Below, in pieces: positions 1-64,000 of a stretch of 64,000 nucleotides of DNA. How positions within the stretch are numbered: position 1 is the first letter of the stretch; every line of letters starts with the position of its first letter. Made by a program: the position numbers and the translations under genes. Origin of the DNA: a virus; IMG/VR virus record IMGVR_UViG_3300027917_002335, positions 1 to 64,000 of that record; one strand, written 5' to 3'. The notes under the pieces are model-generated. The model was not told where the DNA came from, ran no database searches, and was given only the letters and a program-made list of their open reading frames with translations.

Positions 1-945
1 GAACCACCATTGATTATCTACATACCATTTTACAGTTTTAGCAAAACCAGAATCTAAATCCCATTTTGATTGCCATCCAGTTGCCTTTATCTTTTCACAA
101 TCTAAAGCATATCTCCTATCATGTCCAGGACGAATGTTGTGGTCTGGTACAAGTTTAATGTTTTCTGGTCTTCCAACAAGCCTAGAGATTTTTTTAGCCA
201 AATCTATATTAGACAATTCTTGTTCGCCAGCCACATGATATATTTCTCCGGCTTTACCATTATCTAATAAGTGCATGATAGCTGAGCAATGGTCTTCTAC
301 ATAAAGCCACATTCGTTTGTGCTGACCATCACCATAAACCGGTAAAGGTTCTCCCATTAAAGCCTTCTTTATAAATACGGGAAATACTTTTTCTGTTCCT
401 TGGTATTCTCCATAATTATTTTCCGTTCTTGTTATGATGGTATCAATCCCGTAAGAATTGTGATAAGATAAAACTAATGAATCACCAGCCATTTTTGTGG
501 CTGCATATGGATTGGTTGGATTTGGTCGTGAATCTTCTTTATACTTGCCTTTTAAAATAGCACCATATACTTCATCAGTAGAAATCTGAATATATTTTTT
601 AACTGTGTTGCTTTTTCGAACCTCTTCTAAGATTTTGAAAGTACCAACTACATTGCTTTGAATAAAAGGAGTTGGATCTCTTATCGAATAATCGACAAAT
701 GTTTTTGCTCCAAAATGAACAACTACATCTACATCTTTGAAAGCATCGGTAATGTCATCCTTTGCAAAATCTGCGTAATACATATTAAATCTTCTTTTAT
801 TCCAAGCTTCTTCTAACCTTGCTCTATTCTTAACATACGAATTTCTGTTTAATCCAATTACTTCTATATCCTTAAAATTGTTTAGAACATATCGTACAAA
901 ATGAGAACCGATAAATCCTAAACATCCAGTTACGAGTATTTTCAT
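1..945 (-). CDS. rfbB: dTDP-glucose 4,6-dehydratase (3' end runs off the window)
   Basis: Not in ORF track; own translation MKILVTGCLGFIGSHFVRY (GxxGxxG), QISTDEVYG, NPYAATK (YxxxK), NNYGEYQGTEK, ends KWYVDNQWWF; ATGA overlap with the upstream stop. Confidence 0.9.
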   Translation of the reverse strand, partial: MKILVTGCLGFIGSHFVRYVLNNFKDIEVIGLNRNSYVKNRARLEEAWNKRRFNMYYADFAKDDITDAFKDVDVVVHFGAKTFVDYSIRDPTPFIQSNVVGTFKILEEVRKSNTVKKYIQISTDEVYGAILKGKYKEDSRPNPTNPYAATKMAGDSLVLSYHNSYGIDTIITRTENNYGEYQGTEKVFPVFIKKALMGEPLPVYGDGQHKRMWLYVEDHCSAIMHLLDNGKAGEIYHVAGEQELSNIDLAKKISRLVGRPENIKLVPDHNIRPGHDRRYALDCEKIKATGWQSKWDLDSGFAKTVKWYVDNQWWF

Positions 946-2237
946 TTCATCATTTCACTCCATTTTTTTAAGTAAGGATCATCTGGAAAGTAAGAATGAT
1001 AATTATGAACGCTTCCTTTTGTTTCTGTTTGCCAAGAAGGATTCTTAGCCAGTTCTTCTATCTTTGTTACACACTGCCCACAATTCCATTTCTTGTGGTC
1101 TTTAAAACTATTTCCATAATGACCTAATGATTCTATAAATACATCAGCATGAGTTATTTCTTCTCTATTCTTAATCCTCCATTTCTTTGGAGTTTTAGGC
1201 TCTTTCAGAACTATTTGTAACACTCTTTCCCAAGAACTATCAAGATTATCTAATGTAAATCTTTTAATAGCTTCTTCTCTTGCTGCTCTGCCTATTTCTT
1301 TTCTCCAATTAATATTGTTATATAAATCTTTTATAGCTTGAACATAACCTTTCATATCTCTGACAATTATTCCTGTTTTGTTATTTTTAACCATATATTT
1401 CTCCATATCATTATCAAAAACAACAGAAGGAACACCAGCACCCATTGCTATTTGTAAAACTAAATCACATGTACCATAATGATAAGGAGCTAATGGATAA
1501 CCAAACACATCAAATGTAGAGAGATAATCTTTTAGCTTTGACTTATGAACATAGCCAGTAAATTCAATGTTTAATCCTCTCTCTTTTGCTTCTGCTTCAA
1601 TCTCCTTATGTTGTGCTCCACCAACAACAACAAATTTAACATTATGTATAATTCTTGTAATCAATTCACACATCCCTAAGAAATTAGGATGCATTTTAGC
1701 GTAATCAACTGTACCAATATAACCAATAACAAATCCTTTATGTTTCTTCTTTTCTAAATTAATATATTCATCTACACCATCAGTAGACCAAACATCAAAC
1801 ACTCTTATAAATCCTCTTTGTTTTTCTACATCCTTTACTTTATAACTCAGAGGCGTTGTGAATACAAATAAATCTGGATATCTTAATATCTTTTCAGTAT
1901 AAATATTAGGAGGATGAAAACCAGAATTATGTCCCCACATAACAACTCTACAAGGAGGCAATTCAGTTCTAACTAAAAAGTCATATAATAATGGGTGATT
2001 CCATTGATGAATAAGAATTATATCAGCATCTGGTATTTTCTTAATAATTTCTTCATAACTAATGTTATCTTTGTAAGATATGCCTAGCGATTCTATTTTC
2101 TCTTCAACATAATCCATGGTATAACCAAGAGATAGAATTTCATGTTCAAATGTTTTATTCTTAGATATATAACCTAATATTGTACTTCCTACGCCACCAC
2201 CTAAATGCGGTGTGATATGTAATAATTTATATGTCAA
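942..2237 (-). CDS. GT-B glycosyltransferase (GT4-like)
   Basis: HITPHLGGGVG N-terminus, IGYIG, FTGYV, FDVFGYP, AMGAGVPSVV, KTGIIV motifs. Confidence 0.85.
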   Translation of the reverse strand: MTYKLLHITPHLGGGVGSTILGYISKNKTFEHEILSLGYTMDYVEEKIESLGISYKDNISYEEIIKKIPDADIILIHQWNHPLLYDFLVRTELPPCRVVMWGHNSGFHPPNIYTEKILRYPDLFVFTTPLSYKVKDVEKQRGFIRVFDVWSTDGVDEYINLEKKKHKGFVIGYIGTVDYAKMHPNFLGMCELITRIIHNVKFVVVGGAQHKEIEAEAKERGLNIEFTGYVHKSKLKDYLSTFDVFGYPLAPYHYGTCDLVLQIAMGAGVPSVVFDNDMEKYMVKNNKTGIIVRDMKGYVQAIKDLYNNINWRKEIGRAAREEAIKRFTLDNLDSSWERVLQIVLKEPKTPKKWRIKNREEITHADVFIESLGHYGNSFKDHKKWNCGQCVTKIEELAKNPSWQTETKGSVHNYHSYFPDDPYLKKWSEMMK

Positions 2238-3267
2238 TTATTTCACCTTTAAATCCTAATTCTTTTGCTTTCTTTGTAAGAGTTTCTTTGTGAACTGAAG
2301 CTGTAATAATAAGAAATGAATTCTCATCTGCTTCTTTTAATATTTCACTGCTGTGGATTTTCATCCCTTTGAATGTCTTTTCTTGCTTTGCTGGAATATC
2401 ATCAACAAGAATTAAATTTAGGTGTTTTAATCTAGTATAAGGATAGAGATACATAAATTCTCTTCCTATTCCCCAGCAATATATTTGACCAGTAACTTTT
2501 AACATAGCTCTTATAAGTGGTAATTTTAATGAACCAATCATTTTTGTTTCTCCTGCTTCAAAATTGATTAATTCAAAACCAAATTTCTGAGCTAATACCT
2601 TTATACCAACTATATTATAATGTTGGATATGTTCACGCATCAAATAAAAATAATCGCTATTATATTTATCTGCATTTGGAACACTTATATAAATAAATCC
2701 TCCTTCCTTTAACACTCTTTTCATTTCCATAAAAGCCTTGTGAGGATCATTTAAATGTTCTAACACTTGATCTAAGATTAACATGTCAAAAGTATTGTCT
2801 TCAAAGGGAATTTCATACACACTTCCAACCTTTATTCTATCCATATTAGCCTTATCTACATATGCTTGTATTGGCTCTATTCCATAAACATTAAACCAAC
2901 CTTTCGTTTCACAGTATTTTATAAATCCACCAAGAGCACAGCCGACATCTAATATCTTACCTTCATATTTTGCATAAGGCAATATGAAATCAAATAATTC
3001 TTCATATCTTTGTTCATTATCAGCTCCTGGTCTATCAGTTACATCATCGTTAGCACTTAAATTTATAGGAGCATATTCTTCTTCATAATATTTTCCAAGA
3101 TTTTCAATTTCTTTCTTACTTAATGAATTAAATATATGACCACAATTTTTGCATTTTCTACTTGTTATATCACTATATAAGAAAGAACCATCAAATTTTT
3201 CACAAGTAAAGAACTTGTACAAATCAGAATAATCTCCACCACATACTGGACAATTCATTTTAACCAT
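2227..3267 (-). CDS. Class I SAM-dependent methyltransferase with N-terminal Zn ribbon (sugar-methyltransferase-like)
   Basis: CPVC...CKNC, ILDVGCALG, VLEHLNDP, EHIQHY, C-terminal WGIG Rossmann-like segment. Confidence 0.85.
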   Translation of the reverse strand: MVKMNCPVCGGDYSDLYKFFTCEKFDGSFLYSDITSRKCKNCGHIFNSLSKKEIENLGKYYEEEYAPINLSANDDVTDRPGADNEQRYEELFDFILPYAKYEGKILDVGCALGGFIKYCETKGWFNVYGIEPIQAYVDKANMDRIKVGSVYEIPFEDNTFDMLILDQVLEHLNDPHKAFMEMKRVLKEGGFIYISVPNADKYNSDYFYLMREHIQHYNIVGIKVLAQKFGFELINFEAGETKMIGSLKLPLIRAMLKVTGQIYCWGIGREFMYLYPYTRLKHLNLILVDDIPAKQEKTFKGMKIHSSEILKEADENSFLIITASVHKETLTKKAKELGFKGEIIDI

Positions 3268-4253
3268 CTTTTATATATTTCTTTTGCCTGAAAGTCTAAA
3301 TCAACAGGCATTCCATGTGATAATTGAGAACAATTACCACAAATTTCATGTGTTTTTCTTAATTTATTTATATGGAATTCTTGATAAAATCTCATTTCAT
3401 CTCCATTCCAAATTTCTTTTACTGATTGTTTATTTACATCTCCTATCTGTAATTCTCTTGCCCAATCAATAAAGCAAGCGCTTACAATACCGTCAGAATT
3501 AATTGACATTTGATAGAAGACATATGGACATACTTCTACTTCATGTATTGGTTGACCATATATTCCAACTTCTTCATTCTGAGGAGGACCATCAAAATTA
3601 TACCAACAATTCATAGTGTGTTCAATGGCTATGCCATCACATATATCTCCAAAGATTTCAAAGAACTTATCTTTCTCTTCTTCATATAAGAAATCACCAT
3701 TAATCTTAATAAATATTTCTAATTGTTTCCTATTCTCGTATAGGTATTTAATATTATTTACTAGTCTATCAAAGTTAATTCTCTTATTAGCAAACTCTAA
3801 ATATTGATCTCCATTTACGCCTTCGATTGAAATGTTAATTCTATCTAAACCTGCTTCCACAATATCTAAACTGGTTTTAGGATTTAACAATGAACCATTT
3901 GTAGTTGTATCTACCGCATTACAGCAACCGCTGAGTTTGGCGTACTTTACCATATCTGCAAACCGTGGATTTGCTAACGGTTCTCCGTGTAAATATAACC
4001 GTAATACTTTTATTGGCTTTTCAAATTCACAAATGTCATCTACAATCTTTTTAAACAGGTCAAATTTCATAAAGGTTTGTGGTCTTCCAACATCATTTAA
4101 TAATGATTTATCTCCAGATGGACAAAACCTACATCTGAAATTACACCAATCGCAAGGATCTACAAATATAACCCAAGGAGTATTAAGAGGAATATTATCT
4201 GCCAATGACTCTCTATTTTCTAATTGAATTCTTGTTTTTATTTTAGCTTTCAT
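3255..4253 (-). CDS. Radical SAM/SPASM-domain protein (glycan-cluster type)
   Basis: CNFRCRFC, GEPL, TTNG, C-terminal CPYVF..INSDGIVSAC..CGNC. Confidence 0.9.
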   Translation of the reverse strand: MKAKIKTRIQLENRESLADNIPLNTPWVIFVDPCDWCNFRCRFCPSGDKSLLNDVGRPQTFMKFDLFKKIVDDICEFEKPIKVLRLYLHGEPLANPRFADMVKYAKLSGCCNAVDTTTNGSLLNPKTSLDIVEAGLDRINISIEGVNGDQYLEFANKRINFDRLVNNIKYLYENRKQLEIFIKINGDFLYEEEKDKFFEIFGDICDGIAIEHTMNCWYNFDGPPQNEEVGIYGQPIHEVEVCPYVFYQMSINSDGIVSACFIDWARELQIGDVNKQSVKEIWNGDEMRFYQEFHINKLRKTHEICGNCSQLSHGMPVDLDFQAKEIYKRWLK

Positions 4254-4756
4254 CTTGTCTTATTTTTATGAGGAAATTTCTTTTTTGGTATATTTTTATT
4301 TAAAAATTTACAAATTGGTTTCCAACCAAAATTCTTGTTTAAATTTAATACTAACAGTTCCCTATCTTTAAAATATTCAAAGACTTCTTTGTGATGTCTT
4401 TCATAAACTTCAGTATATTTTTGTCTGTTAAAATTCTTATCTCCATACATTAATTCCCTAAATTCATCGTCTCTTTTTAATGCTATTCCATTTTTCAGAA
4501 ACCATTTACAAGATTTTAACCAATCATCTAAAGGTCTTGTTGTGAAGATAAACTTAGAATTTGGAAATAATTTATCTAATTCTTTATATTGATAAGCTAT
4601 AGGAGAATCGCTAGCTCCATCAAATCCTTTCAATTGTTTTGCCATTTGTGGTAACAATGGCGGTCTTGGATGATGATTTATTTTATATCCTAACATTCCT
4701 AAAGCGTTCTTTAATGAAGTTGTTCCCATCCTAGACAAACTTATTATAAAAATCAT
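4250..4756 (-). CDS. Sulfotransferase-family P-loop protein
   Basis: SLSRMGTTSL 5'-PSB loop, FPNSKFIFTTR..WLKS, GWKPICKFL; start reassigned to ATG 4756 behind a GGTGA SD. Confidence 0.8.
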   Translation of the reverse strand: MIFIISLSRMGTTSLKNALGMLGYKINHHPRPPLLPQMAKQLKGFDGASDSPIAYQYKELDKLFPNSKFIFTTRPLDDWLKSCKWFLKNGIALKRDDEFRELMYGDKNFNRQKYTEVYERHHKEVFEYFKDRELLVLNLNKNFGWKPICKFLNKNIPKKKFPHKNKTR

Positions 4757-4760
4757 ATTG

Positions 4761-5528
4761 TCACCAATAACTATTATGTATTTTTTTCTTATTAACATAA
4801 AGATTTTTAGATAAATCACTAATCATATTATCAACAATTCTAAATCCTTTTCTTCTTCTGTCTTGTGGCACTTTATCAATGTGAGGTCTTGAGTGAAAAA
4901 TATGAACAAAAGGAAAGAAATGGGAATCTTCTTTTAGTTTATAAACTTTTGTTAATATTCCATGAGCATAGTTTCTAATGCCTGCATTATAATCTGTTCT
5001 CTCGTCATAACCACGAGCTTCATATAAGAATGGTCTATAAATTAAAGTACAAACAGAATGACTGGCTCTCTTATGATTTGTTTTGAATAATTTACCATCT
5101 TGATAAGAAGCATACCCTGTCATTCTAAGATAATAATCTTTTCCATTAAATCTATTCAACCAACCTTTTAAATGTTCTTCAAGATTTTCTGGATAATAAA
5201 TCCAAAAGTTTAAATAACACATAAAGTTTTCCTTCATTTCATTTATTATCTTATTAGCAATTTTGGGTTCGTGAAAGAACACTCCTTTTGTTTTCTCAAT
5301 AGTTAAGAAAGTGAAACCATATTCTTCTGCAATCTCTTTAATGTTATCAGTAGAACTATAATCTCCAATATAAACTCTTTCTCCATACTGTTTAACAGAA
5401 TCAAATGATTTTCTAACTTGCTTTTCTCCTACATATTCTACTGGATTGCGTGAATAATAATAATATCCTATGGTTTTTTCTCCACCATATTTCTCTACTA
5501 TATCATTTTTTACTTTTGTTGGATTCAA
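4761..5528 (-). CDS. Divergent GT-A (GT2-like) glycosyltransferase
   Basis: GDYSSTD, GYDER, HIFH motifs; glycan-cluster context. Confidence 0.6.
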   Translation of the reverse strand: MNPTKVKNDIVEKYGGEKTIGYYYYSRNPVEYVGEKQVRKSFDSVKQYGERVYIGDYSSTDNIKEIAEEYGFTFLTIEKTKGVFFHEPKIANKIINEMKENFMCYLNFWIYYPENLEEHLKGWLNRFNGKDYYLRMTGYASYQDGKLFKTNHKRASHSVCTLIYRPFLYEARGYDERTDYNAGIRNYAHGILTKVYKLKEDSHFFPFVHIFHSRPHIDKVPQDRRRKGFRIVDNMISDLSKNLYVNKKKIHNSYW

Positions 5529-6225
5529 GAGGATTCCTCCAGCGTTCTATTTTATTCCAATCACTAATATGTTTATGATAAAACCAACAATCTTTTATTA
5601 CAAACATTCTACCTTCATTTTCTCTCATTCGTTTTTGGAGAATTTCTTCGCCGCCACTCCATTTCCATTTCATATCGCAAAAATCTCCATTAGGAAGTTT
5701 AAATTTTTGGTAAAATTCGTTAGTAAAAGCCATTAAAAAACCATTGATATGGTCTCCAGAATTGTTCGTTATCTCCTTTATCCCTTTTCCCGCCTTTTCT
5801 GCCAGTTGAGGACTCCGTCTTATAACGCCGTTAGTTAATGGACCATATAAGCCAACATTTTTATGAGGATGATTTCTTATGGTATCTATAAATAAATTAA
5901 TTGAATCATTAATAACAACATCATCATTAACAAGTATAATCAAATCACAATTATCTTCTACCGCCATTTTAATACCATCATTATAAGGACCAGCAAGTCC
6001 TCTAATCAATTGGTCTTCAATATAGGTATATTTTATATTGTCATAATTAGGAAGTATAAATTTCTTGTCAGATTGGTTGTCAAATAAATATAAGAAGAAA
6101 TCCTTGTTACAAAATTTGTAAAGAGAAGCCACAAGAGAATTAATGGTGTTAAAATTTTTGCGTGAACACTTCTGACAGGAGTGCATTATGCAAATAAATC
6201 CCACCATAGGATTACTCATTGTCAT
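5503..6225 (-). CDS. GT2-family glycosyltransferase
   Basis: LFDNQSD, YNDGI, LVNDDV (DxD-like), GPLTN, YHKH. Confidence 0.8.
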   Translation of the reverse strand: MTMSNPMVGFICIMHSCQKCSRKNFNTINSLVASLYKFCNKDFFLYLFDNQSDKKFILPNYDNIKYTYIEDQLIRGLAGPYNDGIKMAVEDNCDLIILVNDDVVINDSINLFIDTIRNHPHKNVGLYGPLTNGVIRRSPQLAEKAGKGIKEITNNSGDHINGFLMAFTNEFYQKFKLPNGDFCDMKWKWSGGEEILQKRMRENEGRMFVIKDCWFYHKHISDWNKIERWRNPLESNKSKK

Positions 6226-6571
6226 CTTTTATCGCTTTTTCTAATTTATCAACTTTATTTGTTAATTTACTTATAAGCAATCTATTTTCAGCTACTGTAT
6301 TATTAGCGGCCAATAAAGACGCTTGTTTCTCAGTTGATTTGTCACCGAAAGATTGACCTCCTCTTATAGCATAAAAATAATTTAAAAGAACTGTCCAACA
6401 TGCTGGGGTTATAATCCAATTGTTACTATTTAATGCTATAATAAATTGCAATAAGGCTATGAATGTCGAAAGTAAAAGAGAGCCTATACTTATATATATT
6501 GTATCCGTAAATTTAATCTTTTTCGATAAATCAATCTTTATCACTTTTTCTTCTTTTGACATGATTTTCAT
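6212..6571 (-). CDS. Two-TM membrane protein with C-terminal coiled coil (possible holin-like)
   Basis: Two hydrophobic segments; lies just after the tail genes. Confidence 0.4.
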   Translation of the reverse strand: MKIMSKEEKVIKIDLSKKIKFTDTIYISIGSLLLSTFIALLQFIIALNSNNWIITPACWTVLLNYFYAIRGGQSFGDKSTEKQASLLAANNTVAENRLLISKLTNKVDKLEKAIKDDNE

Positions 6572-6646
6572 CCTTCTCGTCTTTCTTTTTATTCCAGAAG
6601 TCCAACTTTATGTCGTGGTTTCCGTTTGTTGTTATTATTTTTAGTT

Positions 6647-6928
6647 TCATGTTATTCTCCTCTTCTTTTTTTCTGTTACAAAATAGCGCAAAGTTTCTGC
6701 TACAATATCCGTTATCAAAATCAGTCCAAAGAAAAAAGCACCGACTTCTCCACCATAAATTATGTCTTCGTTCCAATCGTGAACTCTTAACATATATAGT
6801 CCACTTCTCTCTAATACAAATATTATTAAGAAAAATATTAATGTTTGAATGAAGCTAACAAAGAATAGTTTGGATAACCACACAAACCAGCCTTTGAAAT
6901 GATCTCTCATATAACTTCCAAATCCCAT
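6647..6928 (-). CDS. Small two-TM membrane protein
   Basis: Two hydrophobic helices, basic C-terminus. Confidence 0.5.
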   Translation of the reverse strand: MGFGSYMRDHFKGWFVWLSKLFFVSFIQTLIFFLIIFVLERSGLYMLRVHDWNEDIIYGGEVGAFFFGLILITDIVAETLRYFVTEKKKRRIT

Positions 6929-6938
6929 TTAAACCACC

Positions 6939-9269
6939 TTAAGATAAATTATGTTGATCAACTACACCAGTTCCGGCAAGTGATTTTCCTTCGCCATAAG
7001 CGTTGTTTCCTACCCATATACAATAATCTGGATGGGTTGTTATGTTATCATAAAGTCCATAAGCAGTTCCTGATCCAGTATTCGTTATATTATAAACAGT
7101 ATTTCCTGTAATTGTTGAATAATCTGCATCTGAATATGCGTATATTCCAGCAGCATTAAAACTTGAGCTTGAAGACTGTCCATGAACATCTTGTATAACA
7201 TTTCCAGTAACACTAGCGTGGTCGTCACCTATCCATATTCCAGCAACCCAAGATGAAGAACCAGTTCCACCTTCTATTTGTTCTATTGTATTGCCACTGA
7301 TAGCAACAAATGAACCGCTTGTGTATATTCCAAAGGCTGCACCAGAAGATGCATCAACATCAGTTATATAATTATTAGATATATTATCATAATTAGTATT
7401 TGATTCTATACCGTAACATCCACCATTACCAGTTATATTTGCTATATAATTTCCTTGAAATATTTTTCCATATTGAATGCCATAGCTTGCGCCAGAAGTA
7501 TTTGCCACACCATTAATGTAATTTCCAATTACAAAATCTGTGCTATATATACCAACAGCCTCATAACCAGATCTACCTTCTAAATCGTGAATGTAATTAC
7601 TTGTAGCGTATGTAACATTCCAAATACCAATACGAATTTCTTTTATCTCACAATTAGAAACTAGATAGTTTGTTGAGCCAACATTGTAAACACCGTAACC
7701 ATAACCAGTGTTAGGTCCTTCTATATAACATCTTTCTATACGAGTATAATTTGTACCAGCTCCACTAATAGCACCTACATCTGATGTAAACGATGTAGCT
7801 TGTATATACAAATCTTTTATTATAATACTATCCATGCCAGCAATAGTAAAAGCAGGATTATTTCCTGTTGTTTGTAGAATAGTATTTACTCCTTGTCCTT
7901 GAATTACAAGAGAACCACCTGAACTTATGCTAACATTCCAAGCTGCGTAAGTTCCACTTTCTATAATTATTGTTCCTCCGCCAGTTCCGATAGCTGATAC
8001 AGCGCTATTAAAAGCAGATTCAGAATCAACAATATAAACATTAGAATTAATACTTGCAACTGAACCTAATGCTCCAGAACTTTCTGTAATAGTTGCGTTT
8101 TCAATCTTAGTTCCTGTTGAGTTATATCTTAATAACCTTGTATTAGTTAAGGCGTCTACATGAACATTATCAACCTGTTCAACATTTAAATTACTAACCT
8201 TAGTTGTGCTAGCTACTGATAATGGAGCAGTTCCAGTTGATAAAGTGCTTGTTAACTGTCCACTCATATTTATTGTAGTAATTCCACCTAATGCTCCAGC
8301 TGTTTCTGTAACCGTAGCATTCTCAAGTTTAGTTCCAGTAGAATTATATCTTATTAATCTAGCGTTAGTAAGAGAATCTACTTGAACACCATCAACAGCA
8401 TCTGCATTTAAGTTTGTTACTTTAGTTGTTGAAGCAACTGTGAAAGGAGCAGTACCAGTTGTTTGAGTTGATGTTACTCTAACAAACGAAGGACTTGCTG
8501 TCGTAGCAACATCTTGCATAGTAGCAACATATCCCCATTCTGCTGAACTTATTGCTGCTCCTCCTATATTACTTAATTGTTGTAATTCTGCGTTGCTTAT
8601 ATCTACACTAGTTCCTACAATAGAATTAGCAACTAAATTAAGGTTATCATTAACAATAATGGCATCTCCGCCACCATCAATAGCCTTAACATCTTTTAAG
8701 TCAGTGTTATTTAAATCAATATCAGAATGAACATCAACAGTTCCAGATACATCAAGAGTTCCATCTATATCTGTGACATCCAAATTAGATATTCCATCAA
8801 CATCTAAGTCTCCAAGAATATCTACATTATCTTGAATATTTAAACCATATATTTGTAAGACATTATTTAATTGTCTAAATCTAATATCATAAGGAGTTCC
8901 GCCAATATCTTGTGTAATCATAACACCAGCTTTGGCTGTTGCTTCTACCGCTGTTGCGTGACCAATTCCAGATGAATCTATATAAAGCCATTCACCAGTT
9001 CCAACAGCAATAGATTGTTCGTTAACTTGAATAACTTTACCATTATACATTATATATCCTTTTGATAAAGTACCACCTGACCAAGAACAACCTTCTATTA
9101 CAAATCTAGGCAATAAAAGCCTACCAAGTATTTGATGAATCATCCATTGAATTCCAGGAATACCATCACCAGCATTTGGTGTGTATTGAAGTATTCTTGG
9201 ATCAAATCTGCCTGGTCTTTGTTGCTGACTTACATCATTCATATCCCTATTATATTTATTGCTTGCCAT
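6939..9269 (-). CDS. Tail fibre/tailspike with C-terminal right-handed beta-helix
   Basis: GTAPxxVASTTKVxNLN fibre motif twice; C-terminal GN-I/YGI repeats typical of pectin-lyase-like beta-helices. Confidence 0.8.
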   Translation of the reverse strand: MASNKYNRDMNDVSQQQRPGRFDPRILQYTPNAGDGIPGIQWMIHQILGRLLLPRFVIEGCSWSGGTLSKGYIMYNGKVIQVNEQSIAVGTGEWLYIDSSGIGHATAVEATAKAGVMITQDIGGTPYDIRFRQLNNVLQIYGLNIQDNVDILGDLDVDGISNLDVTDIDGTLDVSGTVDVHSDIDLNNTDLKDVKAIDGGGDAIIVNDNLNLVANSIVGTSVDISNAELQQLSNIGGAAISSAEWGYVATMQDVATTASPSFVRVTSTQTTGTAPFTVASTTKVTNLNADAVDGVQVDSLTNARLIRYNSTGTKLENATVTETAGALGGITTINMSGQLTSTLSTGTAPLSVASTTKVSNLNVEQVDNVHVDALTNTRLLRYNSTGTKIENATITESSGALGSVASINSNVYIVDSESAFNSAVSAIGTGGGTIIIESGTYAAWNVSISSGGSLVIQGQGVNTILQTTGNNPAFTIAGMDSIIIKDLYIQATSFTSDVGAISGAGTNYTRIERCYIEGPNTGYGYGVYNVGSTNYLVSNCEIKEIRIGIWNVTYATSNYIHDLEGRSGYEAVGIYSTDFVIGNYINGVANTSGASYGIQYGKIFQGNYIANITGNGGCYGIESNTNYDNISNNYITDVDASSGAAFGIYTSGSFVAISGNTIEQIEGGTGSSSWVAGIWIGDDHASVTGNVIQDVHGQSSSSSFNAAGIYAYSDADYSTITGNTVYNITNTGSGTAYGLYDNITTHPDYCIWVGNNAYGEGKSLAGTGVVDQHNLS
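8060..8470 (-). repeat. Tandem ~73-codon repeat inside the tail fibre gene
   Basis: STQTTGTAPFTVASTTKVTNLN...RYNSTGTKLENATVTETAGALG versus STLSTGTAPLSVASTTKVSNLN...RYNSTGTKIENATITESSGALG. Confidence 0.85.
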
Positions 9270-9468
9270 TTACCTCACTTAAATCTTTTCTTAATTTTTC
9301 TAATTCGTTTTTCCGTAAAGCAATTTCTTTCTTAATATCTTGTATTTCCTTCATATGTTTGTGTATGAGATAACCTTTATATGCCTTTTCAGCTTTAGCC
9401 TTTGAGTCATACATGCATTTACCGCTACCAATTCTATATTTTCCATTAGGACATTTGTGAACAGGCAT
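9256..9468 (-). CDS. Small basic hypothetical viral protein
   Basis: MPVHKCPNGKYRIGSGKCMYDSKAKAEKAY; start reassigned to ATG 9468. Confidence 0.6.
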   Translation of the reverse strand: MPVHKCPNGKYRIGSGKCMYDSKAKAEKAYKGYLIHKHMKEIQDIKKEIALRKNELEKLRKDLSEVNGKQ

Positions 9469-9469
9469 T

Positions 9470-10132
9470 TTATAACTCACCAAATTTCCATCTAATTTCA
9501 ATATCTTCATCAGGTATTAGCGGTTCATCTATATAGATTCCCGTTCCTCCAACCATCCCACTACCATAGATAGAAACCCTACATAACATTGAATTAGGTT
9601 TACTAGCTTCATGGTAAGAAGGATCGTGTGTAGGACCTGAACTTCCTAAGAATAGACCAAACTCTCTTATCATTGCTCCTGTGGGCAAATTACCTGGAAC
9701 ATTAAATCGACCGGTAAATTCAAGGGTTTGATCTCTCCTCGTTACACTTAATTGGATTCTATTTCCAATTTCGTTAGATAAAGTAGAATCTTCTGGACTT
9801 ACAAGCACAGTATCTGTTATAGTATAATCTGTACTTCCACTTGGTACTCCATAAATTCCACCTGCTCTTTCTACTGATGCGTTGTTAAACATGCATGTAC
9901 CAGCCGCGCCATATCTAGGTTGATACCATAACCCTACATTCCCTGTTCCATAATCACCAGGATCTTTTGGATTATGCCAAGTCTTCCTTCCTCCGAGAAA
10001 ATCTAATATATATTCTTTTCCATCATCAACAAGAAGATTTGGAAATTCTCCCCAAACTTTCTTTTCGTATTTCTTATTTCCTTTTATTATTTCTACTTTT
10101 CCTTCTAATCCAAATAATTTCATTATAAACAC
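9470..10132 (-). CDS. Baseplate/tail-fibre attachment protein
   Basis: NLLVDDGKEYIL, DSTLSNEI, IREFGLF motifs seen in fibre-adaptor proteins; synteny. Confidence 0.6.
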   Translation of the reverse strand: MFIMKLFGLEGKVEIIKGNKKYEKKVWGEFPNLLVDDGKEYILDFLGGRKTWHNPKDPGDYGTGNVGLWYQPRYGAAGTCMFNNASVERAGGIYGVPSGSTDYTITDTVLVSPEDSTLSNEIGNRIQLSVTRRDQTLEFTGRFNVPGNLPTGAMIREFGLFLGSSGPTHDPSYHEASKPNSMLCRVSIYGSGMVGGTGIYIDEPLIPDEDIEIRWKFGEL

Positions 10133-11949
10133 ACTCCAGTTCCTATATTGAATGGCATATCTGGTAAGAAATAATTTTCATACAAATCAGTTACGCCACT
10201 TAAACAATCTGTGTGATTCAAACCCCAACCCCAAGGATATAAGGTTTGCCAATTCTTATTTTTTGTATAACCAGAAACATTTGTTATACCAAATCCATCT
10301 ACAAAACCAGTTCCTTCGGTTGTGTTGTGGAATTTAATGTAACCAACATTTCCGGGAGTATTACCACTTGAAAATTGTGTTTTATTTATAAAAGTTCTTC
10401 TTTTAGAAGCACTTTGATCATAATATATACTTATATGAAACTCATTGTCTGGATAAGAATTATAAATCAAACCACTAGGATCTACTAATCCATTTTGAGA
10501 TTGATTATATTCTATCCAATATAATTCTTCTAAGCCTGTGCCTAAAACGCTACATCTTAATGTTGAACTTTCTGGATGAATCCAAAAGTCTATATGACCA
10601 CTTGTATAAGAGCCAACCATATAATTCATTGAGCTTCCGTTGCCTTTAAGCCTTGCAACATGCCTGAACTTGTCATTAGCGTTGAATATATCAACCGCTC
10701 CGCTAGTTTGCCAGATTCCTGACAAGGCAACGCCTGTAGTTTCGAAATTATCCACCGCTTCAATCCATCCATTATAACATCTGAGTCTACTATTCCAATC
10801 ATCATATATATAATCTAAACTCCCTAAATCCCAATATTTTTTAGTTAAAATTTTAGGTTTTGTCTTCATATAGAAGACTTCTTGTTCGAGAAGATCATCA
10901 AGATTTCCAATATATCTTGTTTCGTAAAATCCTACAAATACACTCACACCAGCTGGTGTAACAGACTGAGCAATATATTTTGCTAATTCTGTGTCTCCTG
11001 CATCAAAAGGAGCACCTAATTCTGCTTCTAAAGGCAAATCAATTTGCCAATGAGGCATTGAATAATGGTATCTTTCTGTGATAATAATAGAAGATTGTGG
11101 CACATTATAGAAATGCGCAAATAATCTTTTAATTTCTGTGATTGTTGGAGTTACCCACCATTTCTGAGTCCAACATTTATTCACAAATTCCCATATCTTA
11201 GCGTTTTGTGCATCTGTTACAGGATATTCAGAATATTTCGTTCTTGTTAATCTTACATCATAACCTTTATCAATTTGGATTCCTTTCTCAGCATTATATC
11301 CACTATAACCATAAGAAGAACATTGCGGACATGTATCTCCAGTATCTGGATCTATTCCACTACCATTACAATATGGACATTTTGCTGGTGCAACCCAAAT
11401 AGAATTTATTATTTCCTTAATCATGTTGTGGATTTTATACATACCTAAAAGCCATATTAGTTGGCTACCAACACTTGCTAAAAGATAAAACTTAACTTTT
11501 CCTCCTCGTTGACCAAGTATTTCAACATTAGATTGCACATCAGTTATTTCATATATCTTATTACCTAAACCAGATATTAACCAACATGCTCCATGTCTTG
11601 TGAATCTAGGAATTTCCAGAGTTGCTTCAACTGTTTCAGAACCTTCTCCATAAGTTTCTTTTGTTAATTCTCTACCAATTTGATTCCAAGTTTCTGTTCC
11701 TGTGACTTCAGCTATTTTACCAGTTATAGTCAATGTTAAATTAGATTCTCTTATTTGTTCGTCTACGATTGCTATTACTGGTCCAGGAGCTGTAACAGTT
11801 CCATACTTAGAAACATTCTTTTGTATGAAACCCTCTGTTCTATTCCATTCAGCAAGTTCGATTATATTTGCTCCAGCGTGAGGTGTTTCTTCTCTAACTC
11901 TTTTGAACGCCGTGTTCACATAATAATCAATTTGGTCACGAATATCCAT
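10123..11949 (-). CDS. Baseplate wedge protein (gpI-like position) with DnaJ-type Zn finger and C-terminal LamG-like domain
   Basis: Follows baseplate J; VTPAGV wedge motif; CPYCNGSG...CPQC; IDFWIHP beta-sandwich motif. Confidence 0.6.
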   Translation of the reverse strand: MDIRDQIDYYVNTAFKRVREETPHAGANIIELAEWNRTEGFIQKNVSKYGTVTAPGPVIAIVDEQIRESNLTLTITGKIAEVTGTETWNQIGRELTKETYGEGSETVEATLEIPRFTRHGACWLISGLGNKIYEITDVQSNVEILGQRGGKVKFYLLASVGSQLIWLLGMYKIHNMIKEIINSIWVAPAKCPYCNGSGIDPDTGDTCPQCSSYGYSGYNAEKGIQIDKGYDVRLTRTKYSEYPVTDAQNAKIWEFVNKCWTQKWWVTPTITEIKRLFAHFYNVPQSSIIITERYHYSMPHWQIDLPLEAELGAPFDAGDTELAKYIAQSVTPAGVSVFVGFYETRYIGNLDDLLEQEVFYMKTKPKILTKKYWDLGSLDYIYDDWNSRLRCYNGWIEAVDNFETTGVALSGIWQTSGAVDIFNANDKFRHVARLKGNGSSMNYMVGSYTSGHIDFWIHPESSTLRCSVLGTGLEELYWIEYNQSQNGLVDPSGLIYNSYPDNEFHISIYYDQSASKRRTFINKTQFSSGNTPGNVGYIKFHNTTEGTGFVDGFGITNVSGYTKNKNWQTLYPWGWGLNHTDCLSGVTDLYENYFLPDMPFNIGTGVCL

Positions 11950-11950
11950 T

Positions 11951-13789
11951 TTATCCTACTCCTCTTTGGAGGTTTCTACTTCCTAGGTCAGGTATTTCGT
12001 CGTCAGCTAAATATATATCTTCTTGTTCCCACACTGATTGATCTGACCTTTTAATATAAAGTTCTTTTTGTCTCCATACATTTGGATGTTTCATTATCTC
12101 ATACTCAATACGAGAATAAATAACATTATCTCCAGTTTCTAAAGATTCAAGATAACTTTCAATATTAGCTATTACATCTTCTCTTACTGTAGCAAAATCT
12201 GATAATTCAGTTACATAGATAATACCTTTAATATCTATATCAATTTCTTCTGACTCTAATATTTGGTATTGAATTCCTACTGGACTATATCCTCCGCCAT
12301 CAATATAATCCAATTGACCATCTAACACATCTTTTAGATTCTCAAAACCAAATCCGTCTTCTGGAGATAAAATAACTGTGTAACCAGCACCATTATACCA
12401 ATTTTTAAACATTAAATGTATTCCAGTTGGTTGTTCTTGTGCAACGCCAGACACATATTTATATAAACTATATCTTGAATCTCCTCCACCATAACTTTCA
12501 AGACTTGTTCTAATTTCCCAATAATTTGTAGCAAAGTCTATACCAGTTACACCATCCTCTGGAGGATGACACCATAAATCAAATCTATAAGTTTTAGTTT
12601 TATCCAATCCATTATACTTTAGGTCAAAGTTAATATCTTGAAATCCTGTGAGTCCTGGAATTAAATCAATTTCTTCTATTAAAGTTTCGTCTAAATGTAA
12701 ACCAGTTTGCACAGTGTTTAATCTAATACCACATTTTATTCCTGGTGGTGCATTAACAGCTCTTCCACTTAATGTTATTCTACCTAATGAAAGAACTAAA
12801 TCACCTGGCACAAAAGATTGGCTCCATATTAAACCGTAAGAATCAACTCTTTTCACTGTACCAGTAGTAGGAGAATCCCAATTGAGAACTGAAGTTTGGT
12901 CAACGCCTTTATCTTGATAAACTTTTACTGCTCTGACTCCCTCTATATTTGAAGCTAAATCTTTAACTTTTGCTAAAGTAAATGTTCTATATCTTGCTTC
13001 TAACTGTCTTGCTCTGTAAACATCATCAGATTCTTTATCTGTTCCAGATGTTATATCTTCACTGTTTGTAACAGTTAAGAATGAATATGTAACGCTATTT
13101 GTTATTTCTCCAACTTTTGCATTGCTAACAGCACCAGAAGCAACAGAAGTAACCTCAACCCTTCTTGTAACTTGTCCTTCAACTTCTACATAATATCCTT
13201 CATTCTCAATTATATAACCAGAACTAGCATCGAGCCAATGAATGTTATTGTGATAAGTTTCATCAAACTCCCAAACACTTTCTGGTATTACAGTCAGGTT
13301 TTCTTTTAGAACTTGAACTACGCTTTGGGCATAAGGATAATCACTTGAAAAATAATCATAAGATTCTCCAGTTTTACTTTTAGTTCCTTGAATTCTATAT
13401 GGAATATAAGAATCTTCATCTGCCAAATAAGAATTAAGAGATGACCTAAATTCTGCTCCTTGTGCAATTAAAATTGGTGCTCCATTTATTGTTGCTGTAC
13501 AATCGACATATCCTTCAGCATGTGTAGCACCTCTTCGAGGCATTCCATTTTCTATTCCATGTTTATCAAGCCAAGTACCAACAGCTTGTCTTATAGACAT
13601 TTGTTCTGCTGCTGTTTCTAAAAGTGTTTCATAATAAAATTCGTCAAGGCTGTGAATCTTCATTTGTTGCCAAAGCCAAGAACTAGGAGTAAAGTTAACT
13701 ACATCCATTATATCTTTTGCTTTTTCTTCATAGTCTTCTATAATTTCTTTTGCGCTTCTTGGAGTAAATCCATCATCATTATACGGCAT
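11951..13789 (-). CDS. Baseplate J-like wedge protein with internal insertions
   Basis: AVGTWLD, GTDKESDDVYRAR, IEGVRAVKVY, LETGDNVIYSRI. Confidence 0.88.
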   Translation of the reverse strand: MPYNDDGFTPRSAKEIIEDYEEKAKDIMDVVNFTPSSWLWQQMKIHSLDEFYYETLLETAAEQMSIRQAVGTWLDKHGIENGMPRRGATHAEGYVDCTATINGAPILIAQGAEFRSSLNSYLADEDSYIPYRIQGTKSKTGESYDYFSSDYPYAQSVVQVLKENLTVIPESVWEFDETYHNNIHWLDASSGYIIENEGYYVEVEGQVTRRVEVTSVASGAVSNAKVGEITNSVTYSFLTVTNSEDITSGTDKESDDVYRARQLEARYRTFTLAKVKDLASNIEGVRAVKVYQDKGVDQTSVLNWDSPTTGTVKRVDSYGLIWSQSFVPGDLVLSLGRITLSGRAVNAPPGIKCGIRLNTVQTGLHLDETLIEEIDLIPGLTGFQDINFDLKYNGLDKTKTYRFDLWCHPPEDGVTGIDFATNYWEIRTSLESYGGGDSRYSLYKYVSGVAQEQPTGIHLMFKNWYNGAGYTVILSPEDGFGFENLKDVLDGQLDYIDGGGYSPVGIQYQILESEEIDIDIKGIIYVTELSDFATVREDVIANIESYLESLETGDNVIYSRIEYEIMKHPNVWRQKELYIKRSDQSVWEQEDIYLADDEIPDLGSRNLQRGVG

Positions 13790-14156
13790 TTGGTATTCCC
13801 TCTTCTAATAATACTATATCTCCTAATTTTGATTGAACTGCAACTTTAATATGTAATTGCTGACCATCCCGCCAAGCCTCAATTGAGTCTATCGCAAAAA
13901 TTAATCTTTCTTTTGCTGGATCGAGAGCATCGGCTAATAAGCTCTTTATAACTTCTGTTGGTGCACCGCCACTGTTCATTCTTACCGCAGAACGCAAATC
14001 AAATCCATAGTATAAATTCCATATTTCAGAACCAGTTTGAGTGTTTAACAGATTGTCTATAATTTGATAAAATGCATAATTGTCTTCTATTTCTATGTAA
14101 TCTCCATCCTCCATAATTGGATCACCAGTTCGGAGGTCTAACAGAATTCCAGGCAT
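13779..14156 (-). CDS. Baseplate gp25/gpW-like wedge protein
   Basis: LNTQTGSEIWNLYYGFD motif; directly upstream of baseplate J. Confidence 0.75.
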   Translation of the reverse strand: MPGILLDLRTGDPIMEDGDYIEIEDNYAFYQIIDNLLNTQTGSEIWNLYYGFDLRSAVRMNSGGAPTEVIKSLLADALDPAKERLIFAIDSIEAWRDGQQLHIKVAVQSKLGDIVLLEEGIPNAV

Positions 14157-14202
14157 TTTTTACCATTCCTCACATTTGTCATTTTTTTTCCTTCCTTAAC
14201 CT

Positions 14203-14227
14203 TATATTGTTTTTAAAGTTTATAAAG
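14203..14227 (-). promoter_or_regulatory. Late promoter copy 1 (CTTTATAAACTTTAAAAACAATATA)
   Basis: 25-nt motif with TATA box shared with 33911-33935 and 45858-45882; upstream of the baseplate genes. Confidence 0.75.
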
Positions 14228-14903
14228 TTATGTATTTTTTTATTTTTGTTTTAGTATCCATGTGTTTAATACTTCTCATAACATTCCACAATTCTTTATA
14301 TACATCAAAAGGAACATCAATAAAATCAGCAATCTTCTTCATTTCTGTATCAAAATCATTCATTAAATCGTGGAAGTTAATTCTTAAAACCAATTCTTTA
14401 GGATACTCAGCCAAAAACTCTTCTTCTTTCTTTTCTTTTAACACATTCCAAAATACAACAGTTTTATAATCTTTTGGTACAAAACCAAATTCATCTATAA
14501 AAATTTGCTGAAATGCTTTTGATTTTGAAACCAGATTCTTCCATAATCCATCTTCCCATATTTTTATATGAGAATTTATTCTTTCCATTAAAGGTCTATC
14601 CAATTTTATTATCTTACTATTTGGATATATTTTTATAAATTCTTTAATAAGAAAGATTAATTCTGGACATTTACATATTTCCCATTTATATTTTGGTATA
14701 ATTTTATCCATGTTAATTTTAGGGTATTTGAACCATAAATTCATTCTAACTTCTGGTGGTTCAGAATCGTGTGTATGTAACGACCATAAACCCCAATTAA
14801 GTAATCCTGTTAATAAGAGACATTTATGAACTAAACTTGTTGCTGCTCTACTACCTAATATAATTATCTTATCCTTCCTTAAATTTCTTGTCCATTTAGT
14901 CAA
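14220..14903 (-). CDS. Sulfotransferase-family protein
   Basis: ILGSRAATSLV, KCPE, YPNSKIIKLDR..SH, INFHDL..KKIADFI. Confidence 0.7.
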   Translation of the reverse strand: MTKWTRNLRKDKIIILGSRAATSLVHKCLLLTGLLNWGLWSLHTHDSEPPEVRMNLWFKYPKINMDKIIPKYKWEICKCPELIFLIKEFIKIYPNSKIIKLDRPLMERINSHIKIWEDGLWKNLVSKSKAFQQIFIDEFGFVPKDYKTVVFWNVLKEKKEEEFLAEYPKELVLRINFHDLMNDFDTEMKKIADFIDVPFDVYKELWNVMRSIKHMDTKTKIKKYITL

Positions 14904-15597
14904 TTAACAAACTCATCTCTGTAATAAAATTTTGTATAAATTCGGCGCTATCAAAATCTTGTATTAATTCGTCTAAACCTACAACATCAGTGTCTATGTC
15001 ACCAAACACATAATTGTCTATTCCTTGCCTTCCCATCACATTAACTCTATAAGCATGATATTCATTATCTGGTAATATTGTTTTCATCATTTCTCTATCT
15101 ACATGAAAAAATATATCACTATGAACAGCCATAATCTTATTTGGTATTCCGTTATCAATTACCCACCCAAATAGTTTATCATTTTGTGTTTTTAATCCAT
15201 AGGCTTTATCTTCTACTCCTAAGACAGCATCTTTTCTTATAAGTATATCACAAGGAATACTATAATGTTTTTCAAGAGTATTTTTAACAGCTTGAAAACC
15301 TAATCCTTTCCCCTTTCTATGGAAAACAGCCCAAGAGAAATTCATAGGTTGGTATATCATCGTTTCTGCTTTTATATTTGGAGTATTTATGACATAGGCA
15401 TCATAAGAACCTGCTTGGAAGGTGCTGTTTTTACATTTAAATATTATTGGTTTTGTATGCCATTGATTATAACTAAATCTACCTATTAAATGGCTATCTT
15501 CATAACCAGCTCCAGTTCTTATTCCACTCATTACATTTTTTATTTCAAATAAATCAAAAAATACATCCTGTTGCGATTCGTTTATTTTAACTCTCAT
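14896..15597 (-). CDS. Divergent lipoate-protein-ligase (LplA/BPL fold)-like protein
   Basis: IYQPMNFSWAVF, DKLFG (cf. KISG), HSDIFFHVD (cf. HGTLL..D), VVGLDEL; lacks RRxSGGG. Confidence 0.5.
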   Translation of the reverse strand: MRVKINESQQDVFFDLFEIKNVMSGIRTGAGYEDSHLIGRFSYNQWHTKPIIFKCKNSTFQAGSYDAYVINTPNIKAETMIYQPMNFSWAVFHRKGKGLGFQAVKNTLEKHYSIPCDILIRKDAVLGVEDKAYGLKTQNDKLFGWVIDNGIPNKIMAVHSDIFFHVDREMMKTILPDNEYHAYRVNVMGRQGIDNYVFGDIDTDVVGLDELIQDFDSAEFIQNFITEMSLLID

Positions 15598-16188
15598 TTA
15601 TTTTCACAATATTTTCTTCATTAAGGTAATTTTTCCAATCACCTATTATTCCTTTTCTACTACAAGGTATTAAACCTATGCTTTCCATAGGCTTAAATCT
15701 TTCACAAACCTTATTTATTTCTTCATCAGTTTTGTGAACATTAAGAAAATTCAACACTTTCTTTATTGTATCATTTAAATTATTCCACATATCTTCATAA
15801 TGAATTAACAAATAGTTAGGATGTTTAAATTCATTATACATTTTCCATTGTGTAACTGTGAAATCAAATAATTGCTTGTCTTCTGATATCTTTCTATTCA
15901 TAAAACTTTCATCTCTTTCCATCTCTACACTATAAATGTACCATATTTTAGATACAAATATATCTTTTAATTCTCTGGTTAAAGAGATTACCTTTGCAAA
16001 TTCACATAAATCTTTTGGATTAACCCAATGACATCTAACTCTTTTGTGCTCTTCTAATAACTTTTTTATATTATCTGGATTTTGTTCTCTTACTGTGATA
16101 GGAATAAATTTAAATTTTAATAAAGATCTTAATATATGGTTTAACCAATTAGAACCGACTCTCATTTGTGTTGATATTATATATTCCA
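15587..16188 (-). CDS. Sulfotransferase domain protein
   Basis: QMRVGSNWL, RELKDIFVS, IHYEDM, RKGIIGDWKNYL; start likely ATG 16188. Confidence 0.88.
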
Positions 16189-16191
16189 TTA

Positions 16192-16617
16192 CTATGCTCC
16201 ATATAATATTTCTCTTATTGCATCTATTCTTGCTTGGCATTCTTCCAAATTTTCAACATTACAATCGTGGCAGAGTATATTTAATTCATTCAATCTTGTA
16301 TGAGTTTCATCGTCTAAACCCATAACAATTGTATATCCACAATCATTAAACCAGTCTTCATCTTCCCTATTTCTTACTTGTGGGAAATCTCTACATATAT
16401 CTGGTCTATTTTCATATATATTACATACCGCCAATCCTTCAGCATCAAAACTTAAGTGTTCACAAGGTTTTCTTGTGCCACCAAGTTCTGGTCTTTTATC
16501 TAAGAAATAACAACACTTACCACATCTTTTACAACTTCCTGTTATGATAAATGGATTATTATCTTTAACCATATCATAAAATTCTTGTATTTTTAAAGGA
16601 CATTCTTTTATCGGCAA
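16192..16617 (-). CDS. YkgJ-family cysteine cluster protein
   Basis: CKRCGKCC, CEHL, CNIYENRPDICRDFP. Confidence 0.85.
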   Translation of the reverse strand: MPIKECPLKIQEFYDMVKDNNPFIITGSCKRCGKCCYFLDKRPELGGTRKPCEHLSFDAEGLAVCNIYENRPDICRDFPQVRNREDEDWFNDCGYTIVMGLDDETHTRLNELNILCHDCNVENLEECQARIDAIREILYGA

Positions 16618-17048
16618 TTTTGTAATATATCCTCTATTAATTCTATTCTTAATTTACAAGCTTCTTGATATTTTTGAGTTGGACAGAAATAACATTTTAA
16701 ATTTAATCTGTCTAATGCTTCTTGTTTTTCTAATTCAATATTTGCTCTAAATGTATAACCACAATCTTTATACCACTCTTTATCTTCTTCTGTTTTGTAT
16801 GGTAAAACTGGATGATCTTTACAATTCTGTGGTCTTGTTTTATATATTAAACACACCGCTGTATTACCATCATATCTAAGAAACTCACAAGGTACTCTTT
16901 CTCTTGTTTCCCTATTTATTATAAAATGACAACATTTACCACATCTATTACACTGTCCTTCTCTCATAAATGGATTATTATCTCTTACCATTTCATAATG
17001 TTTTTGTGGATCTACTTCCAATCCATTTCTTAATTTCATTAACACCAT
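16608..17048 (-). CDS. YkgJ-family cysteine cluster protein (tandem paralogue)
   Basis: CNRCGKCC, CEFL, CLIYKTRPQNCKDHP; shares DNNPF and DCGYT with its neighbour. Confidence 0.85.
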   Translation of the reverse strand: MVLMKLRNGLEVDPQKHYEMVRDNNPFMREGQCNRCGKCCHFIINRETRERVPCEFLRYDGNTAVCLIYKTRPQNCKDHPVLPYKTEEDKEWYKDCGYTFRANIELEKQEALDRLNLKCYFCPTQKYQEACKLRIELIEDILQNCR

Positions 17049-17998
17049 TAGTTATACTCACAACTACACACTTTATCACAGCTACATTCATTGTAACAAT
17101 CACAATCATCATCACAGGTACAATCTGTATTACATCCACAGCCTTGTGATTGACAGGTACATTGATTTTCACAACTACAGTAACCATATTTATTACAACT
17201 ACAATCTAAGCATGTCATCCAACAAACATAATTTAAATCACAGCCACAGTCGGTATTACACCCACAACCTTGAGCTTCGCAAGTACATGCTTCTGTGTTA
17301 CAATCACACTCATTACCACAACTACTATAATATGTGTTGCAGTCACAGTCATTGCCACAATCATTGTCACATAAACATCCTTCGTCTTCGCAAGTACATT
17401 GTGATTCACAGGTACATTGGAATTCACAGGTACATACTAAAGCACAGTGACCAGAACATCCACATATATCTATATTACACGCACAGGAATAATCGTCACA
17501 ACCACAGACAGTATCACATCCACAACCTTCTGCTTGACAGGTACATTGAGCCTCACAATTACAGTAACCAAAACAAGTACAATCGTCATCACAACCACAT
17601 ACCAAATCACAAGAACAGCTGTAAGTTTGACTATATGTATCGCAATCACATTGAGCTACCAGATTATCTATATCAGCATCAATCTCATTTATGTTAACGG
17701 CAGTAATCTCATCACCTGCATCGTGATCACCTGAAGATGCCGTAAGAGACAATGTTGTTCCTGTTTTAGTTGTATCTCCTGCGTCACGATCACCATCTGC
17801 TTCACAATAACAATGATGAGCATTAATAAGAGAATTCTGAGAAATCATATCTTTAAATTTTTGACCCAAAATTTCAGCATCAGCACTGACACTACCTATA
17901 TCGGTGAGTCCAACTCCCCTACCATTTTCCTCGTTGTTAATTTTAGTGATAATTGCGTTAATATCACTGGCAGTTATTTCGTTGTCTTGGGTTACCAT
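17048..17998 (-). CDS. Cys-rich CxC-repeat protein, putative rSAM substrate or virion appendage
   Basis: About 61 Cys; 27 CxC units in the C-terminal ~200 aa; N-terminal EITAxxINxI repeats. Confidence 0.75.
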   Translation of the reverse strand: MVTQDNEITASDINAIITKINNEENGRGVGLTDIGSVSADAEILGQKFKDMISQNSLINAHHCYCEADGDRDAGDTTKTGTTLSLTASSGDHDAGDEITAVNINEIDADIDNLVAQCDCDTYSQTYSCSCDLVCGCDDDCTCFGYCNCEAQCTCQAEGCGCDTVCGCDDYSCACNIDICGCSGHCALVCTCEFQCTCESQCTCEDEGCLCDNDCGNDCDCNTYYSSCGNECDCNTEACTCEAQGCGCNTDCGCDLNYVCWMTCLDCSCNKYGYCSCENQCTCQSQGCGCNTDCTCDDDCDCYNECSCDKVCSCEYN

Positions 17999-19067
17999 CG
18001 CTAATATTATATTTGCGTTTTAATTCTTCTATTGCTCTTGATAATTCAGTAAACATTATATTGTATTTTGCGTTTTGATAATACACAGTATTGCTTGTTT
18101 GAATATTTGTGGCAGGACACCACATAAACCATGGAATTTTAAATCCTTTTTGTAAATCTGTAATTGAAGAATACATTTTTTCTTCTTCTTTCAATCTCGA
18201 ATAAGAATTATACTGTTTGTAATTTTTGAATTCTTTTGGCTTATATACATTACCTAATTTATAATTTTCTCTTTCTGGTACAGTTGCTAAACGATGACAA
18301 GGATATATATCAAAATTTTCATCAATTGCTAATAAACTAGTACCAGCACCGCAAGACGCACCAATTCTGTTAAATAAAGACGATAATGTTGTAATCTTTT
18401 CTTTATATGTGAAATCTGGAAGTTTCATAATCATTTCTGTAAATTTATAGAACTGTTCAATAATAATATCTACATCCTTATCATCCCAATCTTCTTCAAA
18501 TATAACTTGAATTGTGTTTTGTCTTAGATGTTTTGTAGCTTCTTCCTTACTTTGTAACCTATATATTTTAAAAAACCAAAATAAAGATTCTGCTAAATAA
18601 GGTAATGTTTCTTTTGTGCAAACTCCGTGAATAGACCAAGGAACTTTATGCTTAATACAAGCAGATATTCCTTTTATAATATCATCAAAAGTTCCTCTTC
18701 CATTTGCATACTTTCTATTAATATCATTAACATGTCTTGGTCCATCGACACTTATTTGCATGTGTAAACCAAGTTCTTTAATCTTTTCTATATATTTAGG
18801 AATAAGAACGCCGTTTGTTATAAGATTCTCTTTAATAAGTTTTTTCTTATGTTCATCTGCAGTTTCTAATATCTTTTCTAATAATTCCAATCGTAATAAT
18901 GGTTCACCACCAAAAGGAAAGAACGCTGTAAAACAACCTTCTTCAACATATTTTCTAAATTTTTCAACATCCATATTTCCATTATATTTATGTTCAAAGC
19001 AATATTTACACCTTAAATTACATTTACCTGTAAGCATTACATCTGGACAATTAATATGAAACATCAT
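17964..19067 (-). CDS. Radical SAM/SPASM maturase (anSME/ranthipeptide-maturase-like)
   Basis: CNLRCKYC, FGGEPLL, TNG, ISVDGP, R....GRGTFD, SCGAG...IYPCHR, WCPA. Confidence 0.9.
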   Translation of the reverse strand: MMFHINCPDVMLTGKCNLRCKYCFEHKYNGNMDVEKFRKYVEEGCFTAFFPFGGEPLLRLELLEKILETADEHKKKLIKENLITNGVLIPKYIEKIKELGLHMQISVDGPRHVNDINRKYANGRGTFDDIIKGISACIKHKVPWSIHGVCTKETLPYLAESLFWFFKIYRLQSKEEATKHLRQNTIQVIFEEDWDDKDVDIIIEQFYKFTEMIMKLPDFTYKEKITTLSSLFNRIGASCGAGTSLLAIDENFDIYPCHRLATVPERENYKLGNVYKPKEFKNYKQYNSYSRLKEEEKMYSSITDLQKGFKIPWFMWCPATNIQTSNTVYYQNAKYNIMFTELSRAIEELKRKYNISDGNPRQRNNCQ

Positions 19068-19969
19068 TTTAATATACCTCCTATAAATTTTGTTATATAA
19101 GCCTCTTCAACAAAATTACCCATTATTTTCTTATTCTGATAGAAATCTGTAAGACCATCAAAATCCTTTTTCATATCTATATAACTTCTAAGAATGTTAA
19201 GCTCTTTAAAGGGAACTTCATTTCCATTGTGTTTATAGTGTTTTGCTAAGTCAAACAACATATCTCCTTCTTCAAACGCTTGTTTAGTCACATATAATTT
19301 GAAATCTCTTGATACGAATATTGTCTTCCCTTTTCTTCTATAATACATCATTGGTTGCTTATTCTTTTTATTCTTCTTATCCATAGAACTTATTTTCCAT
19401 ATATTTAACTGGCGCAACCAAAATTCTAATTTGTGTAATTCTTCAATTGTCATTTTATCAAAGGATTCATAATCAAAATTTATTTTAAAGAATCTATAAC
19501 CAAGTTTCATATAGATTTCTATAATCTTTATAACTGACTCTTCAAAGTTGTCGTAATTAATATTGGTTTCAATCCATAAAGGATTAGACCGTGTCCAAGA
19601 TAAGAATGATTCTATAATGTGTAAATCAAATCTGTTTATTTCTATGTCGTCTGTTGTTGTTATACTAAACCTTTTATTTTTTATTGGTTTGCTTCTATCA
19701 AAAAATGTTTCTAATAAATCTGGCTTAATAAGCAAATTAAAATTTGTCATTTCACACATATAATTTTCTGCAGCCAATTTTACAAATACATCTATTTCTT
19801 CAAAAGTTTTAACAGGAAGATTAATTATAACTTGTTTCGTTAGAGTTATTGTGTCTTTCTTTAAACATTCTGTAAATGTTTTGAAGTTTTCGAATTCTAT
19901 TTCTTTAAAGGCGTTTAGTATATCTTTAGAATTAAATAAATCCTTAATAAAAAGTTGTCTTTCTATCAT
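19064..19969 (-). CDS. Degenerate rSAM-fold-like partner protein (no CxxxCxxC)
   Basis: NINYDNFEES..IYMKLGYRFFKINFD and TIFVSRDFKLY echo rSAM/SPASM segments without the Cys ligands; coupled to the rSAM gene. Confidence 0.4.
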   Translation of the reverse strand: MIERQLFIKDLFNSKDILNAFKEIEFENFKTFTECLKKDTITLTKQVIINLPVKTFEEIDVFVKLAAENYMCEMTNFNLLIKPDLLETFFDRSKPIKNKRFSITTTDDIEINRFDLHIIESFLSWTRSNPLWIETNINYDNFEESVIKIIEIYMKLGYRFFKINFDYESFDKMTIEELHKLEFWLRQLNIWKISSMDKKNKKNKQPMMYYRRKGKTIFVSRDFKLYVTKQAFEEGDMLFDLAKHYKHNGNEVPFKELNILRSYIDMKKDFDGLTDFYQNKKIMGNFVEEAYITKFIGGILK

Positions 19970-21141
19970 AATACTTTAACCCAATGTCTATCGTTAACCC
20001 AAACACCTCGGGTTTTAATTTTTGTTTCTTTAAACATATATTTAGCAATTGCTTTTTGCATAATAATCTCTTCTTTTGTTGCTTTAGTTAACCATCCTTT
20101 TTCATTTGGAACTAATAAGTCTCCTGCTTCATATACTTCGTCAACATGAGCTAATAAGAAACCACCAATTGAAATTGGAACGGCTCTTTGTTTAGAACCA
20201 ACAGCATGTCCATAAGTATCAGAACAAATACCAATACAAGCCTTGTCAGCTCTTTTACTAGTTATCCTCAATCCTTTCTTATTAAGAGAATAACAATATC
20301 CTGGTAATTTTGAAACACCTACTTCGGCTTTCCAATAATCTGCGTAGTCGTTATATACTGCGTTATAAACTCTGGTTGCATAGAAATAACCATCATAATT
20401 TAATCTTGTGGTGTTTGTTGGGTCAGTTGAACCAGCATATAAATATGCGCTAGTTTTAGTTGTTCCAGCAATTTTTAATATTCCACTTAAATCAAGTGTG
20501 CCTTCTGCCTCAACAGCACTTACTGCTTCTGAATCAGCATATCTTACATGATGAGCACTTGTTGGAGCATCACTTAAATTTGCGTGTGCTCTTGTTGCTA
20601 AATCAGCTAAACTTGAGCCTGTCTTATCTAAATCGCTCCAAGGTAAACTACCAAAATGAACACCTGAAGCAGTTGTTAAGGCGTGAGAAGATGGTGCAAA
20701 TTCAGATGGTTTATTTGCTAAGTCTCCCCAATTTAAATAACCTGCATTAAAATCATCACCATCTGCTTTCAACACAAGACCAGATGTATAAGCAATGTTA
20801 CCTACATCTGATAAATCTGTTAAAGAGCCAACAACTCCTCCTCCTCCACCATACAGAGAAAACCAAAGACCAGAAGCTTGATGCCATCCATAAATACCAG
20901 AAGCATCTATTCTTATTTTATTATGATTATATAATCCAATTTCTACTTTTTGAACACCGCCATTAGCTCCACCCAATCTCCAATATGGATCAAGAGTAGA
21001 AATATGACTTCCATAGTCTATTGTTTTCCAATTAGGATCAATATAATTACCAGAAGCATATCCACCTAAGAACAATCCAACCCATACCATTGGATTTGCT
21101 TCATTGAATCGGCTTCCGCCTTTAATATAAAATGTTGACAT
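19966..21141 (-). CDS. Tail fibre with C-terminal intramolecular chaperone (peptidase G2-like)
   Basis: LTDLSDV, WGDLANKPSEFAPSSH fibre motifs; YNDYADYW...IGICSD...VPISIGG...GDLLV. Confidence 0.75.
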   Translation of the reverse strand: MSTFYIKGGSRFNEANPMVWVGLFLGGYASGNYIDPNWKTIDYGSHISTLDPYWRLGGANGGVQKVEIGLYNHNKIRIDASGIYGWHQASGLWFSLYGGGGGVVGSLTDLSDVGNIAYTSGLVLKADGDDFNAGYLNWGDLANKPSEFAPSSHALTTASGVHFGSLPWSDLDKTGSSLADLATRAHANLSDAPTSAHHVRYADSEAVSAVEAEGTLDLSGILKIAGTTKTSAYLYAGSTDPTNTTRLNYDGYFYATRVYNAVYNDYADYWKAEVGVSKLPGYCYSLNKKGLRITSKRADKACIGICSDTYGHAVGSKQRAVPISIGGFLLAHVDEVYEAGDLLVPNEKGWLTKATKEEIIMQKAIAKYMFKETKIKTRGVWVNDRHWVKVL

Positions 21142-23028
21142 TTAATCCGCTTCCGTTTTTAATGTTCCTTCTAATGAATTTGTTGGTGGTGGTACTGTGA
21201 TACCTAAGTTTCCTATATTATGAGTGTGAATAAAGTGAGCTAGTTTCTTTCCTCCACCAGCAATATTTACAGCTCCAGCATTTGCTCCTATGTTAACTAT
21301 TCCGCCTGTATTTATGTTTATTGTTCCGTTTACTATTCCTCCAACCCCATCTCCAGTCTCTATATCAATTGTGGTTCCTGCTTTATTTGTCTTTATTTTT
21401 ATTGCGCTTTCAGCATATATTTCTACAAATCCTGCATCATTACGACAAATAAATTGATATCGTCCTGGACCATCACCTTGATCGTTAGTGCGAGGATCGA
21501 GAAAGAAACATCCTCCTTGTAAGAGATACATTCTTGAAATATTAGTTTGTAACATAAAATCTCCTCCAAGAAAATACATATGATTTACATCAGATAATCC
21601 TAAATGATCACATTTCTCATCTGGAGGAGTTATCTTTTGTTTATAAACTATTCCATGCTCAGATTCAATTATCCAATTCTTATTTTCTTGGTCAAAATAA
21701 ATATCTCCTTCTGGAAGTTTGAGTCTAAAATCTTTTGCATCTTTTATTGGTACTACAAATTCTTCCTTTCCGTTTCCAAATACAAAAGGACCTTGAACAG
21801 TGTTTTCTATTCTATCATCTGGCATTAACATTATAAAGTTTGCTGGATCATCAGGCACTGGGAATTGTATTCCTTCTCCACTACCAAGATATGGAGTTGT
21901 TCTATCAACTTTATATAAGACATAAGAAGGATCTGTTACATTTAGAACTCTTCTTCTTGGAACTTTTTTTGTTAATTCATTCCTGTCTTTTTCATAAGTT
22001 ATTCTTTCAATATATCGTTGATCATAATTTGTTTCATCGTCATCAAGATAATCTTCAACAACCGAACCTACTTTTATTTGTTTGAATAATTTCTTTCGAG
22101 AAAATCTTGTATATGCTTCAGAAATTTCTCTTTTTCCTTCTAAACTATCAAGATAAATATCTTTTGTTATTTTTTCTCCTATTGGTACAAAACAACCTAC
22201 TGTTTTATCACCATTTGCTCCGACTTCATGTCTAACCCAAACACATCGAAGTTCAGTCATATTTTGTCCTTCTCTGAATTGGTAATAATAAGGAACATCA
22301 AGTGGCATTCCATGTGAATAAATCTTAACAGTATGTGGAGTTTTTACAATTTTAATAACTTCTTTTGAGTCAATCATATCAGTTGCATTAAGTTCTTCAT
22401 AAGTCCATAATTCTGGACCAACAAATAAGATACCATTCTTAACTGTCCATTCTAAAGCATTTTCTTCTGTAACATAATCAATAAAATCATAAACTGTCCA
22501 ATCTTCTTCAAATGCAAAGTTTGGATACTCAAATAAAGTTGTTTTCTTTTCTTCTTCAAAATGTTCTTGAAAAACTACTGGTAATAAACCACTTTTTTGT
22601 AAAACTTCATATAATAATGTTTTTATATTCCTTGTTTCATCATAAGGAAGAGCATAAGTTTGTGACATATATACTGCTGTTCTTAATAAAGCATATTCTT
22701 CTTGAACAGCAAACAAAACTTTTCTTGAAGAATTGTAATCATCATAAACTGTTACAACTCTATATTGATCTTGATGATATATTTCGTCTTTATCACCAAC
22801 AAGATATAATCTTAAATCTAAAGAATATTTTGAGAAATCATAACTTTCCATATCTTGATGAACATACCAAAGCATGAAGTCTGGTATTCCATACATACCG
22901 CTAAATACTACTATATCGTCGTGATATCTACCGTCAGCATTATCAAAGCTACCAACAAATGTTAGACTTTCATCATCTGTATCAAATGGAGAATAAAATC
23001 TTATTGCCCATCTCGCTAGTTGTGGCAT
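21142..23028 (-). CDS. Fused baseplate hub and central spike (gp27/gp5, VgrG-like)
   Basis: Hub-like N-terminal half, beta-helical C-terminal half, terminal HxH (HFIHTH) metal-binding tip. Confidence 0.7.
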   Translation of the reverse strand: MPQLARWAIRFYSPFDTDDESLTFVGSFDNADGRYHDDIVVFSGMYGIPDFMLWYVHQDMESYDFSKYSLDLRLYLVGDKDEIYHQDQYRVVTVYDDYNSSRKVLFAVQEEYALLRTAVYMSQTYALPYDETRNIKTLLYEVLQKSGLLPVVFQEHFEEEKKTTLFEYPNFAFEEDWTVYDFIDYVTEENALEWTVKNGILFVGPELWTYEELNATDMIDSKEVIKIVKTPHTVKIYSHGMPLDVPYYYQFREGQNMTELRCVWVRHEVGANGDKTVGCFVPIGEKITKDIYLDSLEGKREISEAYTRFSRKKLFKQIKVGSVVEDYLDDDETNYDQRYIERITYEKDRNELTKKVPRRRVLNVTDPSYVLYKVDRTTPYLGSGEGIQFPVPDDPANFIMLMPDDRIENTVQGPFVFGNGKEEFVVPIKDAKDFRLKLPEGDIYFDQENKNWIIESEHGIVYKQKITPPDEKCDHLGLSDVNHMYFLGGDFMLQTNISRMYLLQGGCFFLDPRTNDQGDGPGRYQFICRNDAGFVEIYAESAIKIKTNKAGTTIDIETGDGVGGIVNGTININTGGIVNIGANAGAVNIAGGGKKLAHFIHTHNIGNLGITVPPPTNSLEGTLKTEAD

Positions 23029-24069
23029 TTAAAAATATTCACCTTCTATATCTTGTTTCATTTCTATATTGTTTGTTCCAACACCAGCAATATTATTCAT
23101 AAACTTGTTGCTTATTGCACCAACATATTTTCCTACATCAAATATATTAATCATAAATGATGGGAATAATTCCACTGCCGCTTTTATCATTGAGTTGTAT
23201 AATGGATGATTCTCTTCCTTTTGTCTATAAACAATTTTGGTTTTTGCCTTATCTCCTCTTGTAGGAAAAACCATTTTCTTAAATTCATATTTAGGTTCTG
23301 GATCATATTTTCTAAAGAATATTGTATATTCTATTTGTTTCATTCCAGTTCTATCAACTGATTGTCTCCATGAATAAGTTTCAATATACATTGATAAATA
23401 TATACGATGTTTTGTAATAACAGGAAATGTTAAATGTCTATCATGGTAACCAGTACCAATATTTTTTAAGTCAAATTCTTCCCATGCTTGATTATTTGCT
23501 TCAACCCTTCTTGCTACATCCACAATAGCTTGAGTTCCATCTGGTCTTGTAACAACAACTCTATTCTTATTAACTGGTAGATTTACAAGTTGAGAAAAAT
23601 CTGTATAATAATGAAATGGAGGAGAAGTTTTCGCTGCTTCAGATTGTAATTTTAATAAATCAATCCTAGTACTTGAACCATACAAAAATAATAAATCAAG
23701 CATATTAAGAAAGATAAATCTATTTGGACCATATGCTTTTCCAACTATTCTTAATGATTCATTTCCTCCGTCTTGGTGTGCTAAAAATATACCTCCATTA
23801 GCTCTATATCTCACATCCCTATCTGAAATGCCGTGACTTAGTTCTTCTATTGTTCCTAAAGGTATTCCTCCTATTACAGCTGAAGGTTTAATACGATCTA
23901 AGTTTCCATAATAATATCTTGCTAAAGAGTAAGACATAGCTATACCATTTAACATTGATGCTTTTGAATCATAACCTAAGTAATCATTCATAACTTTACC
24001 TAGTATTACACCTCCGCCAACTCCACCAACCGAACCTAATGTAGTCAGAATAATATTTTGCATGCTCAT
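23029..24069 (-). CDS. Tail tube initiator/GpU-like protein (paralogue A)
   Basis: Lies between TMP and hub; shares motifs with 24066-25388. Confidence 0.5.
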   Translation of the reverse strand: MSMQNIILTTLGSVGGVGGGVILGKVMNDYLGYDSKASMLNGIAMSYSLARYYYGNLDRIKPSAVIGGIPLGTIEELSHGISDRDVRYRANGGIFLAHQDGGNESLRIVGKAYGPNRFIFLNMLDLLFLYGSSTRIDLLKLQSEAAKTSPPFHYYTDFSQLVNLPVNKNRVVVTRPDGTQAIVDVARRVEANNQAWEEFDLKNIGTGYHDRHLTFPVITKHRIYLSMYIETYSWRQSVDRTGMKQIEYTIFFRKYDPEPKYEFKKMVFPTRGDKAKTKIVYRQKEENHPLYNSMIKAAVELFPSFMINIFDVGKYVGAISNKFMNNIAGVGTNNIEMKQDIEGEYF

Positions 24070-25388
24070 ATTACCAAACCTCCTAATGCTAACATAAATG
24101 TCATACCGACATCTACTGCATCTACATCATAATAATTTTTAATTTTCCAATTCTTATTATCAATAAACCAAGTTTCTTGACCCATTCTAAACAATCTATA
24201 TGTGAAGTTTATTGCGTAATTTATAACTTCTTGAACTTTTGTTTCTTTCTTTAATCCATAATATGTTTTTTCAGCATTAGCTAAAAATTCAGTTGGTTCA
24301 GTATAAGTTCTTAACAATAAATCATATTCAATTGTGTCTTTTTTCCCTTTTAAAGTTTCTGAAAAAGAGAATGTTTCTATATAACAGTTTGGTATTATTT
24401 CATGTGTTAAAACAACTGGAAATGTTATATGTTTTTCAAACGCAGGAGCTTGAACTACCACATCATCCATTTTCTGCACACTCATTAATGGACCAGCAGT
24501 TTCTCTAAATACTTCAACATCTAATTTAGTTGAACCTAAATTGGTCACTATTGGAGAATCCCAATCAAACATTTGCATATATCTTTGAGTTAATAAAGAA
24601 AGTATCCATAAACAAGTTAACCATATATAGCGTCCTGGACCAGTTAATTTTCCACTTATCTTAATTGCGTCACTTCCTCCTGCTTGTTGGTGAGCTAAAA
24701 AGATACTTCCAATAGCTCTGAACTTTACAACTTTATTGGAGTGAGCAACTTCTATATTCTGTATTGAAGTAGGATGATCCGTACCCATAGAACCTAATGG
24801 TAAAAATCCAACAACACATTCATTTTCTGCACCTGCCACTAAAGCACCAGCCATTAGTATCATATCAAATCCTAACTTTAATTGCTCTAATGGTGTCATA
24901 GCTAATAGTTTAGCTTTTAATTCAGATCCAGTAGATACTACATTTTTTTTAAGAGTATCCCAATATTGTTTTATTCTTTCTTCTAATGCTTTTTTTGCGT
25001 TTGAAATAGGATTTGGAAACAATTGATCCCAAGTTAAACCAGTATCTTGTATTTCAACTGGATCTTTTCGTTCAATCCATTTATTAATTTCTACAATTGC
25101 ATTTGCATATTTTAATCTCTGTTTAAGAGCTAAGATTTGTGTTCTTGTAACCTTAAAATTAGGATCATTTTCTAATGCATTAAGAAGAGCTTTTAAAGTT
25201 CTGTATTTACTGGTTCTAACTTGACCAGTTCCATATTCATTATAAGTAACCCAATGAGGACCGCTGGCTTTTAGAATTTTTTCAATTAACCATTCTGAAA
25301 TTTCCATAGAATTTGAGACACTAAATCCCTGTCTTCGAAAACCAGCAAAAATTCCCATCCTAAATTGTAGTTCACTTATTGGCGCCAT
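24066..25388 (-). CDS. Tail tube initiator/GpU-like protein (paralogue B) with N-terminal helical extension
   Basis: RAIGSIFLAHQ, TFPVV, YIETFS, IEY motifs shared with paralogue A. Confidence 0.5.
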   Translation of the reverse strand: MAPISELQFRMGIFAGFRRQGFSVSNSMEISEWLIEKILKASGPHWVTYNEYGTGQVRTSKYRTLKALLNALENDPNFKVTRTQILALKQRLKYANAIVEINKWIERKDPVEIQDTGLTWDQLFPNPISNAKKALEERIKQYWDTLKKNVVSTGSELKAKLLAMTPLEQLKLGFDMILMAGALVAGAENECVVGFLPLGSMGTDHPTSIQNIEVAHSNKVVKFRAIGSIFLAHQQAGGSDAIKISGKLTGPGRYIWLTCLWILSLLTQRYMQMFDWDSPIVTNLGSTKLDVEVFRETAGPLMSVQKMDDVVVQAPAFEKHITFPVVLTHEIIPNCYIETFSFSETLKGKKDTIEYDLLLRTYTEPTEFLANAEKTYYGLKKETKVQEVINYAINFTYRLFRMGQETWFIDNKNWKIKNYYDVDAVDVGMTFMLALGGLVI

Positions 25389-26984
25389 TTATAACGGTTC
25401 CTCTCTTCTCTTCTTTTGTTTTTCTCTATCATCATCTAAAGTTCTTTGTGCTTCGTCACCTCTTGGATTAATATCATCCAGAGAATCTAAAGCTTCATCT
25501 AATTTATCATCTATACTTTGTAATTGTCTTTCAGCATCAGTTCCTTTAAATATTAAATTTGGTGAAATAGTTGTGCCTTCTCCTCTTAACATTCTTGCTC
25601 TTTCTTCTTTTTCGTATTTCTCCATTGCGTTATATAAATCAGTTGATAAATCTCTCTCCAATTCTTTTTCAGTTATTTCTTGCTCCAATTCTTCCATTGC
25701 TTCTGGATTATTGAGAGTATTTAATACTCTATAAAGTTCAGTAAATTCTTGGTCAAAGTAAGCATTAATTTCTCGTTTAAGTTGTTGAGCTATATTATCT
25801 TCCATATTTGGAAAATGTCTATCCAACATATCTTTTACTACTTTTTGCCATCTTTTCTCTTTGTTAAATTCATTAAATTCTCTTGTAAAAGTATTAAGAG
25901 TATCTTCCATGCTCCACAATCTTAAATCAGTTACTTCTACACTTTTAAAACTTTCTCTAACTTCTTTTCTAAATTCATCCCAAACAGAAAAAGTAACCGC
26001 TTGATGTGCAGCATTTTCAATTTCTCTAAGTCTATTATCTAATTCTTCCATTTCATCTTGTATCTTATTTTCAACAATACTAGTAAACATATCAAAATCA
26101 TCATCACTTAATTGTGGATTTATAATATCATAAGAAGGTTGTGTTATAATAGTTGGTACTCTTTCTCTCTCTTCTTTTAATATATCTTCAATATTCTTTT
26201 CACTATCTTCAATTTGCTTTATAACACGATAAAAATAATCTTGTAAATCTAATGGTATATTCTGTAAAAGCTGTCTTGTTTGTGAAGATATAAAATCTTT
26301 TAATTCATCAATATTTATATTAGCAGGTTCTTTAATTTTCTCTTCAATACTATCTAATATATCCTTTATTTCTGGTTCAAACCTTTCCTTGTTTTCTATT
26401 ATTTGTTCTAATAATTCTTTATTAGTACCAATCATTTCATCAAGTTTAGCTTTATCTAAAAAGTTCTTTATTGCTGTGATTTTCTTACCATAATCTATAA
26501 CTGTTTTTCTTAGAGTGGTTAATTTTCTTTCTATTCCAGCAAAGAGAGTTTCATCAACCTTAACTTTCTTAAGTTGGTCAATTATATAAGAAAGTTGATT
26601 CATTACATCCATTTTAATATAATTATCAACATCTTGAAGTTTATCTAAAAAGGCTAAGATTTGATCTCCAAATCCAGCATCAATTGCCATTACCACTCCA
26701 TCGGTAATAACTTGAATTGCTGTAATGAATTGTTCACTAATAAAATGTTCTAATGCTTCTCTCATTGATGGTATTAAACCATGTAATTCTCTGCAACAAT
26801 CCCTAATATTATCTAATCTTGTTAATAGTCCTCTCCAAGCTTGTTGAGAAAACCAACTTGGCATTGTAGCTTCTATTGTTCCACCTGAATCTTGTATGTC
26901 TCTTAGCATTCGATATAGATCCATAAGATTGGAACCTTGTTCAATCCTTACCGCTATTAGCAGTTCGTCTATTGGAGCGCTCAC
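25389..26984 (-). CDS. Tape measure protein (short, helical)
   Basis: IDELLIAVRI N-terminus, predicted all-helical, follows the chaperone. Confidence 0.6.
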   Translation of the reverse strand: MSAPIDELLIAVRIEQGSNLMDLYRMLRDIQDSGGTIEATMPSWFSQQAWRGLLTRLDNIRDCCRELHGLIPSMREALEHFISEQFITAIQVITDGVVMAIDAGFGDQILAFLDKLQDVDNYIKMDVMNQLSYIIDQLKKVKVDETLFAGIERKLTTLRKTVIDYGKKITAIKNFLDKAKLDEMIGTNKELLEQIIENKERFEPEIKDILDSIEEKIKEPANINIDELKDFISSQTRQLLQNIPLDLQDYFYRVIKQIEDSEKNIEDILKEERERVPTIITQPSYDIINPQLSDDDFDMFTSIVENKIQDEMEELDNRLREIENAAHQAVTFSVWDEFRKEVRESFKSVEVTDLRLWSMEDTLNTFTREFNEFNKEKRWQKVVKDMLDRHFPNMEDNIAQQLKREINAYFDQEFTELYRVLNTLNNPEAMEELEQEITEKELERDLSTDLYNAMEKYEKEERARMLRGEGTTISPNLIFKGTDAERQLQSIDDKLDEALDSLDDINPRGDEAQRTLDDDREKQKKRREEPL

Positions 26985-27594
26985 TTACTAAATCACCTAA
27001 TATATCACCAAGTTTCATTGTATCTCCTGTTTTAGAGATAGAACGACCTACTGGTTTTTTATCTTGTTGTTTATCTAATTTTGATAAAATAAGAAAATCT
27101 CTCTGAAGTTTGGTCAATTTTGAAAGTTCAGCCAAAGGAACATTTAAATTAAAGACAATAGTAGCAATATGTTTTCCTTCTTTATCTCTTATTATCTCTT
27201 CAATAATTTCTTTTGGTCGATAAGATGCATCATAAATTCGTCTTGCTATTTCGTGAACATGTTGCATTTTCTTAATATCTTCAATAGAAAAAGATTCGTC
27301 TTGGAAGTCTTTCATTCCATAGTAAACAACCCAATAATCAAGATGATTGAAATAATTCCCTAGTTCAGCAAGTAGATTGTTGTCGTATGCTATTTTTTGA
27401 CTTCCTTTAATTATATCCATTTTCAGTTTAAGAAAAATTTCAGCTGTTTGTTTGTCAGCACCTTTTAAGGCTTTAAAAAAACACTGATCTAGTTCATAAC
27501 TAGAAATAGGACGGAGAGGTATTTTCTCTCCATTATAATTAAAATATATTACCTCATTAATCCCATGTATAATGTGTTTGATCATTAAAAACAC
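26941..27594 (-). CDS. Tail assembly chaperone
   Basis: Lies between tube and TMP; IPLRPIS motif. Confidence 0.55.
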   Translation of the reverse strand: MFLMIKHIIHGINEVIYFNYNGEKIPLRPISSYELDQCFFKALKGADKQTAEIFLKLKMDIIKGSQKIAYDNNLLAELGNYFNHLDYWVVYYGMKDFQDESFSIEDIKKMQHVHEIARRIYDASYRPKEIIEEIIRDKEGKHIATIVFNLNVPLAELSKLTKLQRDFLILSKLDKQQDKKPVGRSISKTGDTMKLGDILGDLVSERSNRRTANSGKD

Positions 27595-28182
27595 TTAAGC
27601 TTTATATGGTATTGTGTCTAAATAATTTCCATCTCCTTCAAGCATGGTATCGAAGTTTGCTTCTAAGTCGTCAGATTCTTTTAATCTGCGTCTTAATGCC
27701 ATGCACTCAAATTCCCTAACGGGAAATTCTGCTACTGTATAGTTAGTTCTTTCGTTCGTAACCCTACAGCCTAGATATTCCTCATAACCGTCTATCCAAA
27801 TTCCTTTATGTGGATTGTCTTCTAAGTTAGCATCTATATCTGACGCTAAAACTAAAGACACATCAAAAGGTTGCTGTGTTGCTGAAAGTCTCCTTAACTT
27901 TTCAAATGACGCACCACTTTCTTTTGTAAAGATAGTCAGTCTTATATCAGGGACTCCGTGTTGGTATCCTTGATTGTATCGTTCTAAAGAATTAATTCTG
28001 GTTAATGGTCTTGAAATTGAAATGGAACCCCTATCAACTCCATAAATTTCAAAACTATCTTCATCAGCACCAGAAATAGGAGCAAAGAGTTCTGAAGGGT
28101 ATGTTACCGTCCAGATAAGTTTAACATCCCAAGTCTTAAAATTATCTGATAACAATGGATCAGATGATGGTTGTTCACTCAT
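27595..28182 (-). CDS. Tail tube protein
   Basis: Follows the sheath gene; size and beta-rich pattern fit. Confidence 0.65.
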   Translation of the reverse strand: MSEQPSSDPLLSDNFKTWDVKLIWTVTYPSELFAPISGADEDSFEIYGVDRGSISISRPLTRINSLERYNQGYQHGVPDIRLTIFTKESGASFEKLRRLSATQQPFDVSLVLASDIDANLEDNPHKGIWIDGYEEYLGCRVTNERTNYTVAEFPVREFECMALRRRLKESDDLEANFDTMLEGDGNYLDTIPYKA

Positions 28183-28186
28183 TTTT

Positions 28187-29626
28187 TTACGCCTCGTTTC
28201 TAATTGATGTGATTATAATTTTTTCTAAAGAACTCCACCAGTAGAAACCTATTTCAATGGCTGGAATTGTTCTTGCTGCTCTTGCTGCTTGTCCTGCCGC
28301 TGTATTGTTCTTTAAGTCAATTTCAATAGGAATTTTAACATATGCTAAACCGTCTACAATTCTTTGGTCTTGTAGAGTTTTGAATATGCCAGTGATTTTA
28401 CTTCTCACTTTTTGCATTCCTTGATATGACATTTGAACTGTTCTTGAAGCAAGCAATGCCCAAAGACCATTTACAAGGTTTTGACTGATTATGTATTTAC
28501 ATCTCACATAATTTATTCTTGAAGAGTATCCTACACCAAGAGTAAATCCGTGTGAAACAAGATATGGTTCGCCAGAAAGCTCTTTCCTCTTCATAGGAGA
28601 GGCTATTTGTCCACCATTCCAATATGTTCTATTAATAAGGCTTTCTTCTTCTTGTATTCCCATATGAAAAGTAGCAAAACTCATGGTTGTATGTGGATGA
28701 GTTCCAGCTGTCATACCCATATATCCAGCAGCCATATCGTGATTTAAAGCACTTGGCTTTGCTTTAATAAGAGCTACATCTTCTCTCTGTCCAATTAAAT
28801 TTTTCATATCTTCCCATTTTGCTCCTAAAGTACAACCGCTTGCACCTGGTGCGGAACCACCTGGTAAAGCGTAAAAGAGAATACAATTTTTACCCGCTGT
28901 TGCGTTTGTAAATCTTCCAATGTCAGTTAACATATCTCCATAATAAACATTATTATCACCAGAGTTATAACAAGCTTTATTATAAGCATTTTGATATGAA
29001 ACTGCCATCATATTTATTCTAAATTGTTCGATAGTTTCCGTAATATCTGCTACTGCTTTCCCTATTTTGTAAGAACATGTTATTTTAGAGCCTGTTCTTG
29101 GAGGCTTATCTATTACATTACCTGAAAGTCCATTACTGAAATTAAGTTGTCCAACCCAATTACCTAGTTCATCTGTTACTAATGAAAAGCCTAAACCTGT
29201 TACTCCATCTTGTGTATTAATCCAATATCCTGTATTTTCAGCTACTGGAAAATATTTGACTTGTTGTGTACCAACAAATCCTAATGGAGGTTTAGCCGCT
29301 GTTTCATAAATGTAATCTGATACATACAACATTGGTTGGTCTATGTAATTTTGTACAGCACCGCTAACTAAAGCTAACACATATAATGTGCAACCTGGAG
29401 TTGGAGTTGCGGAAAAGAATATAGAAACTGATTCATAGGCTTGGTCACTAGCTGTAAACCCTGCATTTACTAATTGGGTTGACCAATCATCTGCAGTACA
29501 AGCTATAACAGTAGAGCTTGATAAACTTGCTTCACTTCCTTGTACGACTAACATACAGTTATCCCAAGGAACTTCAGCAGCCGATGGTGTTTCAGCATCC
29601 CAAATTATTGTTAAATATTCACCCAT
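28187..29626 (-). CDS. Contractile tail sheath protein
   Basis: C-terminal RINYVRC, SYQGMQKVRSKI, ARAARTIPAIEI..SSLEKIII typical of sheath proteins. Confidence 0.8.
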   Translation of the reverse strand: MGEYLTIIWDAETPSAAEVPWDNCMLVVQGSEASLSSSTVIACTADDWSTQLVNAGFTASDQAYESVSIFFSATPTPGCTLYVLALVSGAVQNYIDQPMLYVSDYIYETAAKPPLGFVGTQQVKYFPVAENTGYWINTQDGVTGLGFSLVTDELGNWVGQLNFSNGLSGNVIDKPPRTGSKITCSYKIGKAVADITETIEQFRINMMAVSYQNAYNKACYNSGDNNVYYGDMLTDIGRFTNATAGKNCILFYALPGGSAPGASGCTLGAKWEDMKNLIGQREDVALIKAKPSALNHDMAAGYMGMTAGTHPHTTMSFATFHMGIQEEESLINRTYWNGGQIASPMKRKELSGEPYLVSHGFTLGVGYSSRINYVRCKYIISQNLVNGLWALLASRTVQMSYQGMQKVRSKITGIFKTLQDQRIVDGLAYVKIPIEIDLKNNTAAGQAARAARTIPAIEIGFYWWSSLEKIIITSIRNEA

Positions 29627-30230
29627 TGAAAATCACCCTAAATCTCGTAGGAGTTTCTGCATTACCAATATGAACTCCTCGTATTTCTTCTGCAACTTTC
29701 TCATCTACTTCGTAGTCATCTGGCATTCTTGACCATCTGACATCTGTCCTAATATATACATCTAATTCGTACTCATGGATTCTATCTCCACTTTCAGCAC
29801 GAAAGTTTGTTAAATCCTTCACCGGAGTTGGTTTCGATCTATCTATCGAAGCATTTTGATCTCGTAAAATATCATTCCAAAAGCCTAGAATTCTTCTTCT
29901 TATTCTATCGGCTATAATGATAGCGTAGTTCCTGCCACGCACAGTATTATTATTGTGATATTTTTTTGCATAGACTGTTATTGTGACTAATTCTACTTCA
30001 CAATAAGCATATGTAAAATAAACATCATCTATTCTGCCTACTATATCGGCTAAAGAAGGAAATTTCTTTTCACTCGTTTGAATGAAATCTATTGCTACAT
30101 ATGGAAATTCTCTTTTAAATCCCTCTCCAGCTCTCCAAACTTGAATTGAGGGATTCCAAGAGCCATATGAAAAATCTACTTGATTTTGTATATCATCAAT
30201 CATTCTATCTTTAGTAGATTCATATAACAT
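29619..30230 (-). CDS. Tail terminator/neck protein
   Basis: FPYVAIDFI motif; directly upstream of the sheath. Confidence 0.6.
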   Translation of the reverse strand: MLYESTKDRMIDDIQNQVDFSYGSWNPSIQVWRAGEGFKREFPYVAIDFIQTSEKKFPSLADIVGRIDDVYFTYAYCEVELVTITVYAKKYHNNNTVRGRNYAIIIADRIRRRILGFWNDILRDQNASIDRSKPTPVKDLTNFRAESGDRIHEYELDVYIRTDVRWSRMPDDYEVDEKVAEEIRGVHIGNAETPTRFRVIFNG

Positions 30231-30579
30231 TTCTTTTCCTCACTAGTCTTAATTCGGCATTTTTAAATTTGGGTTTTGAAGTATAATCTACTATATCCAT
30301 AACCCTGTATGTGTTGCCATTCCAAATTACCTTAGTTCTCCCTGGAATAAGAGAAACTTTGTCCATTTCGGTTTTGCGGATATGGGCAAACAAGACTTCT
30401 GTCATTGTATAGCCACCATTTCTATCCTCTTCATAAATTGAATCGTCTGGAAGTATAAGCATCTTGACACTTTGTAGAGAACCATCAGTAATTATACCAA
30501 TTCCACCTGAACCTCTAGTGGTTGTGGATTCGTTTAATACTGATACAGTTTCCTCGTATATTTTTTGTGTCTTAAACAT
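30220..30579 (-). CDS. Head closure (stopper) protein
   Basis: VIWNGNTYRV motif, size, synteny. Confidence 0.65.
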   Translation of the reverse strand: MFKTQKIYEETVSVLNESTTTRGSGGIGIITDGSLQSVKMLILPDDSIYEEDRNGGYTMTEVLFAHIRKTEMDKVSLIPGRTKVIWNGNTYRVMDIVDYTSKPKFKNAELRLVRKRNVI

Positions 30580-31178
30580 TATAAAGGTTCATCATCCAAA
30601 TATTGATAATGTGCTAGTTCACCCTCTTCCAAATCGAGTAAACCAGATTCACTTGAAATATCTGCTGCTTCTATTAGTGATTCATCTATGTTCCAGCTCC
30701 AGCCCCTTGAGGAGTCATCTTTAGCAACTCTTGGAATGGGTGTTGGAGAATTATAATTTTTAAAAAAATCATCACGGCAATAAGCCCTTACATAAGCGTA
30801 AGCCATCATTCTATAAGTATCATGGGGTAATAACTGATAGAATGGTTCTGCTGCTCCTTGTGCAAAAAAGAACATGGGTTGCCATCTTTGATACGCATAA
30901 GTCACTCTGTTTAATCGTTCTAAAGCTACATCACCAGTTGCCCACTTTACAAAGCCGAAATAACATAGCATTTCTAAGCCCATGCAAACTGCGGCACACC
31001 ACAATAGATTAAACCTATCAACTATGTTAACAGGTCTCATTCTATTGGATATAATCATCTGATCTATCCTAGCCTCTATCATTCTCATAAATCTGTCAGT
31101 TAACTTCGATTCATCAAAGTCCTCGTCGTATAACTTGACAAAATACGAGATATCCTCTTTTTCTGCGTATTTTCCCAT
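30579..31178 (-). CDS. Head-tail adaptor protein
   Basis: YAEKEDI N-terminus; follows the MCP. Confidence 0.6.
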   Translation of the reverse strand: MGKYAEKEDISYFVKLYDEDFDESKLTDRFMRMIEARIDQMIISNRMRPVNIVDRFNLLWCAAVCMGLEMLCYFGFVKWATGDVALERLNRVTYAYQRWQPMFFFAQGAAEPFYQLLPHDTYRMMAYAYVRAYCRDDFFKNYNSPTPIPRVAKDDSSRGWSWNIDESLIEAADISSESGLLDLEEGELAHYQYLDDEPL

Positions 31179-31192
31179 GTTTATTAACCTAC

Positions 31193-32314
31193 CTACTGCA
31201 TTGCTGTTTGATCAATTCTCAAAGCATTTGCGAAATCAGTTACCACTGGGCATACTGAAATTTCTGCAATGTTTTTGATTTCTAAAGGATCATGCTCTAT
31301 GACTTGGTGCATATAGAATTCAGTTGGAGACTTTCTTGCTGCTTTATGGAGTTTGTGAGTCCATCCACAAGCGGTATAACCGAGTTGTCGGTTTGCCATT
31401 AAGCCCCATTCCCATCGACCAGAAGCGTATTCTTTGGTCATCATATCGACTTTATTTAATCTATCCCAAGTTTGTCTTAAGTAGTCACCCTTGCCTGGAT
31501 AACCTTCTAAATCAGTGTTAATTCCAGGAACTTCTTTATAGGTATTACCAACCACACGAACAATTTTTAACCCTTGAATTGCACTTCCCAACACTCCTTG
31601 GGTTGTGTCTTTGATGTTAATCAATCTTTCTAAGAGTTTATCATTGTCTTCTAAATGTCTTGTGGTAACTCTTCCTAAAGCTAGAAATTCAGGCAATTCT
31701 CCAGACATAAACTCAAAGCGATCTTTAAGATAGTTAATATCTTTAAAAACATCTTTGGTTGTATTGCTCCAAGCTCCTGCTGCTAAATTGCTGTCAGCCG
31801 CTCCTCTAAAGGTTCCAGTTCTGACATTTGCAGTTGCTTGTCTCTCTAATGTCTGGTTGGAGAATGAAGCCATAACAATAGGATCTCCATAGACATATTT
31901 GGTAAGAGTAAATTCGATGAGACGGTTTATAAAACGGATTAAGTTCCTATCAAGCATTAAACGCTTGCTTTGGATAACACCGTTTTCAAAGTCTTCTTCA
32001 AACTCTTCCATATCTTCTGGATAGCCGTTCTTAATAGTACGGCAGTTAAATGTAATTCCTTCAATATGTGGTGCAGCCATCATATCTACTCTTTCACGGG
32101 GATCGTGAAATCGAGCCATCCCTTGTGGATCAGCTAACCAAGGTAAACTAAAGTGTTTCTTGGAACCTGGTCCAGGAGCCTCTTTTTTAGGCATGAATCT
32201 CATAAACATTGGCATCCACTCTTGATCAAAGAAGTCAATTGCAGCGATATAGCGCCTGTATAACCAAGTGGGTATCAGGGCGGGTTCAGTTAAATTAGAC
32301 CAATCTATACTCAT
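31193..32314 (-). CDS. Major capsid protein (HK97 fold)
   Basis: 373 aa after protease and decoration genes; AWSNTTKDVFKDI...PEFLALG pattern reminiscent of gpE-type capsids. Confidence 0.8.
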   Translation of the reverse strand: MSIDWSNLTEPALIPTWLYRRYIAAIDFFDQEWMPMFMRFMPKKEAPGPGSKKHFSLPWLADPQGMARFHDPRERVDMMAAPHIEGITFNCRTIKNGYPEDMEEFEEDFENGVIQSKRLMLDRNLIRFINRLIEFTLTKYVYGDPIVMASFSNQTLERQATANVRTGTFRGAADSNLAAGAWSNTTKDVFKDINYLKDRFEFMSGELPEFLALGRVTTRHLEDNDKLLERLINIKDTTQGVLGSAIQGLKIVRVVGNTYKEVPGINTDLEGYPGKGDYLRQTWDRLNKVDMMTKEYASGRWEWGLMANRQLGYTACGWTHKLHKAARKSPTEFYMHQVIEHDPLEIKNIAEISVCPVVTDFANALRIDQTAMQ

Positions 32315-32327
32315 TTTTTTAACCTCT

Positions 32328-32855
32328 TTAAGTCATTGGATATTTATCATGTGTTTGTGGATTAACCCAAACTAATCCAGGAACTCCAGGTGGAGCATCT
32401 TGCAATGCTTTTCCTAAAGTGTACTTATCAGCTCTAGCGCCAGTAGGTACGCTTCCTAGAGATTCACATCCACCGTTAGATGGAATTACAGTTTGGTTGA
32501 CTAAAGTCGTATATCCAGTGTGAGTGTTTACAACAGGACAAATTCCTATTTGCATCACTAACATGTCTCGTGGCCAGTAATAATCAGGTCGCATAATCTT
32601 GTCGTCATTAGATACGCCAGAAATAGCATATTTAATGTCTAATGAAACTCCAAGAGCCTCTTCAGCTCCAGCTGTTGCATTATCGTAAGATTTTACTTTC
32701 TTTTTATTAATTGGATTTCCTACGAAACCAGTGTCAGCATGTCGACAAACAGGTTCTCCTAATTCAACATCACATTCGTCAGCAAGCCAGTACTTTCCCT
32801 TAGTTAAGGCAGTAGTGTGTTCTTTAAACCATCCTTCTCTTCCTTGGTAAGACAT
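32328..32855 (-). CDS. Capsid decoration/cement protein
   Basis: Between scaffold and MCP; LGVSLD, LGKALQDA beta-tulip-like motifs. Confidence 0.65.
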   Translation of the reverse strand: MSYQGREGWFKEHTTALTKGKYWLADECDVELGEPVCRHADTGFVGNPINKKKVKSYDNATAGAEEALGVSLDIKYAISGVSNDDKIMRPDYYWPRDMLVMQIGICPVVNTHTGYTTLVNQTVIPSNGGCESLGSVPTGARADKYTLGKALQDAPPGVPGLVWVNPQTHDKYPMT

Positions 32856-32859
32856 TTAT

Positions 32860-33888
32860 CTAATCACCTTTAAACCATTTTGAAAATTCTGGAGGCATGT
32901 TCTTAAAAGCTGATCTATCTCTCTTATTTCTAAGTCCCTCATCTTCTAATTCCTCATCAATGACTTTTTCAGCACTTTCCCTAAGGTCAGTAACTTCTGC
33001 CATTGGTTTGTCCTTTTCCAAAGATTCGAGTCTTTCTAAGAGAAATTTCTTAGCATCTTCGAATTTGCCCTCTTTTACTAAAGATTTCGCCTCTTTTGTG
33101 TAAATTGGACGCATTAATTCACCATCTTCTTTCACTGCTCGTTCAATCAATGGGTTTAACTCATCCATTTTTCTGGCTTCCTTTAGTTCGTCTACGACTT
33201 TCTCTTGTTCGTTAAGTTTTTTATTAACTTCCAAGAGCTTATCAAGGATTTCTTTACGCTCTCCTTCCTTTTCCTCTAAGAGACTATCTTTATCAGAAAT
33301 GGATTTTTCGAGTGTAACGACCTTGACTTCCAAGTCTTCGAGTAATTTTTCCTTTTTCGTCAATTCTGCTTCAAGAGCCTTAATCTTTTTTAGCTCTTCA
33401 GCTTTTTCATTGTCGTCAGGCATAATATCACTCTCGTTTACAAAATCTATCATTTTACATTCTGCACACGCCGGTGTCGGTGTGAGAGAATGCTCAATAA
33501 CATCGTAATGTATTGGACTTCCACCTCTATCATACTGTCTAAATCGCATCGAAATTTTTATTGGTTCTCCCAATTCATGTCTTTTTTTTATAACCTCTCT
33601 CACCTTACGATGATCATCGGTATGGTTATAAATCTCATATTCGCTTAAAATAGAACCATCTTCGGCTTTAGATTCTAAGACCGTACCATAGATGTGTGTG
33701 TTTTTGAAATCCGGAATAATTGGGTGTTCATGTCTCCATACTACTGGTTTATTTATGGAGTCTTGTGCCAATCTATTCAATCCTTTTTCACAAACGAAGT
33801 CTTTTGTAATAGATCTGGCGGTAAACCTAAACCTATCTTCCAAAATTTCTATATCTTCTAATGCAAAATCAATATTGTAATCAGTCAC
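32860..33888 (-). CDS. Prohead protease fused to coiled-coil scaffold
   Basis: VVWRHEH, ISMRF, EHSLTPTPA (HK97-type protease motifs); E/K-rich coiled coil. Confidence 0.8.
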   Translation of the reverse strand: MTDYNIDFALEDIEILEDRFRFTARSITKDFVCEKGLNRLAQDSINKPVVWRHEHPIIPDFKNTHIYGTVLESKAEDGSILSEYEIYNHTDDHRKVREVIKKRHELGEPIKISMRFRQYDRGGSPIHYDVIEHSLTPTPACAECKMIDFVNESDIMPDDNEKAEELKKIKALEAELTKKEKLLEDLEVKVVTLEKSISDKDSLLEEKEGERKEILDKLLEVNKKLNEQEKVVDELKEARKMDELNPLIERAVKEDGELMRPIYTKEAKSLVKEGKFEDAKKFLLERLESLEKDKPMAEVTDLRESAEKVIDEELEDEGLRNKRDRSAFKNMPPEFSKWFKGD

Positions 33889-33910
33889 GGTTTAATTACC
33901 TCCTTGGTAT

Positions 33911-33935
33911 TATATTGTTTTTAAAGTATTTAAAG
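33911..33935 (-). promoter_or_regulatory. Late promoter copy 2 (CTTTAAATACTTTAAAAACAATATA)
   Basis: Same motif; upstream of the protease/MCP operon, followed by a GGAGG SD. Confidence 0.75.
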
Positions 33936-33942
33936 GTAAACA

Positions 33943-34290
33943 TTAAAATCTGCATCGACTATCAAATATGTACTGGTTAGTCATTGCACGATGATCTACA
34001 GTCTTATAGTTTATCTTATATTGACTATCACCATTTATATTTCCTGGACAAAGTGGTTTACGACATGACATAATAATTGAACCTTGACCATCGTATTCTG
34101 CTGCATACATTTCTTGTCCACACCATTTACAATAGAATATTCTATTAAAAGTTTTAAGAAAGTTCTTATCATGCGCCCAACCATCATCCCACGATTTTGA
34201 TAATGTTTTCTCTACAATACTATTTCTATGCTCTAAATATTTTTTAGAGTCGTGAAATCTTCTTATTTTTTCTTGTTTTGTTATTGGCAT
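33943..34290 (-). CDS. Zn-finger protein
   Basis: CKWC...CRKPLC. Confidence 0.6.
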   Translation of the reverse strand: MPITKQEKIRRFHDSKKYLEHRNSIVEKTLSKSWDDGWAHDKNFLKTFNRIFYCKWCGQEMYAAEYDGQGSIIMSCRKPLCPGNINGDSQYKINYKTVDHRAMTNQYIFDSRCRF

Positions 34291-34292
34291 AT

Positions 34293-34850
34293 TTAACTTG
34301 CCTCCGCTATTCTTCTATAGGCGTGTGTAAGCCTAGTCATTATATCTTGCCAACCAAATACTATGGTTGCTTTTAAAATTGATTTCCTTCTTTCGTGAAT
34401 CGGTCCGAAATTATAATAATAAACTCTTCCCGTTCTTGGATTTATTCTTAACCTTGTTGTTGGCGTAACATGTGAAGGATTTATTGCGCCAGAAGGTATT
34501 CCAAATAAAACTCTATTTGCATGTATATCTACAAATATTGCTCCAGTCATTGTTCCAGTTAGTACATGAGGAGGAAGTCCATGTTTAACTTTAAATGCTC
34601 TATAATCTGGATGATATCTACCTCTTCTTGGAGTAGCTCCAGTAGCCATCAATAATCTCATTTCTCCTGCATCTGTTATCTCCCATATATCATCTAAATT
34701 ATCAACTAAAACATGCATATTAAGATTAGCTAGTATTCCAGCACGAACTCCTAATAGTGCTGCTCCCATAGCCGTTCCGTCTCTTAATCTATCAAGAAAA
34801 CGGAGTGCTCCATCTAATGTTTTCCTAACTATAACTCTTCTTACTGACAT
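34293..34850 (-). CDS. Virion morphogenesis/HK97 gp10-like protein
   Basis: Arg-rich; YRAFKVKHG....LTGTMTGAI motif. Confidence 0.55.
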   Translation of the reverse strand: MSVRRVIVRKTLDGALRFLDRLRDGTAMGAALLGVRAGILANLNMHVLVDNLDDIWEITDAGEMRLLMATGATPRRGRYHPDYRAFKVKHGLPPHVLTGTMTGAIFVDIHANRVLFGIPSGAINPSHVTPTTRLRINPRTGRVYYYNFGPIHERRKSILKATIVFGWQDIMTRLTHAYRRIAEAS

Positions 34851-35090
34851 TTATATATATGTTCCTCTACAATCGGGATTCATTTCAAGAGGTTCTTTTT
34901 CTCTATCTTCTTCTATATTAAAATTTTCATATAGAGATTGTATTATTTTCTTAATATCAGAACTATTAAAGCCAATTTGCTTAGCAAATGTTTGAAGTAT
35001 TGGTTTCAAAGCTCTAATTTGTTTATTATTAAGAGCAATGATATTCTGCAACCTCTTTACTTTTTTCTTCAATTTTTCTAATTCATCCAT
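34851..35090 (-). CDS. Hypothetical coiled-coil protein
   Basis: In-operon ORF. Confidence 0.5.
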   Translation of the reverse strand: MDELEKLKKKVKRLQNIIALNNKQIRALKPILQTFAKQIGFNSSDIKKIIQSLYENFNIEEDREKEPLEMNPDCRGTYI

Positions 35091-35418
35091 TAATTTTCAT
35101 TTGATCTATTTGGTTCAATATCCAATGTGTTTTCTTTAATAATACCTTTTTTGTTTCCTTTATTGTTTCAATTATATCTTGGTAAAAGTTTTTCTCTATT
35201 ACATCATAGAAGTATGAAATTGTTTCATCATACAACGATTCTAACTTATTAGATAATAACCTTAAATCGGTATGGTTAATATAATTACATCCAATTAATG
35301 CTTCATCAATTTCTTTGTAGAAATTAATTTTATTTATCTTTTCTTTGTTGATTATATGCCACAAGTCGTCCTCTAGCGCCTGCTTGATTTTGCATAGGAG
35401 ACGATTGTTTGATTTCAT
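35083..35418 (-). CDS. Hypothetical helical protein
   Basis: In-operon ORF overlapping the portal 3' end. Confidence 0.5.
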   Translation of the reverse strand: MKSNNRLLCKIKQALEDDLWHIINKEKINKINFYKEIDEALIGCNYINHTDLRLLSNKLESLYDETISYFYDVIEKNFYQDIIETIKETKKVLLKKTHWILNQIDQMKING

Positions 35419-36790
35419 CTTTTTTCAAATCCTCATAGGTTTTGTTTTCGCCATCTGGTAATTTATTCAAAAATGGAAAAGAGCTTTGTGCCGCTTTTCT
35501 TGCTTCATTTATATCCTTAAAAACATGTGAATTAACACCTGTTTCTATTGCTTTCATTAAATCTAATGTTTCTTCAAATATTAAATTGCTCCATTCTACA
35601 TCTATATCAGTTGGCTCTATTTCTTTAATTCCATGATAGGGTAATAAAACATTTGCATAAAAATCTGTTAATAATAATTCATATTGTCTTCGTATACCAG
35701 ATATAAATCTCAACCATCCTTTTTCCAATATTCTGGATGTTGCTAATTCATTTCCAGTAGCATCTCTCTGACCCATTGAGCCAAAGATTGTATACATTAT
35801 TTGTTTATCTAATTCTTTTATGTATGTTACATATATTTCGGAACTTCTTGAAGTTTGTTTCTCCAAAGTTTCGAAAGTATAATCTCCAGGAACTGCTGCT
35901 CCTCCAAATGATGTTATTTGTTTAACAAATAGACTAGCATTATCTATTGCTTTTTGCATTTCTTGTGGACTAGTAGGATAAGTACTAGTTCTTGGATCTC
36001 CAATTTTTATTATTACAAAAGGAGCCCAATGCTTTTGCGAATATTTTCTCATAAACCAAAGAATCCATCTTTTATATACAATGTAGTGCATCGCATTAGC
36101 GATGGGTGGTTTTTCGAAGAAATCACCATATAATACATTGTGTAGTTCGTCTGGTATATGTATTTTGTTTGCAATGTTGTCTCTTTGTCTAAAGTCATTG
36201 CCGTAATTAATTGATTTAGAGTCCCATTTTTTCCAGTCATGCTCATTATCCTTACCTGCCTGTCTGTAAAACTGTTTCTTTGTCCTATAGTAACTAAAGT
36301 TACCAACATGTTGAATAAATTTCCGGTATCCCATTACAGGATCTTCTCTTATTTCAATTGATTTAGGATCTAGTCGCTGAACATCTACATTATTATATTC
36401 TGGTGTCCTGTCATCAACTCTCCACATAAACTGTTTATGAATAATTGCGTCAAACCAACTATCTCTTATAAAGTCTTCAACTGTTTGTCTTTTAACATTG
36501 ATTCTCCTATTCCAGTCATCTATAATCTTTTTAGCATTATCATTTTTATCAAGTCTTATTCGCAAACCATCGCCAATGATGACATGTGCCGTTATATCTG
36601 TAAAACTGGTTGATATCGAGTCATTCCAAAAAGCCTCTTCAAGATTCATGTCATTCATTTTAATCATAACCTTTTTAAGGTTCTTGAGATCTTTGTCTAA
36701 CTCATACTCATCGGCCGCTATATTTGCTACAACAGCCTTATGGCTTGGTAAGTATTCAGGTTTATTCTCCTTTTCTCTCCTTATCGGCAT
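35330..36790 (-). CDS. Portal protein
   Basis: Follows TerL; LDPKSIEIRED, APFVIIKIG, GNELATSR, DINEARK; start likely ATG 36790. Confidence 0.85.
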   Translation of the reverse strand: MPIRREKENKPEYLPSHKAVVANIAADEYELDKDLKNLKKVMIKMNDMNLEEAFWNDSISTSFTDITAHVIIGDGLRIRLDKNDNAKKIIDDWNRRINVKRQTVEDFIRDSWFDAIIHKQFMWRVDDRTPEYNNVDVQRLDPKSIEIREDPVMGYRKFIQHVGNFSYYRTKKQFYRQAGKDNEHDWKKWDSKSINYGNDFRQRDNIANKIHIPDELHNVLYGDFFEKPPIANAMHYIVYKRWILWFMRKYSQKHWAPFVIIKIGDPRTSTYPTSPQEMQKAIDNASLFVKQITSFGGAAVPGDYTFETLEKQTSRSSEIYVTYIKELDKQIMYTIFGSMGQRDATGNELATSRILEKGWLRFISGIRRQYELLLTDFYANVLLPYHGIKEIEPTDIDVEWSNLIFEETLDLMKAIETGVNSHVFKDINEARKAAQSSFPFLNKLPDGENKTYEDLKKDEIKQSSPMQNQAGARGRLVAYNQQRKDK

Positions 36791-36992
36791 CCGAAAAACC
36801 ACCCATAAATCTTTTTATTTCATCAAACAATACATCAAATGGATTTTCGCCTGGAGGAACTTCAACAACCCTAACTTTAAATTTAGGTCTTTCAGGCTCT
36901 ACCGCTATGCATGGCATACCATCAACCCATACGATTTTTGTTTTATCTAATTTATTTAATTCTTCCTCAGTTAATTCTTTTTCTTTTTCCAT
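36762..36992 (-). CDS. Small hypothetical protein
   Basis: ORF between TerL and portal. Confidence 0.5.
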   Translation of the reverse strand: MEKEKELTEEELNKLDKTKIVWVDGMPCIAVEPERPKFKVRVVEVPPGENPFDVLFDEIKRFMGGFSDADKERKGE

Positions 36993-38668
36993 TATCTTAC
37001 ACCATATATATCAAAACTTAAGCCTCTTGGCTTAACTTGATGAACAATAATAGGTTTTTGTCTGTGACCCCATAAACTAAGAGCAAATGCAATAACTCTA
37101 TCATCGTGAAATGATTGAGTTCCGTATTTAATATAATCAGTTCCTGGCATCACTTCTGCTTCAAATCTTAAGCATTCCTCCCTAAATTCTCCAATTTCTG
37201 GTTCACTAGCTGGAGGTATTTCAATTAATCCTTTTGAAAACATCTTAATTACTTCTCCTATTAGATCAGGTTTATTTGCACGGGAAATTATAAATCCTCG
37301 TGAATTCATTTTATTGTCAAAAATTTTAGTATTAATATCTTTATCAGTTCTAAGTATATACTTCTTCCCATCCTCTTTAAATACCAATATTTTTTCTCTT
37401 TGTAAAGTTTTTATGTCATCTTCGAATAATTCTACAAGAGGATCTCCCAATCCTGTGGCGTCCAGGACTGCTAAATATGGATTAAATTTTTCAACGACCA
37501 TCATTAATTTTCTTCGAATATATTTATAAGTTCTTCTTAAGTCATTGTCACCTGCAACTGATAAAGCATAATCAAGAATAACATGACCAGTCTTTTTATC
37601 TCTATGTGTTACATAAAAACAAGAAGCATCATGTTTTCTACCATAATCTACACCTAATACATAAGCCTCTTTTTCATAAGAAACAAATGCATTTCTTAAT
37701 TTTTGATTTGTACAATTTGTAAGCCACTGTCCTAAGATAACCATTGAGGCATCTGAGACAATTTCTCCTAAATATTCTTGTCTTCCCCATGGAGTCCAAC
37801 CGTCATCATCTAATAAATCTTTTACATCAGCAGGATCTCTTAAACCATCATTCCAAGGATCAACCCAAGGAACTGAGAATCTTCCTATTCCGTATTTGTA
37901 ATCTAAAGCACCACAATCAACACAAGGATACATTTCGTCTAGTGGCATTCTTCCATTTGGAAAATTATCAACATTAAATGCAGATTGATGGTATTCTGAA
38001 CCACAATTGTTACAAATTATTGGTCTTGTTTCTAAACCTCTATAATAATAATCAATGAATTTTCCTTTTGGACCGTATGGAGTTGATAACATTATCCAAC
38101 GCTCTCCGTGAGTGGTTGTTGGCAATGCTGCTGCGAATAAGATCTCTTCTTCTATTTGGGCTGCTTCGTCGGCAAACAGAAATGTATATGTCGACCCCCG
38201 AATGTTGTCGGTGCATGGCCATACTTCTATATAATTCCCGTTGGCGATCTCTAAGAAATCTACTCTTAATGATTTCTGAACGACATATTTCCAAAATATT
38301 GAAAACCTCAAAATTGCTTTAATTTTACGATATAATTTCTTTGCTGCTTTATCTGATGCTGATATAATTCCAATTGTACAATTTGGAAACATTAATAAGA
38401 AAGCACAAGCAGCATAAGCACAAGCACTGGTTTTTCCAGTTTGTCTTGGCCAAATCATTACAGATCCTTTAGGGATTCTTTTTGCATCACTAAATTTATA
38501 TTGTGATAGAGGAAATCCAAATTGAATTGAATCAATTGCATCTTTTTGAGCCTGAGTTAATCTACATTTATGACCAGAATGATAAATATCTGGTAAGAAT
38601 TCTTCTATAAAATCAACGGCTCTAAATGCAACATCTTGAAGATGTTGGATTTCTTCTGCACTAATCAC
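36992..38668 (-). CDS. terL: Terminase large subunit
   Basis: Walker A PRQTGKT, Walker B LFADEAA, coupling motif LSTP, nuclease LGVDYG and HDDRVIAFAL. Confidence 0.95.
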   Translation of the reverse strand: MISAEEIQHLQDVAFRAVDFIEEFLPDIYHSGHKCRLTQAQKDAIDSIQFGFPLSQYKFSDAKRIPKGSVMIWPRQTGKTSACAYAACAFLLMFPNCTIGIISASDKAAKKLYRKIKAILRFSIFWKYVVQKSLRVDFLEIANGNYIEVWPCTDNIRGSTYTFLFADEAAQIEEEILFAAALPTTTHGERWIMLSTPYGPKGKFIDYYYRGLETRPIICNNCGSEYHQSAFNVDNFPNGRMPLDEMYPCVDCGALDYKYGIGRFSVPWVDPWNDGLRDPADVKDLLDDDGWTPWGRQEYLGEIVSDASMVILGQWLTNCTNQKLRNAFVSYEKEAYVLGVDYGRKHDASCFYVTHRDKKTGHVILDYALSVAGDNDLRRTYKYIRRKLMMVVEKFNPYLAVLDATGLGDPLVELFEDDIKTLQREKILVFKEDGKKYILRTDKDINTKIFDNKMNSRGFIISRANKPDLIGEVIKMFSKGLIEIPPASEPEIGEFREECLRFEAEVMPGTDYIKYGTQSFHDDRVIAFALSLWGHRQKPIIVHQVKPRGLSFDIYGVR

Positions 38669-39014
38669 TAATTCTCGCCTTTACTTTAATTTTATCTTTA
38701 ATTACAATATATTCATCGGTACCTAACATTACTAATACATCGTATTGATATGTTCTTGGATCAATTGTTTTTGTATCAGCTGGTTTTAAATGAATTCTAA
38801 ATTCAGAATTTGGTAAATCTGTATCTTGAATTTCATCTGCTCCTCCACCAGCATCAGTATTTCTTTTTAATAATACAATTTCAGCAGAATCATCTTCTTC
38901 ATCTTCTTTCATTGTAAAATAAATTTTAGCGCCAGTTAAAACAACGGCTCCTCCATTAACAGTTACATCTAATTTAACTGTAGTACCTTGAAATATTTCA
39001 ATATAATTAGTCAT
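38661..39014 (-). CDS. BppU N-terminal-like Ig-fold protein
   Basis: IFQGTT..LTGAKIYFTMK..LKPADTK..YQYDV. Confidence 0.6.
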   Translation of the reverse strand: MTNYIEIFQGTTVKLDVTVNGGAVVLTGAKIYFTMKEDEEDDSAEIVLLKRNTDAGGGADEIQDTDLPNSEFRIHLKPADTKTIDPRTYQYDVLVMLGTDEYIVIKDKIKVKARISD

Positions 39015-39210
39015 CTAATTCTCCCTCTAATTGTTCTGTATAGGTTAATGTTCCTATTAATTCTTCTACTTGCTCAAGAGAGCCAGTTAATACCTCTGCT
39101 TGTTCTATAATTCCTGTTAAATATGTTACCACTTGTAAACCACCTTCTCCACCTTCTCCAAATCCTCCTCTCCAACCACGAGTGGCTTTTCTTAAAGTTA
39201 TAAATGGCAT
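39007..39210 (-). CDS. Small hypothetical protein with LxGxL repeats
   Basis: In-operon ORF with GGAGG SD. Confidence 0.5.
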   Translation of the reverse strand: MPFITLRKATRGWRGGFGEGGEGGLQVVTYLTGIIEQAEVLTGSLEQVEELIGTLTYTEQLEGELDD

Positions 39211-39341
39211 TTAAATTTCCTCCAACTTATTTCTTTTTTATTTCCTTTTCCGTCTTGTGTATAAAATTTCATATATCGAGCATGAAAATTCCTGTTTTCT
39301 CTGTCTTTCTTAGTAATTTCTGATTCTCTTTGATAAGCCAT
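39198..39341 (-). CDS. Small basic hypothetical protein (47 aa)
   Basis: Own translation MAYQRESEITKK...; fills the operon gap. Confidence 0.4.
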   Translation of the reverse strand: MAYQRESEITKKDRENRNFHARYMKFYTQDGKGNKKEISWRKFKCHL

Positions 39342-40547
39342 TTAATCACTCTCCTTCACAAGATATGGATCGGTGTCTCCTAAATTTTTATACCATAAGT
39401 ATAATTCTTGTATTTCTACACCAGAAACTGTCCAATCTGGATCTTCTGTTTTTTTATACTTGAAAATTACTTTATCTACAACACCAGAAGCTACATTTCT
39501 TGGTGCATAATCTGTTAATGCTTCTATGAATTCATAAGAAACATTACCTTCTTTTAGCATGTCTATTGTTTTCATAAGTACTCCATATGTGTTTGGAGTC
39601 ATATGAGCTGATAATAATTCATCCCACACAGCATTTGTTATATCGTCTAATGAATGTATATGTTCTGCTCTAACTTCAAAATCATCACCGTTGGCGGGTG
39701 CTTGTGGTAATGGTTTTACTAAATGAATATTATGTGTTGCTGAATCGTAATGAGCTATTATTCTTACAATTCCTTCTAAAGCTCCACTTGTAAAGTATAT
39801 ATATTGATCGTCATAAAATCCATCAATGGATTGTGTTAAATCTGTTATAAAATCTGTTGTCGTAGGTGATGGATCATTAATTTGTCCTACTTGTACTTCT
39901 CCTAAAGCTCTTAATCTTCTTCCAGCTGAATATTGAACATTATGAGTTATTGCTGTTAATGGTTCATCCCATATTTTATCTACTAGAGCGTCTTCGTCAA
40001 TAGTAACGCCACTTGCTCTATAATCTTCAATGTTTTCTGATGGAACTAATTTTTGATTTTTAGCTCCAAATGTACTAGGCGTGTTGTGTGCTGATATTGC
40101 TTGATCCCATACTAATCCTGCTATCTCAGTTTTATCTTCTGGAAGTACTGCACTTCCTACTTCTACTGTTTGGGTTAGTGGTGATGTGTCAAACCTTACA
40201 AATACATTACAGGCTCCAGATGGTTTAATATGTATTGGTTTTGAAATATCAGCTGGATATAAATTTCCAACGATTGTTAATTCGTAATCTCCACACCAAG
40301 GAACTATTCTCCATCCTTGAACTCCAGAAGCAATATTTTGATTCTGAAACATGTAGTAGTCTCCTGCTAACCTACCTCCTCCTAGTGGATTACCTCCAAA
40401 TGTGTCAAACATAGGATGAAACATTGCGCCTGAACCAGATTTAACCCATTCTTTCCAATCTGAGTATAAATCAATTTGAGTATCAATTTCTACTACTCCT
40501 GTTATGATTCTAGCGTAATAGTTCTTACCATCAAAATTTATTTTCAT
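39342..40547 (-). CDS. Putative structural protein with (V/I)WD repeats
   Basis: DLYSDWKEW N-domain; repeats LVWDQAISAH, KIWDEPL, AVWDELLSAH. Confidence 0.55.
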   Translation of the reverse strand: MKINFDGKNYYARIITGVVEIDTQIDLYSDWKEWVKSGSGAMFHPMFDTFGGNPLGGGRLAGDYYMFQNQNIASGVQGWRIVPWCGDYELTIVGNLYPADISKPIHIKPSGACNVFVRFDTSPLTQTVEVGSAVLPEDKTEIAGLVWDQAISAHNTPSTFGAKNQKLVPSENIEDYRASGVTIDEDALVDKIWDEPLTAITHNVQYSAGRRLRALGEVQVGQINDPSPTTTDFITDLTQSIDGFYDDQYIYFTSGALEGIVRIIAHYDSATHNIHLVKPLPQAPANGDDFEVRAEHIHSLDDITNAVWDELLSAHMTPNTYGVLMKTIDMLKEGNVSYEFIEALTDYAPRNVASGVVDKVIFKYKKTEDPDWTVSGVEIQELYLWYKNLGDTDPYLVKESD

Positions 40548-40909
40548 ATTTTCTGACCTGTAAATGCAGTTGGTTCACATACAATTATTCCTCTTTTTTT
40601 CCAATAATCACTAAATCCGCCTCCAGCTCTAACCCATTCACCAGAAGCTACTGTCATAAGAGGAAACTGTGGATGAACATCCCATAAAAAAGTAAAGTTC
40701 GTCCAATCCATTAATTCTTCATTAACATACCTAAACTGCTTTTCAAAAATGATTTTGAGCCCTGGGGCTCGTTCTTTGTACCATTTATCAAAATCTCTAC
40801 TTCTATTACTTCTAATACGATGAAGGATTTGTCTAACATTCCTTCTCGTAAGTTTACCAAGTTGAATTTCGCTTGTTACCAATTCCATAGAATCTATAAC
40901 ATTCATCAT
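40544..40909 (-). CDS. Hypothetical protein
   Basis: In-operon ORF with GGTGA SD. Confidence 0.5.
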   Translation of the reverse strand: MMNVIDSMELVTSEIQLGKLTRRNVRQILHRIRSNRSRDFDKWYKERAPGLKIIFEKQFRYVNEELMDWTNFTFLWDVHPQFPLMTVASGEWVRAGGGFSDYWKKRGIIVCEPTAFTGQKI

Positions 40910-40914
40910 ATCAC

Positions 40915-43305
40915 CTAAGGATTACTGTAGTTCCTCTCCAATGGTGCTACTAATGAAAAGTTATTAGTCTTCGTTCTCTCAATAGTTCCAGTTGTTTTAA
41001 CGAAAGTTGCTGTTTGTAATCCAATTGCAACTATAGTTACTGGCGCGTCTTCTCCTGCTGATGCTTCTCCTCTTTGAACATTGCCATCATAATCATAGTC
41101 AAATGATATGCTTGGTGATCCGCCAACATTACCTTTAATTTCAGAAGTATCATTCTTTTGTACGATTATAGCATTTATTGTACCATAATCATAACCAGCG
41201 TCATCTCCTGCATCGTCGTTTGTAAAGAACATCCAATATTTAGCATTAGCATCTCCTTGCAAGTTAGTATTAAATGAAATGTTACCTGCTGCTATATATT
41301 TTTCAGTTCTTGAAACTCCAGTTGCATCTATATAAGTTATGTTGTTGGCATCTGCCGCATTCAAATCATCAATTACCATATCATAAGTTGTTGCTGTAGG
41401 AAAAGAATAAGCCATAAGAATATCAGTAATATCTCCTCTGCTTATTTCAGGTCCATGATCTATGTCAGTTGTTTGTCGTAATTGATGTTGACAATATTGA
41501 TAACAATCTCCAAGAGTGGCATCATTTCCTAATAATCTCCACTTAAATCCATAAACAACTGAATTAATTGTTCTTCTGAATCCACGATAAACATTCTTTG
41601 TACAACTTACTGCTCCTTCATCAACTATTGTATCAGTAGAAACTACTGTTAATTTACTTGATGTAACTCCTGCTACTGTGAAAGAACCATTGTTGTTAGT
41701 TGTTCCTGAAATTACAATTATATCTCCAACTTCTACACCGTCAGATGACCAATCACCAGAAGCTCTTTCAATTGTACCATCTGTTGGATCAGCATCGTTA
41801 AATGTTAAATTACCAGTTGCGGATAATGAGATTTCATCCCATTTATATTGTAGAAACATTCCAGGTTCTACTATGTAGAAATCTATACTTCCAACGGAAG
41901 TGAATGCTTTATCTTCAGTGTTTAGTACCAAAGTATCGTCATCTGTGACTGAAACTACTTTATAAACACCTCTGTGGTCAGAACCAGATTCAACAATTAT
42001 TACTAAATCGTCTGCGGATACAACACCTGAAAATCCTGCTGTTGCTGAGTCTAATGTACCAGTATCTCCATCAATATCAGCTAAAACTCCATCAGTTCTT
42101 GGAGTTTCTGCGTCAGCAATAATGAATCTTGTGTATAGAGTCCAAGTAAGAACTGTATCTCCAGTAAATAATCCACCACTGTGTTCCCAAGTATCACAAG
42201 TTAATGTGGTGTCGTTTACAACTTCTGTAACTTCCCAGTAACCTGCATCACTACCAGTTGTAATGTATAAAACATCTCCTACATGAGCTGTAGTTAAGAA
42301 GTTTTGTCCAGTTTCTGAGAATGTACTTGAACTTGCTGTGGTAACTCCGTTAGTTCCAGAATCGGCTGTGGTTCTTGCTGTATATGGACTTGTTCCCATA
42401 ATTTCTCCGTCAGTATCTACTATTGCTGCATCTGTGACATGAGATAATGGAAACTGGTAAAATGTATTTTCAAGAGCAACATATTCTTGTTCAGTATTCA
42501 AGTCATATGAAGAATATGTCTTGTATTTCTTTCTAAGAAATGCCTTGAAATAAGTTCTTCGATTGTCCATTGGCTCCCATATTAATACTGATTCGTTAAC
42601 TTTTCCTGTGAATTCAAAATCAACAGGATCTTGTGTTGCTGAATATTGTTGATAATATGGTTGAGCGTCAGAATCCATATCGCCTAGTGAACCCATTCCT
42701 GCCCAAGATTGAACTAAACCCCCAGTTGAGTTCTTAGAATCCCAACCGCCATCTCTTATTTTCTTTCTGGTGTAATAATTGAAGAATTCCCAATCCCAGT
42801 TGTCGTCTCCGCCTCCAATTTCTGCTTGTTTAGGCGTAATCATTTCAAATGGAAACCAGTAACGGATCAAATCGTCTCCAGCGTATAATTCAGAGTCAGT
42901 TCTCCATTCAATTTTTGAAAATGAATAAAGACATTGTTCTGTAACACCGTCTTCAACTGCTCCTCCAGTTGGATCTCTAACTTCAAACCATAATCCACTT
43001 TCAGCCACATCTACAACATATCCTGTAATTGTGACTCCAGTTTCACTATCAACGCTTGCTATTCTATGATGTGCTGCTTGTCCCTTGTTAAATACTAAGA
43101 GAATATCATTTGGTGCAGCACCCCAACTTGAGAATGTTGCAGATGTTGATGTGAATGCGTTGGTAACTGGCCAGAATCTTCCGTCAATTCCAGAAGCTCC
43201 TGCCCCAACTAAACTTCCAACTGGCCAAATCGAAATTTCTCGGCTTTCTGTACCGAATATAACCTCTTTTCTATCCAGATTATCTGGATCAGTTACTTTT
43301 GCCAT
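40915..43305 (-). CDS. Large acidic T/D/G-rich putative virion appendage protein
   Basis: Repeated GD(V/I)xxIxG..G(Y/S)(W/F)xV beta-barrel units; ends ERNYSNP. Confidence 0.6.
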   Translation of the reverse strand: MAKVTDPDNLDRKEVIFGTESREISIWPVGSLVGAGASGIDGRFWPVTNAFTSTSATFSSWGAAPNDILLVFNKGQAAHHRIASVDSETGVTITGYVVDVAESGLWFEVRDPTGGAVEDGVTEQCLYSFSKIEWRTDSELYAGDDLIRYWFPFEMITPKQAEIGGGDDNWDWEFFNYYTRKKIRDGGWDSKNSTGGLVQSWAGMGSLGDMDSDAQPYYQQYSATQDPVDFEFTGKVNESVLIWEPMDNRRTYFKAFLRKKYKTYSSYDLNTEQEYVALENTFYQFPLSHVTDAAIVDTDGEIMGTSPYTARTTADSGTNGVTTASSSTFSETGQNFLTTAHVGDVLYITTGSDAGYWEVTEVVNDTTLTCDTWEHSGGLFTGDTVLTWTLYTRFIIADAETPRTDGVLADIDGDTGTLDSATAGFSGVVSADDLVIIVESGSDHRGVYKVVSVTDDDTLVLNTEDKAFTSVGSIDFYIVEPGMFLQYKWDEISLSATGNLTFNDADPTDGTIERASGDWSSDGVEVGDIIVISGTTNNNGSFTVAGVTSSKLTVVSTDTIVDEGAVSCTKNVYRGFRRTINSVVYGFKWRLLGNDATLGDCYQYCQHQLRQTTDIDHGPEISRGDITDILMAYSFPTATTYDMVIDDLNAADANNITYIDATGVSRTEKYIAAGNISFNTNLQGDANAKYWMFFTNDDAGDDAGYDYGTINAIIVQKNDTSEIKGNVGGSPSISFDYDYDGNVQRGEASAGEDAPVTIVAIGLQTATFVKTTGTIERTKTNNFSLVAPLERNYSNP

Positions 43306-43317
43306 TTTCTAACCTCT

Positions 43318-44958
43318 TTAAGGATTGTTAAAATTTCTGTCTGTGCTTTGAAACACAGGTATACTTTGATTTGAGCTACTAAGAGTAGCACCAAATCTTA
43401 TGTACTCATAATCTATGTGAAGGACAGTTACCCATATGTCTATGTCTCCTGTCCAATTATAATTGTATTGAAAACTTGTACCTGAATTTTCAATACCATC
43501 TATTTCAGAATTGTCAGATTTCTTAATTAATCTAACTTCTGAATTTGCTATTAAATCTGTAAGTGCAAATGTTACTGGAGTAACAAAATAAACTGTTCCA
43601 GTTCCAGTTGCTGTGAATGAAGAAGCATTTGAAGTTCCAACATTGTTGACTGTTAAATCTCCAGATGCTGCTGTGAAATAAACATCTTTTGTGTTGTCGA
43701 TAAATATTAAATCGTTATAATCAACTTCTTCGGAAACGGTATGTCTAATTGCGTATCCATTGTTAATGAATTTAGAGTCTTGAATGCTTAAATCCATATT
43801 GGTGTACCATAACAACGAACCATTAGAACTTGCGGTGTTTGAAAAGATTGTGTTTCGTATTTGTCCTGCGTATCCATTCATATCTACTTCTTCGCAATTG
43901 TCGAATACGCAACTGAATATATCTACATTTGAATTATCAATGAAGTAAACATAGCCATCTATTCCGAAAAATTTAGTGTTATATAAGAGAACATATGAAC
44001 TTGAATTTGTTAAATTGCTACAATCGTAATAACAAGAAACATCAAGATTTCCCTCAAATGTGCTTCCATTTCGACCAGAATCAGTTCCTACTATAATTCC
44101 GTCAGTGTGTCTCGTGTAATAACTTCCATTATCTTCGTAATCAATTCCAAGGTAATTGTCATTAACCATTGGAGTCCAAGCAGAACTGTACCAATATACT
44201 GTTCTTATGAATTGAAAGTTTTTGCCAGAATCGGTTAAAACTGTGTTTGCTATTTGATCTGTGTCTCCTATTGTTAATTTTCCCATTGAATAAATAATTT
44301 TATTAGAATCGTCGTATTGTATCATTCCCCAAGCTCTAGTTGCGTAGGCAGTACAATAATCTGCCGCATCAAATAATCCGTCAGTATCTGTTCCAGTAAC
44401 TTGTATTCCATAGCCAACAGCTATGGTATCTATCATTACATTTTGAGTCTTTGAATTTGCTGTAGTCTCTATATGTATCCCTACCCAATTTATAGCTCCA
44501 ATATCACAACCGCCACCATTAGTTCTTGTTGGTGTAGTTGTAGGATCGAGAGCAAAACAAACAAAGCCTCCTTTCTTTCCTCTGAAGTTTCTTAGATCAT
44601 CGTAGCCAGCTATTGTCCAGTCAGACCAAACCGTTGAACCAGAATAAAGTCTAATACATAAACCGTAATTTGCTACACTTTCTAAAATACCTAAAGTAGT
44701 ACATCCAATCCACATAAATAATAGTTGCCCTTCGTCTGCTCCAGATGTGTCGAAATCTAAATTTCTTCCAAATTCTGTTGCAACATCGCAGTAGAGTTCA
44801 CCAGCTTTGTTTGATGCTTGTGCTGAGACACAGTAAGAACCTTGAAGATAGAAATCTCCTTCTTGAGTTTCAGAACCGATAGTTACTGTGTTCCAATTGG
44901 TTGTTGTTTCCGCGTTAGTAATAACGCCAGTTCCATTAATAGTTACTGTTAGAGCCAT
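43318..44958 (-). CDS. Putative virion appendage protein with beta-helix region
   Basis: N/T/S-rich beta-helix-like pattern; ends DRNFNNP. Confidence 0.55.
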   Translation of the reverse strand: MALTVTINGTGVITNAETTTNWNTVTIGSETQEGDFYLQGSYCVSAQASNKAGELYCDVATEFGRNLDFDTSGADEGQLLFMWIGCTTLGILESVANYGLCIRLYSGSTVWSDWTIAGYDDLRNFRGKKGGFVCFALDPTTTPTRTNGGGCDIGAINWVGIHIETTANSKTQNVMIDTIAVGYGIQVTGTDTDGLFDAADYCTAYATRAWGMIQYDDSNKIIYSMGKLTIGDTDQIANTVLTDSGKNFQFIRTVYWYSSAWTPMVNDNYLGIDYEDNGSYYTRHTDGIIVGTDSGRNGSTFEGNLDVSCYYDCSNLTNSSSYVLLYNTKFFGIDGYVYFIDNSNVDIFSCVFDNCEEVDMNGYAGQIRNTIFSNTASSNGSLLWYTNMDLSIQDSKFINNGYAIRHTVSEEVDYNDLIFIDNTKDVYFTAASGDLTVNNVGTSNASSFTATGTGTVYFVTPVTFALTDLIANSEVRLIKKSDNSEIDGIENSGTSFQYNYNWTGDIDIWVTVLHIDYEYIRFGATLSSSNQSIPVFQSTDRNFNNP

Positions 44959-45445
44959 TTATTAATTCCTCTAAAAATTTTACTAAATGTCTATCTTCTC
45001 TTTGGTTCCATTTATCTACAATTTCGTTGTATTCTAATCGATCTTTTCGCCATTCTAAGGCTAAATTTTTTATATCAAATTCTTCACCTTTTCCAATTCC
45101 TGGACAAGAATTATCCCAAATTATTTGTTCTGTGAAACCGTCTTCATATTCTATAAAAATTGGATTGCAAGGATACATTCGACAGGCAGTTGGACGGTAT
45201 TTATGAACAGAGCATTTATTATCTTTTAAGAAAATACATTGCTGATTTAAATGTTTTAAGATGAGAACTCCTTCGTAATCATTTCCTTTGACGAGTTTGC
45301 CTTTAGGATTATAAGAAAAAGGTACAAAGTCGATGCATTCAAATATGTTTGTGATTTCTGATAAGCGTTGAATGTCTCTTTTAGTTAGAGCAACAATTTT
45401 CTTTTTGCAACAAGAATCTTCACACATTTGACATTCAAACTTCAT
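44936..45445 (-). CDS. YkgJ-family cysteine cluster protein
   Basis: FECQMCEDSCC, CIFL, CSVHKYRPTACRMYP, CPGIGKG. Confidence 0.88.
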   Translation of the reverse strand: MKFECQMCEDSCCKKKIVALTKRDIQRLSEITNIFECIDFVPFSYNPKGKLVKGNDYEGVLILKHLNQQCIFLKDNKCSVHKYRPTACRMYPCNPIFIEYEDGFTEQIIWDNSCPGIGKGEEFDIKNLALEWRKDRLEYNEIVDKWNQREDRHLVKFLEELINGSNSNY

Positions 45446-45848
45446 CGCGGTTCCTCTTCCAATTTTCTAAAGCTTCTTCAAACTTTTCAGGTTTGACTTT
45501 GGCTATTTCTAAAATTATTTTGGCTTTCGTTTCCAATGCTATTTTTTCGGCATCTTGCTGAACTTCTCCGCCAGCTAATTTCCAAATATCATTTTTCGTA
45601 AGACGGGCTTCTCTTATCCAAGCCAGAAGCTGAGGATTAACATGAGTCTTTTGACCAACCACAGTTCCTTCTTCATCTTTAAGTTCTTCAACTCTGGTGT
45701 CTTTGAGCAATTTTTCTATAACATCGTTGACAATGTCATAGCCCTTTTTCATCTCTTGCGCAACATCGAACGCCAGGGTTGGTGTTTCTTCGTATAAGGT
45801 CAAAGCTCCTTTTGTTTCTTTTTCCACTTTTGATGTTTTTTGCGCCAT
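45435..45848 (-). CDS. Possible terminase small subunit
   Basis: First gene of the late operon; HVNPQL motif and helical C-terminus recall TerS families. Confidence 0.45.
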   Translation of the reverse strand: MAQKTSKVEKETKGALTLYEETPTLAFDVAQEMKKGYDIVNDVIEKLLKDTRVEELKDEEGTVVGQKTHVNPQLLAWIREARLTKNDIWKLAGGEVQQDAEKIALETKAKIILEIAKVKPEKFEEALENWKRNRDEV

Positions 45849-45857
45849 CTCTAATAG

Positions 45858-45882
45858 TATATTGATTTAAGGGTTTATAAAG
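45858..45882 (-). promoter_or_regulatory. Late promoter copy 3 (CTTTATAAACCCTTAAATCAATATA)
   Basis: Same motif; TATA box about 29 nt from ATG 45848, implying a near-leaderless mRNA. Confidence 0.75.
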
Positions 45883-46050
45883 GTTGAGTTTATGAAAACA
45901 TAAATTAGTTCGTAATTCCATTGATTTTGATCCTCGTTTTCGCGTATTTGGGGATGTTTAGTTCAGGAAAAAGTAAAGAAGTGCCTAAAAGGTGACGAGT
46001 TGGGAAAAAAAGCTCGTTAATTTAGGAAAAAGTAAATAAATTTATAAAAA

Positions 46051-46095
46051 CATTTACCCCCCTATTATATAAGGGGAGTTAATGTAATTTGAAAT
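46051..46095. repeat. Imperfect palindrome A (CATTTACCCCCC-TATTATATAA-GGGGAGTTAATG)
   Basis: Reverse complement matches 59606-59650 at 38/45 positions. Confidence 0.8.
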
Positions 46096-46318
46096 GAATA
46101 AATGAAAAGGTAAACTATAAATGCCAAAAAATTTCCCGGGAAAGAAAAAAATATTTTTCCCCGGGGTGGGGATTTAAACAGACTCGCCGCCGATCGCGTG
46201 AAAAAAGAATTCTTTTCTTCCAAAATTCAAAACCGGTAAATTTCTTACGAGATTTCAAGAAAAAAAAGAAGGAAAAAAAAGAGATTTAAATTCCGGATAA
46301 TTTCCTAAGAGATATTCC

Positions 46319-46837
46319 TTATTTCTCTTTTTTAATTATCCAGTTTTTTAATTCGGATTTATTAGTTGTCTTATTCTCTAGTATGAATTTCAGAATTCTC
46401 TTGGTACTGAAAACCGGTTGATTAGATTCAATTTCTTTCGTCTTAACTATCTTAAATTCATCCAATATTTGAGATCTTTCAAAATCGTTATTTTCATCTA
46501 GTAAATCTTTCATTTCTTTATTCGTCTTAGCGATCTGGCTGAATTCTTTTCTCAAATTTGAAATATCTTTAACGGATTTCATCTTAGTAATTAATCCGTT
46601 AATCTGAGCGCTATATCCGAGAATTTCGACTTTATTAAGAGCCGGAATTTTAGTTTCTTTCACGGTTTCTTTCGATTCTTTGATCTGGTCAATCTGATGA
46701 GATTTCAATAATTCATCTTTCGTAATTTTAAAGACGGCTAGGAGATCTTGAATTTCTTTATCCGAAAATTTAATCCAATTGCCCTTAGCGGCTATTCTGA
46801 ATTCAATTCCTAGGAATTTGACTAGTTTATATGGCAT
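46319..46837 (-). CDS. Hypothetical K/E-rich protein in the motif-depleted zone
   Basis: GGAGG SD and upstream TATA element (46948-46959). Confidence 0.65.
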   Translation of the reverse strand: MPYKLVKFLGIEFRIAAKGNWIKFSDKEIQDLLAVFKITKDELLKSHQIDQIKESKETVKETKIPALNKVEILGYSAQINGLITKMKSVKDISNLRKEFSQIAKTNKEMKDLLDENNDFERSQILDEFKIVKTKEIESNQPVFSTKRILKFILENKTTNKSELKNWIIKKEK

Positions 46838-47428
46838 TTTTATCTATTCCTCCAATTTTTGATTTCGGACAATCCTATTAATGGATTCTATTTTTCCGAG
46901 ATTTTTATTAAATTTATCGTTCATTAATACCTAGTAAGATAAGCTAGTATTTAAATCTTACTACTAGTAGAATGAGCCCCTGGAGCTCCTACTATCATTC
47001 TGTAGGAAATTGATTCTATTAAGAGATGGAGCTATCGTCCTGGTGCTAGTAGGGAGTCCCTAGTCTTAATCCGTGAAATGATCAAAATTGATCGTTGGAT
47101 GATCGATTTCGGCGGCCCCGTGATCAAAAGGATGGGATTCCAGACTCCTTCGTACTCCAAAATTTTCTTAGTAAAAAAAGCCGGCTTCTGACTCCAGGTC
47201 CAGGGAAGGTATTTTTTTTGGGATCTGACTCCGAATAGGGTGGTATAGAGAATGGGTTAAAAGCCAAGAACGGACCCTGTTTCTTCCAACATTTTCGTAG
47301 AACCATTTTTGGCTTATGTCAGATTTCCCTATATTTTATAAGGCTCCGCACTCCGAACTATATAGTCAATAAACCGTCGTCTCTTATTTGTCTTACTCGC
47401 ATCCCGTGAATTCTCTTGTCCTAAAAAG

Positions 47429-47447
47429 GAAAAGTTTAAATAGGATG
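47429..47447 (+). promoter_or_regulatory. Early archaeal BRE-TATA promoter (GAAAAGTTTAAATAGGATG)
   Basis: Near-identical copy on the minus strand at 54999-55017; upstream of the plus-strand gene train. Confidence 0.7.
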
Positions 47448-47500
47448 CTACATTATAACCCCTAAAGCTATTCTATGAAGAGATCAGAGCTCTTGGTAGA

Positions 47501-47683
47501 ATGCCAACCAAAAATGAGAGATTGGAAATGAAAATTGTCGATAAAATTGCGGAATTGGAACAGGAAAAGAGAATAGCTCTATATCTTGTCTTTCGCTATC
47601 CGGCTTATTCGGATTATAGTTGGCAACAATTCGTTTCCATTTCTCGCCTTATAAAATTATGGAAACTAATGGAGGGAAAATAA
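47501..47683 (+). CDS. Small hypothetical early protein
   Basis: First ORF after the early promoter. Confidence 0.5.
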   Translation: MPTKNERLEMKIVDKIAELEQEKRIALYLVFRYPAYSDYSWQQFVSISRLIKLWKLMEGK

Positions 47684-47898
47684 TGAGAAAATTGTCAGAT
47701 TTTATATTTTTTAAGAAGGAAAAAGGAATTAAGAAAGTTGTGAAGAAAATCTTATCTTTAATGGATTATCTTGACAAATTCGATTCTGAGCCTTACAATA
47801 CAATTTTTGATTCTTTAGAAGGAATTATTTCTGAGGATTTAGAAGATTGTATTTTCTATAAAGAAGTATGGGAAGAGTTATTGGAAGAAGAAAATTAA
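47683..47898 (+). CDS. Small acidic hypothetical protein
   Basis: GGAGG SD, TAATG coupling (start reassigned). Confidence 0.55.
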   Translation: MRKLSDFIFFKKEKGIKKVVKKILSLMDYLDKFDSEPYNTIFDSLEGIISEDLEDCIFYKEVWEELLEEEN

Positions 47899-47916
47899 AA
47901 AAAGGAGGTAGATAAT

Positions 47917-48114
47917 ATGGAGTTAAACCAACAAGAGGAAAGAGCATGCCGGGCTATTATGATGGGAGCTCCACTTTCAGTAGTGGCTCTCTCAGAATCA
48001 AATATGGAAGAACTCAAATCATTTACCAGATTTCACGCTCAAATCAGTCGTTGGGAAGAAATGGCAAGAGCCAATTTTTTCGCTGCGTTAAAGTCATTAA
48101 ATAAACCCGGATAA
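47917..48114 (+). CDS. Small hypothetical protein
   Basis: GGAGGT SD. Confidence 0.6.
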   Translation: MELNQQEERACRAIMMGAPLSVVALSESNMEELKSFTRFHAQISRWEEMARANFFAALKSLNKPG

Positions 48115-48166
48115 TTTCCTCATAATCCTCTGATGGGAATCATCTCGATTCTCACAGGGGAAGATT

Positions 48167-48367
48167 ATGCCAGGATGCAACATTGAAATATATTGGAGGA
48201 AACTCAAAGAAGCAACGGATCTTTGTATTCAATTATCCCAGCTTTTCGGCGTTTATTCCAAAAGGGAAGGCCCGGAATTTCTACTCAGAAAGCTGGAAAC
48301 AACAATCAACAATTTGGAATTTATCAAAGAATTTCTCCAATCAAATTTACCAAAAAAAGAGGAATAG
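48167..48367 (+). CDS. Small hypothetical protein
   Basis: ORF between the hairpin and the AAA gene. Confidence 0.5.
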   Translation: MPGCNIEIYWRKLKEATDLCIQLSQLFGVYSKREGPEFLLRKLETTINNLEFIKEFLQSNLPKKEE

Positions 48368-48371
48368 AATT

Positions 48372-49229
48372 ATGTTAGATAAAAAATATATACAGGTAAA
48401 GAATGAATTTGATTACTTGTCAGAAGTAGTCGATAAATTCCCAGAAGGAAGAACGCTCTCATTCTTACTAGTAGGTCCGCCAGGATGTGGAAAGACATTA
48501 TTTGGTGTCTCTCTCGCCAAACATTTCTCTTCTTCTTACGAAATCATTGACGGAAGTCCTCAAATGGATCGTAGGGATATAGAAGGATGTTGGGAATTAC
48601 AAAATGGTGAAACCGTCTTTACTTATGGACCTTTGGCTCGTGCTATGATGAAAGCCAATGAAGAAGGAATTTGTTTCGTCATTTTTAACGAACCTAACGC
48701 TGTAAGACCTAGTGAGCAAATCTCCCTAAATGCCGCTTTGGCCGAATCTCACATAAATCTTATTTCTAAAGCTGGGGAAAGAATCTCTCTTAACCCAGAT
48801 GCTAAATTAGTAGTTATTGGAACTATGAATACTAATGTGCTTGGAATTAATAATCTCCAAGAAGCCTTCTCTGATCGTTTCTATTTAACATGGAAATTTG
48901 ACTATCCAGAAGAACGGAAAGAGATTGAGATTATTAAGGAAGTCACGGGTTGTAAGCATGGATTTGCTAGCGCGTTGGTAGAAATAGCTCAAGAATTACG
49001 GAAAGCAGCAATCCAAGATAAGGTATTAGCTAACACTTTTTCTACAAGATTATCAGTTCATTTCGCGGAAATAGTTCTTGGAATGAAGGATAGTTTTCTT
49101 ACGGAAAATATCAAAGGAATTATAGTTAATAAACTTACAACGGATGAAAGAGAAAGAAGATTTGTAAAAGATTTATTACAGGGCAAAGATTTTTTATGGA
49201 AAATAAAAGAATCGTTAAAGGATGAATAA
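48372..49229 (+). CDS. MoxR/CbbQ-type AAA+ ATPase
   Basis: GPPGCGKT, YGPL, atypical Walker B (IFNEPN), TMN, AFSDRF, STR; start reassigned to ATG 48372. Confidence 0.9.
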   Translation: MLDKKYIQVKNEFDYLSEVVDKFPEGRTLSFLLVGPPGCGKTLFGVSLAKHFSSSYEIIDGSPQMDRRDIEGCWELQNGETVFTYGPLARAMMKANEEGICFVIFNEPNAVRPSEQISLNAALAESHINLISKAGERISLNPDAKLVVIGTMNTNVLGINNLQEAFSDRFYLTWKFDYPEERKEIEIIKEVTGCKHGFASALVEIAQELRKAAIQDKVLANTFSTRLSVHFAEIVLGMKDSFLTENIKGIIVNKLTTDERERRFVKDLLQGKDFLWKIKESLKDE

Positions 49230-50874
49230 AATGCGAGCTAAGCCAAGCAAGAAAAAACAACACGCTAATAGGAAATTAGCCGTGAGAATCTCAGGTAATA
49301 AGAATGTTGAGATCATCTACGGCAAAGGTCCTTGGGTTGAAGATAACAAAACTATCAATATCCCATATCGTGGCGTTAATTACGAAGAAATGCTTGGCTT
49401 GCTTGCTCACGAAGCTGGACATATCGGATACGGCTCTTTCTCAACCAAGATGAATAAACTACGGGATTATCTTCAGATGAAATACGGTTTATCCAATACG
49501 GAAGCACAATCATTAATGAATGTGGTAGAAGACTGTCGAATTAACAGAATTAATTCTAAAGTTTATCCGGGTTTTTATAGACCATTACGGGAAGTAGAAA
49601 CCAAGAATCTTAAAGAATTAAGACGGCAATTTGATTTTTTCACTCAACTGGGTTTATTCATGGAAGATCATATTCAATATTTCCCATACGATTTAGATAT
49701 GGAAAAGATGGAAAAAGCTAAAAATCTAGTTTGGAAACATCAACATATCGGAGCTACGGTATTAGCCACAGATTTAATTGCTTCCGTAATCCACTCAGCT
49801 GGAAGAAAAGAAGTGGAAAATGATGATGGAAGGATGGGAAATCCAAGATCAGAAGGCAATTTATCTGATTCTAAACATCCAATAAATGATGACTTGGATA
49901 AATTCATGGATAAAATGGAAAAAATGTCGGATGCCGAAAAAACCGAAGTTGTAGAAGAATTACTGAAAGAACCGGAAGAAGAAGAACGCGTAGAACCAGA
50001 AATCAGAGAATTAGACAAGCCAAAAGTTATTCCGGAAGAGCTACTCAAGCTCGCTAAGGATTTTAATAGATGGCTTTACGAAGTTGTAGAACACCCAGAA
50101 GATAAGAAAGAACGAATTTGCCGGGAAGAGACAATTCAAGAAGACCGTATGACACCTGACGGAGATCCTTATCATGTTGTTGTAAATCGAAATCGAAATG
50201 CCATTGAAATGCTAAGAAAATATTTCCAGCTTAAAGCAAAAGTTCCTACAACTATGCATAAATCCGGAAGACTAAATTCTACTTGGATTAAAGCCTACAC
50301 TAGCGATTATAAATTTCCATTTACTAGAGATTGGGAAGCCGAAAAAGTTAAAATAACTTTGATGGTAGATATATCCGGTTCAATGAACGGATCAAAGATG
50401 AGAGCGGCCCGGGAAGCTATGATAGTTTTTAATGAGGGATTACAAGATGTGGCTGATTTACGCGTTATTTTATTTTGCGGAACAAGAGAAGCATTGAATA
50501 TTGTTGTAAAAGATTTCGGAGAAAAGACAAAAGAAGAGAATTTTAATGCCATCGGAAATAGATATGGAGAAGGAGAAAATATTGACGGAAGATCATTATT
50601 ATATGAAACGGAGAAAAATCCAAAAGGAACTATCATAGTCTTCTCGGATGGGAGACCATGCGGAGTAGATTATGGATTACATAAAGCGATTAAGGAATTT
50701 GAGCAAGCTAAGCCAAGATTGAAATCTTTGTGGAATTTCTCGATTGATGCTTACGGGGATCATTTAGAGAAATTATACGACAAAAATTTCGTGGAAGTTT
50801 CAGTGCGTAATAGAGACGATTGGATTCACAAATTTCTAAAATTAGGGAGGATGATTTGCGATTATCTGGGATAA
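49222..50874 (+). CDS. VWA-domain protein with N-terminal HExxH domain (CobT-like)
   Basis: AHEAGH, NVVEDCRI, MIDAS DISGSM, FSDGRP. Confidence 0.88.
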   Translation: MNKMRAKPSKKKQHANRKLAVRISGNKNVEIIYGKGPWVEDNKTINIPYRGVNYEEMLGLLAHEAGHIGYGSFSTKMNKLRDYLQMKYGLSNTEAQSLMNVVEDCRINRINSKVYPGFYRPLREVETKNLKELRRQFDFFTQLGLFMEDHIQYFPYDLDMEKMEKAKNLVWKHQHIGATVLATDLIASVIHSAGRKEVENDDGRMGNPRSEGNLSDSKHPINDDLDKFMDKMEKMSDAEKTEVVEELLKEPEEEERVEPEIRELDKPKVIPEELLKLAKDFNRWLYEVVEHPEDKKERICREETIQEDRMTPDGDPYHVVVNRNRNAIEMLRKYFQLKAKVPTTMHKSGRLNSTWIKAYTSDYKFPFTRDWEAEKVKITLMVDISGSMNGSKMRAAREAMIVFNEGLQDVADLRVILFCGTREALNIVVKDFGEKTKEENFNAIGNRYGEGENIDGRSLLYETEKNPKGTIIVFSDGRPCGVDYGLHKAIKEFEQAKPRLKSLWNFSIDAYGDHLEKLYDKNFVEVSVRNRDDWIHKFLKLGRMICDYLG

Positions 50875-50889
50875 TTTAAATTTTAACAA

Positions 50890-50910
50890 CTTTTTTTTAT
50901 TTATTTTTTT
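50890..50910 (+). terminator. Oligo-T terminator
   Basis: T-tracts after the VWA gene. Confidence 0.5.
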
Positions 50911-50928
50911 GTTATTTAAAATTAAAAT

Positions 50929-51222
50929 ATGGAGGAAAATATTATGATGAAACCAACAGAAAATTGGGAAGAAGTTATGATGAAAATGGTGAGATACGAA
51001 AAAGAACGCGGTTTTGAATTTCTCTTATTACAACTCAGCGAATTTAATTATGCCACCTTACATCAGTATAGAGGATCTGGCTGGTATATACAAGAAATTG
51101 GTATGATTGACGAAGATATTGTGTTAAATTTAACCAAGAGAGAATTCATAGACGATCACGCAATTATTCACATAACACCCAAAAAATATACAAAAATTTG
51201 GCGTAATAAAGAATTTAGATAA
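50929..51222 (+). CDS. Hypothetical protein
   Basis: ORF track. Confidence 0.55.
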   Translation: MEENIMMKPTENWEEVMMKMVRYEKERGFEFLLLQLSEFNYATLHQYRGSGWYIQEIGMIDEDIVLNLTKREFIDDHAIIHITPKKYTKIWRNKEFR

Positions 51223-51235
51223 GGAGGTAAAAAAG

Positions 51236-51394
51236 ATGTGTAAACACAAATGGAGAATCTTGGAAGAATTCGTTCGTGATTCTACTCGGTTCGTGAAATG
51301 GATTTGCCAAGATTGTAGAACAACAGCGGAGCGGGAAATTAAACCAAGGATGTGTCATCCTACTCCGCTGGTATTATTCGGAGGTGAGAAATGA
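51236..51394 (+). CDS. Small Zn-finger protein
   Basis: Own translation MCKHKW...ICQDC; GGAGGT SD. Confidence 0.55.
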   Translation: MCKHKWRILEEFVRDSTRFVKWICQDCRTTAEREIKPRMCHPTPLVLFGGEK

Positions 51395-51936
51395 ATGTGG
51401 GATACAAGTTCTTTCTTACTCGGAATGATAGCAGGAATCTGGACTCTTGGAGGACTTATTTGTTTAAAACTCGCACTCGATATTTGGAAAATTAAAAGAG
51501 AAACCAAAAAAGCTAGGAGGGAATATGAAGAATGGAAGAAGAATCAGTAGAATATTGTAAAGGAGAACATAAATGGGAAGAAGTGTCCAGGACTAACAGA
51601 ATGGGAACTGAAATAGTTTTCCATCAATGCGCAGAATGCGGAATATTTAAAATGGAGGTAAAGAAGGATGATTAGAGAATTTTTCCAGGATCTAGTAAGC
51701 CTAGAATACATACTCGTAATACCCAATATATCTGATGAAGAAAAACTACGGCGAATATCAAAGGCAATCGTGGAAATTAAGAAGAAGTACAACAAACAAT
51801 TGTTCGGGTGATTACAACGGAAGAATATTACGAACCAGAATACACTCCCGAAAGAGTGTGTTTTGAGTGTAGACAGGATTATCGCGGGATAGAACCGCCG
51901 TGCGATCAATGTAATCTGAATGAGGAGGAATAAATA

Positions 51937-52233
51937 ATGAAGACAACAAGCTATATTGTGCGAATCACGACACCCGACTCCGAAGAATTTGACTCCGATC
52001 TCTTACAACAAATATTTTTTGATTGTCCCGAACTCGAAGACTGTCTAATAACCGTTAAAAAGGAGCCAATGAGATTGATAGATATATGCCTAATAGATGA
52101 ATCAGAATTGTCGGAAGATAAGAAAATAGAACACTGTGAATTAACCCTAATTTGTGAAGATTGTAAGTATTGCGACAAACAGGCTTACGAAAGAGCTTAC
52201 AATCACCTTAAATCAAAAGAGAAGGGAGATTGA
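51937..52233 (+). CDS. Cys-containing hypothetical protein
   Basis: GAGG SD; CEDCKYC. Confidence 0.55.
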   Translation: MKTTSYIVRITTPDSEEFDSDLLQQIFFDCPELEDCLITVKKEPMRLIDICLIDESELSEDKKIEHCELTLICEDCKYCDKQAYERAYNHLKSKEKGD

Positions 52234-52297
52234 TTCTCTCTTACTCGCAATTTTTTTCCTTTCTAATTTTGGGAACCATTTCAACAACGAAAAAAAA

Positions 52298-54649
52298 TTA
52301 AATTAGTAAATACTTTTCCCTTGTATCAAAATTCTTCATATACAATAAATCGAAGACATCCATAAATAACTCTTTAAAATCTCCCGCTATTGCTACATCA
52401 ATTAACAATTTCAAAAGCGTAGATGTTTTAACCATTCTTTTATCCTTTGCTGATTCACTTAATCTTCTATATCTTGCATCCTCTTCAAATGTTTTGGTAA
52501 ACTTCGGCCACATATCAATATCTTTCTTTAACGGTTCAAATACAATATAAGAATCCCTATATTCGTGAAATGTTCTATCTCCATACTTCGTCCATTTTCT
52601 TACTGGAATTATATTTAGATTATTTGCCATTAATTTAGCTACTGAAACCATCGGTCTATGAATAATTACTCGTCTTCCATAAGTAGATTTACAAAATTCA
52701 GTAAGAGGCTTAATTAATAATCTCGTTAATTCGGTAGTATCATACACTAAATTCTTTCTTATATGCCATAATGTCTTCTTTGTTGAATCATACCTCTTTA
52801 ACCGTCTAGGCATATTATGTAGAGCCTTAATAGAAGCATGGTATTTCAAAGACAACGCTTTTTTATTAACCTCTTCGACCTCATCAGAGTCCAGAATCTT
52901 TTCAATTCCCAAAGTTTCTTCTACCAATGATTGTATGTCATCAGAGATTTCCTTCATCTTCTTTAGTTTTTCCTTCTTTATAAAATTAACAAGATAAGGT
53001 ATTTCTGCTTTACACCTAACTATTCCAGTATTTACTATCCTATAAACGGATTCAATAATGCTACTACTAACAGTTTCCAGAGGATCTTCTGACTCCAATC
53101 TTAATAAAACTGGTTCTAATGCTTTAAAAAGACTAGGTATCTTATATTTTGTTGCTTGGAAGAATATTTCTAAATCGGAATCTTTACATCCGCCAAACAA
53201 TTTCATGTGATTGCCCCCTGAGGATAATCCTCCATCTTTATTATATCTTACTTTATGATGGAAGCTACCCCACAAAGATAAATACTCGTTTTTCTTATGC
53301 TCTTTCTGTAATTGTTGTATACTTCCTACTCTCTTTTTAGGTGGAAAATATATCTGATAAGGGTTAATGGTTCGATATGTAAAGCCGTCAGAATTAAATG
53401 GATTATAATCTTTCTGAGCAGATAATCCAGTTAATTTCAATTTACTACAAAAAATAGCGTAATTCTGAGACATTCTAAATTGTGTGTTTATATCAGAATA
53501 ATATGGAAAATCAAAGTCGATCAGCACCTCAGCTTCGATTTCTAAGGGTTTTTTCGAAAGCCAACAATCTATTTTGTTTTCTAATCCTCTAATTGTCTTT
53601 TCGTTAAACCATTTTTTTGGAGCACAATAGTCGTAAATAAGATAGAACTTATTGCCTGTTGAGCCTGTTTTATATATCTTGACATTTGGATTCTCTTCCA
53701 TACTCTTCCATAAATCCATAGCTCTTTTCTTTCCTTGTTTATATGTTAAATCAACTGTAATTGTATTAAGATTAAAATCCTTTATATCTAAACAATCTAA
53801 CTCTTCCATATAATCTAAGCAAACACTAGGTTCTCTGATTAATTTTGTTATATCGTCTCTTGCGCTGTAAAATTCATCAGGCACATGACCATATTTCTCA
53901 TACAAAACAAATGCTTCAAAGTCTTTCCTTAATTGTTTGAGATACAATTTAATCATTTCGTCTTCCACTATGAATTTATTGTCAATTATATATTTTTTTA
54001 CATCGTCCGAAATTTTCGCCGATTCGAGATGCGAAAGGACCGTTGATTCTAATTTTACCAAATCTTTTTTAACATCTGCCTTCTTCCGTCTTGAGGCTCG
54101 GTTAATAATTGGATCGGATAATCTAACCATCTCTTCTCTCAGGTATTTATGATACTCCAACAAGTCTACTAACTCATAAGCATCTTGGTTAATTTCTTCA
54201 TAGCTTTTGTTTTTCTTCTTTATTCTATCATACCAAACTTCTTCGCTTGTCAATACCTTCTCATCTTTAATGTATTTATAATTGTCTATTAACCACATTG
54301 GAATATAAGTTTTTATTCTTTCATCAATACATCTTTCTACGCATTTAATTGCGTGATCGACTATTTTCTGAAAAGAAGCAACTTTCTTATTGTTCTTAAA
54401 TTTGTACCTTAGTTGTTTCTCTAACTCGTATCTAATAAGATTCTTGACATTATCAATAGACAAAACTCCTAGTATCTTCTTACTTGATCTTTTAGTAAAT
54501 GTATCAAAAAAGAAATCACAAGAAATTTTCGAACCATCTCTTAACCATTCGTTTATGATTTTTTTGATAGTTGCCTTATTACCAGCCATGATTTTCTTTG
54601 AAAGTTTGTCCAGCTCCTCATCTGGTATCTTCTTCATCTTTAGTTTCAA
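52298..54649 (-). CDS. Large basic unknown protein; possible replication protein (AEP-like motifs)
   Basis: 783-aa ORF is solid; VLIDFD and SSGGNH only weakly resemble AEP motifs I and II. Confidence 0.35.
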   Translation of the reverse strand: MKLKMKKIPDEELDKLSKKIMAGNKATIKKIINEWLRDGSKISCDFFFDTFTKRSSKKILGVLSIDNVKNLIRYELEKQLRYKFKNNKKVASFQKIVDHAIKCVERCIDERIKTYIPMWLIDNYKYIKDEKVLTSEEVWYDRIKKKNKSYEEINQDAYELVDLLEYHKYLREEMVRLSDPIINRASRRKKADVKKDLVKLESTVLSHLESAKISDDVKKYIIDNKFIVEDEMIKLYLKQLRKDFEAFVLYEKYGHVPDEFYSARDDITKLIREPSVCLDYMEELDCLDIKDFNLNTITVDLTYKQGKKRAMDLWKSMEENPNVKIYKTGSTGNKFYLIYDYCAPKKWFNEKTIRGLENKIDCWLSKKPLEIEAEVLIDFDFPYYSDINTQFRMSQNYAIFCSKLKLTGLSAQKDYNPFNSDGFTYRTINPYQIYFPPKKRVGSIQQLQKEHKKNEYLSLWGSFHHKVRYNKDGGLSSGGNHMKLFGGCKDSDLEIFFQATKYKIPSLFKALEPVLLRLESEDPLETVSSSIIESVYRIVNTGIVRCKAEIPYLVNFIKKEKLKKMKEISDDIQSLVEETLGIEKILDSDEVEEVNKKALSLKYHASIKALHNMPRRLKRYDSTKKTLWHIRKNLVYDTTELTRLLIKPLTEFCKSTYGRRVIIHRPMVSVAKLMANNLNIIPVRKWTKYGDRTFHEYRDSYIVFEPLKKDIDMWPKFTKTFEEDARYRRLSESAKDKRMVKTSTLLKLLIDVAIAGDFKELFMDVFDLLYMKNFDTREKYLLI

Positions 54650-54678
54650 AATCGTATTAGCTCTTAATTCCGTAAGCT

Positions 54679-54933
54679 CTATGCCTTCTCACCTCGCTTG
54701 TATAAGATATAAAATCTTACCATACAACCGACACACATTAAGCAATAAACAATTTCAAGGGATAGCATAAGATATAAGCCATTTTGATACGCTAATATTG
54801 CGTACAATCCGTTGGCTATGAATGCTATGAAATTGGTTATTATTTGTGTTTTAGGCTTGAGAATCCGTTTCGAAAAGCTAATGAAACCTAAAACGAAAAA
54901 CAAACCAGTGCCAATTATTTCAATGGTATTCAT
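54679..54933 (-). CDS. Small three-TM membrane protein
   Basis: Hydrophobic helices; downstream of the minus-strand promoter. Confidence 0.6.
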   Translation of the reverse strand: MNTIEIIGTGLFFVLGFISFSKRILKPKTQIITNFIAFIANGLYAILAYQNGLYLMLSLEIVYCLMCVGCMVRFYILYKRGEKA

Positions 54934-54998
54934 TTTTTTTTCTCCATTGTTGGTAAATAGATAGTTTTTAGCGCTATCTATAATTAATATATAGCGTT

Positions 54999-55017
54999 CA
55001 TCCTATTTAAATCTTTC
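54999..55017 (-). promoter_or_regulatory. Early-type BRE-TATA promoter (GAAAGATTTAAATAGGATG)
   Basis: 17/19 match to 47429-47447. Confidence 0.7.
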
Positions 55018-55233
55018 GATCTATATCTACTTTTGTTAAATTAATCGAAATGATTAGATCTTTAAATCTATTGACCAGATCGATTAGATCTTAAAAGATC
55101 AATATCGAAAAAGGTGTATAATGGCGCTTAGCTTAACCAGCTAGTTCTCTCCTAGCACGGATTAAGAGATCAACTTTCTCATATATATAGTATAGAAAGA
55201 AAAAATTTACTATAAAATTTGGAAAGAAGAATT

Positions 55234-55683
55234 ATGGCAAAATTAACCAAAGAACAGATCGATGCTCGTACCAAAGATTCGTCATACATCACTCTGGGAT
55301 CGAAGGATCATATCTCCAAGATTGTTATGCAATTACAGGAGAAGGATCAAGTAAGATGCTTTGCTAGTTCAAAGACGATTAAACCATTATCCCTAATCGA
55401 AGCACGCGGATTGGTTGGATGGTTCCCAAATCTTGATAAGATTGACAACCGACCCCTATCAAAGATTCCCTTAAAAGATTTGTATGGAATCATCCAATCC
55501 CAACTAAAAACAAACAAAGAATTTGCTAAGTTTGTTGAGGAAGCAGGGTATGGCGAAGAGGCAACTGTTTCTAAAGAGACGGATGTACCTGGTGATTTTT
55601 CACCAAGCGGTTTATGGGCAGTCCTGGACGATTTACTTCCAGATTTAGACCTAACTTCTCCACCTAAGAAGAAGAAGGAATAA
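55234..55683 (+). CDS. Hypothetical protein
   Basis: ATG at 55234; followed by a T-tract terminator near 55720. Confidence 0.6.
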   Translation: MAKLTKEQIDARTKDSSYITLGSKDHISKIVMQLQEKDQVRCFASSKTIKPLSLIEARGLVGWFPNLDKIDNRPLSKIPLKDLYGIIQSQLKTNKEFAKFVEEAGYGEEATVSKETDVPGDFSPSGLWAVLDDLLPDLDLTSPPKKKKE

Positions 55684-55747
55684 TTCTGTAAAAGTTGTCC
55701 AACTCAAATTTTAAAATCTTTTTTTTTCTTTTTATTGGTGATGTAAA

Positions 55748-56032
55748 ATGTTAGATAACAGAGAAGCATTAATGATTTTGGATGGATTATATGGTGCGGT
55801 TGAAGAAATAATTAAAAATACTAAGAATCAATTTCTACAAAACGACCTAGGTTTTTATATAATCCGACATCTGAAGATGGTACTTCTTAAACATGGAATA
55901 GACGAAGAGAAATTTTTCAAAGACTTTAATGGAGTAATCCTTGACAAGGAACATTTACAAAAATTTAAAAAAGAATGGAGGAAACAAATATGGAGTGCAA
56001 TTTTAAGTACCGTCAATTTAGAGAAAAAATAG
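55748..56032 (+). CDS. Hypothetical protein
   Basis: GGTGA SD. Confidence 0.55.
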   Translation: MLDNREALMILDGLYGAVEEIIKNTKNQFLQNDLGFYIIRHLKMVLLKHGIDEEKFFKDFNGVILDKEHLQKFKKEWRKQIWSAILSTVNLEKK

Positions 56033-56150
56033 TCTTCTTTTTACAAAAATGGTATAGAAGGAGAGTATTAGCCTGTGAGCAAAGAAGAATAAAATTTGCG
56101 AATAAATTCTACTCACTCGGCGGTGGCTTAATATCGGATGTGAAATATAG

Positions 56151-56348
56151 ATGACTGAATCAAACGAAATTACATTTGGATTTGGTATTTTCCACTTTAT
56201 ATTTCTTATAGTCTTCTTCTGTGTGTTTTGGGGAAGGCAATTCGGAGCAATATATGTTTGGGAAATTTTTATGCTATATCTCTATTGCGTAATAATACCT
56301 ATACTAGTTATAATAATAATAATTTTTATAATGTGGGTGTTAAATTGA
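56151..56348 (+). CDS. Small two-TM membrane protein
   Basis: Two hydrophobic segments. Confidence 0.55.
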   Translation: MTESNEITFGFGIFHFIFLIVFFCVFWGRQFGAIYVWEIFMLYLYCVIIPILVIIIIIFIMWVLN

Positions 56349-56550
56349 AAGTAAAAGCATTTAGCTCTAGCTCGTTTATGGAATTGACAAAAAAAATAAA
56401 CGATTTCTTTAATGGATTAGAAGAATATGCAATTTGGCACATCTCAAACATTATTGAAGTGGAAGAACGACACATGAATAAATACTTTAAAATTTTAATC
56501 TTCTACGATGAAGAAGTGGAAGAACTCAAATAATCTTTTTTTTTAATTAA

Positions 56551-56622
56551 GGGCTCGTAGTAAAGCGGAATTACATCTCCTTTGCACGGAGAAGAGCGAG
56601 GGTTCAAATCCTTCCGAGTCCA
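56551..56622 (+). tRNA. tRNA-Ala(UGC)
   Basis: Acceptor GGGCTCG/CGAGTCC with G3:U70, D arm GTAA/TTAC, anticodon stem TCTCC/GGAGA with loop TT-TGC-AC, T arm GAGGG-TTCAAAT-CCTTC, discriminator A. Confidence 0.92.
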
Positions 56623-56629
56623 TAAAAAA

Positions 56630-56700
56630 GGGAGAGTAGTTTAAAGGTAGAACAGACAGCGTGAGAGCTGTTAACGAGGGCTCAATTCCCTCCTCTCCCA
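56630..56700 (+). tRNA. tRNA-like RNA with non-canonical anticodon loop (identity undetermined)
   Basis: Acceptor GGGAGAG/CTCTCCC, D arm GTTT/GAAC, T arm GAGGG-CTCAATT-CCCTC; anticodon arm GACAGC-GTGAGA-GCTGTT. Confidence 0.7.
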
Positions 56701-56715
56701 ATTAAGGTGATAATT

Positions 56716-56865
56716 ATGATTTGGTATTGTGATAATTGTGGAACTGAAATCAAAGAAGGAGAAGACTTTTACACAGTTGAAAGCCGTAAAATGGGAAAGG
56801 ACGGCGAAATCGAAGAGTTTGAAAGTGTTCTCTTTATTTGTAAAAATTGTTTAAATATAGCGTGA
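56716..56865 (+). CDS. Small Zn-finger protein
   Basis: Own translation MIWYCDNC...ICKNC; GGTGA SD. Confidence 0.6.
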   Translation: MIWYCDNCGTEIKEGEDFYTVESRKMGKDGEIEEFESVLFICKNCLNIA

Positions 56866-56869
56866 TATA

Positions 56870-57277
56870 ATGACAGAAGAAAAGAAAGAATCAATAATGG
56901 ACAAAGAAGTTGAAGACTTTTTTGAAAAATATAAAGAACAAACCAATAAGATGCAAGGTTTGTTTTTCCATTTTGGTAGATTTTATCAAGTCTACACTCA
57001 AGTACCATCACAAGCTATGGCAATCCTCTACGAAGAGATTTTTAAAGTTCACGAAGCACTACTCGGAACTTTTTTGGAAGAAGAAAAAGAAAAATTCCAA
57101 AAGATTAAAGACACAATGAAAGAATCTCTTACTACATTAATTGGATTGATTGATAAATTAGATCCAGAAGAAATGAAAGAGGAATGTAAAGCTAGGTTAG
57201 ATGTTATTAAGAAAGCTATACCTCTGATGGAAGAATTTTTCAAAAAAGAACAACGAAGAGATAATCTTTATATTTAG
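56870..57277 (+). CDS. Hypothetical helical protein
   Basis: ORF track. Confidence 0.6.
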   Translation: MTEEKKESIMDKEVEDFFEKYKEQTNKMQGLFFHFGRFYQVYTQVPSQAMAILYEEIFKVHEALLGTFLEEEKEKFQKIKDTMKESLTTLIGLIDKLDPEEMKEECKARLDVIKKAIPLMEEFFKKEQRRDNLYI

Positions 57278-57622
57278 GTGATTTTTTTGACATTTAAAGG
57301 AAAAATTACTCATGTTCCGCCAGTACTCTTGGACTTAAAAACATATTTTCAGAGAGAAATTCGAACTGCAAAAGCATGTAATTGGCGGGAAGATGGAAAG
57401 TGGTATATTTGGATTAATTTAGATAAAATTCACGGTAACAGCAGTTTAAGGAAGATTGTAGAAGATATTAATGATCTCTACATACAAGAATTACTCTGCG
57501 TTATAATACGAGGAAATACTGTAGGAGAAATTCCTCCCTGTGAAAGTGATGAATTTACTGCTAAAGTATATTGTTCTTGTTATCAACCAAGAATGTTTTT
57601 AAAAATAAGTGAAAAATTATGA
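57278..57622 (+). CDS. Hypothetical protein
   Basis: ORF track. Confidence 0.5.
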   Translation: MIFLTFKGKITHVPPVLLDLKTYFQREIRTAKACNWREDGKWYIWINLDKIHGNSSLRKIVEDINDLYIQELLCVIIRGNTVGEIPPCESDEFTAKVYCSCYQPRMFLKISEKL

Positions 57623-57894
57623 CTCATTTAAAAAAAGTTAGTAGAGAAGATCCAATGTTCTCAGGCAGAGCAATCTATTTTCAACCAATTTTGAAAGATG
57701 GTTCACCTGGTATTCCAGAAAAAATAGCAGATGTACCAGATAATGACATTATTTGTGACGGTTGTAATAATCTAATAGAAGATGACGAAGTTTACCTTCT
57801 TATTCTCCAAGAAGGAGATGAAGAGCCTAGAATTTGGGGAACTCAATGTAAAGAATGTGTTGAAGAATACTATTCTGAGCTTGAAGTAAAATGA
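57619..57894 (+). CDS. Zn-finger protein
   Basis: CDGC...CKEC. Confidence 0.6.
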   Translation: MTHLKKVSREDPMFSGRAIYFQPILKDGSPGIPEKIADVPDNDIICDGCNNLIEDDEVYLLILQEGDEEPRIWGTQCKECVEEYYSELEVK

Positions 57895-58163
57895 TATTAC
57901 AAAATTTTGGAAAGGTAACGCTCGAAGAGGCGGGTAATGGTAGATACATTGTTGCGGAAATTGACACAGAAGTTAAATACATTAAAGATAGGCTTAAAAT
58001 GATAGGTATTTATGAAGGAGCCTATATTGAGAAAGAATGGACACAAGAAGGAACTGGTGTGTTTATTATAATTAACAGAGAAACTAAACTAATAGGAATG
58101 GGCGTAGCAAAACAAATTATGGTAAAAGATTATAATAATCCTTTTGCTAGGGATATAGAATGA
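57891..58163 (+). CDS. FeoA-like SH3-fold protein
   Basis: TL...G..IVAEI...DRLKMIGIYEGAYI...IGMGVAKQIMV matches the FeoA pattern. Confidence 0.65.
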   Translation: MILQNFGKVTLEEAGNGRYIVAEIDTEVKYIKDRLKMIGIYEGAYIEKEWTQEGTGVFIIINRETKLIGMGVAKQIMVKDYNNPFARDIE

Positions 58164-58173
58164 CACACACATA

Positions 58174-58693
58174 TTTTGGAAGAGACCATCTGGGGCATAA
58201 TGGAGTCGAAGGATGGTATGGCTTACCTAGTGTCTTTGGAGATATACTCCATTCGTCCAAAAAGAAAAGGTGACAGAAATTTTCTTTCGGTTTTTTAAGG
58301 TTTCAGAGCTGATGGTAGTACCGAAGTTTTTTGCCGAACAAAAAACGATAAAACAGAGACAGGAGTAAACTTTCGTCAGTTTTAAATACTCTAACAAGAA
58401 AGCTGTCTCAAATTGCGTATTGAAGCAACGCGTTATAAGAACAGAAGGTTAAGTTTATATCCTCAGCTTCCAAAAAAACTCAACTACTCATTGTCCCGTT
58501 CGTAAGTCGTAGAGAGAGAAATGTGAATGAGTGAGTAAATCGTTAGATGAAAGCGGAATTCCATTTGGCCGGACGCAATACGGTGGAGAGGTGAGTAGTT
58601 CAAACAATAAGTCGTACCCTGAGGGCGTAGGCTTAGTCTACATTGATGGGTTCTATAACAAATGAGATGACAGGTCCAATCTCAGCGAGTTAT
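58174..58693 (+). ncRNA. Large structured non-coding RNA candidate (~520 nt)
   Basis: No ORF of 60 aa or more, raised GC, at least 10 complementary helices including long-range and pseudoknotted ones. Confidence 0.65.
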
Positions 58694-58729
58694 TGGATAT
58701 GATGGGTTAATATATAGAGGTGTATAAGA

Positions 58730-59299
58730 ATGGATTTAGACAAAGAGTTTGAATTGTATCGGAAGTTGGAAGTAATGGCTTTTCGTTACTTTCGTATGGC
58801 AGAATTCTTAGAAATCTGCCTAAAAACGAACTTGAAATTAAAAGATGAACTCGGCACTATCCTTGATCCTAAAGGATACCGAAAACTGTCGTTCTTAGAA
58901 GGCAATAAATACTTTAAAGGATCGATACATATCCCTCACAATCCTTTTTACAATAATACCGAAGATCAACAACTTTGGAGAACGATCTATCCCGAAGACT
59001 TTACTTGGGTTACAAACACTAAGAAAGATATTGTTAAAGCATATCAAGAAGTGTGGCGCAGAATCAATGAAATTAAATTCTGGTTAGGAATTACTAAAGA
59101 CACGCAATTTTGCGGGATTAGATTAGAGAGCAGATTAACCACATTATTGGAGAATCTACTCCGCACTAATATCCCTGAATTTAGATATGATTTTGAATTC
59201 ACAATTTTCTATGAAATTGACAGATACACAATTCAGAGATTCCTTAGAGTTATGAAAAATAGAAGCAGAAAAGGAAGGGTGATTCAACTAATAAAATGA
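58730..59299 (+). CDS. Hypothetical protein
   Basis: GAGGTG SD. Confidence 0.6.
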   Translation: MDLDKEFELYRKLEVMAFRYFRMAEFLEICLKTNLKLKDELGTILDPKGYRKLSFLEGNKYFKGSIHIPHNPFYNNTEDQQLWRTIYPEDFTWVTNTKKDIVKAYQEVWRRINEIKFWLGITKDTQFCGIRLESRLTTLLENLLRTNIPEFRYDFEFTIFYEIDRYTIQRFLRVMKNRSRKGRVIQLIK

Positions 59300-59605
59300 T
59301 AATTTGTAGCGAATGTGGTTTTACATTGGAGGAGGATAAAGCAGGAATGCATTATTGTCCTCAATGTGATATCGAACAATGGTTTTGGGAAGAACCTGAC
59401 GACGACGATTATTTCAAGTTCACATAAATGGGTGTAGGAAATAGATCTAAAAGATCGACTCAGATTTTCGGGTTTTGATATCAGATAAACAAATTTGTGA
59501 TAGTTAGAAAGATTCTACTCGCATTTTGGGATTTTTAAAGTCATTTGAAAATCTGATATCAGATATTCAAAATCTGAATTTCTGAGTTTATGTTTTTATT
59601 TATCA

Positions 59606-59650
59606 ATTTCGATTTACATTAATTCCCCATATATATTAGTGGGATAAATG
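59606..59650. repeat. Imperfect palindrome B, related to 46051-46095
   Basis: ATTTCGATTTACATTAATTCCCC-ATATATATTA-GTGGGATAAATG. Confidence 0.8.
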
Positions 59651-60018
59651 TAATTTAAAATCGATCAATGTTTTGATTAACTATGAATGAAAAAAATAAA
59701 ATTTGTCCATTCTTAATATTTCACAAGGAGCCTATTCCTTTTGAATATTGTGGATTGGAAAAGATAAAATATAAGGCAATCTGTAAAAATGGTAAATGGA
59801 GGAAATGTAGATTTGTCGTTTCTAATAGTAAAAAATAAGAAACATCTACTCAAAACTCTTAAAAAGATTGGTGATGATATTGTTATTGTTAAGCAAGAAG
59901 CAGTGTATGCCTTTCCTAAGGGTATGTATGAACAGGTAAAAGATAACTTTGCTAAAGCTATTAAAAGTTATCAATATTACAGAGTAGATGAATTTGTTAA
60001 AAAAATTAAGGTGAAAAA

Positions 60019-60417
60019 ATGAACCTAAAACAATTAAGAGATTGGGAAGAAACACTCCTTAACAATATTGAGCAGGCTTATGAAGAATACGGTAAAAAAT
60101 TTGTGGGGAGATTTTATATTAAGCGAGTTAGAAAAGGAATTAGGGGAACTACTTTTCGTTACTTAACCGCCATGAAAGACACAACAAAAGGAGTAGTTGA
60201 CGAACCACAGTTTAGAGGTAATTATATTTACATATATGGTGTAGATGGACAAAGATTACTCTGTATTAATTTTGAATGTGGTGGTATCCATAGTTGGTGG
60301 CTTATGGCGGAACAATTAAAAGAAAGTTGGGTTCAAATAACTAAGGAAGAAGGTATACAAAAATTAAAAGAATTACTCGCATATTTAAAAATAGAGGATG
60401 TGTTAAAAGTTGTTTAA
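60019..60417 (+). CDS. Hypothetical protein
   Basis: GGTGA SD. Confidence 0.55.
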   Translation: MNLKQLRDWEETLLNNIEQAYEEYGKKFVGRFYIKRVRKGIRGTTFRYLTAMKDTTKGVVDEPQFRGNYIYIYGVDGQRLLCINFECGGIHSWWLMAEQLKESWVQITKEEGIQKLKELLAYLKIEDVLKVV

Positions 60418-60703
60418 AAATACATGGGAAATGTATGAAATGATCAGCAAAGTTAAGAAAACAGGATTTAAAATGCTTAGATTCTTAATGGGCTGGTCGG
60501 AAAGAAAGACAAAAAGACATTTGAAAAAATTACTCAAATATGGATTGGTACAAAAAGCAGAGGGATGTGAAATGTGTGGAAATGAAGAACCATTTTATTT
60601 CCCTACTCCGTGGTATGAACTTATAAACTGGAACGAATTTTTTAAAGAAGACGATGGAGATGATGATGTTCCAGACTGGGTAATGTGTGGAGGTAGTGAT
60701 TAA
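60410..60703 (+). CDS. Winged-helix DNA-binding protein
   Basis: LMGWSERKTKRHLKKLLKYGLVQK recognition helix and wing pattern. Confidence 0.6.
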   Translation: MFKNTWEMYEMISKVKKTGFKMLRFLMGWSERKTKRHLKKLLKYGLVQKAEGCEMCGNEEPFYFPTPWYELINWNEFFKEDDGDDDVPDWVMCGGSD

Positions 60704-60814
60704 TGAAGAAGAAGAAAAATAGGTGTAAGAAATGGAAATGTAAACAATGTATCTTCTCTTATATCATTTTTAGGAAGAAAAGAAAGAAGAACAAAAGAGT
60801 GGTGAAATGTAGTC

Positions 60815-61096
60815 TTGACTGATGTAGAAGAAGAGATTAAAGAATTGGCTAAAATCATAGATGAAACAATTCGAACTACTCCTAATCATCTAAGAGGTTT
60901 ATTAATTCCAGATAAACATATTGATAGATTCTTACATCTTTGTAATTATATGATGGGCAAAGCAAGAGATAGTGAAAAATATTTCAAGATGATGATGGAA
61001 GGAGAGGCTGTAAGAGAACAAATGAAGTTGGAACTTGTTACAAAACTTTGTAAACATTTTGCAACCGATGACAAAGAAGAAAAAGGATTGGAATAA
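60815..61096 (+). CDS. Hypothetical protein
   Basis: ORF track. Confidence 0.5.
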   Translation: MTDVEEEIKELAKIIDETIRTTPNHLRGLLIPDKHIDRFLHLCNYMMGKARDSEKYFKMMMEGEAVREQMKLELVTKLCKHFATDDKEEKGLE

Positions 61097-61370
61097 AATC
61101 CTAGAACAAACTTATGAATTACTTGAAGATGGAGATTGGTATATTGTTTCTTTAAAAGAAATAGATGAATTATACGAAGAACTTGCTGCGATGTCTGGTC
61201 ATTTTAATCCAGAGACAAAAGAATTCAAAGATGGTAAAGAATGGACAGAATTAGACCACAAAATCCATGATATTTGCTACAATTGGTACATCAGAATTAT
61301 AGAGAAGAAACTGAAGATAACAAAATATTATGAGAAATACTATGGAAAATATTTAGGTGATAAGAAATAG
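61035..61370 (+). CDS. Hypothetical protein
   Basis: ORF track; true start probably ATG 61068. Confidence 0.5.
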   Translation: MLQNFVNILQPMTKKKKDWNKILEQTYELLEDGDWYIVSLKEIDELYEELAAMSGHFNPETKEFKDGKEWTELDHKIHDICYNWYIRIIEKKLKITKYYEKYYGKYLGDKK

Positions 61371-61384
61371 ACTATTGTGAGTTT

Positions 61385-61621
61385 TTGAGAAAATTGTTCG
61401 ATATAGATTTTCCGTGTTGTGCTAGTTGTCACGATGAGTATGAATGGGGTTTGGAAAATGATGTTTATATTCCACTCTGCGAACATGGTGGAGATTGGGA
61501 AGGAGATGAATATCCTCATTTAGCTCTTTGTTGTGCTTTTAATGACTTCATGGATAATCTAACTGAAGAACAAAAACAAAAGATAAGAGATAATTATGAC
61601 AAAGTTTTTCACTCTGGTTAA
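61385..61621 (+). CDS. Small Cys/His-rich protein
   Basis: CCASCH...CEH...CC. Confidence 0.5.
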   Translation: MRKLFDIDFPCCASCHDEYEWGLENDVYIPLCEHGGDWEGDEYPHLALCCAFNDFMDNLTEEQKQKIRDNYDKVFHSG

Positions 61622-62003
61622 GGAAGAAGTATGTTTAGCATGGATGGATTTTCATAGTATAGGGCATTTTATAATGGGTCAATTGTGCTTTGCTGGAACT
61701 TATTTAGTTCTACTCGGCGGATTACCATTCGAATTAAATTTGCCCTACTCTCTTATATCTTCAATTATATTTGGTGTATTATTTGAAGTAATTGAAAATG
61801 GACCCTGTGTTAAACTGAAATTTGCTGGTCGAAAAGATTCTGTTGAAAATTCGGTTGCTGATATTGTTTTAGTGATATTAGGAGCAATCTTTGAATTTGT
61901 ATTAATTGGTTTTGCTTCATTAACAATTAATATCGTTTTAAACACGACAGTCTTTGTAGTTTTAATGATTTTGTATCTCAAATTGAGAATGTTAACATGT
62001 TAG
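61596..62003 (+). CDS. Membrane protein (DUF2585/VanZ-like superfamily)
   Basis: DFHSIGHFIMG, FEVIEN, DSVENSVADI plus four TM segments. Confidence 0.6.
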   Translation: MTKFFTLVKEEVCLAWMDFHSIGHFIMGQLCFAGTYLVLLGGLPFELNLPYSLISSIIFGVLFEVIENGPCVKLKFAGRKDSVENSVADIVLVILGAIFEFVLIGFASLTINIVLNTTVFVVLMILYLKLRMLTC

Positions 62004-62473
62004 TTAAATTACATTGCGGAGCAGAATATGACTTTCATACCATAAAAAGTATAACTGATTTAGGAAATGGAACGCTTGAGATAGTAGGAAATTTTAAACC
62101 TAGAGGTAAGTACCAAACAATTGTTATTTTTATAATCTCAATTGAGAATTGGGAAGAGGTTTCAAAAGAAAAGATATCATTAAAGCCTTATTTTTGTAGT
62201 GAATGTAAAAAACTCCATAAAAATGGAGAAATATTTGAGGCTCATAAGAAGTATTATATGAAAAAAGATGAAGCGATTCCAAGTGATAAAATCCTTGAGG
62301 CAGATTTAACAAAACTAAAAGAATTTAGTAAAAGACAGTTAAAAAGTCTTATGGATAGAATGAAGTGGAATCCGAATAAAACAGATTTATATACAAAAGA
62401 AATAAACAAGCTATTAATATATGAAGGAGTGGTGACTGATGAGGAGTTTCTCGAAAATTACCAAATTAAATGA
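61997..62473 (+). CDS. Zn-finger-containing hypothetical protein
   Basis: CSECKKLH...H. Confidence 0.55.
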   Translation: MLVKLHCGAEYDFHTIKSITDLGNGTLEIVGNFKPRGKYQTIVIFIISIENWEEVSKEKISLKPYFCSECKKLHKNGEIFEAHKKYYMKKDEAIPSDKILEADLTKLKEFSKRQLKSLMDRMKWNPNKTDLYTKEINKLLIYEGVVTDEEFLENYQIK

Positions 62474-62713
62474 TAAAAAATTGTTGGAATTTATTGTCGA
62501 AAAATGCAATAATGATAACACATTTTACATGACTTTACTTGAAGAGTTGACTGATGATTGTCCCTTTAGGGAAAGTTGTGGAGAAGAATATATGGAAGAT
62601 TATGGAGGTAATTACGATGACGGCAGATATGATGCCTACGACTGAATGTGAATATATTGGTGAATGTAAACATTTTAATGAGGATAGTGTTTTATGTTTT
62701 TCCAAATTAAAAT

Positions 62714-63088
62714 ATGCTTGTTCTCATTATCATTATAGAATGTATTGGGATGAAGATGAGAAAGATTAAAAAACAAGTTAATAAATATTTTGAGGATTTA
62801 AAAATGAGTAAAGCAAAAGAAGAGAAGAATTTTTTGGCTGATTTTACGCCAAACGGGATGGAACCATCTAATGGAGTTAGACATCATCATTATAAACTTT
62901 CAGATGTTGTATGTAAACTTCTTACTAAGATGGAAGAAATTGAGAATACAATTGAAGTAGTGAAACATTTTTTGGGAGAAGAACTCTACTGCGCTATGAG
63001 TAAAAAAGTTAAGAGGATAAAACAACAAGAGAAGAAAATATTGGAAGAACAGCAGAAACTTGTTGAATTAAAGGGAGGATTATGTTAA
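62714..63088 (+). CDS. Hypothetical coiled-coil protein
   Basis: ORF track; start uncertain. Confidence 0.5.
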   Translation: MLVLIIIIECIGMKMRKIKKQVNKYFEDLKMSKAKEEKNFLADFTPNGMEPSNGVRHHHYKLSDVVCKLLTKMEEIENTIEVVKHFLGEELYCAMSKKVKRIKQQEKKILEEQQKLVELKGGLC

Positions 63089-63534
63089 GACTATTTATTG
63101 ACGGGAGTGCAACACCAAATCCAGGACTAGGTGGAATTGGATTTGTGTTGTATGATGACGACAAACAAATTATGCACGGATATACATATCTTGGTGAAAA
63201 CATAACAAATAATATGGCTGAATTCTTAGCTGTTCCTCACTCTCTTTTTCATATCATTAACGCATTTAAACCAAAGGAGTTAGAAATTAATACTGACAGT
63301 GAACTTGTTTATTCAGCATTTATGGGAACGAAACAAGTGAGAAATGTTAAACTTGTTGATATATTTGAAGCAGGTCTACAAACAACTTCTCTTATTTCAG
63401 AAATTCATTGGAATAAAATAAGTAGATTGCTTAATGGATATGCCGACAATTTAGCAAGAAGAGCTATTAATAAGAAAGATTCCGAGGTTTATATAAATGC
63501 GAGCAGAATTCCAAAAACTGGTAAAGAGGATTAA
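63082..63534 (+). CDS. rnhA: Ribonuclease HI
   Basis: FIDGSATPNPG, TNNMAEF, TDSELV, NGYADNLA (D-E-D-D catalytic set). Confidence 0.9.
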   Translation: MLRLFIDGSATPNPGLGGIGFVLYDDDKQIMHGYTYLGENITNNMAEFLAVPHSLFHIINAFKPKELEINTDSELVYSAFMGTKQVRNVKLVDIFEAGLQTTSLISEIHWNKISRLLNGYADNLARRAINKKDSEVYINASRIPKTGKED

Positions 63535-63727
63535 GGAAGTATGGGAAATCTTGTTTATATTTGTTACTTTTGTTATTACTATGATTATTATGATTGTGTT
63601 TGTTGCTCATAGTAGTAATGATCTTGAACAAAATATAGCAATGATGATAGGAAGTGTATTTTATTTTACTATGATGGCGGTGGTATTAGTTGTATTGCCC
63701 AGAATGCGGAAAAGAAAGCGCAAGTGA
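63497..63727 (+). CDS. Small two-TM membrane protein
   Basis: Two hydrophobic segments, basic tail. Confidence 0.55.
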   Translation: MRAEFQKLVKRIKEVWEILFIFVTFVITMIIMIVFVAHSSNDLEQNIAMMIGSVFYFTMMAVVLVVLPRMRKRKRK

Positions 63728-64000
63728 ATATGTTTGTACTAATTGTGGATTAGTATTTGAAGATAAACCTATAACAAATCAACCACCTATTTCACCTGAG
63801 AGCGAGGTAATCAGAGGTGGGAAGTTTAGATCCAAGTATCTTAAGGATCTACTCTCTCCCACCAAAATTAATTTAAAACATGTAAATGACGATATGAAGA
63901 GAATCCTAAAAAAGAATACTCCGTTTTGGGATTTGAAAAGAACATTAATCATTCACAATGAAATCAAACGATTATGTTGTTTATTAAATTTAAATAAAAA

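Follow-up and report, generated by a model that had tools for sequence, protein, structure and literature searches.

Several described systems pair a radical SAM (rSAM) enzyme with a Cys-repeat substrate, and those of PapB, SCIFF and CrpA have soluble products. The closest published analogue of the viral locus described here is CrpC/CrpA of Methanococcus voltae (TIGR04463). With the help of an N-terminal domain, CrpC forms ranthionine links in CrpA, a Cys-repeat protein, as MS demonstrated (PMC13692751, 2026). As in the viral locus, the rSAM gene adjoins that of a protein-sized Cys-repeat substrate with a folded N-domain and a low-confidence repeat array, and the CrpA repeats (a Cys-x-x-Q/D type motif) resemble the viral array. 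However, the viral enzyme lacks two features of CrpC, the RRE and the full SPASM domain with its two auxiliary clusters, and scores 33 bits against TIGR04463 (cut-off 525). CrpC is also cellular and has neither a dead paralogue nor a tail-gene context, whereas the viral trio has both.

By sequence and structure, the active viral enzyme is closest to the maturases of PapB/PapA (freyrasin) and CteB/CteA (SCIFF). The best structural match for the dead viral partner is CteB, too (Z 13.2 over 264 aa). Their substrates contain repeated Cys with Asp/Thr-type acceptors, like the viral one, but the viral enzyme is far below the family cut-offs, has no RRE and retains no more than the beginning of the SPASM motif, and what it presumably modifies is not a leader-core peptide but a protein of 316 aa and about 28 units. 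In the thuricin CD system, TrnC and TrnD are rSAM-fold proteins that form a tight complex, and the radical chemistry of just one partner is essential to thioether formation (PMC12093266). The viral pair also consists of two rSAM-fold proteins, with a predicted complex. Unlike TrnD, which still binds clusters and is active, the viral partner family lacks any cluster ligand (85/85 representatives), and the TrnC/TrnD substrates are two short peptides, not a 316-aa protein.

Two further systems share individual features. anSME (PDB 4k36) is likewise an RRE-less rSAM and acts on a Cys within a whole protein. No other solved structure aligns with almost the entire viral enzyme, but anSME has two auxiliary clusters, and its CxPxR substrate motif is absent from the presumed viral substrate. 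Like PF03692 proteins, both viral YkgJ-like proteins bear CxxCxxCC. A similar Cys motif holds the [4Fe-4S] cluster of the flagellin lysine methylase FliB, whose substrate, the protein of a surface filament, is modified in the cytoplasm (PMC8598068). The viral proteins have 141-146 aa, do not exceed the Pfam cut-off and occur in 2/7 loci; methylase activity cannot be inferred for them.

Genomic context

The window is a 64,000-nt stretch (positions 1 to 64,000 of IMG/VR record IMGVR_UViG_3300027917_002335). The DNA comes from an uncultured marine-sediment virus. It encodes eight minus-strand ORFs at 14220-19969 (Table 1). All eight tightly coupled genes of the original prediction were found, each overlapping its neighbour (by 1-49 nt; 4, 4 and 35 nt for the module genes). 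No terminator was found within the run, and a gap of 63 nt separates it from the gp25-like gene. The run does lie between a tail fibre and gp25/J genes, as had been proposed, but the label "archaeal-type" for the myovirus, with an archaeal host, found no support. The L003 homologue of the fibre matches phrog_11660 "tail protein" (2.5e-13); the fibre itself has weak matches to Peptidase_G2/IMC and to tail collar fibre gp4 (9d93, E 0.016).

Table 1. Features of the module and its surroundings (window coordinates).
Feature	Position	Strand	Description
Baseplate J/wedge protein	11951-13789	-	Downstream, after gp25-like gene; phrog_6 1.2e-44
gp25-like sheath initiator	13779-14156	-	Directly downstream of run; PF10934 6.1e-6, phrog_43
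AT-rich 20-nt motif	14209-14228	-	From last codons of second sulfotransferase gene into 63-nt gap
Second sulfotransferase, Sulfotransfer_3 type	14220-14903	-	PF13469 4.2e-9, 37.4 bits vs 27
233-aa ORF	14896-15597	-	No family assignment
Sulfotransferase, cytosolic SULT type	15587-16240	-	PF00685 2.9e-14, 53.5 bits; PDB SULT1B1 and others 7e-6
YkgJ/YcgN-like CxxCxxCC protein, copy 2	16192-16617	-	141 aa, 12 Cys; tandem paralogue; PF03692 22.7 bits vs 23
YkgJ/YcgN-like CxxCxxCC protein, copy 1	16608-17048	-	146 aa, 12 Cys; accessory; PF03692 15.2 bits vs 23; YcgN NCBIfam E 7.9e-5
Cys-repeat protein, presumed substrate	17048-17998	-	Core gene 3; 316 aa, 61 Cys; adjoins rSAM, 7/7 loci
Active radical SAM enzyme	17964-19067	-	Core gene 2; 367 aa; PF04055, CNLRCKYC motif
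Cluster-less pseudo-radical-SAM partner	19064-19969	-	Core gene 1; 301 aa; radical-SAM/SPASM fold (predicted)
Fibre-like tail protein	19966-21141	-	Upstream of module; C-terminal ~140-aa "tip" domain, motif YNAVYNDYAD

Searches seeded with the enzyme and, reciprocally, with the Cys-repeat protein gathered seven distinct viral or metagenomic loci: the window, L002, L003, L004 (the same as L005), L043, L044 and L218. The trio of cluster-less partner, active enzyme and Cys-repeat protein is present in all seven (the partner gene of L043 is truncated by the contig end). A search of 185,579 species-representative cell genomes returned no trio member. In every locus with sufficient flank, the trio adjoins tail-fibre or baseplate genes. 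The order in L003 is sheath, fibre, module, tail protein, and L005 has a fibre-like gene near the module. A 1153-aa beta-helix protein related to that at 6939-9269 of the window is encoded near the module in L002. L043 repeats the order gp25, then J. L044 and L218 have the fibre tip domain; directly upstream of the module in these two loci and L003 are ORFs with 33-38% identity to the tip of the window fibre, which places this domain immediately upstream at 4/7 loci.

The most likely reading is that the functional unit is a virus-restricted module of three genes rather than the whole run of eight. The genes of the proposed eight-gene cassette are real, but only these three are conserved. Recurrence of the neighbourhood in tail modules of other viral contigs had been put forward as a check; it was found at 7/7 loci for the rSAM, its Cys-less paralogue and the CxC-repeat protein, but the YkgJ-like gene, included in that neighbourhood, occurs at 2/7.

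Core proteins

The enzyme at 17964-19067 matches PF04055 with 68.9 bits (cut-off 29.5). Its nearest relatives are thioether and protein-modifying rSAMs: the best NCBIfam match is PapB (131 bits, cut-off 340), and in a comparison of the family profile with the PDB we identified CteB (2.5e-30) and anSME (1e-24). It falls below every curated family cut-off considered (PapB, CXXX-repeat, SCIFF, anSME, CrpC), and no RRE was found. Beyond the radical SAM core, family comparison shows only three invariant Cys (C239, C257, C317). What the C-terminal domain keeps of SPASM is a reduced, Twitch-like remnant: a CGxG...YPCH segment aligns with the beginning of the motif, and CX2CX5CX3C is missing. A second auxiliary cluster, a trait of characterised thioether synthases, is lacking as well.

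The partner has two Cys and no CxxxCxxC motif, and none of 85 representative clusters of its family carries one. Profile comparison detected no similarity to the active enzyme, and the partner has no RRE. Its AF2 model has pLDDT 94.9, and each of the nine best PDB structure matches is an rSAM/SPASM or Twitch enzyme, including, after CteB, TigE (Z 12.4), ChlB (9.6), SkfB (9.0) and anSME (8.8); the Foldseek match has E 1.2e-4. Complex prediction on custom-made alignments suggests that enzyme and dead paralogue form a heterodimer. The ipSAE was 0.77 (0.77, 0.71 and 0.78 in three runs; best of 3 controls 0.00), judged by a mark that 58/80 solved complexes and 2/110 mismatched pairs reach. The runs agreed in at least 97% of contacts, with partner pLDDT of at least 88. 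Predicted interface residues of the partner are much more conserved than the remainder (0.61 vs 0.37, permutation p < 1e-4), a comparison that partly depends on the predictor.

The Cys-repeat protein is 19% Cys and has 28 CxC units, spaced mostly 6-7 residues apart. Its N-domain (residues 1-118) is a folded three-helix domain (pLDDT 80-92) with an invariant NxxHCYCE in the family alignment. The repeat array has no confident fold (pLDDT about 25), and the C-terminal end carries a conserved CxCDxVCxCEYN. The position after CxC is D/E/N/Q in 25/28 units of the window protein (p 3.6e-7) and in 233/275 units over 16 family members, vs a 43% background. This phasing holds family-wide. The array has diverged at the DNA level, and thus the repeat is maintained as protein. 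Neither a metallothionein nor any other family matched at E <= 0.1.

These results bear out the prediction of a Cys-less rSAM-like protein, a genuine rSAM enzyme and a 316-aa protein with about 61 Cys (exactly 61). The "SPASM" label given to the active enzyme does not hold, as there is no PF13186 match and the three Cys do not make a canonical SPASM domain.

Accessory genes

The two YkgJ-like proteins are paralogues (43% identity), and copy 1 is 34% identical to an ORF that follows the Cys-repeat gene in L002. Their original description as a pair of YkgJ Cys-cluster proteins stands with respect to the CxxCxxCC motif, but the PF03692 assignment is borderline, both being below the cut-off. Both sulfotransferases had been correctly named. 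The block that they form with the 233-aa ORF is confined, among the seven loci, to the window virus: the SULT-type gene has no homologue in the other six, and in the close relative L043 a single unrelated 144-aa ORF replaces the block. The 233-aa ORF had been called LplA-like. It has no match in Pfam, NCBIfam, PHROG or the PDB, a single homologue among 5.8 billion clusters, a poor Atlas model and nearest clusters without names; the suggestion of an acylated appendage was based on that call, which no tool reproduced.

A second sulfation/glycosylation cluster lies at 1-6571, and an APS kinase is encoded at genome position 91113-91535. The operon of the module includes a glycan-type cluster with another rSAM. 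The block of two sulfotransferases and the 233-aa ORF fits a repertoire for sulfation and glycosylation that extends over the genome, and the sulfotransferases may equally belong to this dispersed repertoire. The 20-nt motif in the gap has one twin with 3 mismatches, also intergenic, at 33917-33936 (-). The repeat is real (2 matches vs 0.06 expected), but its designation as a late promoter was interpretive; possibly it is the promoter of the baseplate unit.

Proposed function

In the mechanism we propose, the active enzyme would pair with its same-fold, cluster-less paralogue, and the heterodimer would act on the adjoining 316-aa protein. Its target there would be the unstructured array towards the C-terminus, with about 28 CxC[D/E/N/Q]xx units. 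Radical H-abstraction at a D/E/N/Q side-chain carbon would be followed by formation of a C-S bond to a nearby Cys, a ranthionine-type chemistry as in PapB, CteB, QhpD, NxxcB and CrpC. The three invariant Cys would hold a single auxiliary cluster and leave one iron open to the substrate thiolate. Multiple staples would yield a rigid domain that resists proteases and is carried by the folded helical N-domain. The YkgJ-like Fe-S/Zn proteins may be optional helpers, and the sulfotransferases and 233-aa ORF lineage-specific additions.

The Cys-repeat protein is likely the substrate of the enzyme pair, although adjacency alone is no proof. The least probable alternative is that this protein stores metal or Fe-S in the manner of a metallothionein, or is knotted by disulfides, and has no enzymatic cross-links; the rSAM pair and YkgJ-like proteins would then serve, for example, the fibre or a glycan. 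CxC arrays are typical of metal binders too, a ligand-free fold is not predicted for a protein so rich in Cys, neighbouring genes encode Fe-S/Zn-type proteins, and the operon has its glycan-type cluster. Against this, a store would not account for the acceptor-position bias, the N-domain and C-terminal end are conserved, family searches returned nothing, and the Cys-repeat gene is strictly linked to the enzyme pair (7/7) whereas YkgJ and glycan genes vary. For thioether chemistry on this protein we see about even chances. The enzyme is below the family cut-offs and lacks the second auxiliary cluster, and thus its chemistry may differ. Anaerobic-sulfatase-type (anSME-like) Cys-to-formylglycine oxidation, sactionine (alpha-carbon) links, epimerisation or methylation by the same pair seem rather improbable: the substrate lacks CxPxR, the anSME equivalog scores 72 bits (cut-off 349) and the PapB profile higher, and the strict D/E/N/Q position beside Cys fits donor-acceptor pairing. 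These chemistries do draw on the sole full-length PDB alignment (anSME, residues 16-301 vs 13-303), on the absence of an RRE and the whole-protein substrates of anSME, on homologues named "AslB" in some database sources, and on an auxiliary domain unlike that of known ranthionine synthases.

The module is probably co-transcribed with late tail genes; this and the fibre or baseplate neighbours in every locus make it most likely that the product is tail-associated, as an appendage, decoration or assembly factor. Because the N-domain has no detectable similarity to tail proteins of these genomes and matches in structure non-specific helical bundles (Z at most 7.4), it is gene position only that speaks for membership in the virion, to which we give slightly less than an even chance. 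The module could instead be a "moron" in the late operon, whose stapled RiPP-like product stays outside the virion and acts in the infected cell or after lysis, e.g., as a toxin, competitor-killing or host-takeover factor. Characterised Cys-repeat/rSAM systems yield soluble products (PapB, SCIFF, CrpA; PMC13692751), and, like that of biosynthetic clusters, the accessory content (GT2, extra rSAM, YkgJ, sulfotransferases) varies; the N-domain without tail homology points the same way. We consider this unlikely, given the constant fibre-baseplate position in viruses that otherwise have few genes in common, the same fibre tip domain directly upstream at 4/7 loci, the absence of a signal peptide, protease or exporter gene from the module, and the absence of members from cell genomes, where such weapons usually occur too.

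The best explanation overall is that the heterodimer staples a tail-associated protein by thioethers of the ranthionine type, a prediction that we hold with middling confidence. In the literature on viruses we found no paper on such stapling of a virus's own late protein. The trio is common to seven different viruses, and thus these viruses probably use chemical staples on a late protein of their own.

Genomic setting and recurrence of the module

The IMG/VR virus record is 99.5 kb long and rated complete by CheckV; the window is its first 64 kb. DNA of the window was matched in marine sediment metagenomes, which may be the source sample, and RNA datasets matching this stretch were not listed. 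Encoded in the window is a module of three minus-strand genes: a 301-aa protein that has a radical SAM fold but no cluster motif (the partner), a radical SAM enzyme and a Cys-repeat protein. These genes open a run of eight minus-strand ORFs (14220-19969) with successive overlaps of 1-49 nt. The fibre-like gene upstream overlaps the first ORF by 4 nt, and a gap of 63 nt separates the last from the gp25-like sheath-initiator gene. No terminator-like site was found on this strand within the run. Given the tail and baseplate flanks, and overlapping ORFs without an internal terminator, and the portal and large terminase genes further upstream, the run is part of a late structural operon, and the virus is head-tailed with a baseplate of contractile type. 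Scans for sigma-70 promoters and terminators gave matches at chance level.

The description of this virus as archaeal-type was not borne out. The replication genes (a split PolB and an RFC-like AAA+ protein) are not diagnostic of the host, and the large terminase shares about 25% identity with T4-like cyanophage terminases. No phage record matches the baseplate J protein, and for most of the structural proteins neither Pfam nor PHROG gives a match.

An AT-rich 20-mer, ACTTTATAAACTTTAAAAAC, lies at the downstream edge of the run. It has two matches (0.06 expected), the second with 3 mismatches, and structural genes follow both copies, which are candidate late promoters. The core, TTTATAAA, is compatible with an archaeal TATA box or a T4-type late promoter. 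Also present in the window are a tRNA-Ala(TGC) and, 8 nt beyond it, a second tRNA-like gene to which ARAGORN assigns an odd two-base anticodon.

The enzyme has about 67 metagenomic relatives (28-59% identity), followed by a gap down to generic radical SAM proteins. An initial single-protein scan of viral contigs gave no match; homologous loci were found by pattern scans seeded with family alignments. With the enzyme-family patterns, two metagenome contigs were identified and four viral ones, of which three are distinct. Of the 80 loci in the metagenome scan, only two are true family members and the others are generic radical SAM proteins (24-28% identity). A reciprocal scan from the Cys-repeat family returned the same viral contigs and one more. 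Each of the seven distinct loci (the window; L002; L003; L004, which is the same as L005; L043; L044; L218) encodes partner, enzyme and Cys-repeat protein together. This is a small number of independent loci, obtained by a pattern-seeded search. In L043 the partner is truncated at the contig end and is still recognised at E 6e-36. The order partner, enzyme, Cys-repeat protein is found in five of the seven; in L005 and L218 the enzyme and Cys-repeat genes are followed by one or more extra genes and then the partner.

The original prediction was of an eight-gene cassette in the tail operon. Its three core genes recur in every locus, whereas YkgJ-like genes are found in two of seven and the sulfotransferases in the window only. 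The expected recurrence of a radical SAM gene and a CxC-repeat gene beside tail genes was confirmed in six other distinct loci. No family members were identified in 185,579 prokaryotic genomes (one per species), where the best match (31%) is of partial length; sequences in the partner alignment are too divergent to serve as a seed for such a scan. As far as a pattern-seeded search can show, the module appears to be confined to viruses.

All loci have a tail-related context. Four of the viruses share a fibre 'tip' domain of about 140 aa with conserved motifs (YNAVYNDYAD ... IGICSD ... WVKV) and a weak Peptidase_G2/intramolecular-chaperone signal. Docking or processing linked to the module could take place at this domain. 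In the L003 virus, a gene a few kb from the module encodes a 1475-aa protein resembling the beta subunit of multisubunit RNA polymerases (phrog_3148, 2.3e-51), which indicates that the module is present in quite different virus lineages.

Features of the viral genome and of other loci that encode the module
Feature	Source	Position	Strand	Remarks
NAD-dependent epimerase/dehydratase	window	1-945	-
GT1-type glycosyltransferase	window	942-2237	-
SAM methyltransferase	window	2227-3267	-
Radical SAM enzyme	window	3255-4253	-	genuine SPASM domain
Sulfotransfer_4 protein	window	4250-4819	-
Baseplate J/wedge gene	window	11951-13789	-	downstream of gp25-like gene
gp25-like sheath initiator	window	13779-14156	-	directly downstream of run
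AT-rich 20-mer	window	14209-14228	-	candidate late promoter
Sulfotransferase	window	14220-14903	-	PF13469
233-aa ORF	window	14896-15597	-
Sulfotransferase	window	15587-16240	-	PF00685
YkgJ-like gene	window	16192-16617	-
YkgJ-like gene	window	16608-17048	-
Cys-repeat protein	window	17048-17998	-	core
Radical SAM enzyme	window	17964-19067	-	core
Partner	window	19064-19969	-	core
Fibre-like gene	window	19966-21141		upstream of run; C-terminal end is the 'tip' domain
Fibre 'tip' domain	window	20000-20390		module immediately downstream
AT-rich 20-mer, second copy	window	33917-33936	-	candidate late promoter
Portal	window	35330-36802		further upstream of run
Large terminase	window	36992-38668		further upstream of run
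tRNA genes	window	56551-56700
Weak sulfotransferase-like match	genome, beyond window	87810-88181		under family cut-off
APS kinase	genome, beyond window	91113-91535		PF01583, 155 bits
1153-aa beta-helix protein	L002			related to window 6939-9269
Tail sheath, fibre, module, tail protein	L003			in this order
Fibre 'tip' domain	L003	7240-7668		module immediately downstream
RNA-polymerase beta-like protein	L003	13251-17678
Fibre-like protein	L005			upstream of module
GT2 glycosyltransferase	L005	11731-12537		between Cys-repeat gene and partner
Short second radical SAM (262 aa)	L005	13417-14205		between Cys-repeat gene and partner
Module, then gp25, J	L043			plus three more homologues of window's baseplate region
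Fibre 'tip' domain	L044	136-543		module immediately downstream
Fibre 'tip' domain	L218	3903-4742		module immediately downstream
339-aa ORF, 13 Cys	L218	6667-7686		between Cys-repeat gene and partner

The radical SAM enzyme

The enzyme is a member of the radical SAM superfamily (PF04055, 68.9 bits against a cut-off of 29.5) with the cluster motif CNLRCKYC at residues 16-23. In an alignment of 34 homologues C16, C20 and C23 are invariant or almost so, and after the core the only invariant cysteines are C239, C257 and C317. The enzyme had been described as a SPASM protein, a designation that is not supported here. SPASM proteins carry a seven-Cys motif (CX9-15GX4C ... CX2CX5CX3C ... C) and bind two auxiliary clusters. 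No PF13186 (SPASM) match was found at E <= 0.1; a CGxG...YPCH segment aligns to the first half-motif of both CteB and anSME, and the alignment shows no counterpart of their CX2CX5CX3C half. Precomputed PF13186 matches are absent from the enzyme's family members and present in more distant relatives. By contrast, the other radical SAM protein of the window (3255-4253) matches SPASM at 7.5e-14.

We compared the enzyme with the named maturase families. The highest of 64 NCBIfam matches is to the PapB ranthipeptide maturase (NF047865), at 131.3 bits where 340 are needed. Ranked below it, all far under cut-off, are the nif11, DynA, CXXX-repeat, CcpM, SCIFF and anSME models. The CXXX-repeat maturase (TIGR04115, 82.4 bits against 350) and SCIFF (TIGR03974, 74.7 against 425) families are defined by a cognate CXXX or six-Cys peptide as well as by score. 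The match to the anaerobic sulfatase maturases (TIGR03942) is 72.1 bits against 349, and neither a sulfatase gene nor a C/SxPxR motif was found in the module. For the CrpC family (TIGR04463, rSAM_vs_C_rich), which besides the score requires an RRE (a PqqD-like recognition domain) plus SPASM architecture, the match is 33.2 bits against 525 and covers profile positions 86-229 only. By sequence, then, the enzyme belongs to no named family, as it fails the PapB, CXXX-repeat, SCIFF, anSME, CrpC and SPASM tests. Judged by its nearest relatives, it would work like a ranthionine synthase, forming Cys-to-side-chain-carbon thioethers.

Alignments of the enzyme with CteB start at CteB residue 101, past the RRE of CteB, and the enzyme begins directly with the radical SAM core, so it is without an RRE. 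It is thus compact, at 367 aa and with one predicted auxiliary cluster. A strict RiPP system, which combines a short leader-core precursor with an RRE on the enzyme or a partner, was rejected: enzyme and partner are both without an RRE and the putative substrate has 316 aa, including a folded domain of 118 aa.

The partner and the predicted heterodimer

The partner has two Cys and no family match. Its fold is predicted at pLDDT 94.9 (58-sequence alignment). The top nine PDB matches are radical SAM/SPASM or Twitch enzymes, ahead of any other fold: CteB (Z 13.2 over 264 residues), TigE (12.4), ChlB (9.6), SkfB (9.0), BlsE (9.0), anSME (8.8), PqqE (8.5), DesII (8.2) and SuiB (7.8). The next matches, at about Z 7, are generic TIM barrels. 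Foldseek gives E 1.2e-4. The alignment with CteB spans residues 79-439 and does not cover the RRE. Sequence profiles detect no similarity (probability of 0.3% in hhalign of partner against enzyme family; an empty PDB profile search with the partner family), so homology of the partner to radical SAM proteins is inferred from fold only. In the predicted model, the partner qualifies as a radical SAM pseudoenzyme, with a partial TIM barrel, a SPASM-like C-terminal fold and loss of the cluster ligands. CxxxCxxC is present in none of 85 representative relatives, which have a median of 3 Cys; these relatives are a long-established pseudoenzyme family.

Prediction of the enzyme-partner complex gave an ipSAE of 0.77 (runs 0.77, 0.71 and 0.78; best of three controls 0.00). 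Among solved complexes 58 of 80 score this high, as do 2 of 110 mismatched pairs, rates that apply only roughly, as this complex was predicted from its own family alignments. At least 97% of contacts agree between runs, and partner pLDDT is at least 88. The partner has few near-invariant residues, and most of them (R4, L11, G249, L257 and D265) fall on its side of the predicted interface (N-terminus 1-11, residues 249-267 and 283-288). Conservation of the partner is 0.61 at interface positions and 0.37 elsewhere (permutation p < 1e-4), whereas the enzyme shows only a weak difference (0.58 and 0.52, p 0.065). The complex model supports the predicted binding of the enzyme to the partner.

The Cys-repeat protein

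The Cys-repeat protein has 61 Cys and 28 CxC units among its 316 residues. The units are mostly spaced at 6-7 residues, unlike CXXX repeats. Sixteen family members share an N-domain of about 115 aa with invariant or near-invariant I20/N21, N59, H62-C-Y-C65, D109/I110 and Q116, a CxC array whose length varies widely (6-33 units) and a conserved end, CxCDxVCxCEY(N/GG). D, E, N or Q comes directly after CxC in 25 of 28 units of the window protein (background 43%, binomial p 3.6e-7) and in 233 of 275 units of the whole family. At the DNA level the array retains just two short repeats, of 18 nt. Recent slippage as the origin of the repeat was therefore rejected, and the repeat is kept by selection on the protein.

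AF2 predicts three long helices for the N-domain (pLDDT 80-92) and an unstructured CxC array (pLDDT about 25). Fold searches with the N-domain returned non-specific helical matches only (best Z 7.4; TssK Z 4.8). Small unnamed phage proteins in BFVD match it at E 6.7e-3, and its profile identified no paralogue among the tail proteins. Isolated in a low-confidence loop of this domain is the near-invariant NxxHCYCE (residues 59-65, window 17803-17823), which may be a metal site or a priming or recognition CxC unit.

Accessory genes, sulfation and glycosylation

The YkgJ-like genes are present in two copies in the window and otherwise in L002. The window copies are paralogues (43% identical) with a CxxCxxCC motif, at C33/36/39/40 in one protein and C29/32/35/36 in the other. 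PF03692 scores are 15.2 bits for 16608-17048 and 22.7 bits for 16192-16617 (cut-off 23), and the YcgN NCBIfam matches (E 1e-5 to 1e-4) are far under cut-offs. Both proteins probably bind an Fe-S or Zn centre; their role may be in tailoring, or they may be helpers that the module can do without. Flagellin methylation by FliB, whose Cys motif is related, depends on a [4Fe-4S] cluster (PMC8598068).

Two sulfotransferases are encoded in the run, at 15587-16240 (53.5 bits against 22; SULT structures at 7e-6) and 14220-14903 (37.4 bits against 27). Both are absent from all other loci and cannot be tied to the module. For the sulfotransferase ORF at 15587-16240, a start at 16240 gives a 49-nt overlap with the YkgJ-like gene (16192-16240); the internal Met at residue 17 looks the more likely start, at 16192, where just 1 nt is shared with the stop codon. 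The 233-aa ORF between the two sulfotransferase genes had been called LplA-like. This could not be sustained, as no Pfam, NCBIfam, PHROG or PDB sequence match was found, and its Atlas neighbours (poor model, pLDDT 0.29) include no BPL_LplA_LipB-type cluster. One metagenomic homologue is its sole detectable relative. In L043, the closest relative of the window locus, a single unrelated 144-aa ORF replaces the YkgJ pair, the sulfotransferase pair and the 233-aa ORF. Tailoring genes between the Cys-repeat gene and the partner are variable.

At the end of the same operon, behind the tail genes, is a second modification cluster (1-6571, minus strand), which includes three unknown ORFs and appears equipped to make a sulfated, methylated glycan. 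Counting the weak match, the genome has as many as four sulfotransferase-like genes. With the APS kinase, they suggest a virus-supplied PAPS route. Sulfation and glycosylation look like a genome-wide theme, for which virion glycans, the fibre, the stapled protein and the host surface are possible targets.

Proposed mechanism and significance

Radical SAM thioether stapling is known from small secreted peptides and, since 2026, also from one archaeal protein. Our searches found no relevant paper on combinations of phage, radical SAM, Cys-rich and tail-fibre terms, and none on radical SAM/Cys-repeat modules in virus tail operons or linking radical SAM stapling to a virus particle. Maturation of Cys-repeat substrates by radical SAM enzymes is thus known, and the virus tail module as its setting is undescribed. 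Features of the window instance are the fully degenerate partner with a predicted heterodimer, the reduced one-cluster auxiliary domain and the strict CxC[DENQ] hexad.

We propose that the enzyme-partner heterodimer would bind the unfolded CxC array of the neighbouring Cys-repeat protein. The enzyme's radical would take a hydrogen from the side chain of D, E, N or Q, and the C-S bond would then be closed by the thiolate of a nearby Cys. With its three Cys, the auxiliary site could offer this thiolate an unoccupied iron; such an open site is reportedly present on Aux I in the CteB structures (5WGG/5WHY). The registers C-x-C-[DENQ] and [DENQ]-x-x-C resemble CxxxD (PapB), NxxC (NxxcB) and C-x-x-Q/D (CrpA). 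Experiments with CrpC and CrpA show that ranthionine links can be made on a protein-sized Cys-repeat substrate and that engagement is aided by an N-terminal domain (PMC13692751). In thuricin CD, the two radical SAM proteins TrnC and TrnD are functional only as a complex, and the radical chemistry of one is dispensable (PMC12093266).

It is quite likely that the Cys-repeat protein is the substrate of the enzyme pair. The chances that the links in it are thioethers are about even. Gene order alone suggests that the product is tail-associated in the particle, which we consider plausible but slightly doubtful. The full reading, in which head-tailed viruses of marine sediment pair a radical SAM enzyme with its cluster-less paralogue in a dedicated heterodimer that places up to about 28 C-S staples in a tail fibre or baseplate protein, is rather unlikely. 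If true, it would describe a virion component enzymatically cross-linked via radical chemistry, with the dead paralogue in place of the RRE as the substrate-handling subunit.

The module is a natural, strictly conserved pairing of an active enzyme with a fully degenerate paralogue, which makes it a clean system for the role of non-catalytic radical SAM subunits. The compact enzyme and regular repeat target could also serve protein-stapling biotechnology. If the product is on the tail, these viruses would harden or tune their host-recognition apparatus by covalent radical chemistry, and this would be a new layer in virion assembly.

Follow-up and report, generated by a model that had tools for sequence, protein, structure and literature searches.

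A cysteine-hexad protein of a viral tail module as a candidate substrate for radical-SAM thioether stapling

Described systems and the present locus

Radical-SAM thioether cross-linking has hitherto been treated as a chemistry of small secreted peptides. In PapA (freyrasin), the substrate of the PapB/PapA system, repeated Cys-X3-Asp units become S to C-beta thioether rings, and NxxcB/NxxcA, reportedly the subject of work by Caruso and colleagues in 2019, is said to be a beta-thioether system. Among phage tail proteins, the T4 gp37 tip and the P2 gpV-type spikes are metal-stitched trimeric fibres or spikes with HxH repeats. Thioether cross-linking of a full protein was first demonstrated in September 2026, for a single protein of unknown function from a methanogen: in Methanococcus voltae, CrpC introduces ranthionine links into CrpA, a protein of Cys repeats, as shown by MS (Dieter et al., 2026; PMC13692751). 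The N-terminal domain of CrpA aids engagement with CrpC, which belongs to the enzyme family TIGR04463; the paper describes CrpC as combining an RRE with a complete SPASM domain that holds two auxiliary clusters, and phages do not figure in it (PMC13692751). Our literature search on phage radical-SAM/Cys-rich tail proteins, phage ranthipeptides, radical SAM in Bathyarchaeia viruses, and CXXX repeats returned no paper on such a phage system.

The window analyzed here is a stretch of 64,000 nucleotides (positions 1 to 64,000 of IMG/VR virus record IMGVR_UViG_3300027917_002335), which is listed in marine-sediment metagenome runs only, a possible source of the DNA, with no RNA run listed. It holds a gene for a cysteine-rich protein directly behind a radical-SAM gene (Table 1). 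As with CrpC and CrpA, the enzyme is predicted to act on a whole protein and not on a short peptide, and both substrates carry a conserved N-domain followed by C-terminal Cys repeats with C-x-x-Q/D registers; the Cys region of CrpA, like that of the phage protein, is given low confidence by AlphaFold. The phage enzyme differs from CrpC in having no RRE, one auxiliary Cys set, and a separate cluster-less partner, whereas the substrates differ in repeat (17 residues in CrpA, a CxC hexad here) and in setting (an archaeal cell protein versus a phage tail module). TIGR04463 is not among the best 25 of the 64 NCBIfam families matched by the window enzyme, and the homologues of the enzyme reach 49.6 bits against its cut-off of 525.

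PapB/PapA is the closest chemical analogy for repeats of Cys with an acidic acceptor, and PapB (NF047865) is also the best NCBIfam match of the enzyme, with 131.3 bits over profile positions 6-305 of 330. This score and those of the homologues (111.7 and 103.1 bits) are below the family cut-off of 340 bits, and a nine-sequence alignment shows that the full SPASM motif CX2CX5CX3C is absent from the enzyme. Unlike PapA, a short secreted peptide, the phage-family substrates are 316-1120 aa long with two Cys per unit on a 6-residue period. The NxxcA-like N-x-x-C register (Asn three before Cys) occurs in every phage hexad with N at position 4, but D, E, and Q occur as often as N across the phage family, host and setting differ, and there is no NxxcB model among the 25 NCBIfam matches listed. 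The CXXX-repeat enzyme TIGR04115 is of similar length, also lacks an RRE, and aligns along most of its profile (enzyme residues 11-335, profile positions 7-344 of 359), although the score is 82.4 bits against a cut-off of 350. Its CXXX target repeat differs from the phage CxCxxx, and a search of the virus with the target model TIGR04114 (18 positions, cut-off 20 bits) came back empty even at E <= 10. With T4 gp37 and P2 gpV the locus shares a two-ligand x-spaced motif along a putatively elongated tail protein and a gene beside baseplate genes; the putative ligand, however, is Cys and not His, and a dedicated radical-SAM enzyme is present that those systems lack.

Table 1. Features of the cysteine-rich protein module and its surroundings in the window
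Feature	Position	Strand	Observation
Baseplate_J	11951-13789	-	PF04865 2.6e-16
gp25-like sheath initiator	13779-14156	-	PF10934 6e-6, below cut-off
Second sulfotransferase	14220-14903	-	accessory block 14220..16240
233-aa protein	14896-15597	-	accessory block; recurs in locus L006
Sulfotransferase	15587-16240	-	accessory block 14220..16240
Second YkgJ/YcgN-type CxxCxxCC protein, 141 aa	16192..16617	-	PF03692 22.7 bits (cut-off 23); NCBIfam YcgN 1.5e-5
YkgJ/YcgN-type CxxCxxCC protein, 146 aa	16608..17048	-	weak NCBIfam YcgN matches
Cys-rich protein gene	17048-17998	-	ORF, 316 aa, 61 Cys
Cys-repeat domain (residues 117-316)	17051..17650	-	27 CxC units
N-terminal domain (residues 1-116)	17651..17998	-	three helices, two EITAxxINxI helix starts, H-C-Y-C-E at 62-66
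Radical-SAM enzyme, 367 aa, without N-terminal RRE	17964..19067	-	PF04055 68.9 bits (cut-off 29.5)
Cluster-less radical-SAM/SPASM-fold protein, 301 aa	19064..19969	-	AlphaFold2 pLDDT 81, pTM 0.80
Upstream tail protein, 391 aa	19966..21141	-	weak match to tail collar fibre 9d93, E 0.016

Hexad repeats and their pairing with a radical-SAM gene

We recounted the CxC units of the Cys-rich protein and found 28, namely a lone CYCE (residues 63-66) and 27 units within residues 117-313; successive units are 6 residues apart in 13 cases and 7 apart in seven, with a few longer spacings. The residue after CxC is D nine times, E eight times, N six times, and Q twice, with F, S, and Y once each. D/E/N/Q thus occupy this position in 25 of the 28 units overall and in 24 of the 27 within the Cys domain, where the background among non-Cys residues is 0.43 (binomial p = 7.5e-7). 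The recount reproduces what the earlier note had claimed for the array (27 units on a roughly 6-residue period, 24 of them followed by D, E, N, or Q), and the two EITAxxINxI copies that it had seen besides the lone CYCE are located at residues 7-16 (EITASDINAI) and 97-106 (EITAVNINEI). The 200-aa Cys domain was then permuted 20,000 times. The 27 CxC units compare with a shuffle mean of 17.0 (10 of the 20,000 shuffles reach 27), Cys at i and i+6 was observed 33 times against a mean of 16.7 (reached by none of the shuffles), and CC dipeptides are absent against a mean of 17.1 (no shuffle is as low). The consensus of the hexad is C-[TSG]-C-[NDEQ]-[TSGA]-[DNVQ], and the protein ends (...CSCEYN) in the conserved family motif CxC[DN]xVCxCE[YF]. 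It is strongly acidic, with 59 D+E against 8 K+R.

Comparison across 42 homologues indicates that the polar residue is kept as a class. D/E/N/Q follow CxC in 429 of 506 units (85%, against 36% among the other non-Cys residues of the domain), N being the commonest (146/506), and in the 1120-aa homologue (L005) they hold hexad position 4 in 95% of units. Units that lack the second Cys (CSNNTD, CTNQ, etc.) retain the first one, together with a polar residue at position 4. The outcome that the earlier note had named as refuting its reading, an acceptor position that varies freely among homologues, is thus not what the comparison shows. The phasing, which the earlier note had called strict, is therefore strong in the window and in the homologues but falls short of strict, as about 15% of the homologue units carry V, H, Y, or F at this position. 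The number of Cys per family protein ranges from 12 to 320, with one member of 1120 aa, while the protein ends are conserved, a pattern that would suit a spacer or an element of fibre-like kind. At the DNA level, Tandem Repeats Finder detected hardly any repeat in the gene of the window, which is indicative that its array is old and diverged, unlike that of L005.

For the Cys-rich protein no match was found in Pfam, NCBIfam, or PHROGs (for Pfam and NCBIfam even at E <= 10), the family profile had no hit among PDB sequences at E <= 1, and megablast of positions 14000-23000 against the phage collection gave no match. Matches of the 1120-aa homologue to ClfA/ClfB/SdrC were discarded as low-complexity noise.

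The genomic pairing is invariable in the loci compared. A radical-SAM gene lies directly upstream of the Cys-rich homologue in 13 of 13 non-redundant related loci with upstream DNA, eleven of which are L001, L003, L004, L005, L007, L009, L010, L011, L012, L015, and L018, while two more (L029 and L030) were found starting from the enzyme; conversely, all five close viral matches of the enzyme have a Cys-rich family protein directly downstream. In the window, the 3' end of the radical-SAM gene overlaps the start of the Cys-rich gene by 35 nt, and the ATG of the 146-aa YkgJ-type gene shares one base with the Cys-rich stop (TAATG). The pair usually comes with cluster-less proteins of the 301-aa type and with Cys proteins of the YkgJ type, the 301-aa homologue adjoining the enzyme in seven related loci and the 146-aa homologue following the Cys-rich gene in L001, L005, L008, L009, and L014. 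Remoter phage relatives of the enzyme stand beside CXXX-type Cys arrays (L072, L083, L094). In bacterial MAGs, proteins whose N-termini differ (TAT signal or lipoprotein) show C-T-C-[EDN]-x-V hexads and lie beside PapB-like radical-SAM/SPASM maturases. A pairing of the radical-SAM enzyme and the Cys-rich protein as enzyme and substrate is strongly supported.

Conceivably, the CxC hexads could instead form a metal-thiolate element that binds Zn, Fe, Cu, or Fe-S, either metallothionein-like or trimeric like the T4 gp37 HxH needle, with the enzyme serving another target or a minor role. Metallothioneins classically carry CxC, Cys makes up 30% of the domain without a single CC pair, H-C-Y-C-E hardly varies within the folded N-domain, two YkgJ-type proteins of the 'zinc- or iron-chelating' kind follow the Cys-rich gene, and AlphaFold2 yields no apo fold for the Cys domain. 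We nevertheless consider metal binding unlikely as the main explanation, since it leaves unexplained the D/E/N/Q at position 4, the overlapping radical-SAM neighbour in all 13 loci, and the same hexads beside bacterial PapB-like maturases; moreover, a net charge of about -51 with almost no Lys is unlike metallothioneins, and no metallothionein family of Pfam or NCBIfam matches the protein even at E <= 10.

The enzyme and its cluster-less partner

The enzyme carries the CX3CX2C motif as CNLRCKYC at residues 16-23 and the SAM-binding GGE motif as an invariant GGEP at residues 53-56; these motifs, together with a PF04055 score above threshold, place it in the radical-SAM superfamily. As the cluster motif already begins at residue 16, there is no room for an RRE. 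Beyond the SAM cluster, C137 (in 8 of 9 sequences), C239, C257, and C317 are conserved in the nine-sequence alignment, a set that fits one auxiliary cluster, which would be Twitch-like or a partial SPASM. The enzyme thus falls outside the canonical SPASM subfamily, whose seven-Cys motif (CX9-15GX4C ... CX2CX5CX3C ... C) goes with two auxiliary 4Fe-4S clusters. The enzyme is below every curated NCBIfam family cut-off. Its second best match after PapB is the Nif11-like peptide maturase, its closest solved relative is CteB (5wgg, E 1.5e-17), and further matches include SCIFF, CcpM, QhpD, and CXXX-repeat maturases as well as anSME, SkfB, RumMC, and StsB. The earlier note had proposed thioether-type radical-SAM chemistry for the CxC protein; the invariable upstream neighbour and the best relatives PapB and CteB support this, and judged by its best profile and best structural relative the enzyme is of the thioether-forming kind.

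The same pairing could in principle serve another chemistry, such as sactionine formation (S to C-alpha), anSME-like conversion of Cys to formylglycine, or a different modification of Cys or acceptor. Such a reading could draw on anSME and the sactisynthases SkfB, RumMC, and StsB among the matches, on the single auxiliary cluster that resembles the Twitch-type sactisynthase SkfB, and on the 15% of units with V/H/Y/F at position 4, which suit a C-alpha chemistry indifferent to the side chain. However, PapB and CteB, which are the strongest relatives by profile and by structure, form ranthionines, the selection for a polar residue at position 4 (85-95%) points to a chemistry of the side chain, and there is no sulfatase-type C-x-P-x-R motif in the Cys-rich sequence, which makes another chemistry rather improbable.

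The 301-aa protein encoded next to the enzyme is related to it at the level of fold only. Its model matches CteB in Foldseek (probability 1.00, E 2e-4) and, in VIA-align, TigE (Z 13.1) and CteB (Z 13.0), followed by ChlB, anSME, SkfB, BlsE, and PqqE, although its family has no invariant Cys; as a recognizable sequence paralogue of the enzyme it was rejected (hhalign probability 0.2%). The protein is probably a non-catalytic partner of the enzyme.

The N-domain and the tail-module setting

AlphaFold2 (42 sequences) models residues 1-116 as a compact three-helix domain (pLDDT 90-97; helices 10-27, 45-60, and 100-116) in which each EITAxxINxI copy precedes or starts a helix. This compact domain takes the place of the fibre-like N-terminus described in the earlier note. 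Monomer modelling, which that note had named as a check, is confident for this part, whereas the Cys domain has a pLDDT of 32-46 and no confident fold, so that the rigid rod it envisaged is a conjecture; the number of macrocycles (up to about 27 in that note) and metal binding or disulfide formation by the second Cys of each unit are likewise to be taken as possibilities. The N-domain is the best conserved part of the protein (81% identity to the homologue P0001 against 61% for the whole protein), H62, C63, and C65 are invariant in alignment A1, and H-C-Y-C-E (62-66) is nearly so.

The six-residue period, in which positions 2 and 5 are held by small residues, recalls a disulfide-laddered beta-solenoid like the beetle antifreeze protein with Cys at every sixth residue, which would fold oxidatively after release and have no relation to the radical-SAM enzyme. 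An 18-residue superperiod, found in the L004 and L005 homologues, would fit three hexads per turn; as it is absent from the window protein, it carries no weight for the structure of that protein. We regard a solenoid as highly improbable, since AlphaFold2 produced none, the enzyme pairing would be left unexplained, and the marine-sediment source, together with the fact that the phage itself encodes radical-SAM enzymes (a class sensitive to oxygen), points to reducing surroundings, where disulfides would be unreliable.

Fold comparisons of the N-domain gave nothing significant against the PDB in Foldseek (best E 1.9), uncharacterized phage and rudivirus proteins at a best E of 0.035 against BFVD, and a best Z of 7.2 in VIA-align, which is within the noise for helical folds. 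In the ESM Atlas, viral proteins carrying PF27846 (tSAM_targ_Cxxx_rpt, 'modification target Cys-rich repeat domain', the Pfam entry for the target of the CXXX-repeat system) resemble the fold (TM 0.62 by structure, score 0.83 by features), a lead only. A region search with residues 1-118 recovered same-family members only and no relative with a different C-terminus; hence, a swappable anchor is suggested only by the lead from the ESM Atlas. Remote relatives of this domain (E 7e-5 to 8e-3, in a small database) continue with CxC hexads and then a Peptidase_S74 tail-fibre chaperone; in one of them (L085:5119-5853), PF13884 scores 31.4 bits (cut-off 22) directly after the hexads. A Pfam search found no C-terminal PF13884 in the window protein, and the domain in the L085 relative would speak for a fibre context of the wider group and not for membership of the window protein. 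With these relatives and the ESM Atlas look-alikes as its basis, a role of the N-domain as leader and/or virion anchor, as the earlier note had suggested for the N-terminal repeats, is plausible.

The tail protein upstream and the gp25 and J baseplate genes downstream, among which PHROG 6 (baseplate wedge) is matched at 1.2e-44 (11951..14156), put the module inside a tail/baseplate block, and the C-terminal domain of the 391-aa tail protein lies directly upstream of the module in L005, L010, and L011 as well (tblastn). The sulfotransferases of the accessory block (PF00685 2.9e-14, PF13469 4.2e-9), which may also serve the module, adjoin the Cys-rich gene in L006, L011, and L018 too; their 233-aa neighbour had no match in a PDB sequence search. 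Pfam and NCBIfam found no protease or exporter among the module genes. RiPP precursors have a leader recognized by the maturase, a leader peptidase and/or exporter, and a short core; set beside these, the protein shows a conserved N-domain followed by a C-terminal region of the modified type, a 'core' of 200-1000 aa, and no protease or transporter in the module. It could be thought of as a released or intracellular RiPP-like product (a toxin, metal scavenger, or host-manipulating factor), the N-domain being a long leader as in NHLP/Nif11 precursors, and the Nif11-like maturase match, the strong conservation of the N-domain, and the use of the CrpA N-domain in enzyme engagement would all agree with this. 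We hold it very unlikely: besides a protease and exporter, a Gly-Gly-type cleavage site is missing, the module stays at the same spot, flanked by tail and baseplate genes, even in phages that have diverged, family members reach 1120 aa, and in the distant relatives the C-terminus is a tail-fibre chaperone domain.

A possible stapling mechanism and what it would mean

Weighing these observations, we think it probable that the tail-associated Cys-rich protein is the substrate of the upstream radical-SAM enzyme and that its hexads are cross-linked by thioethers. The 301-aa cluster-less partner would probably work with the enzyme and stand in for the missing RRE, and the three-helix N-domain would dock the Cys-rich protein on the enzyme pair and afterwards on the tail or baseplate. 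Working from one C-[TSG]-C-[NDEQ]-x-x hexad to the next, the enzyme would abstract a side-chain hydrogen from the Asp, Glu, Asn, or Gln at position 4 of each, and the acceptor carbon would be joined to a neighbouring Cys sulfur, for which every hexad offers both the C-x-x-[acceptor] and the [acceptor]-x-x-C register. The outcome would be a row of small ranthionine-type thioether rings, that is, a stapled, strongly polyanionic, redox-insensitive stretch whose length is set by repeat number and which would be displayed on the tail of a phage living in anoxic marine sediment. The YkgJ proteins may be electron donors or handlers of the remaining thiols.

The thioether reading is favoured by the invariant pairing with its 35-nt and TAATG overlaps, by D/E/N/Q at position 4 in 89% of window units, 85% in the homologues, and 95% in L005 against a background of 36-43%, by the independent recurrence of the hexads beside PapB-like maturases in bacterial MAGs, and by CrpC/CrpA as the closest demonstrated precedent; the tail role is favoured by the lack of a protease or exporter, by the tail/baseplate position, and by Peptidase_S74 in the distant N-domain relatives. 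Against the thioether reading stand the scores of the enzyme below all cut-offs and its lack of the second auxiliary cluster of PapB, CteB, and CrpC, as well as the V/H/Y/F units. With two Cys per acceptor, something else must become of at least half of the thiols, and the CxC motifs and flanking YkgJ Cys-cluster proteins would fit metal binding too. Incorporation into the virion is suggested by gene position and by distant relatives with weak E-values.

Thioether stapling of a whole protein has been shown so far for one archaeal cell protein only, and a tail-associated protein stapled by a phage is the most likely reading of this locus. The phage family would put the same logic among tail genes, where it has a plausible purpose, since disulfides are unreliable in sulfidic, reducing sediment and thioethers would lock a host-contacting fibre permanently. 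It is possible, if still tentative, that tailed phages of anoxic sediment build a part of the tail from a ladder of thioether rings (about 25 here and up to about 150 in the 1120-aa relative) made by their own radical-SAM pair. If true, this would be the first enzymatically cross-linked (RiPP-style) virion structural protein, a stapled polyanionic fibre that is insensitive to redox and probably to proteases and whose length is tuned by repeat number, and the enzyme would represent a new architecture, an RRE-less radical-SAM protein with a single auxiliary cluster and a cluster-less, paralogue-like partner. Such a minimal enzyme with its pseudo-enzyme partner would be useful for learning how these enzymes grip and process long repeats, for which the family, with 12 to 320 Cys per protein, offers a natural substrate series, and the family could be a route to enzymatically stapled protein materials. 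As secreted bacterial proteins show the same hexads beside PapB-like maturases, a wider and uncurated class of cross-linked surface proteins may exist.

Cys-repeat protein and its family

The Cys-rich protein, in which a script counted 61 Cys and 28 CxC units, had no match in Pfam, NCBIfam, PHROG or PDB sequences, and its metagenome relatives numbered 13 in a word-indexed search and 43 in an exhaustive search of representatives. The earlier note had described 27 CxC units at a period of about six residues, two copies of EITAxxINxI and a lone CYCE, and our recount agrees: 27 units lie within residues 117-313, the isolated CYCE at residues 63-66 and the two copies at residues 7-16 and 97-106. 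The units are mostly spaced by 6 (13 times) or 7 (7 times) residues. When the 200-aa Cys domain was randomised 20,000 times, the shuffles held on average 17.0 CxC (27 observed, a number reached in 10 of 20,000 shuffles), 17.1 CC (none observed) and 16.7 Cys pairs at i and i+6 (33 observed), which is indicative of a pattern far from chance. D, E, N or Q directly follows CxC in 25 of 28 units of the whole protein and, as had been reported, in 24 of the 27 units of the Cys domain, where these residues make up a share of 0.43 of the non-Cys residues (binomial tail 7.5e-7). The whole protein carries 59 acidic versus 8 basic residues.

All relatives share an N-terminal domain (xITAxDINxIIxKINxE..R, then INxxHCYCE, then DIxxLxAQCxC), a middle Cys-repeat array of variable length and a conserved C-terminal end (CxC[DN]xVCxCE[YF][N/GG]). 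Across 42 homologues the six-residue repeat unit, or hexad, has the consensus C-[TSG]-C-[NDEQ]-[TSGA]-[DNVQ]. One of these four polar residues (D, E, N, Q) occupies position 4, directly after CxC, in 429 of the 506 units (85%) versus 36% of other non-Cys domain residues, and the neighbouring positions reach 14-51%. Up to about 27 thioether macrocycles with this residue as acceptor had been proposed earlier, and because the residue is kept at this rate, the lack of conservation that would tell against the proposal was not seen. The phasing is, however, looser than the strict one initially described: the polar class is retained, but V, H, Y or F follows CxC in 15% of units. Some members have Asn instead of the second Cys (CSNNTD, CTNQ..) but still keep the first Cys and a polar residue at position 4, which points to these two as the probable essential pair of the hexad.

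The repeat number is extraordinarily plastic in the family, from a smallest member of 159 aa and 12 Cys in locus L011 to the giants of L004 and L005 (see table). In the L005 protein, D/E/N/Q follows 95% of CxC units, and acidic residues outnumber basic ones by 253 to 12. The two giants, which come from one metagenome and have similar N-domains, both have young arrays in which an 18-nt repeat shows a superperiod of 54 nt, or three hexads; the window array is old and diverged, and lacks this superperiod. The family gene of L011 looks split, the first ORF encoding the N-domain and only 12 Cys and a separate 70-aa ORF ending in the family C-terminal motif (…CQCEWNT); the split may stem from a frameshift or from faulty assembly, or the locus may have a genuine two-gene form.

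Coordinates of the module, its surroundings and related proteins (L numbers denote loci fetched from metagenome, genome or virus collections)
Feature	Position	Strand	Remark
Terminase	36992-38668	-	late operon
Portal	35330-36802	-	late operon
Tail protein, 391 aa	19966-21141	-	upstream border of module
301-aa protein (candidate partner)	19064-19969	-	module gene
Radical-SAM enzyme	17964-19067	-	module gene
Cys-rich protein	17048-17998	-	ORF, 316 aa
YkgJ/YcgN CxxCxxCC protein, first	16608-17048	-	module gene
YkgJ/YcgN CxxCxxCC protein, second	16192-16617	-	module gene
Sulfotransferase, 233-aa unknown, second sulfotransferase	14220-16240	-	module genes
gp25-like sheath initiator	13779-14156	-	late operon
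Baseplate_J / PHROG 6	11951-13789	-	late operon
Giant member	L005:2441-5803	+	1120 aa, 320 Cys, 154 CxC units
Giant member	L004:663-1916	+	417 aa, 97 Cys
Family gene, apparently split	L011:3147-3626, L011:3635-3847		159 aa, 70 aa
Sulfotransferases close beside Cys-rich gene	L006:593-1919, L011:3835-4548, L018:3762-4457
Second, shorter radical-SAM gene and GT2 glycosyltransferase in one branch of the family	L003:10304-11092, L015:2101-3054
Nitroreductase	L011:485-1192		upstream
Bacterial hexad proteins	L024:7773-8258, L020:7800-8285, L019:1882-2454, L021:7998-8450, L022:5727-6467, L026:3767-4183
CXXX-array phage proteins	L083:1199-3406, L094:641-3970, L072:1985-2911, L084:1024-3744
Distant relatives	L085:5119-5853, L095:6354-7181, L089:5076-5603		beside remoter radical-SAM genes

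Radical-SAM enzyme and its probable partner

With its SAM-cluster motif, CNLRCKYC, already at residues 16-23, the enzyme has no space for a RiPP recognition element (RRE) at its N-terminus; GGEP is invariant and PF04055 scores 68.9 bits. The best NCBIfam profile is PapB (131 bits against a cut-off of 340), with Nif11-type, DynA, CXXX-repeat maturase, CcpM, SCIFF, anSME and QhpD profiles further down and all of them, among the matches listed, under their cut-offs; the best solved relative by sequence is CteB (5wgg, E 1.5e-17), followed by anSME. These relatives and sub-cut-off scores place the enzyme in the thioether-forming neighbourhood and in no curated family, and the phage system scores too low for membership of PapB, TIGR04115/TIGR04114 and TIGR04463. 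Nine family members were aligned, and outside the SAM cluster they conserve no Cys other than C137 (8/9), C239, C257 and C317; the SPASM part CX2CX5CX3C is absent, which we read as a probable single auxiliary cluster in a Twitch-like or partial SPASM domain.

The adjoining 301-aa protein matched no family, and at profile level it does not resemble the enzyme (hhalign probability 0.2%). AlphaFold2 gave it a confident model (pLDDT 81, pTM 0.80) that has six beta-alpha units and a C-terminal part; Foldseek matched the model to CteB (probability 1.00, E 2e-4), and VIA-align to TigE (Z 13.1), CteB (Z 13.0), ChlB, anSME, SkfB, BlsE and PqqE over nearly its full length. Since its alignment has no invariant Cys, the protein is predicted from this model to be a cluster-less radical-SAM/SPASM fold. 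A homologue adjoins the enzyme in seven loci (L001, L003, L005, L010, L011, L012 and L018), and we infer a non-catalytic partner, a candidate pseudo-enzyme, which may supply the substrate grip in place of an RRE.

Enzyme pairing and the hexad in other loci

Searching all fetched loci with the window module proteins (tblastn), we found that in all loci holding upstream DNA the Cys-rich homologue is immediately preceded by the radical-SAM gene. These loci are L001 (= L013), L003 (= L002), L004, L005, L007, L009, L010, L011, L012, L015 and L018, and profiles confirmed the identity of the enzyme gene in L001 and L003. The reverse search of viral contigs with the enzyme alignment gave five close loci (E <= 5e-59), L029 and L030 being new, and the family protein lay directly downstream in 5/5. 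The pairing thus holds in all 13 non-redundant loci outside the window. That the Cys-rich protein is the substrate of the enzyme is strongly supported and, in our judgement, highly probable. As for the chemistry, a thioether linking Cys to the side chain at position 4 has the best support, and we give it an even chance. Metal binding by the many Cys, a disulfide solenoid built from them, or another radical-SAM chemistry on the same protein are each less likely, mainly because they fail to explain either why the enzyme is always paired with the protein or why a polar residue is selected at position 4.

The accessory gene set is variable across the family. YkgJ homologues lie 3' of the Cys-rich gene in L001, L005, L008, L009 and L014, and sulfotransferases are present in L006, L011 and L018, in the last of which the gene separates the enzyme gene from that of the presumed substrate. 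The conserved 233-aa unknown occurs in the window and L006; in the L003 and L015 branch the Cys-rich gene is followed by another, shorter radical-SAM gene and by a GT2 glycosyltransferase, and L011 has a nitroreductase upstream. L018, an 11-kb contig (DAOVAG010000015.1) carrying the full module (partner, enzyme, sulfotransferase and full-length Cys-rich protein), is binned with a Candidatus Bathyarchaeota MAG, which hints at an archaeal host or may reflect a mis-binned viral contig.

A genome-collection scan found the hexad, of the type C-T-C-[EDN]-x-V, in bacterial MAGs of Lachnospiraceae, Clostridiales, Oscillospiraceae, Coriobacteriia, Anaerosomatales and Desulfococcaceae. The N-termini of these proteins differ (TAT signal and lipobox, or another domain) but the hexad runs are the same (…VCTCETVCTCDNECSCDAVCTCEAV…), the ends are conserved (GGGGHYWYPT/C or YCSCVPVH), and no curated family matched them. 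They adjoin one to three radical-SAM/SPASM maturases of 440-470 aa with PapB as best profile, an independent recurrence that associates the C-x-C-[D/E/N]-x-x hexad with this enzyme neighbourhood not in phages alone but also in cells. Among remoter enzyme relatives, 30 of 78 viral loci have a Cys-dense ORF within 4 kb, with differing repeat types including CxCxxR, CDCD and CXXX. CXXX-type arrays (…CQSGCEVSCQSGCQVSCE…) occur in large phage proteins encoded no more than 4 kb from such relatives, one of these proteins having 735 aa and 151 Cys, and proteins of about 500 aa beginning MALKEDDIKDLG with a Cys-dense stretch directly follow such enzymes in L061, L062, L069, L088 and L096.

Tail setting and known precedent

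The virus record holding the window is 99.5 kb and complete by CheckV, and the window DNA occurs in marine-sediment metagenome runs. The Cys-rich gene sits in a long late operon running from terminase and portal down to gp25-like and Baseplate_J, among eight closely packed genes between the 391-aa tail protein and gp25; it overlaps the radical-SAM gene by 35 nt, and its stop codon overlaps the next ATG (TAATG). This place between tail protein and gp25/J is retained in related loci.

AlphaFold2, given 42 sequences, predicted a confident three-helix domain at residues 1-118 (pLDDT 90-97) and no confident model for the Cys domain (pLDDT 32-46). The N-domain fold had no significant match in PDB or BFVD, and residues 1-118, used as a sequence query, retrieved members of this family alone. 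As a lead only, the ESM Atlas holds viral proteins of 256-643 aa with a similar N-terminal fold (TM 0.6-0.7) and varied C-termini, among them Ig domains and PF27846, in Pfam the 'modification target Cys-rich repeat' family. An N-domain HMM weakly finds (E 7e-5 to 8e-3) Cys-tailed proteins that repeat the N-domain helix motif (…TITATDINLLKTAINDE…); those of L085, L095 and L089 carry a Cys cluster (MACSG..C..C) at the N-terminus, two or three such motifs and a short CICNSDCSCNLVCSCHNDCGCNY array. In L085 a Peptidase_S74 tail-fibre chaperone (31.4 bits, cut-off 22) directly follows the CxC hexads, the domain beginning at SDxRLKxNI there and in L095. The wider group would consist of fibre-type tail proteins, for which the L085 chaperone domain is the best evidence; the evidence that the window protein may have a place in the virion is its gene position. 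We lean towards a product belonging to the phage tail; a released product is less likely, as it too leaves the pairing or position 4 unaccounted for.

CrpC, a radical-SAM/SPASM enzyme of Methanococcus voltae, puts ranthionine thioether links into CrpA, whose N-terminal domain aids engagement and precedes ten 17-residue Cys repeats containing C-x-x-Q/D, the Cys region being of low confidence in AlphaFold (Dieter et al. 2026, PMC13692751). The logic is shared, but the phage enzyme, unlike CrpC, lacks an RRE, probably has a single auxiliary cluster and comes with a separate candidate pseudo-enzyme partner; in the phage system the repeat is a CxC hexad, the accessory set consists of YkgJ and sulfotransferase genes, and the setting is a tail module. 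Phages are unmentioned in that paper, and our literature search found no phage tail proteins of this Cys-repeat/radical-SAM kind. In essence, this phage Cys-repeat/radical-SAM finding is well worth experimental follow-up.
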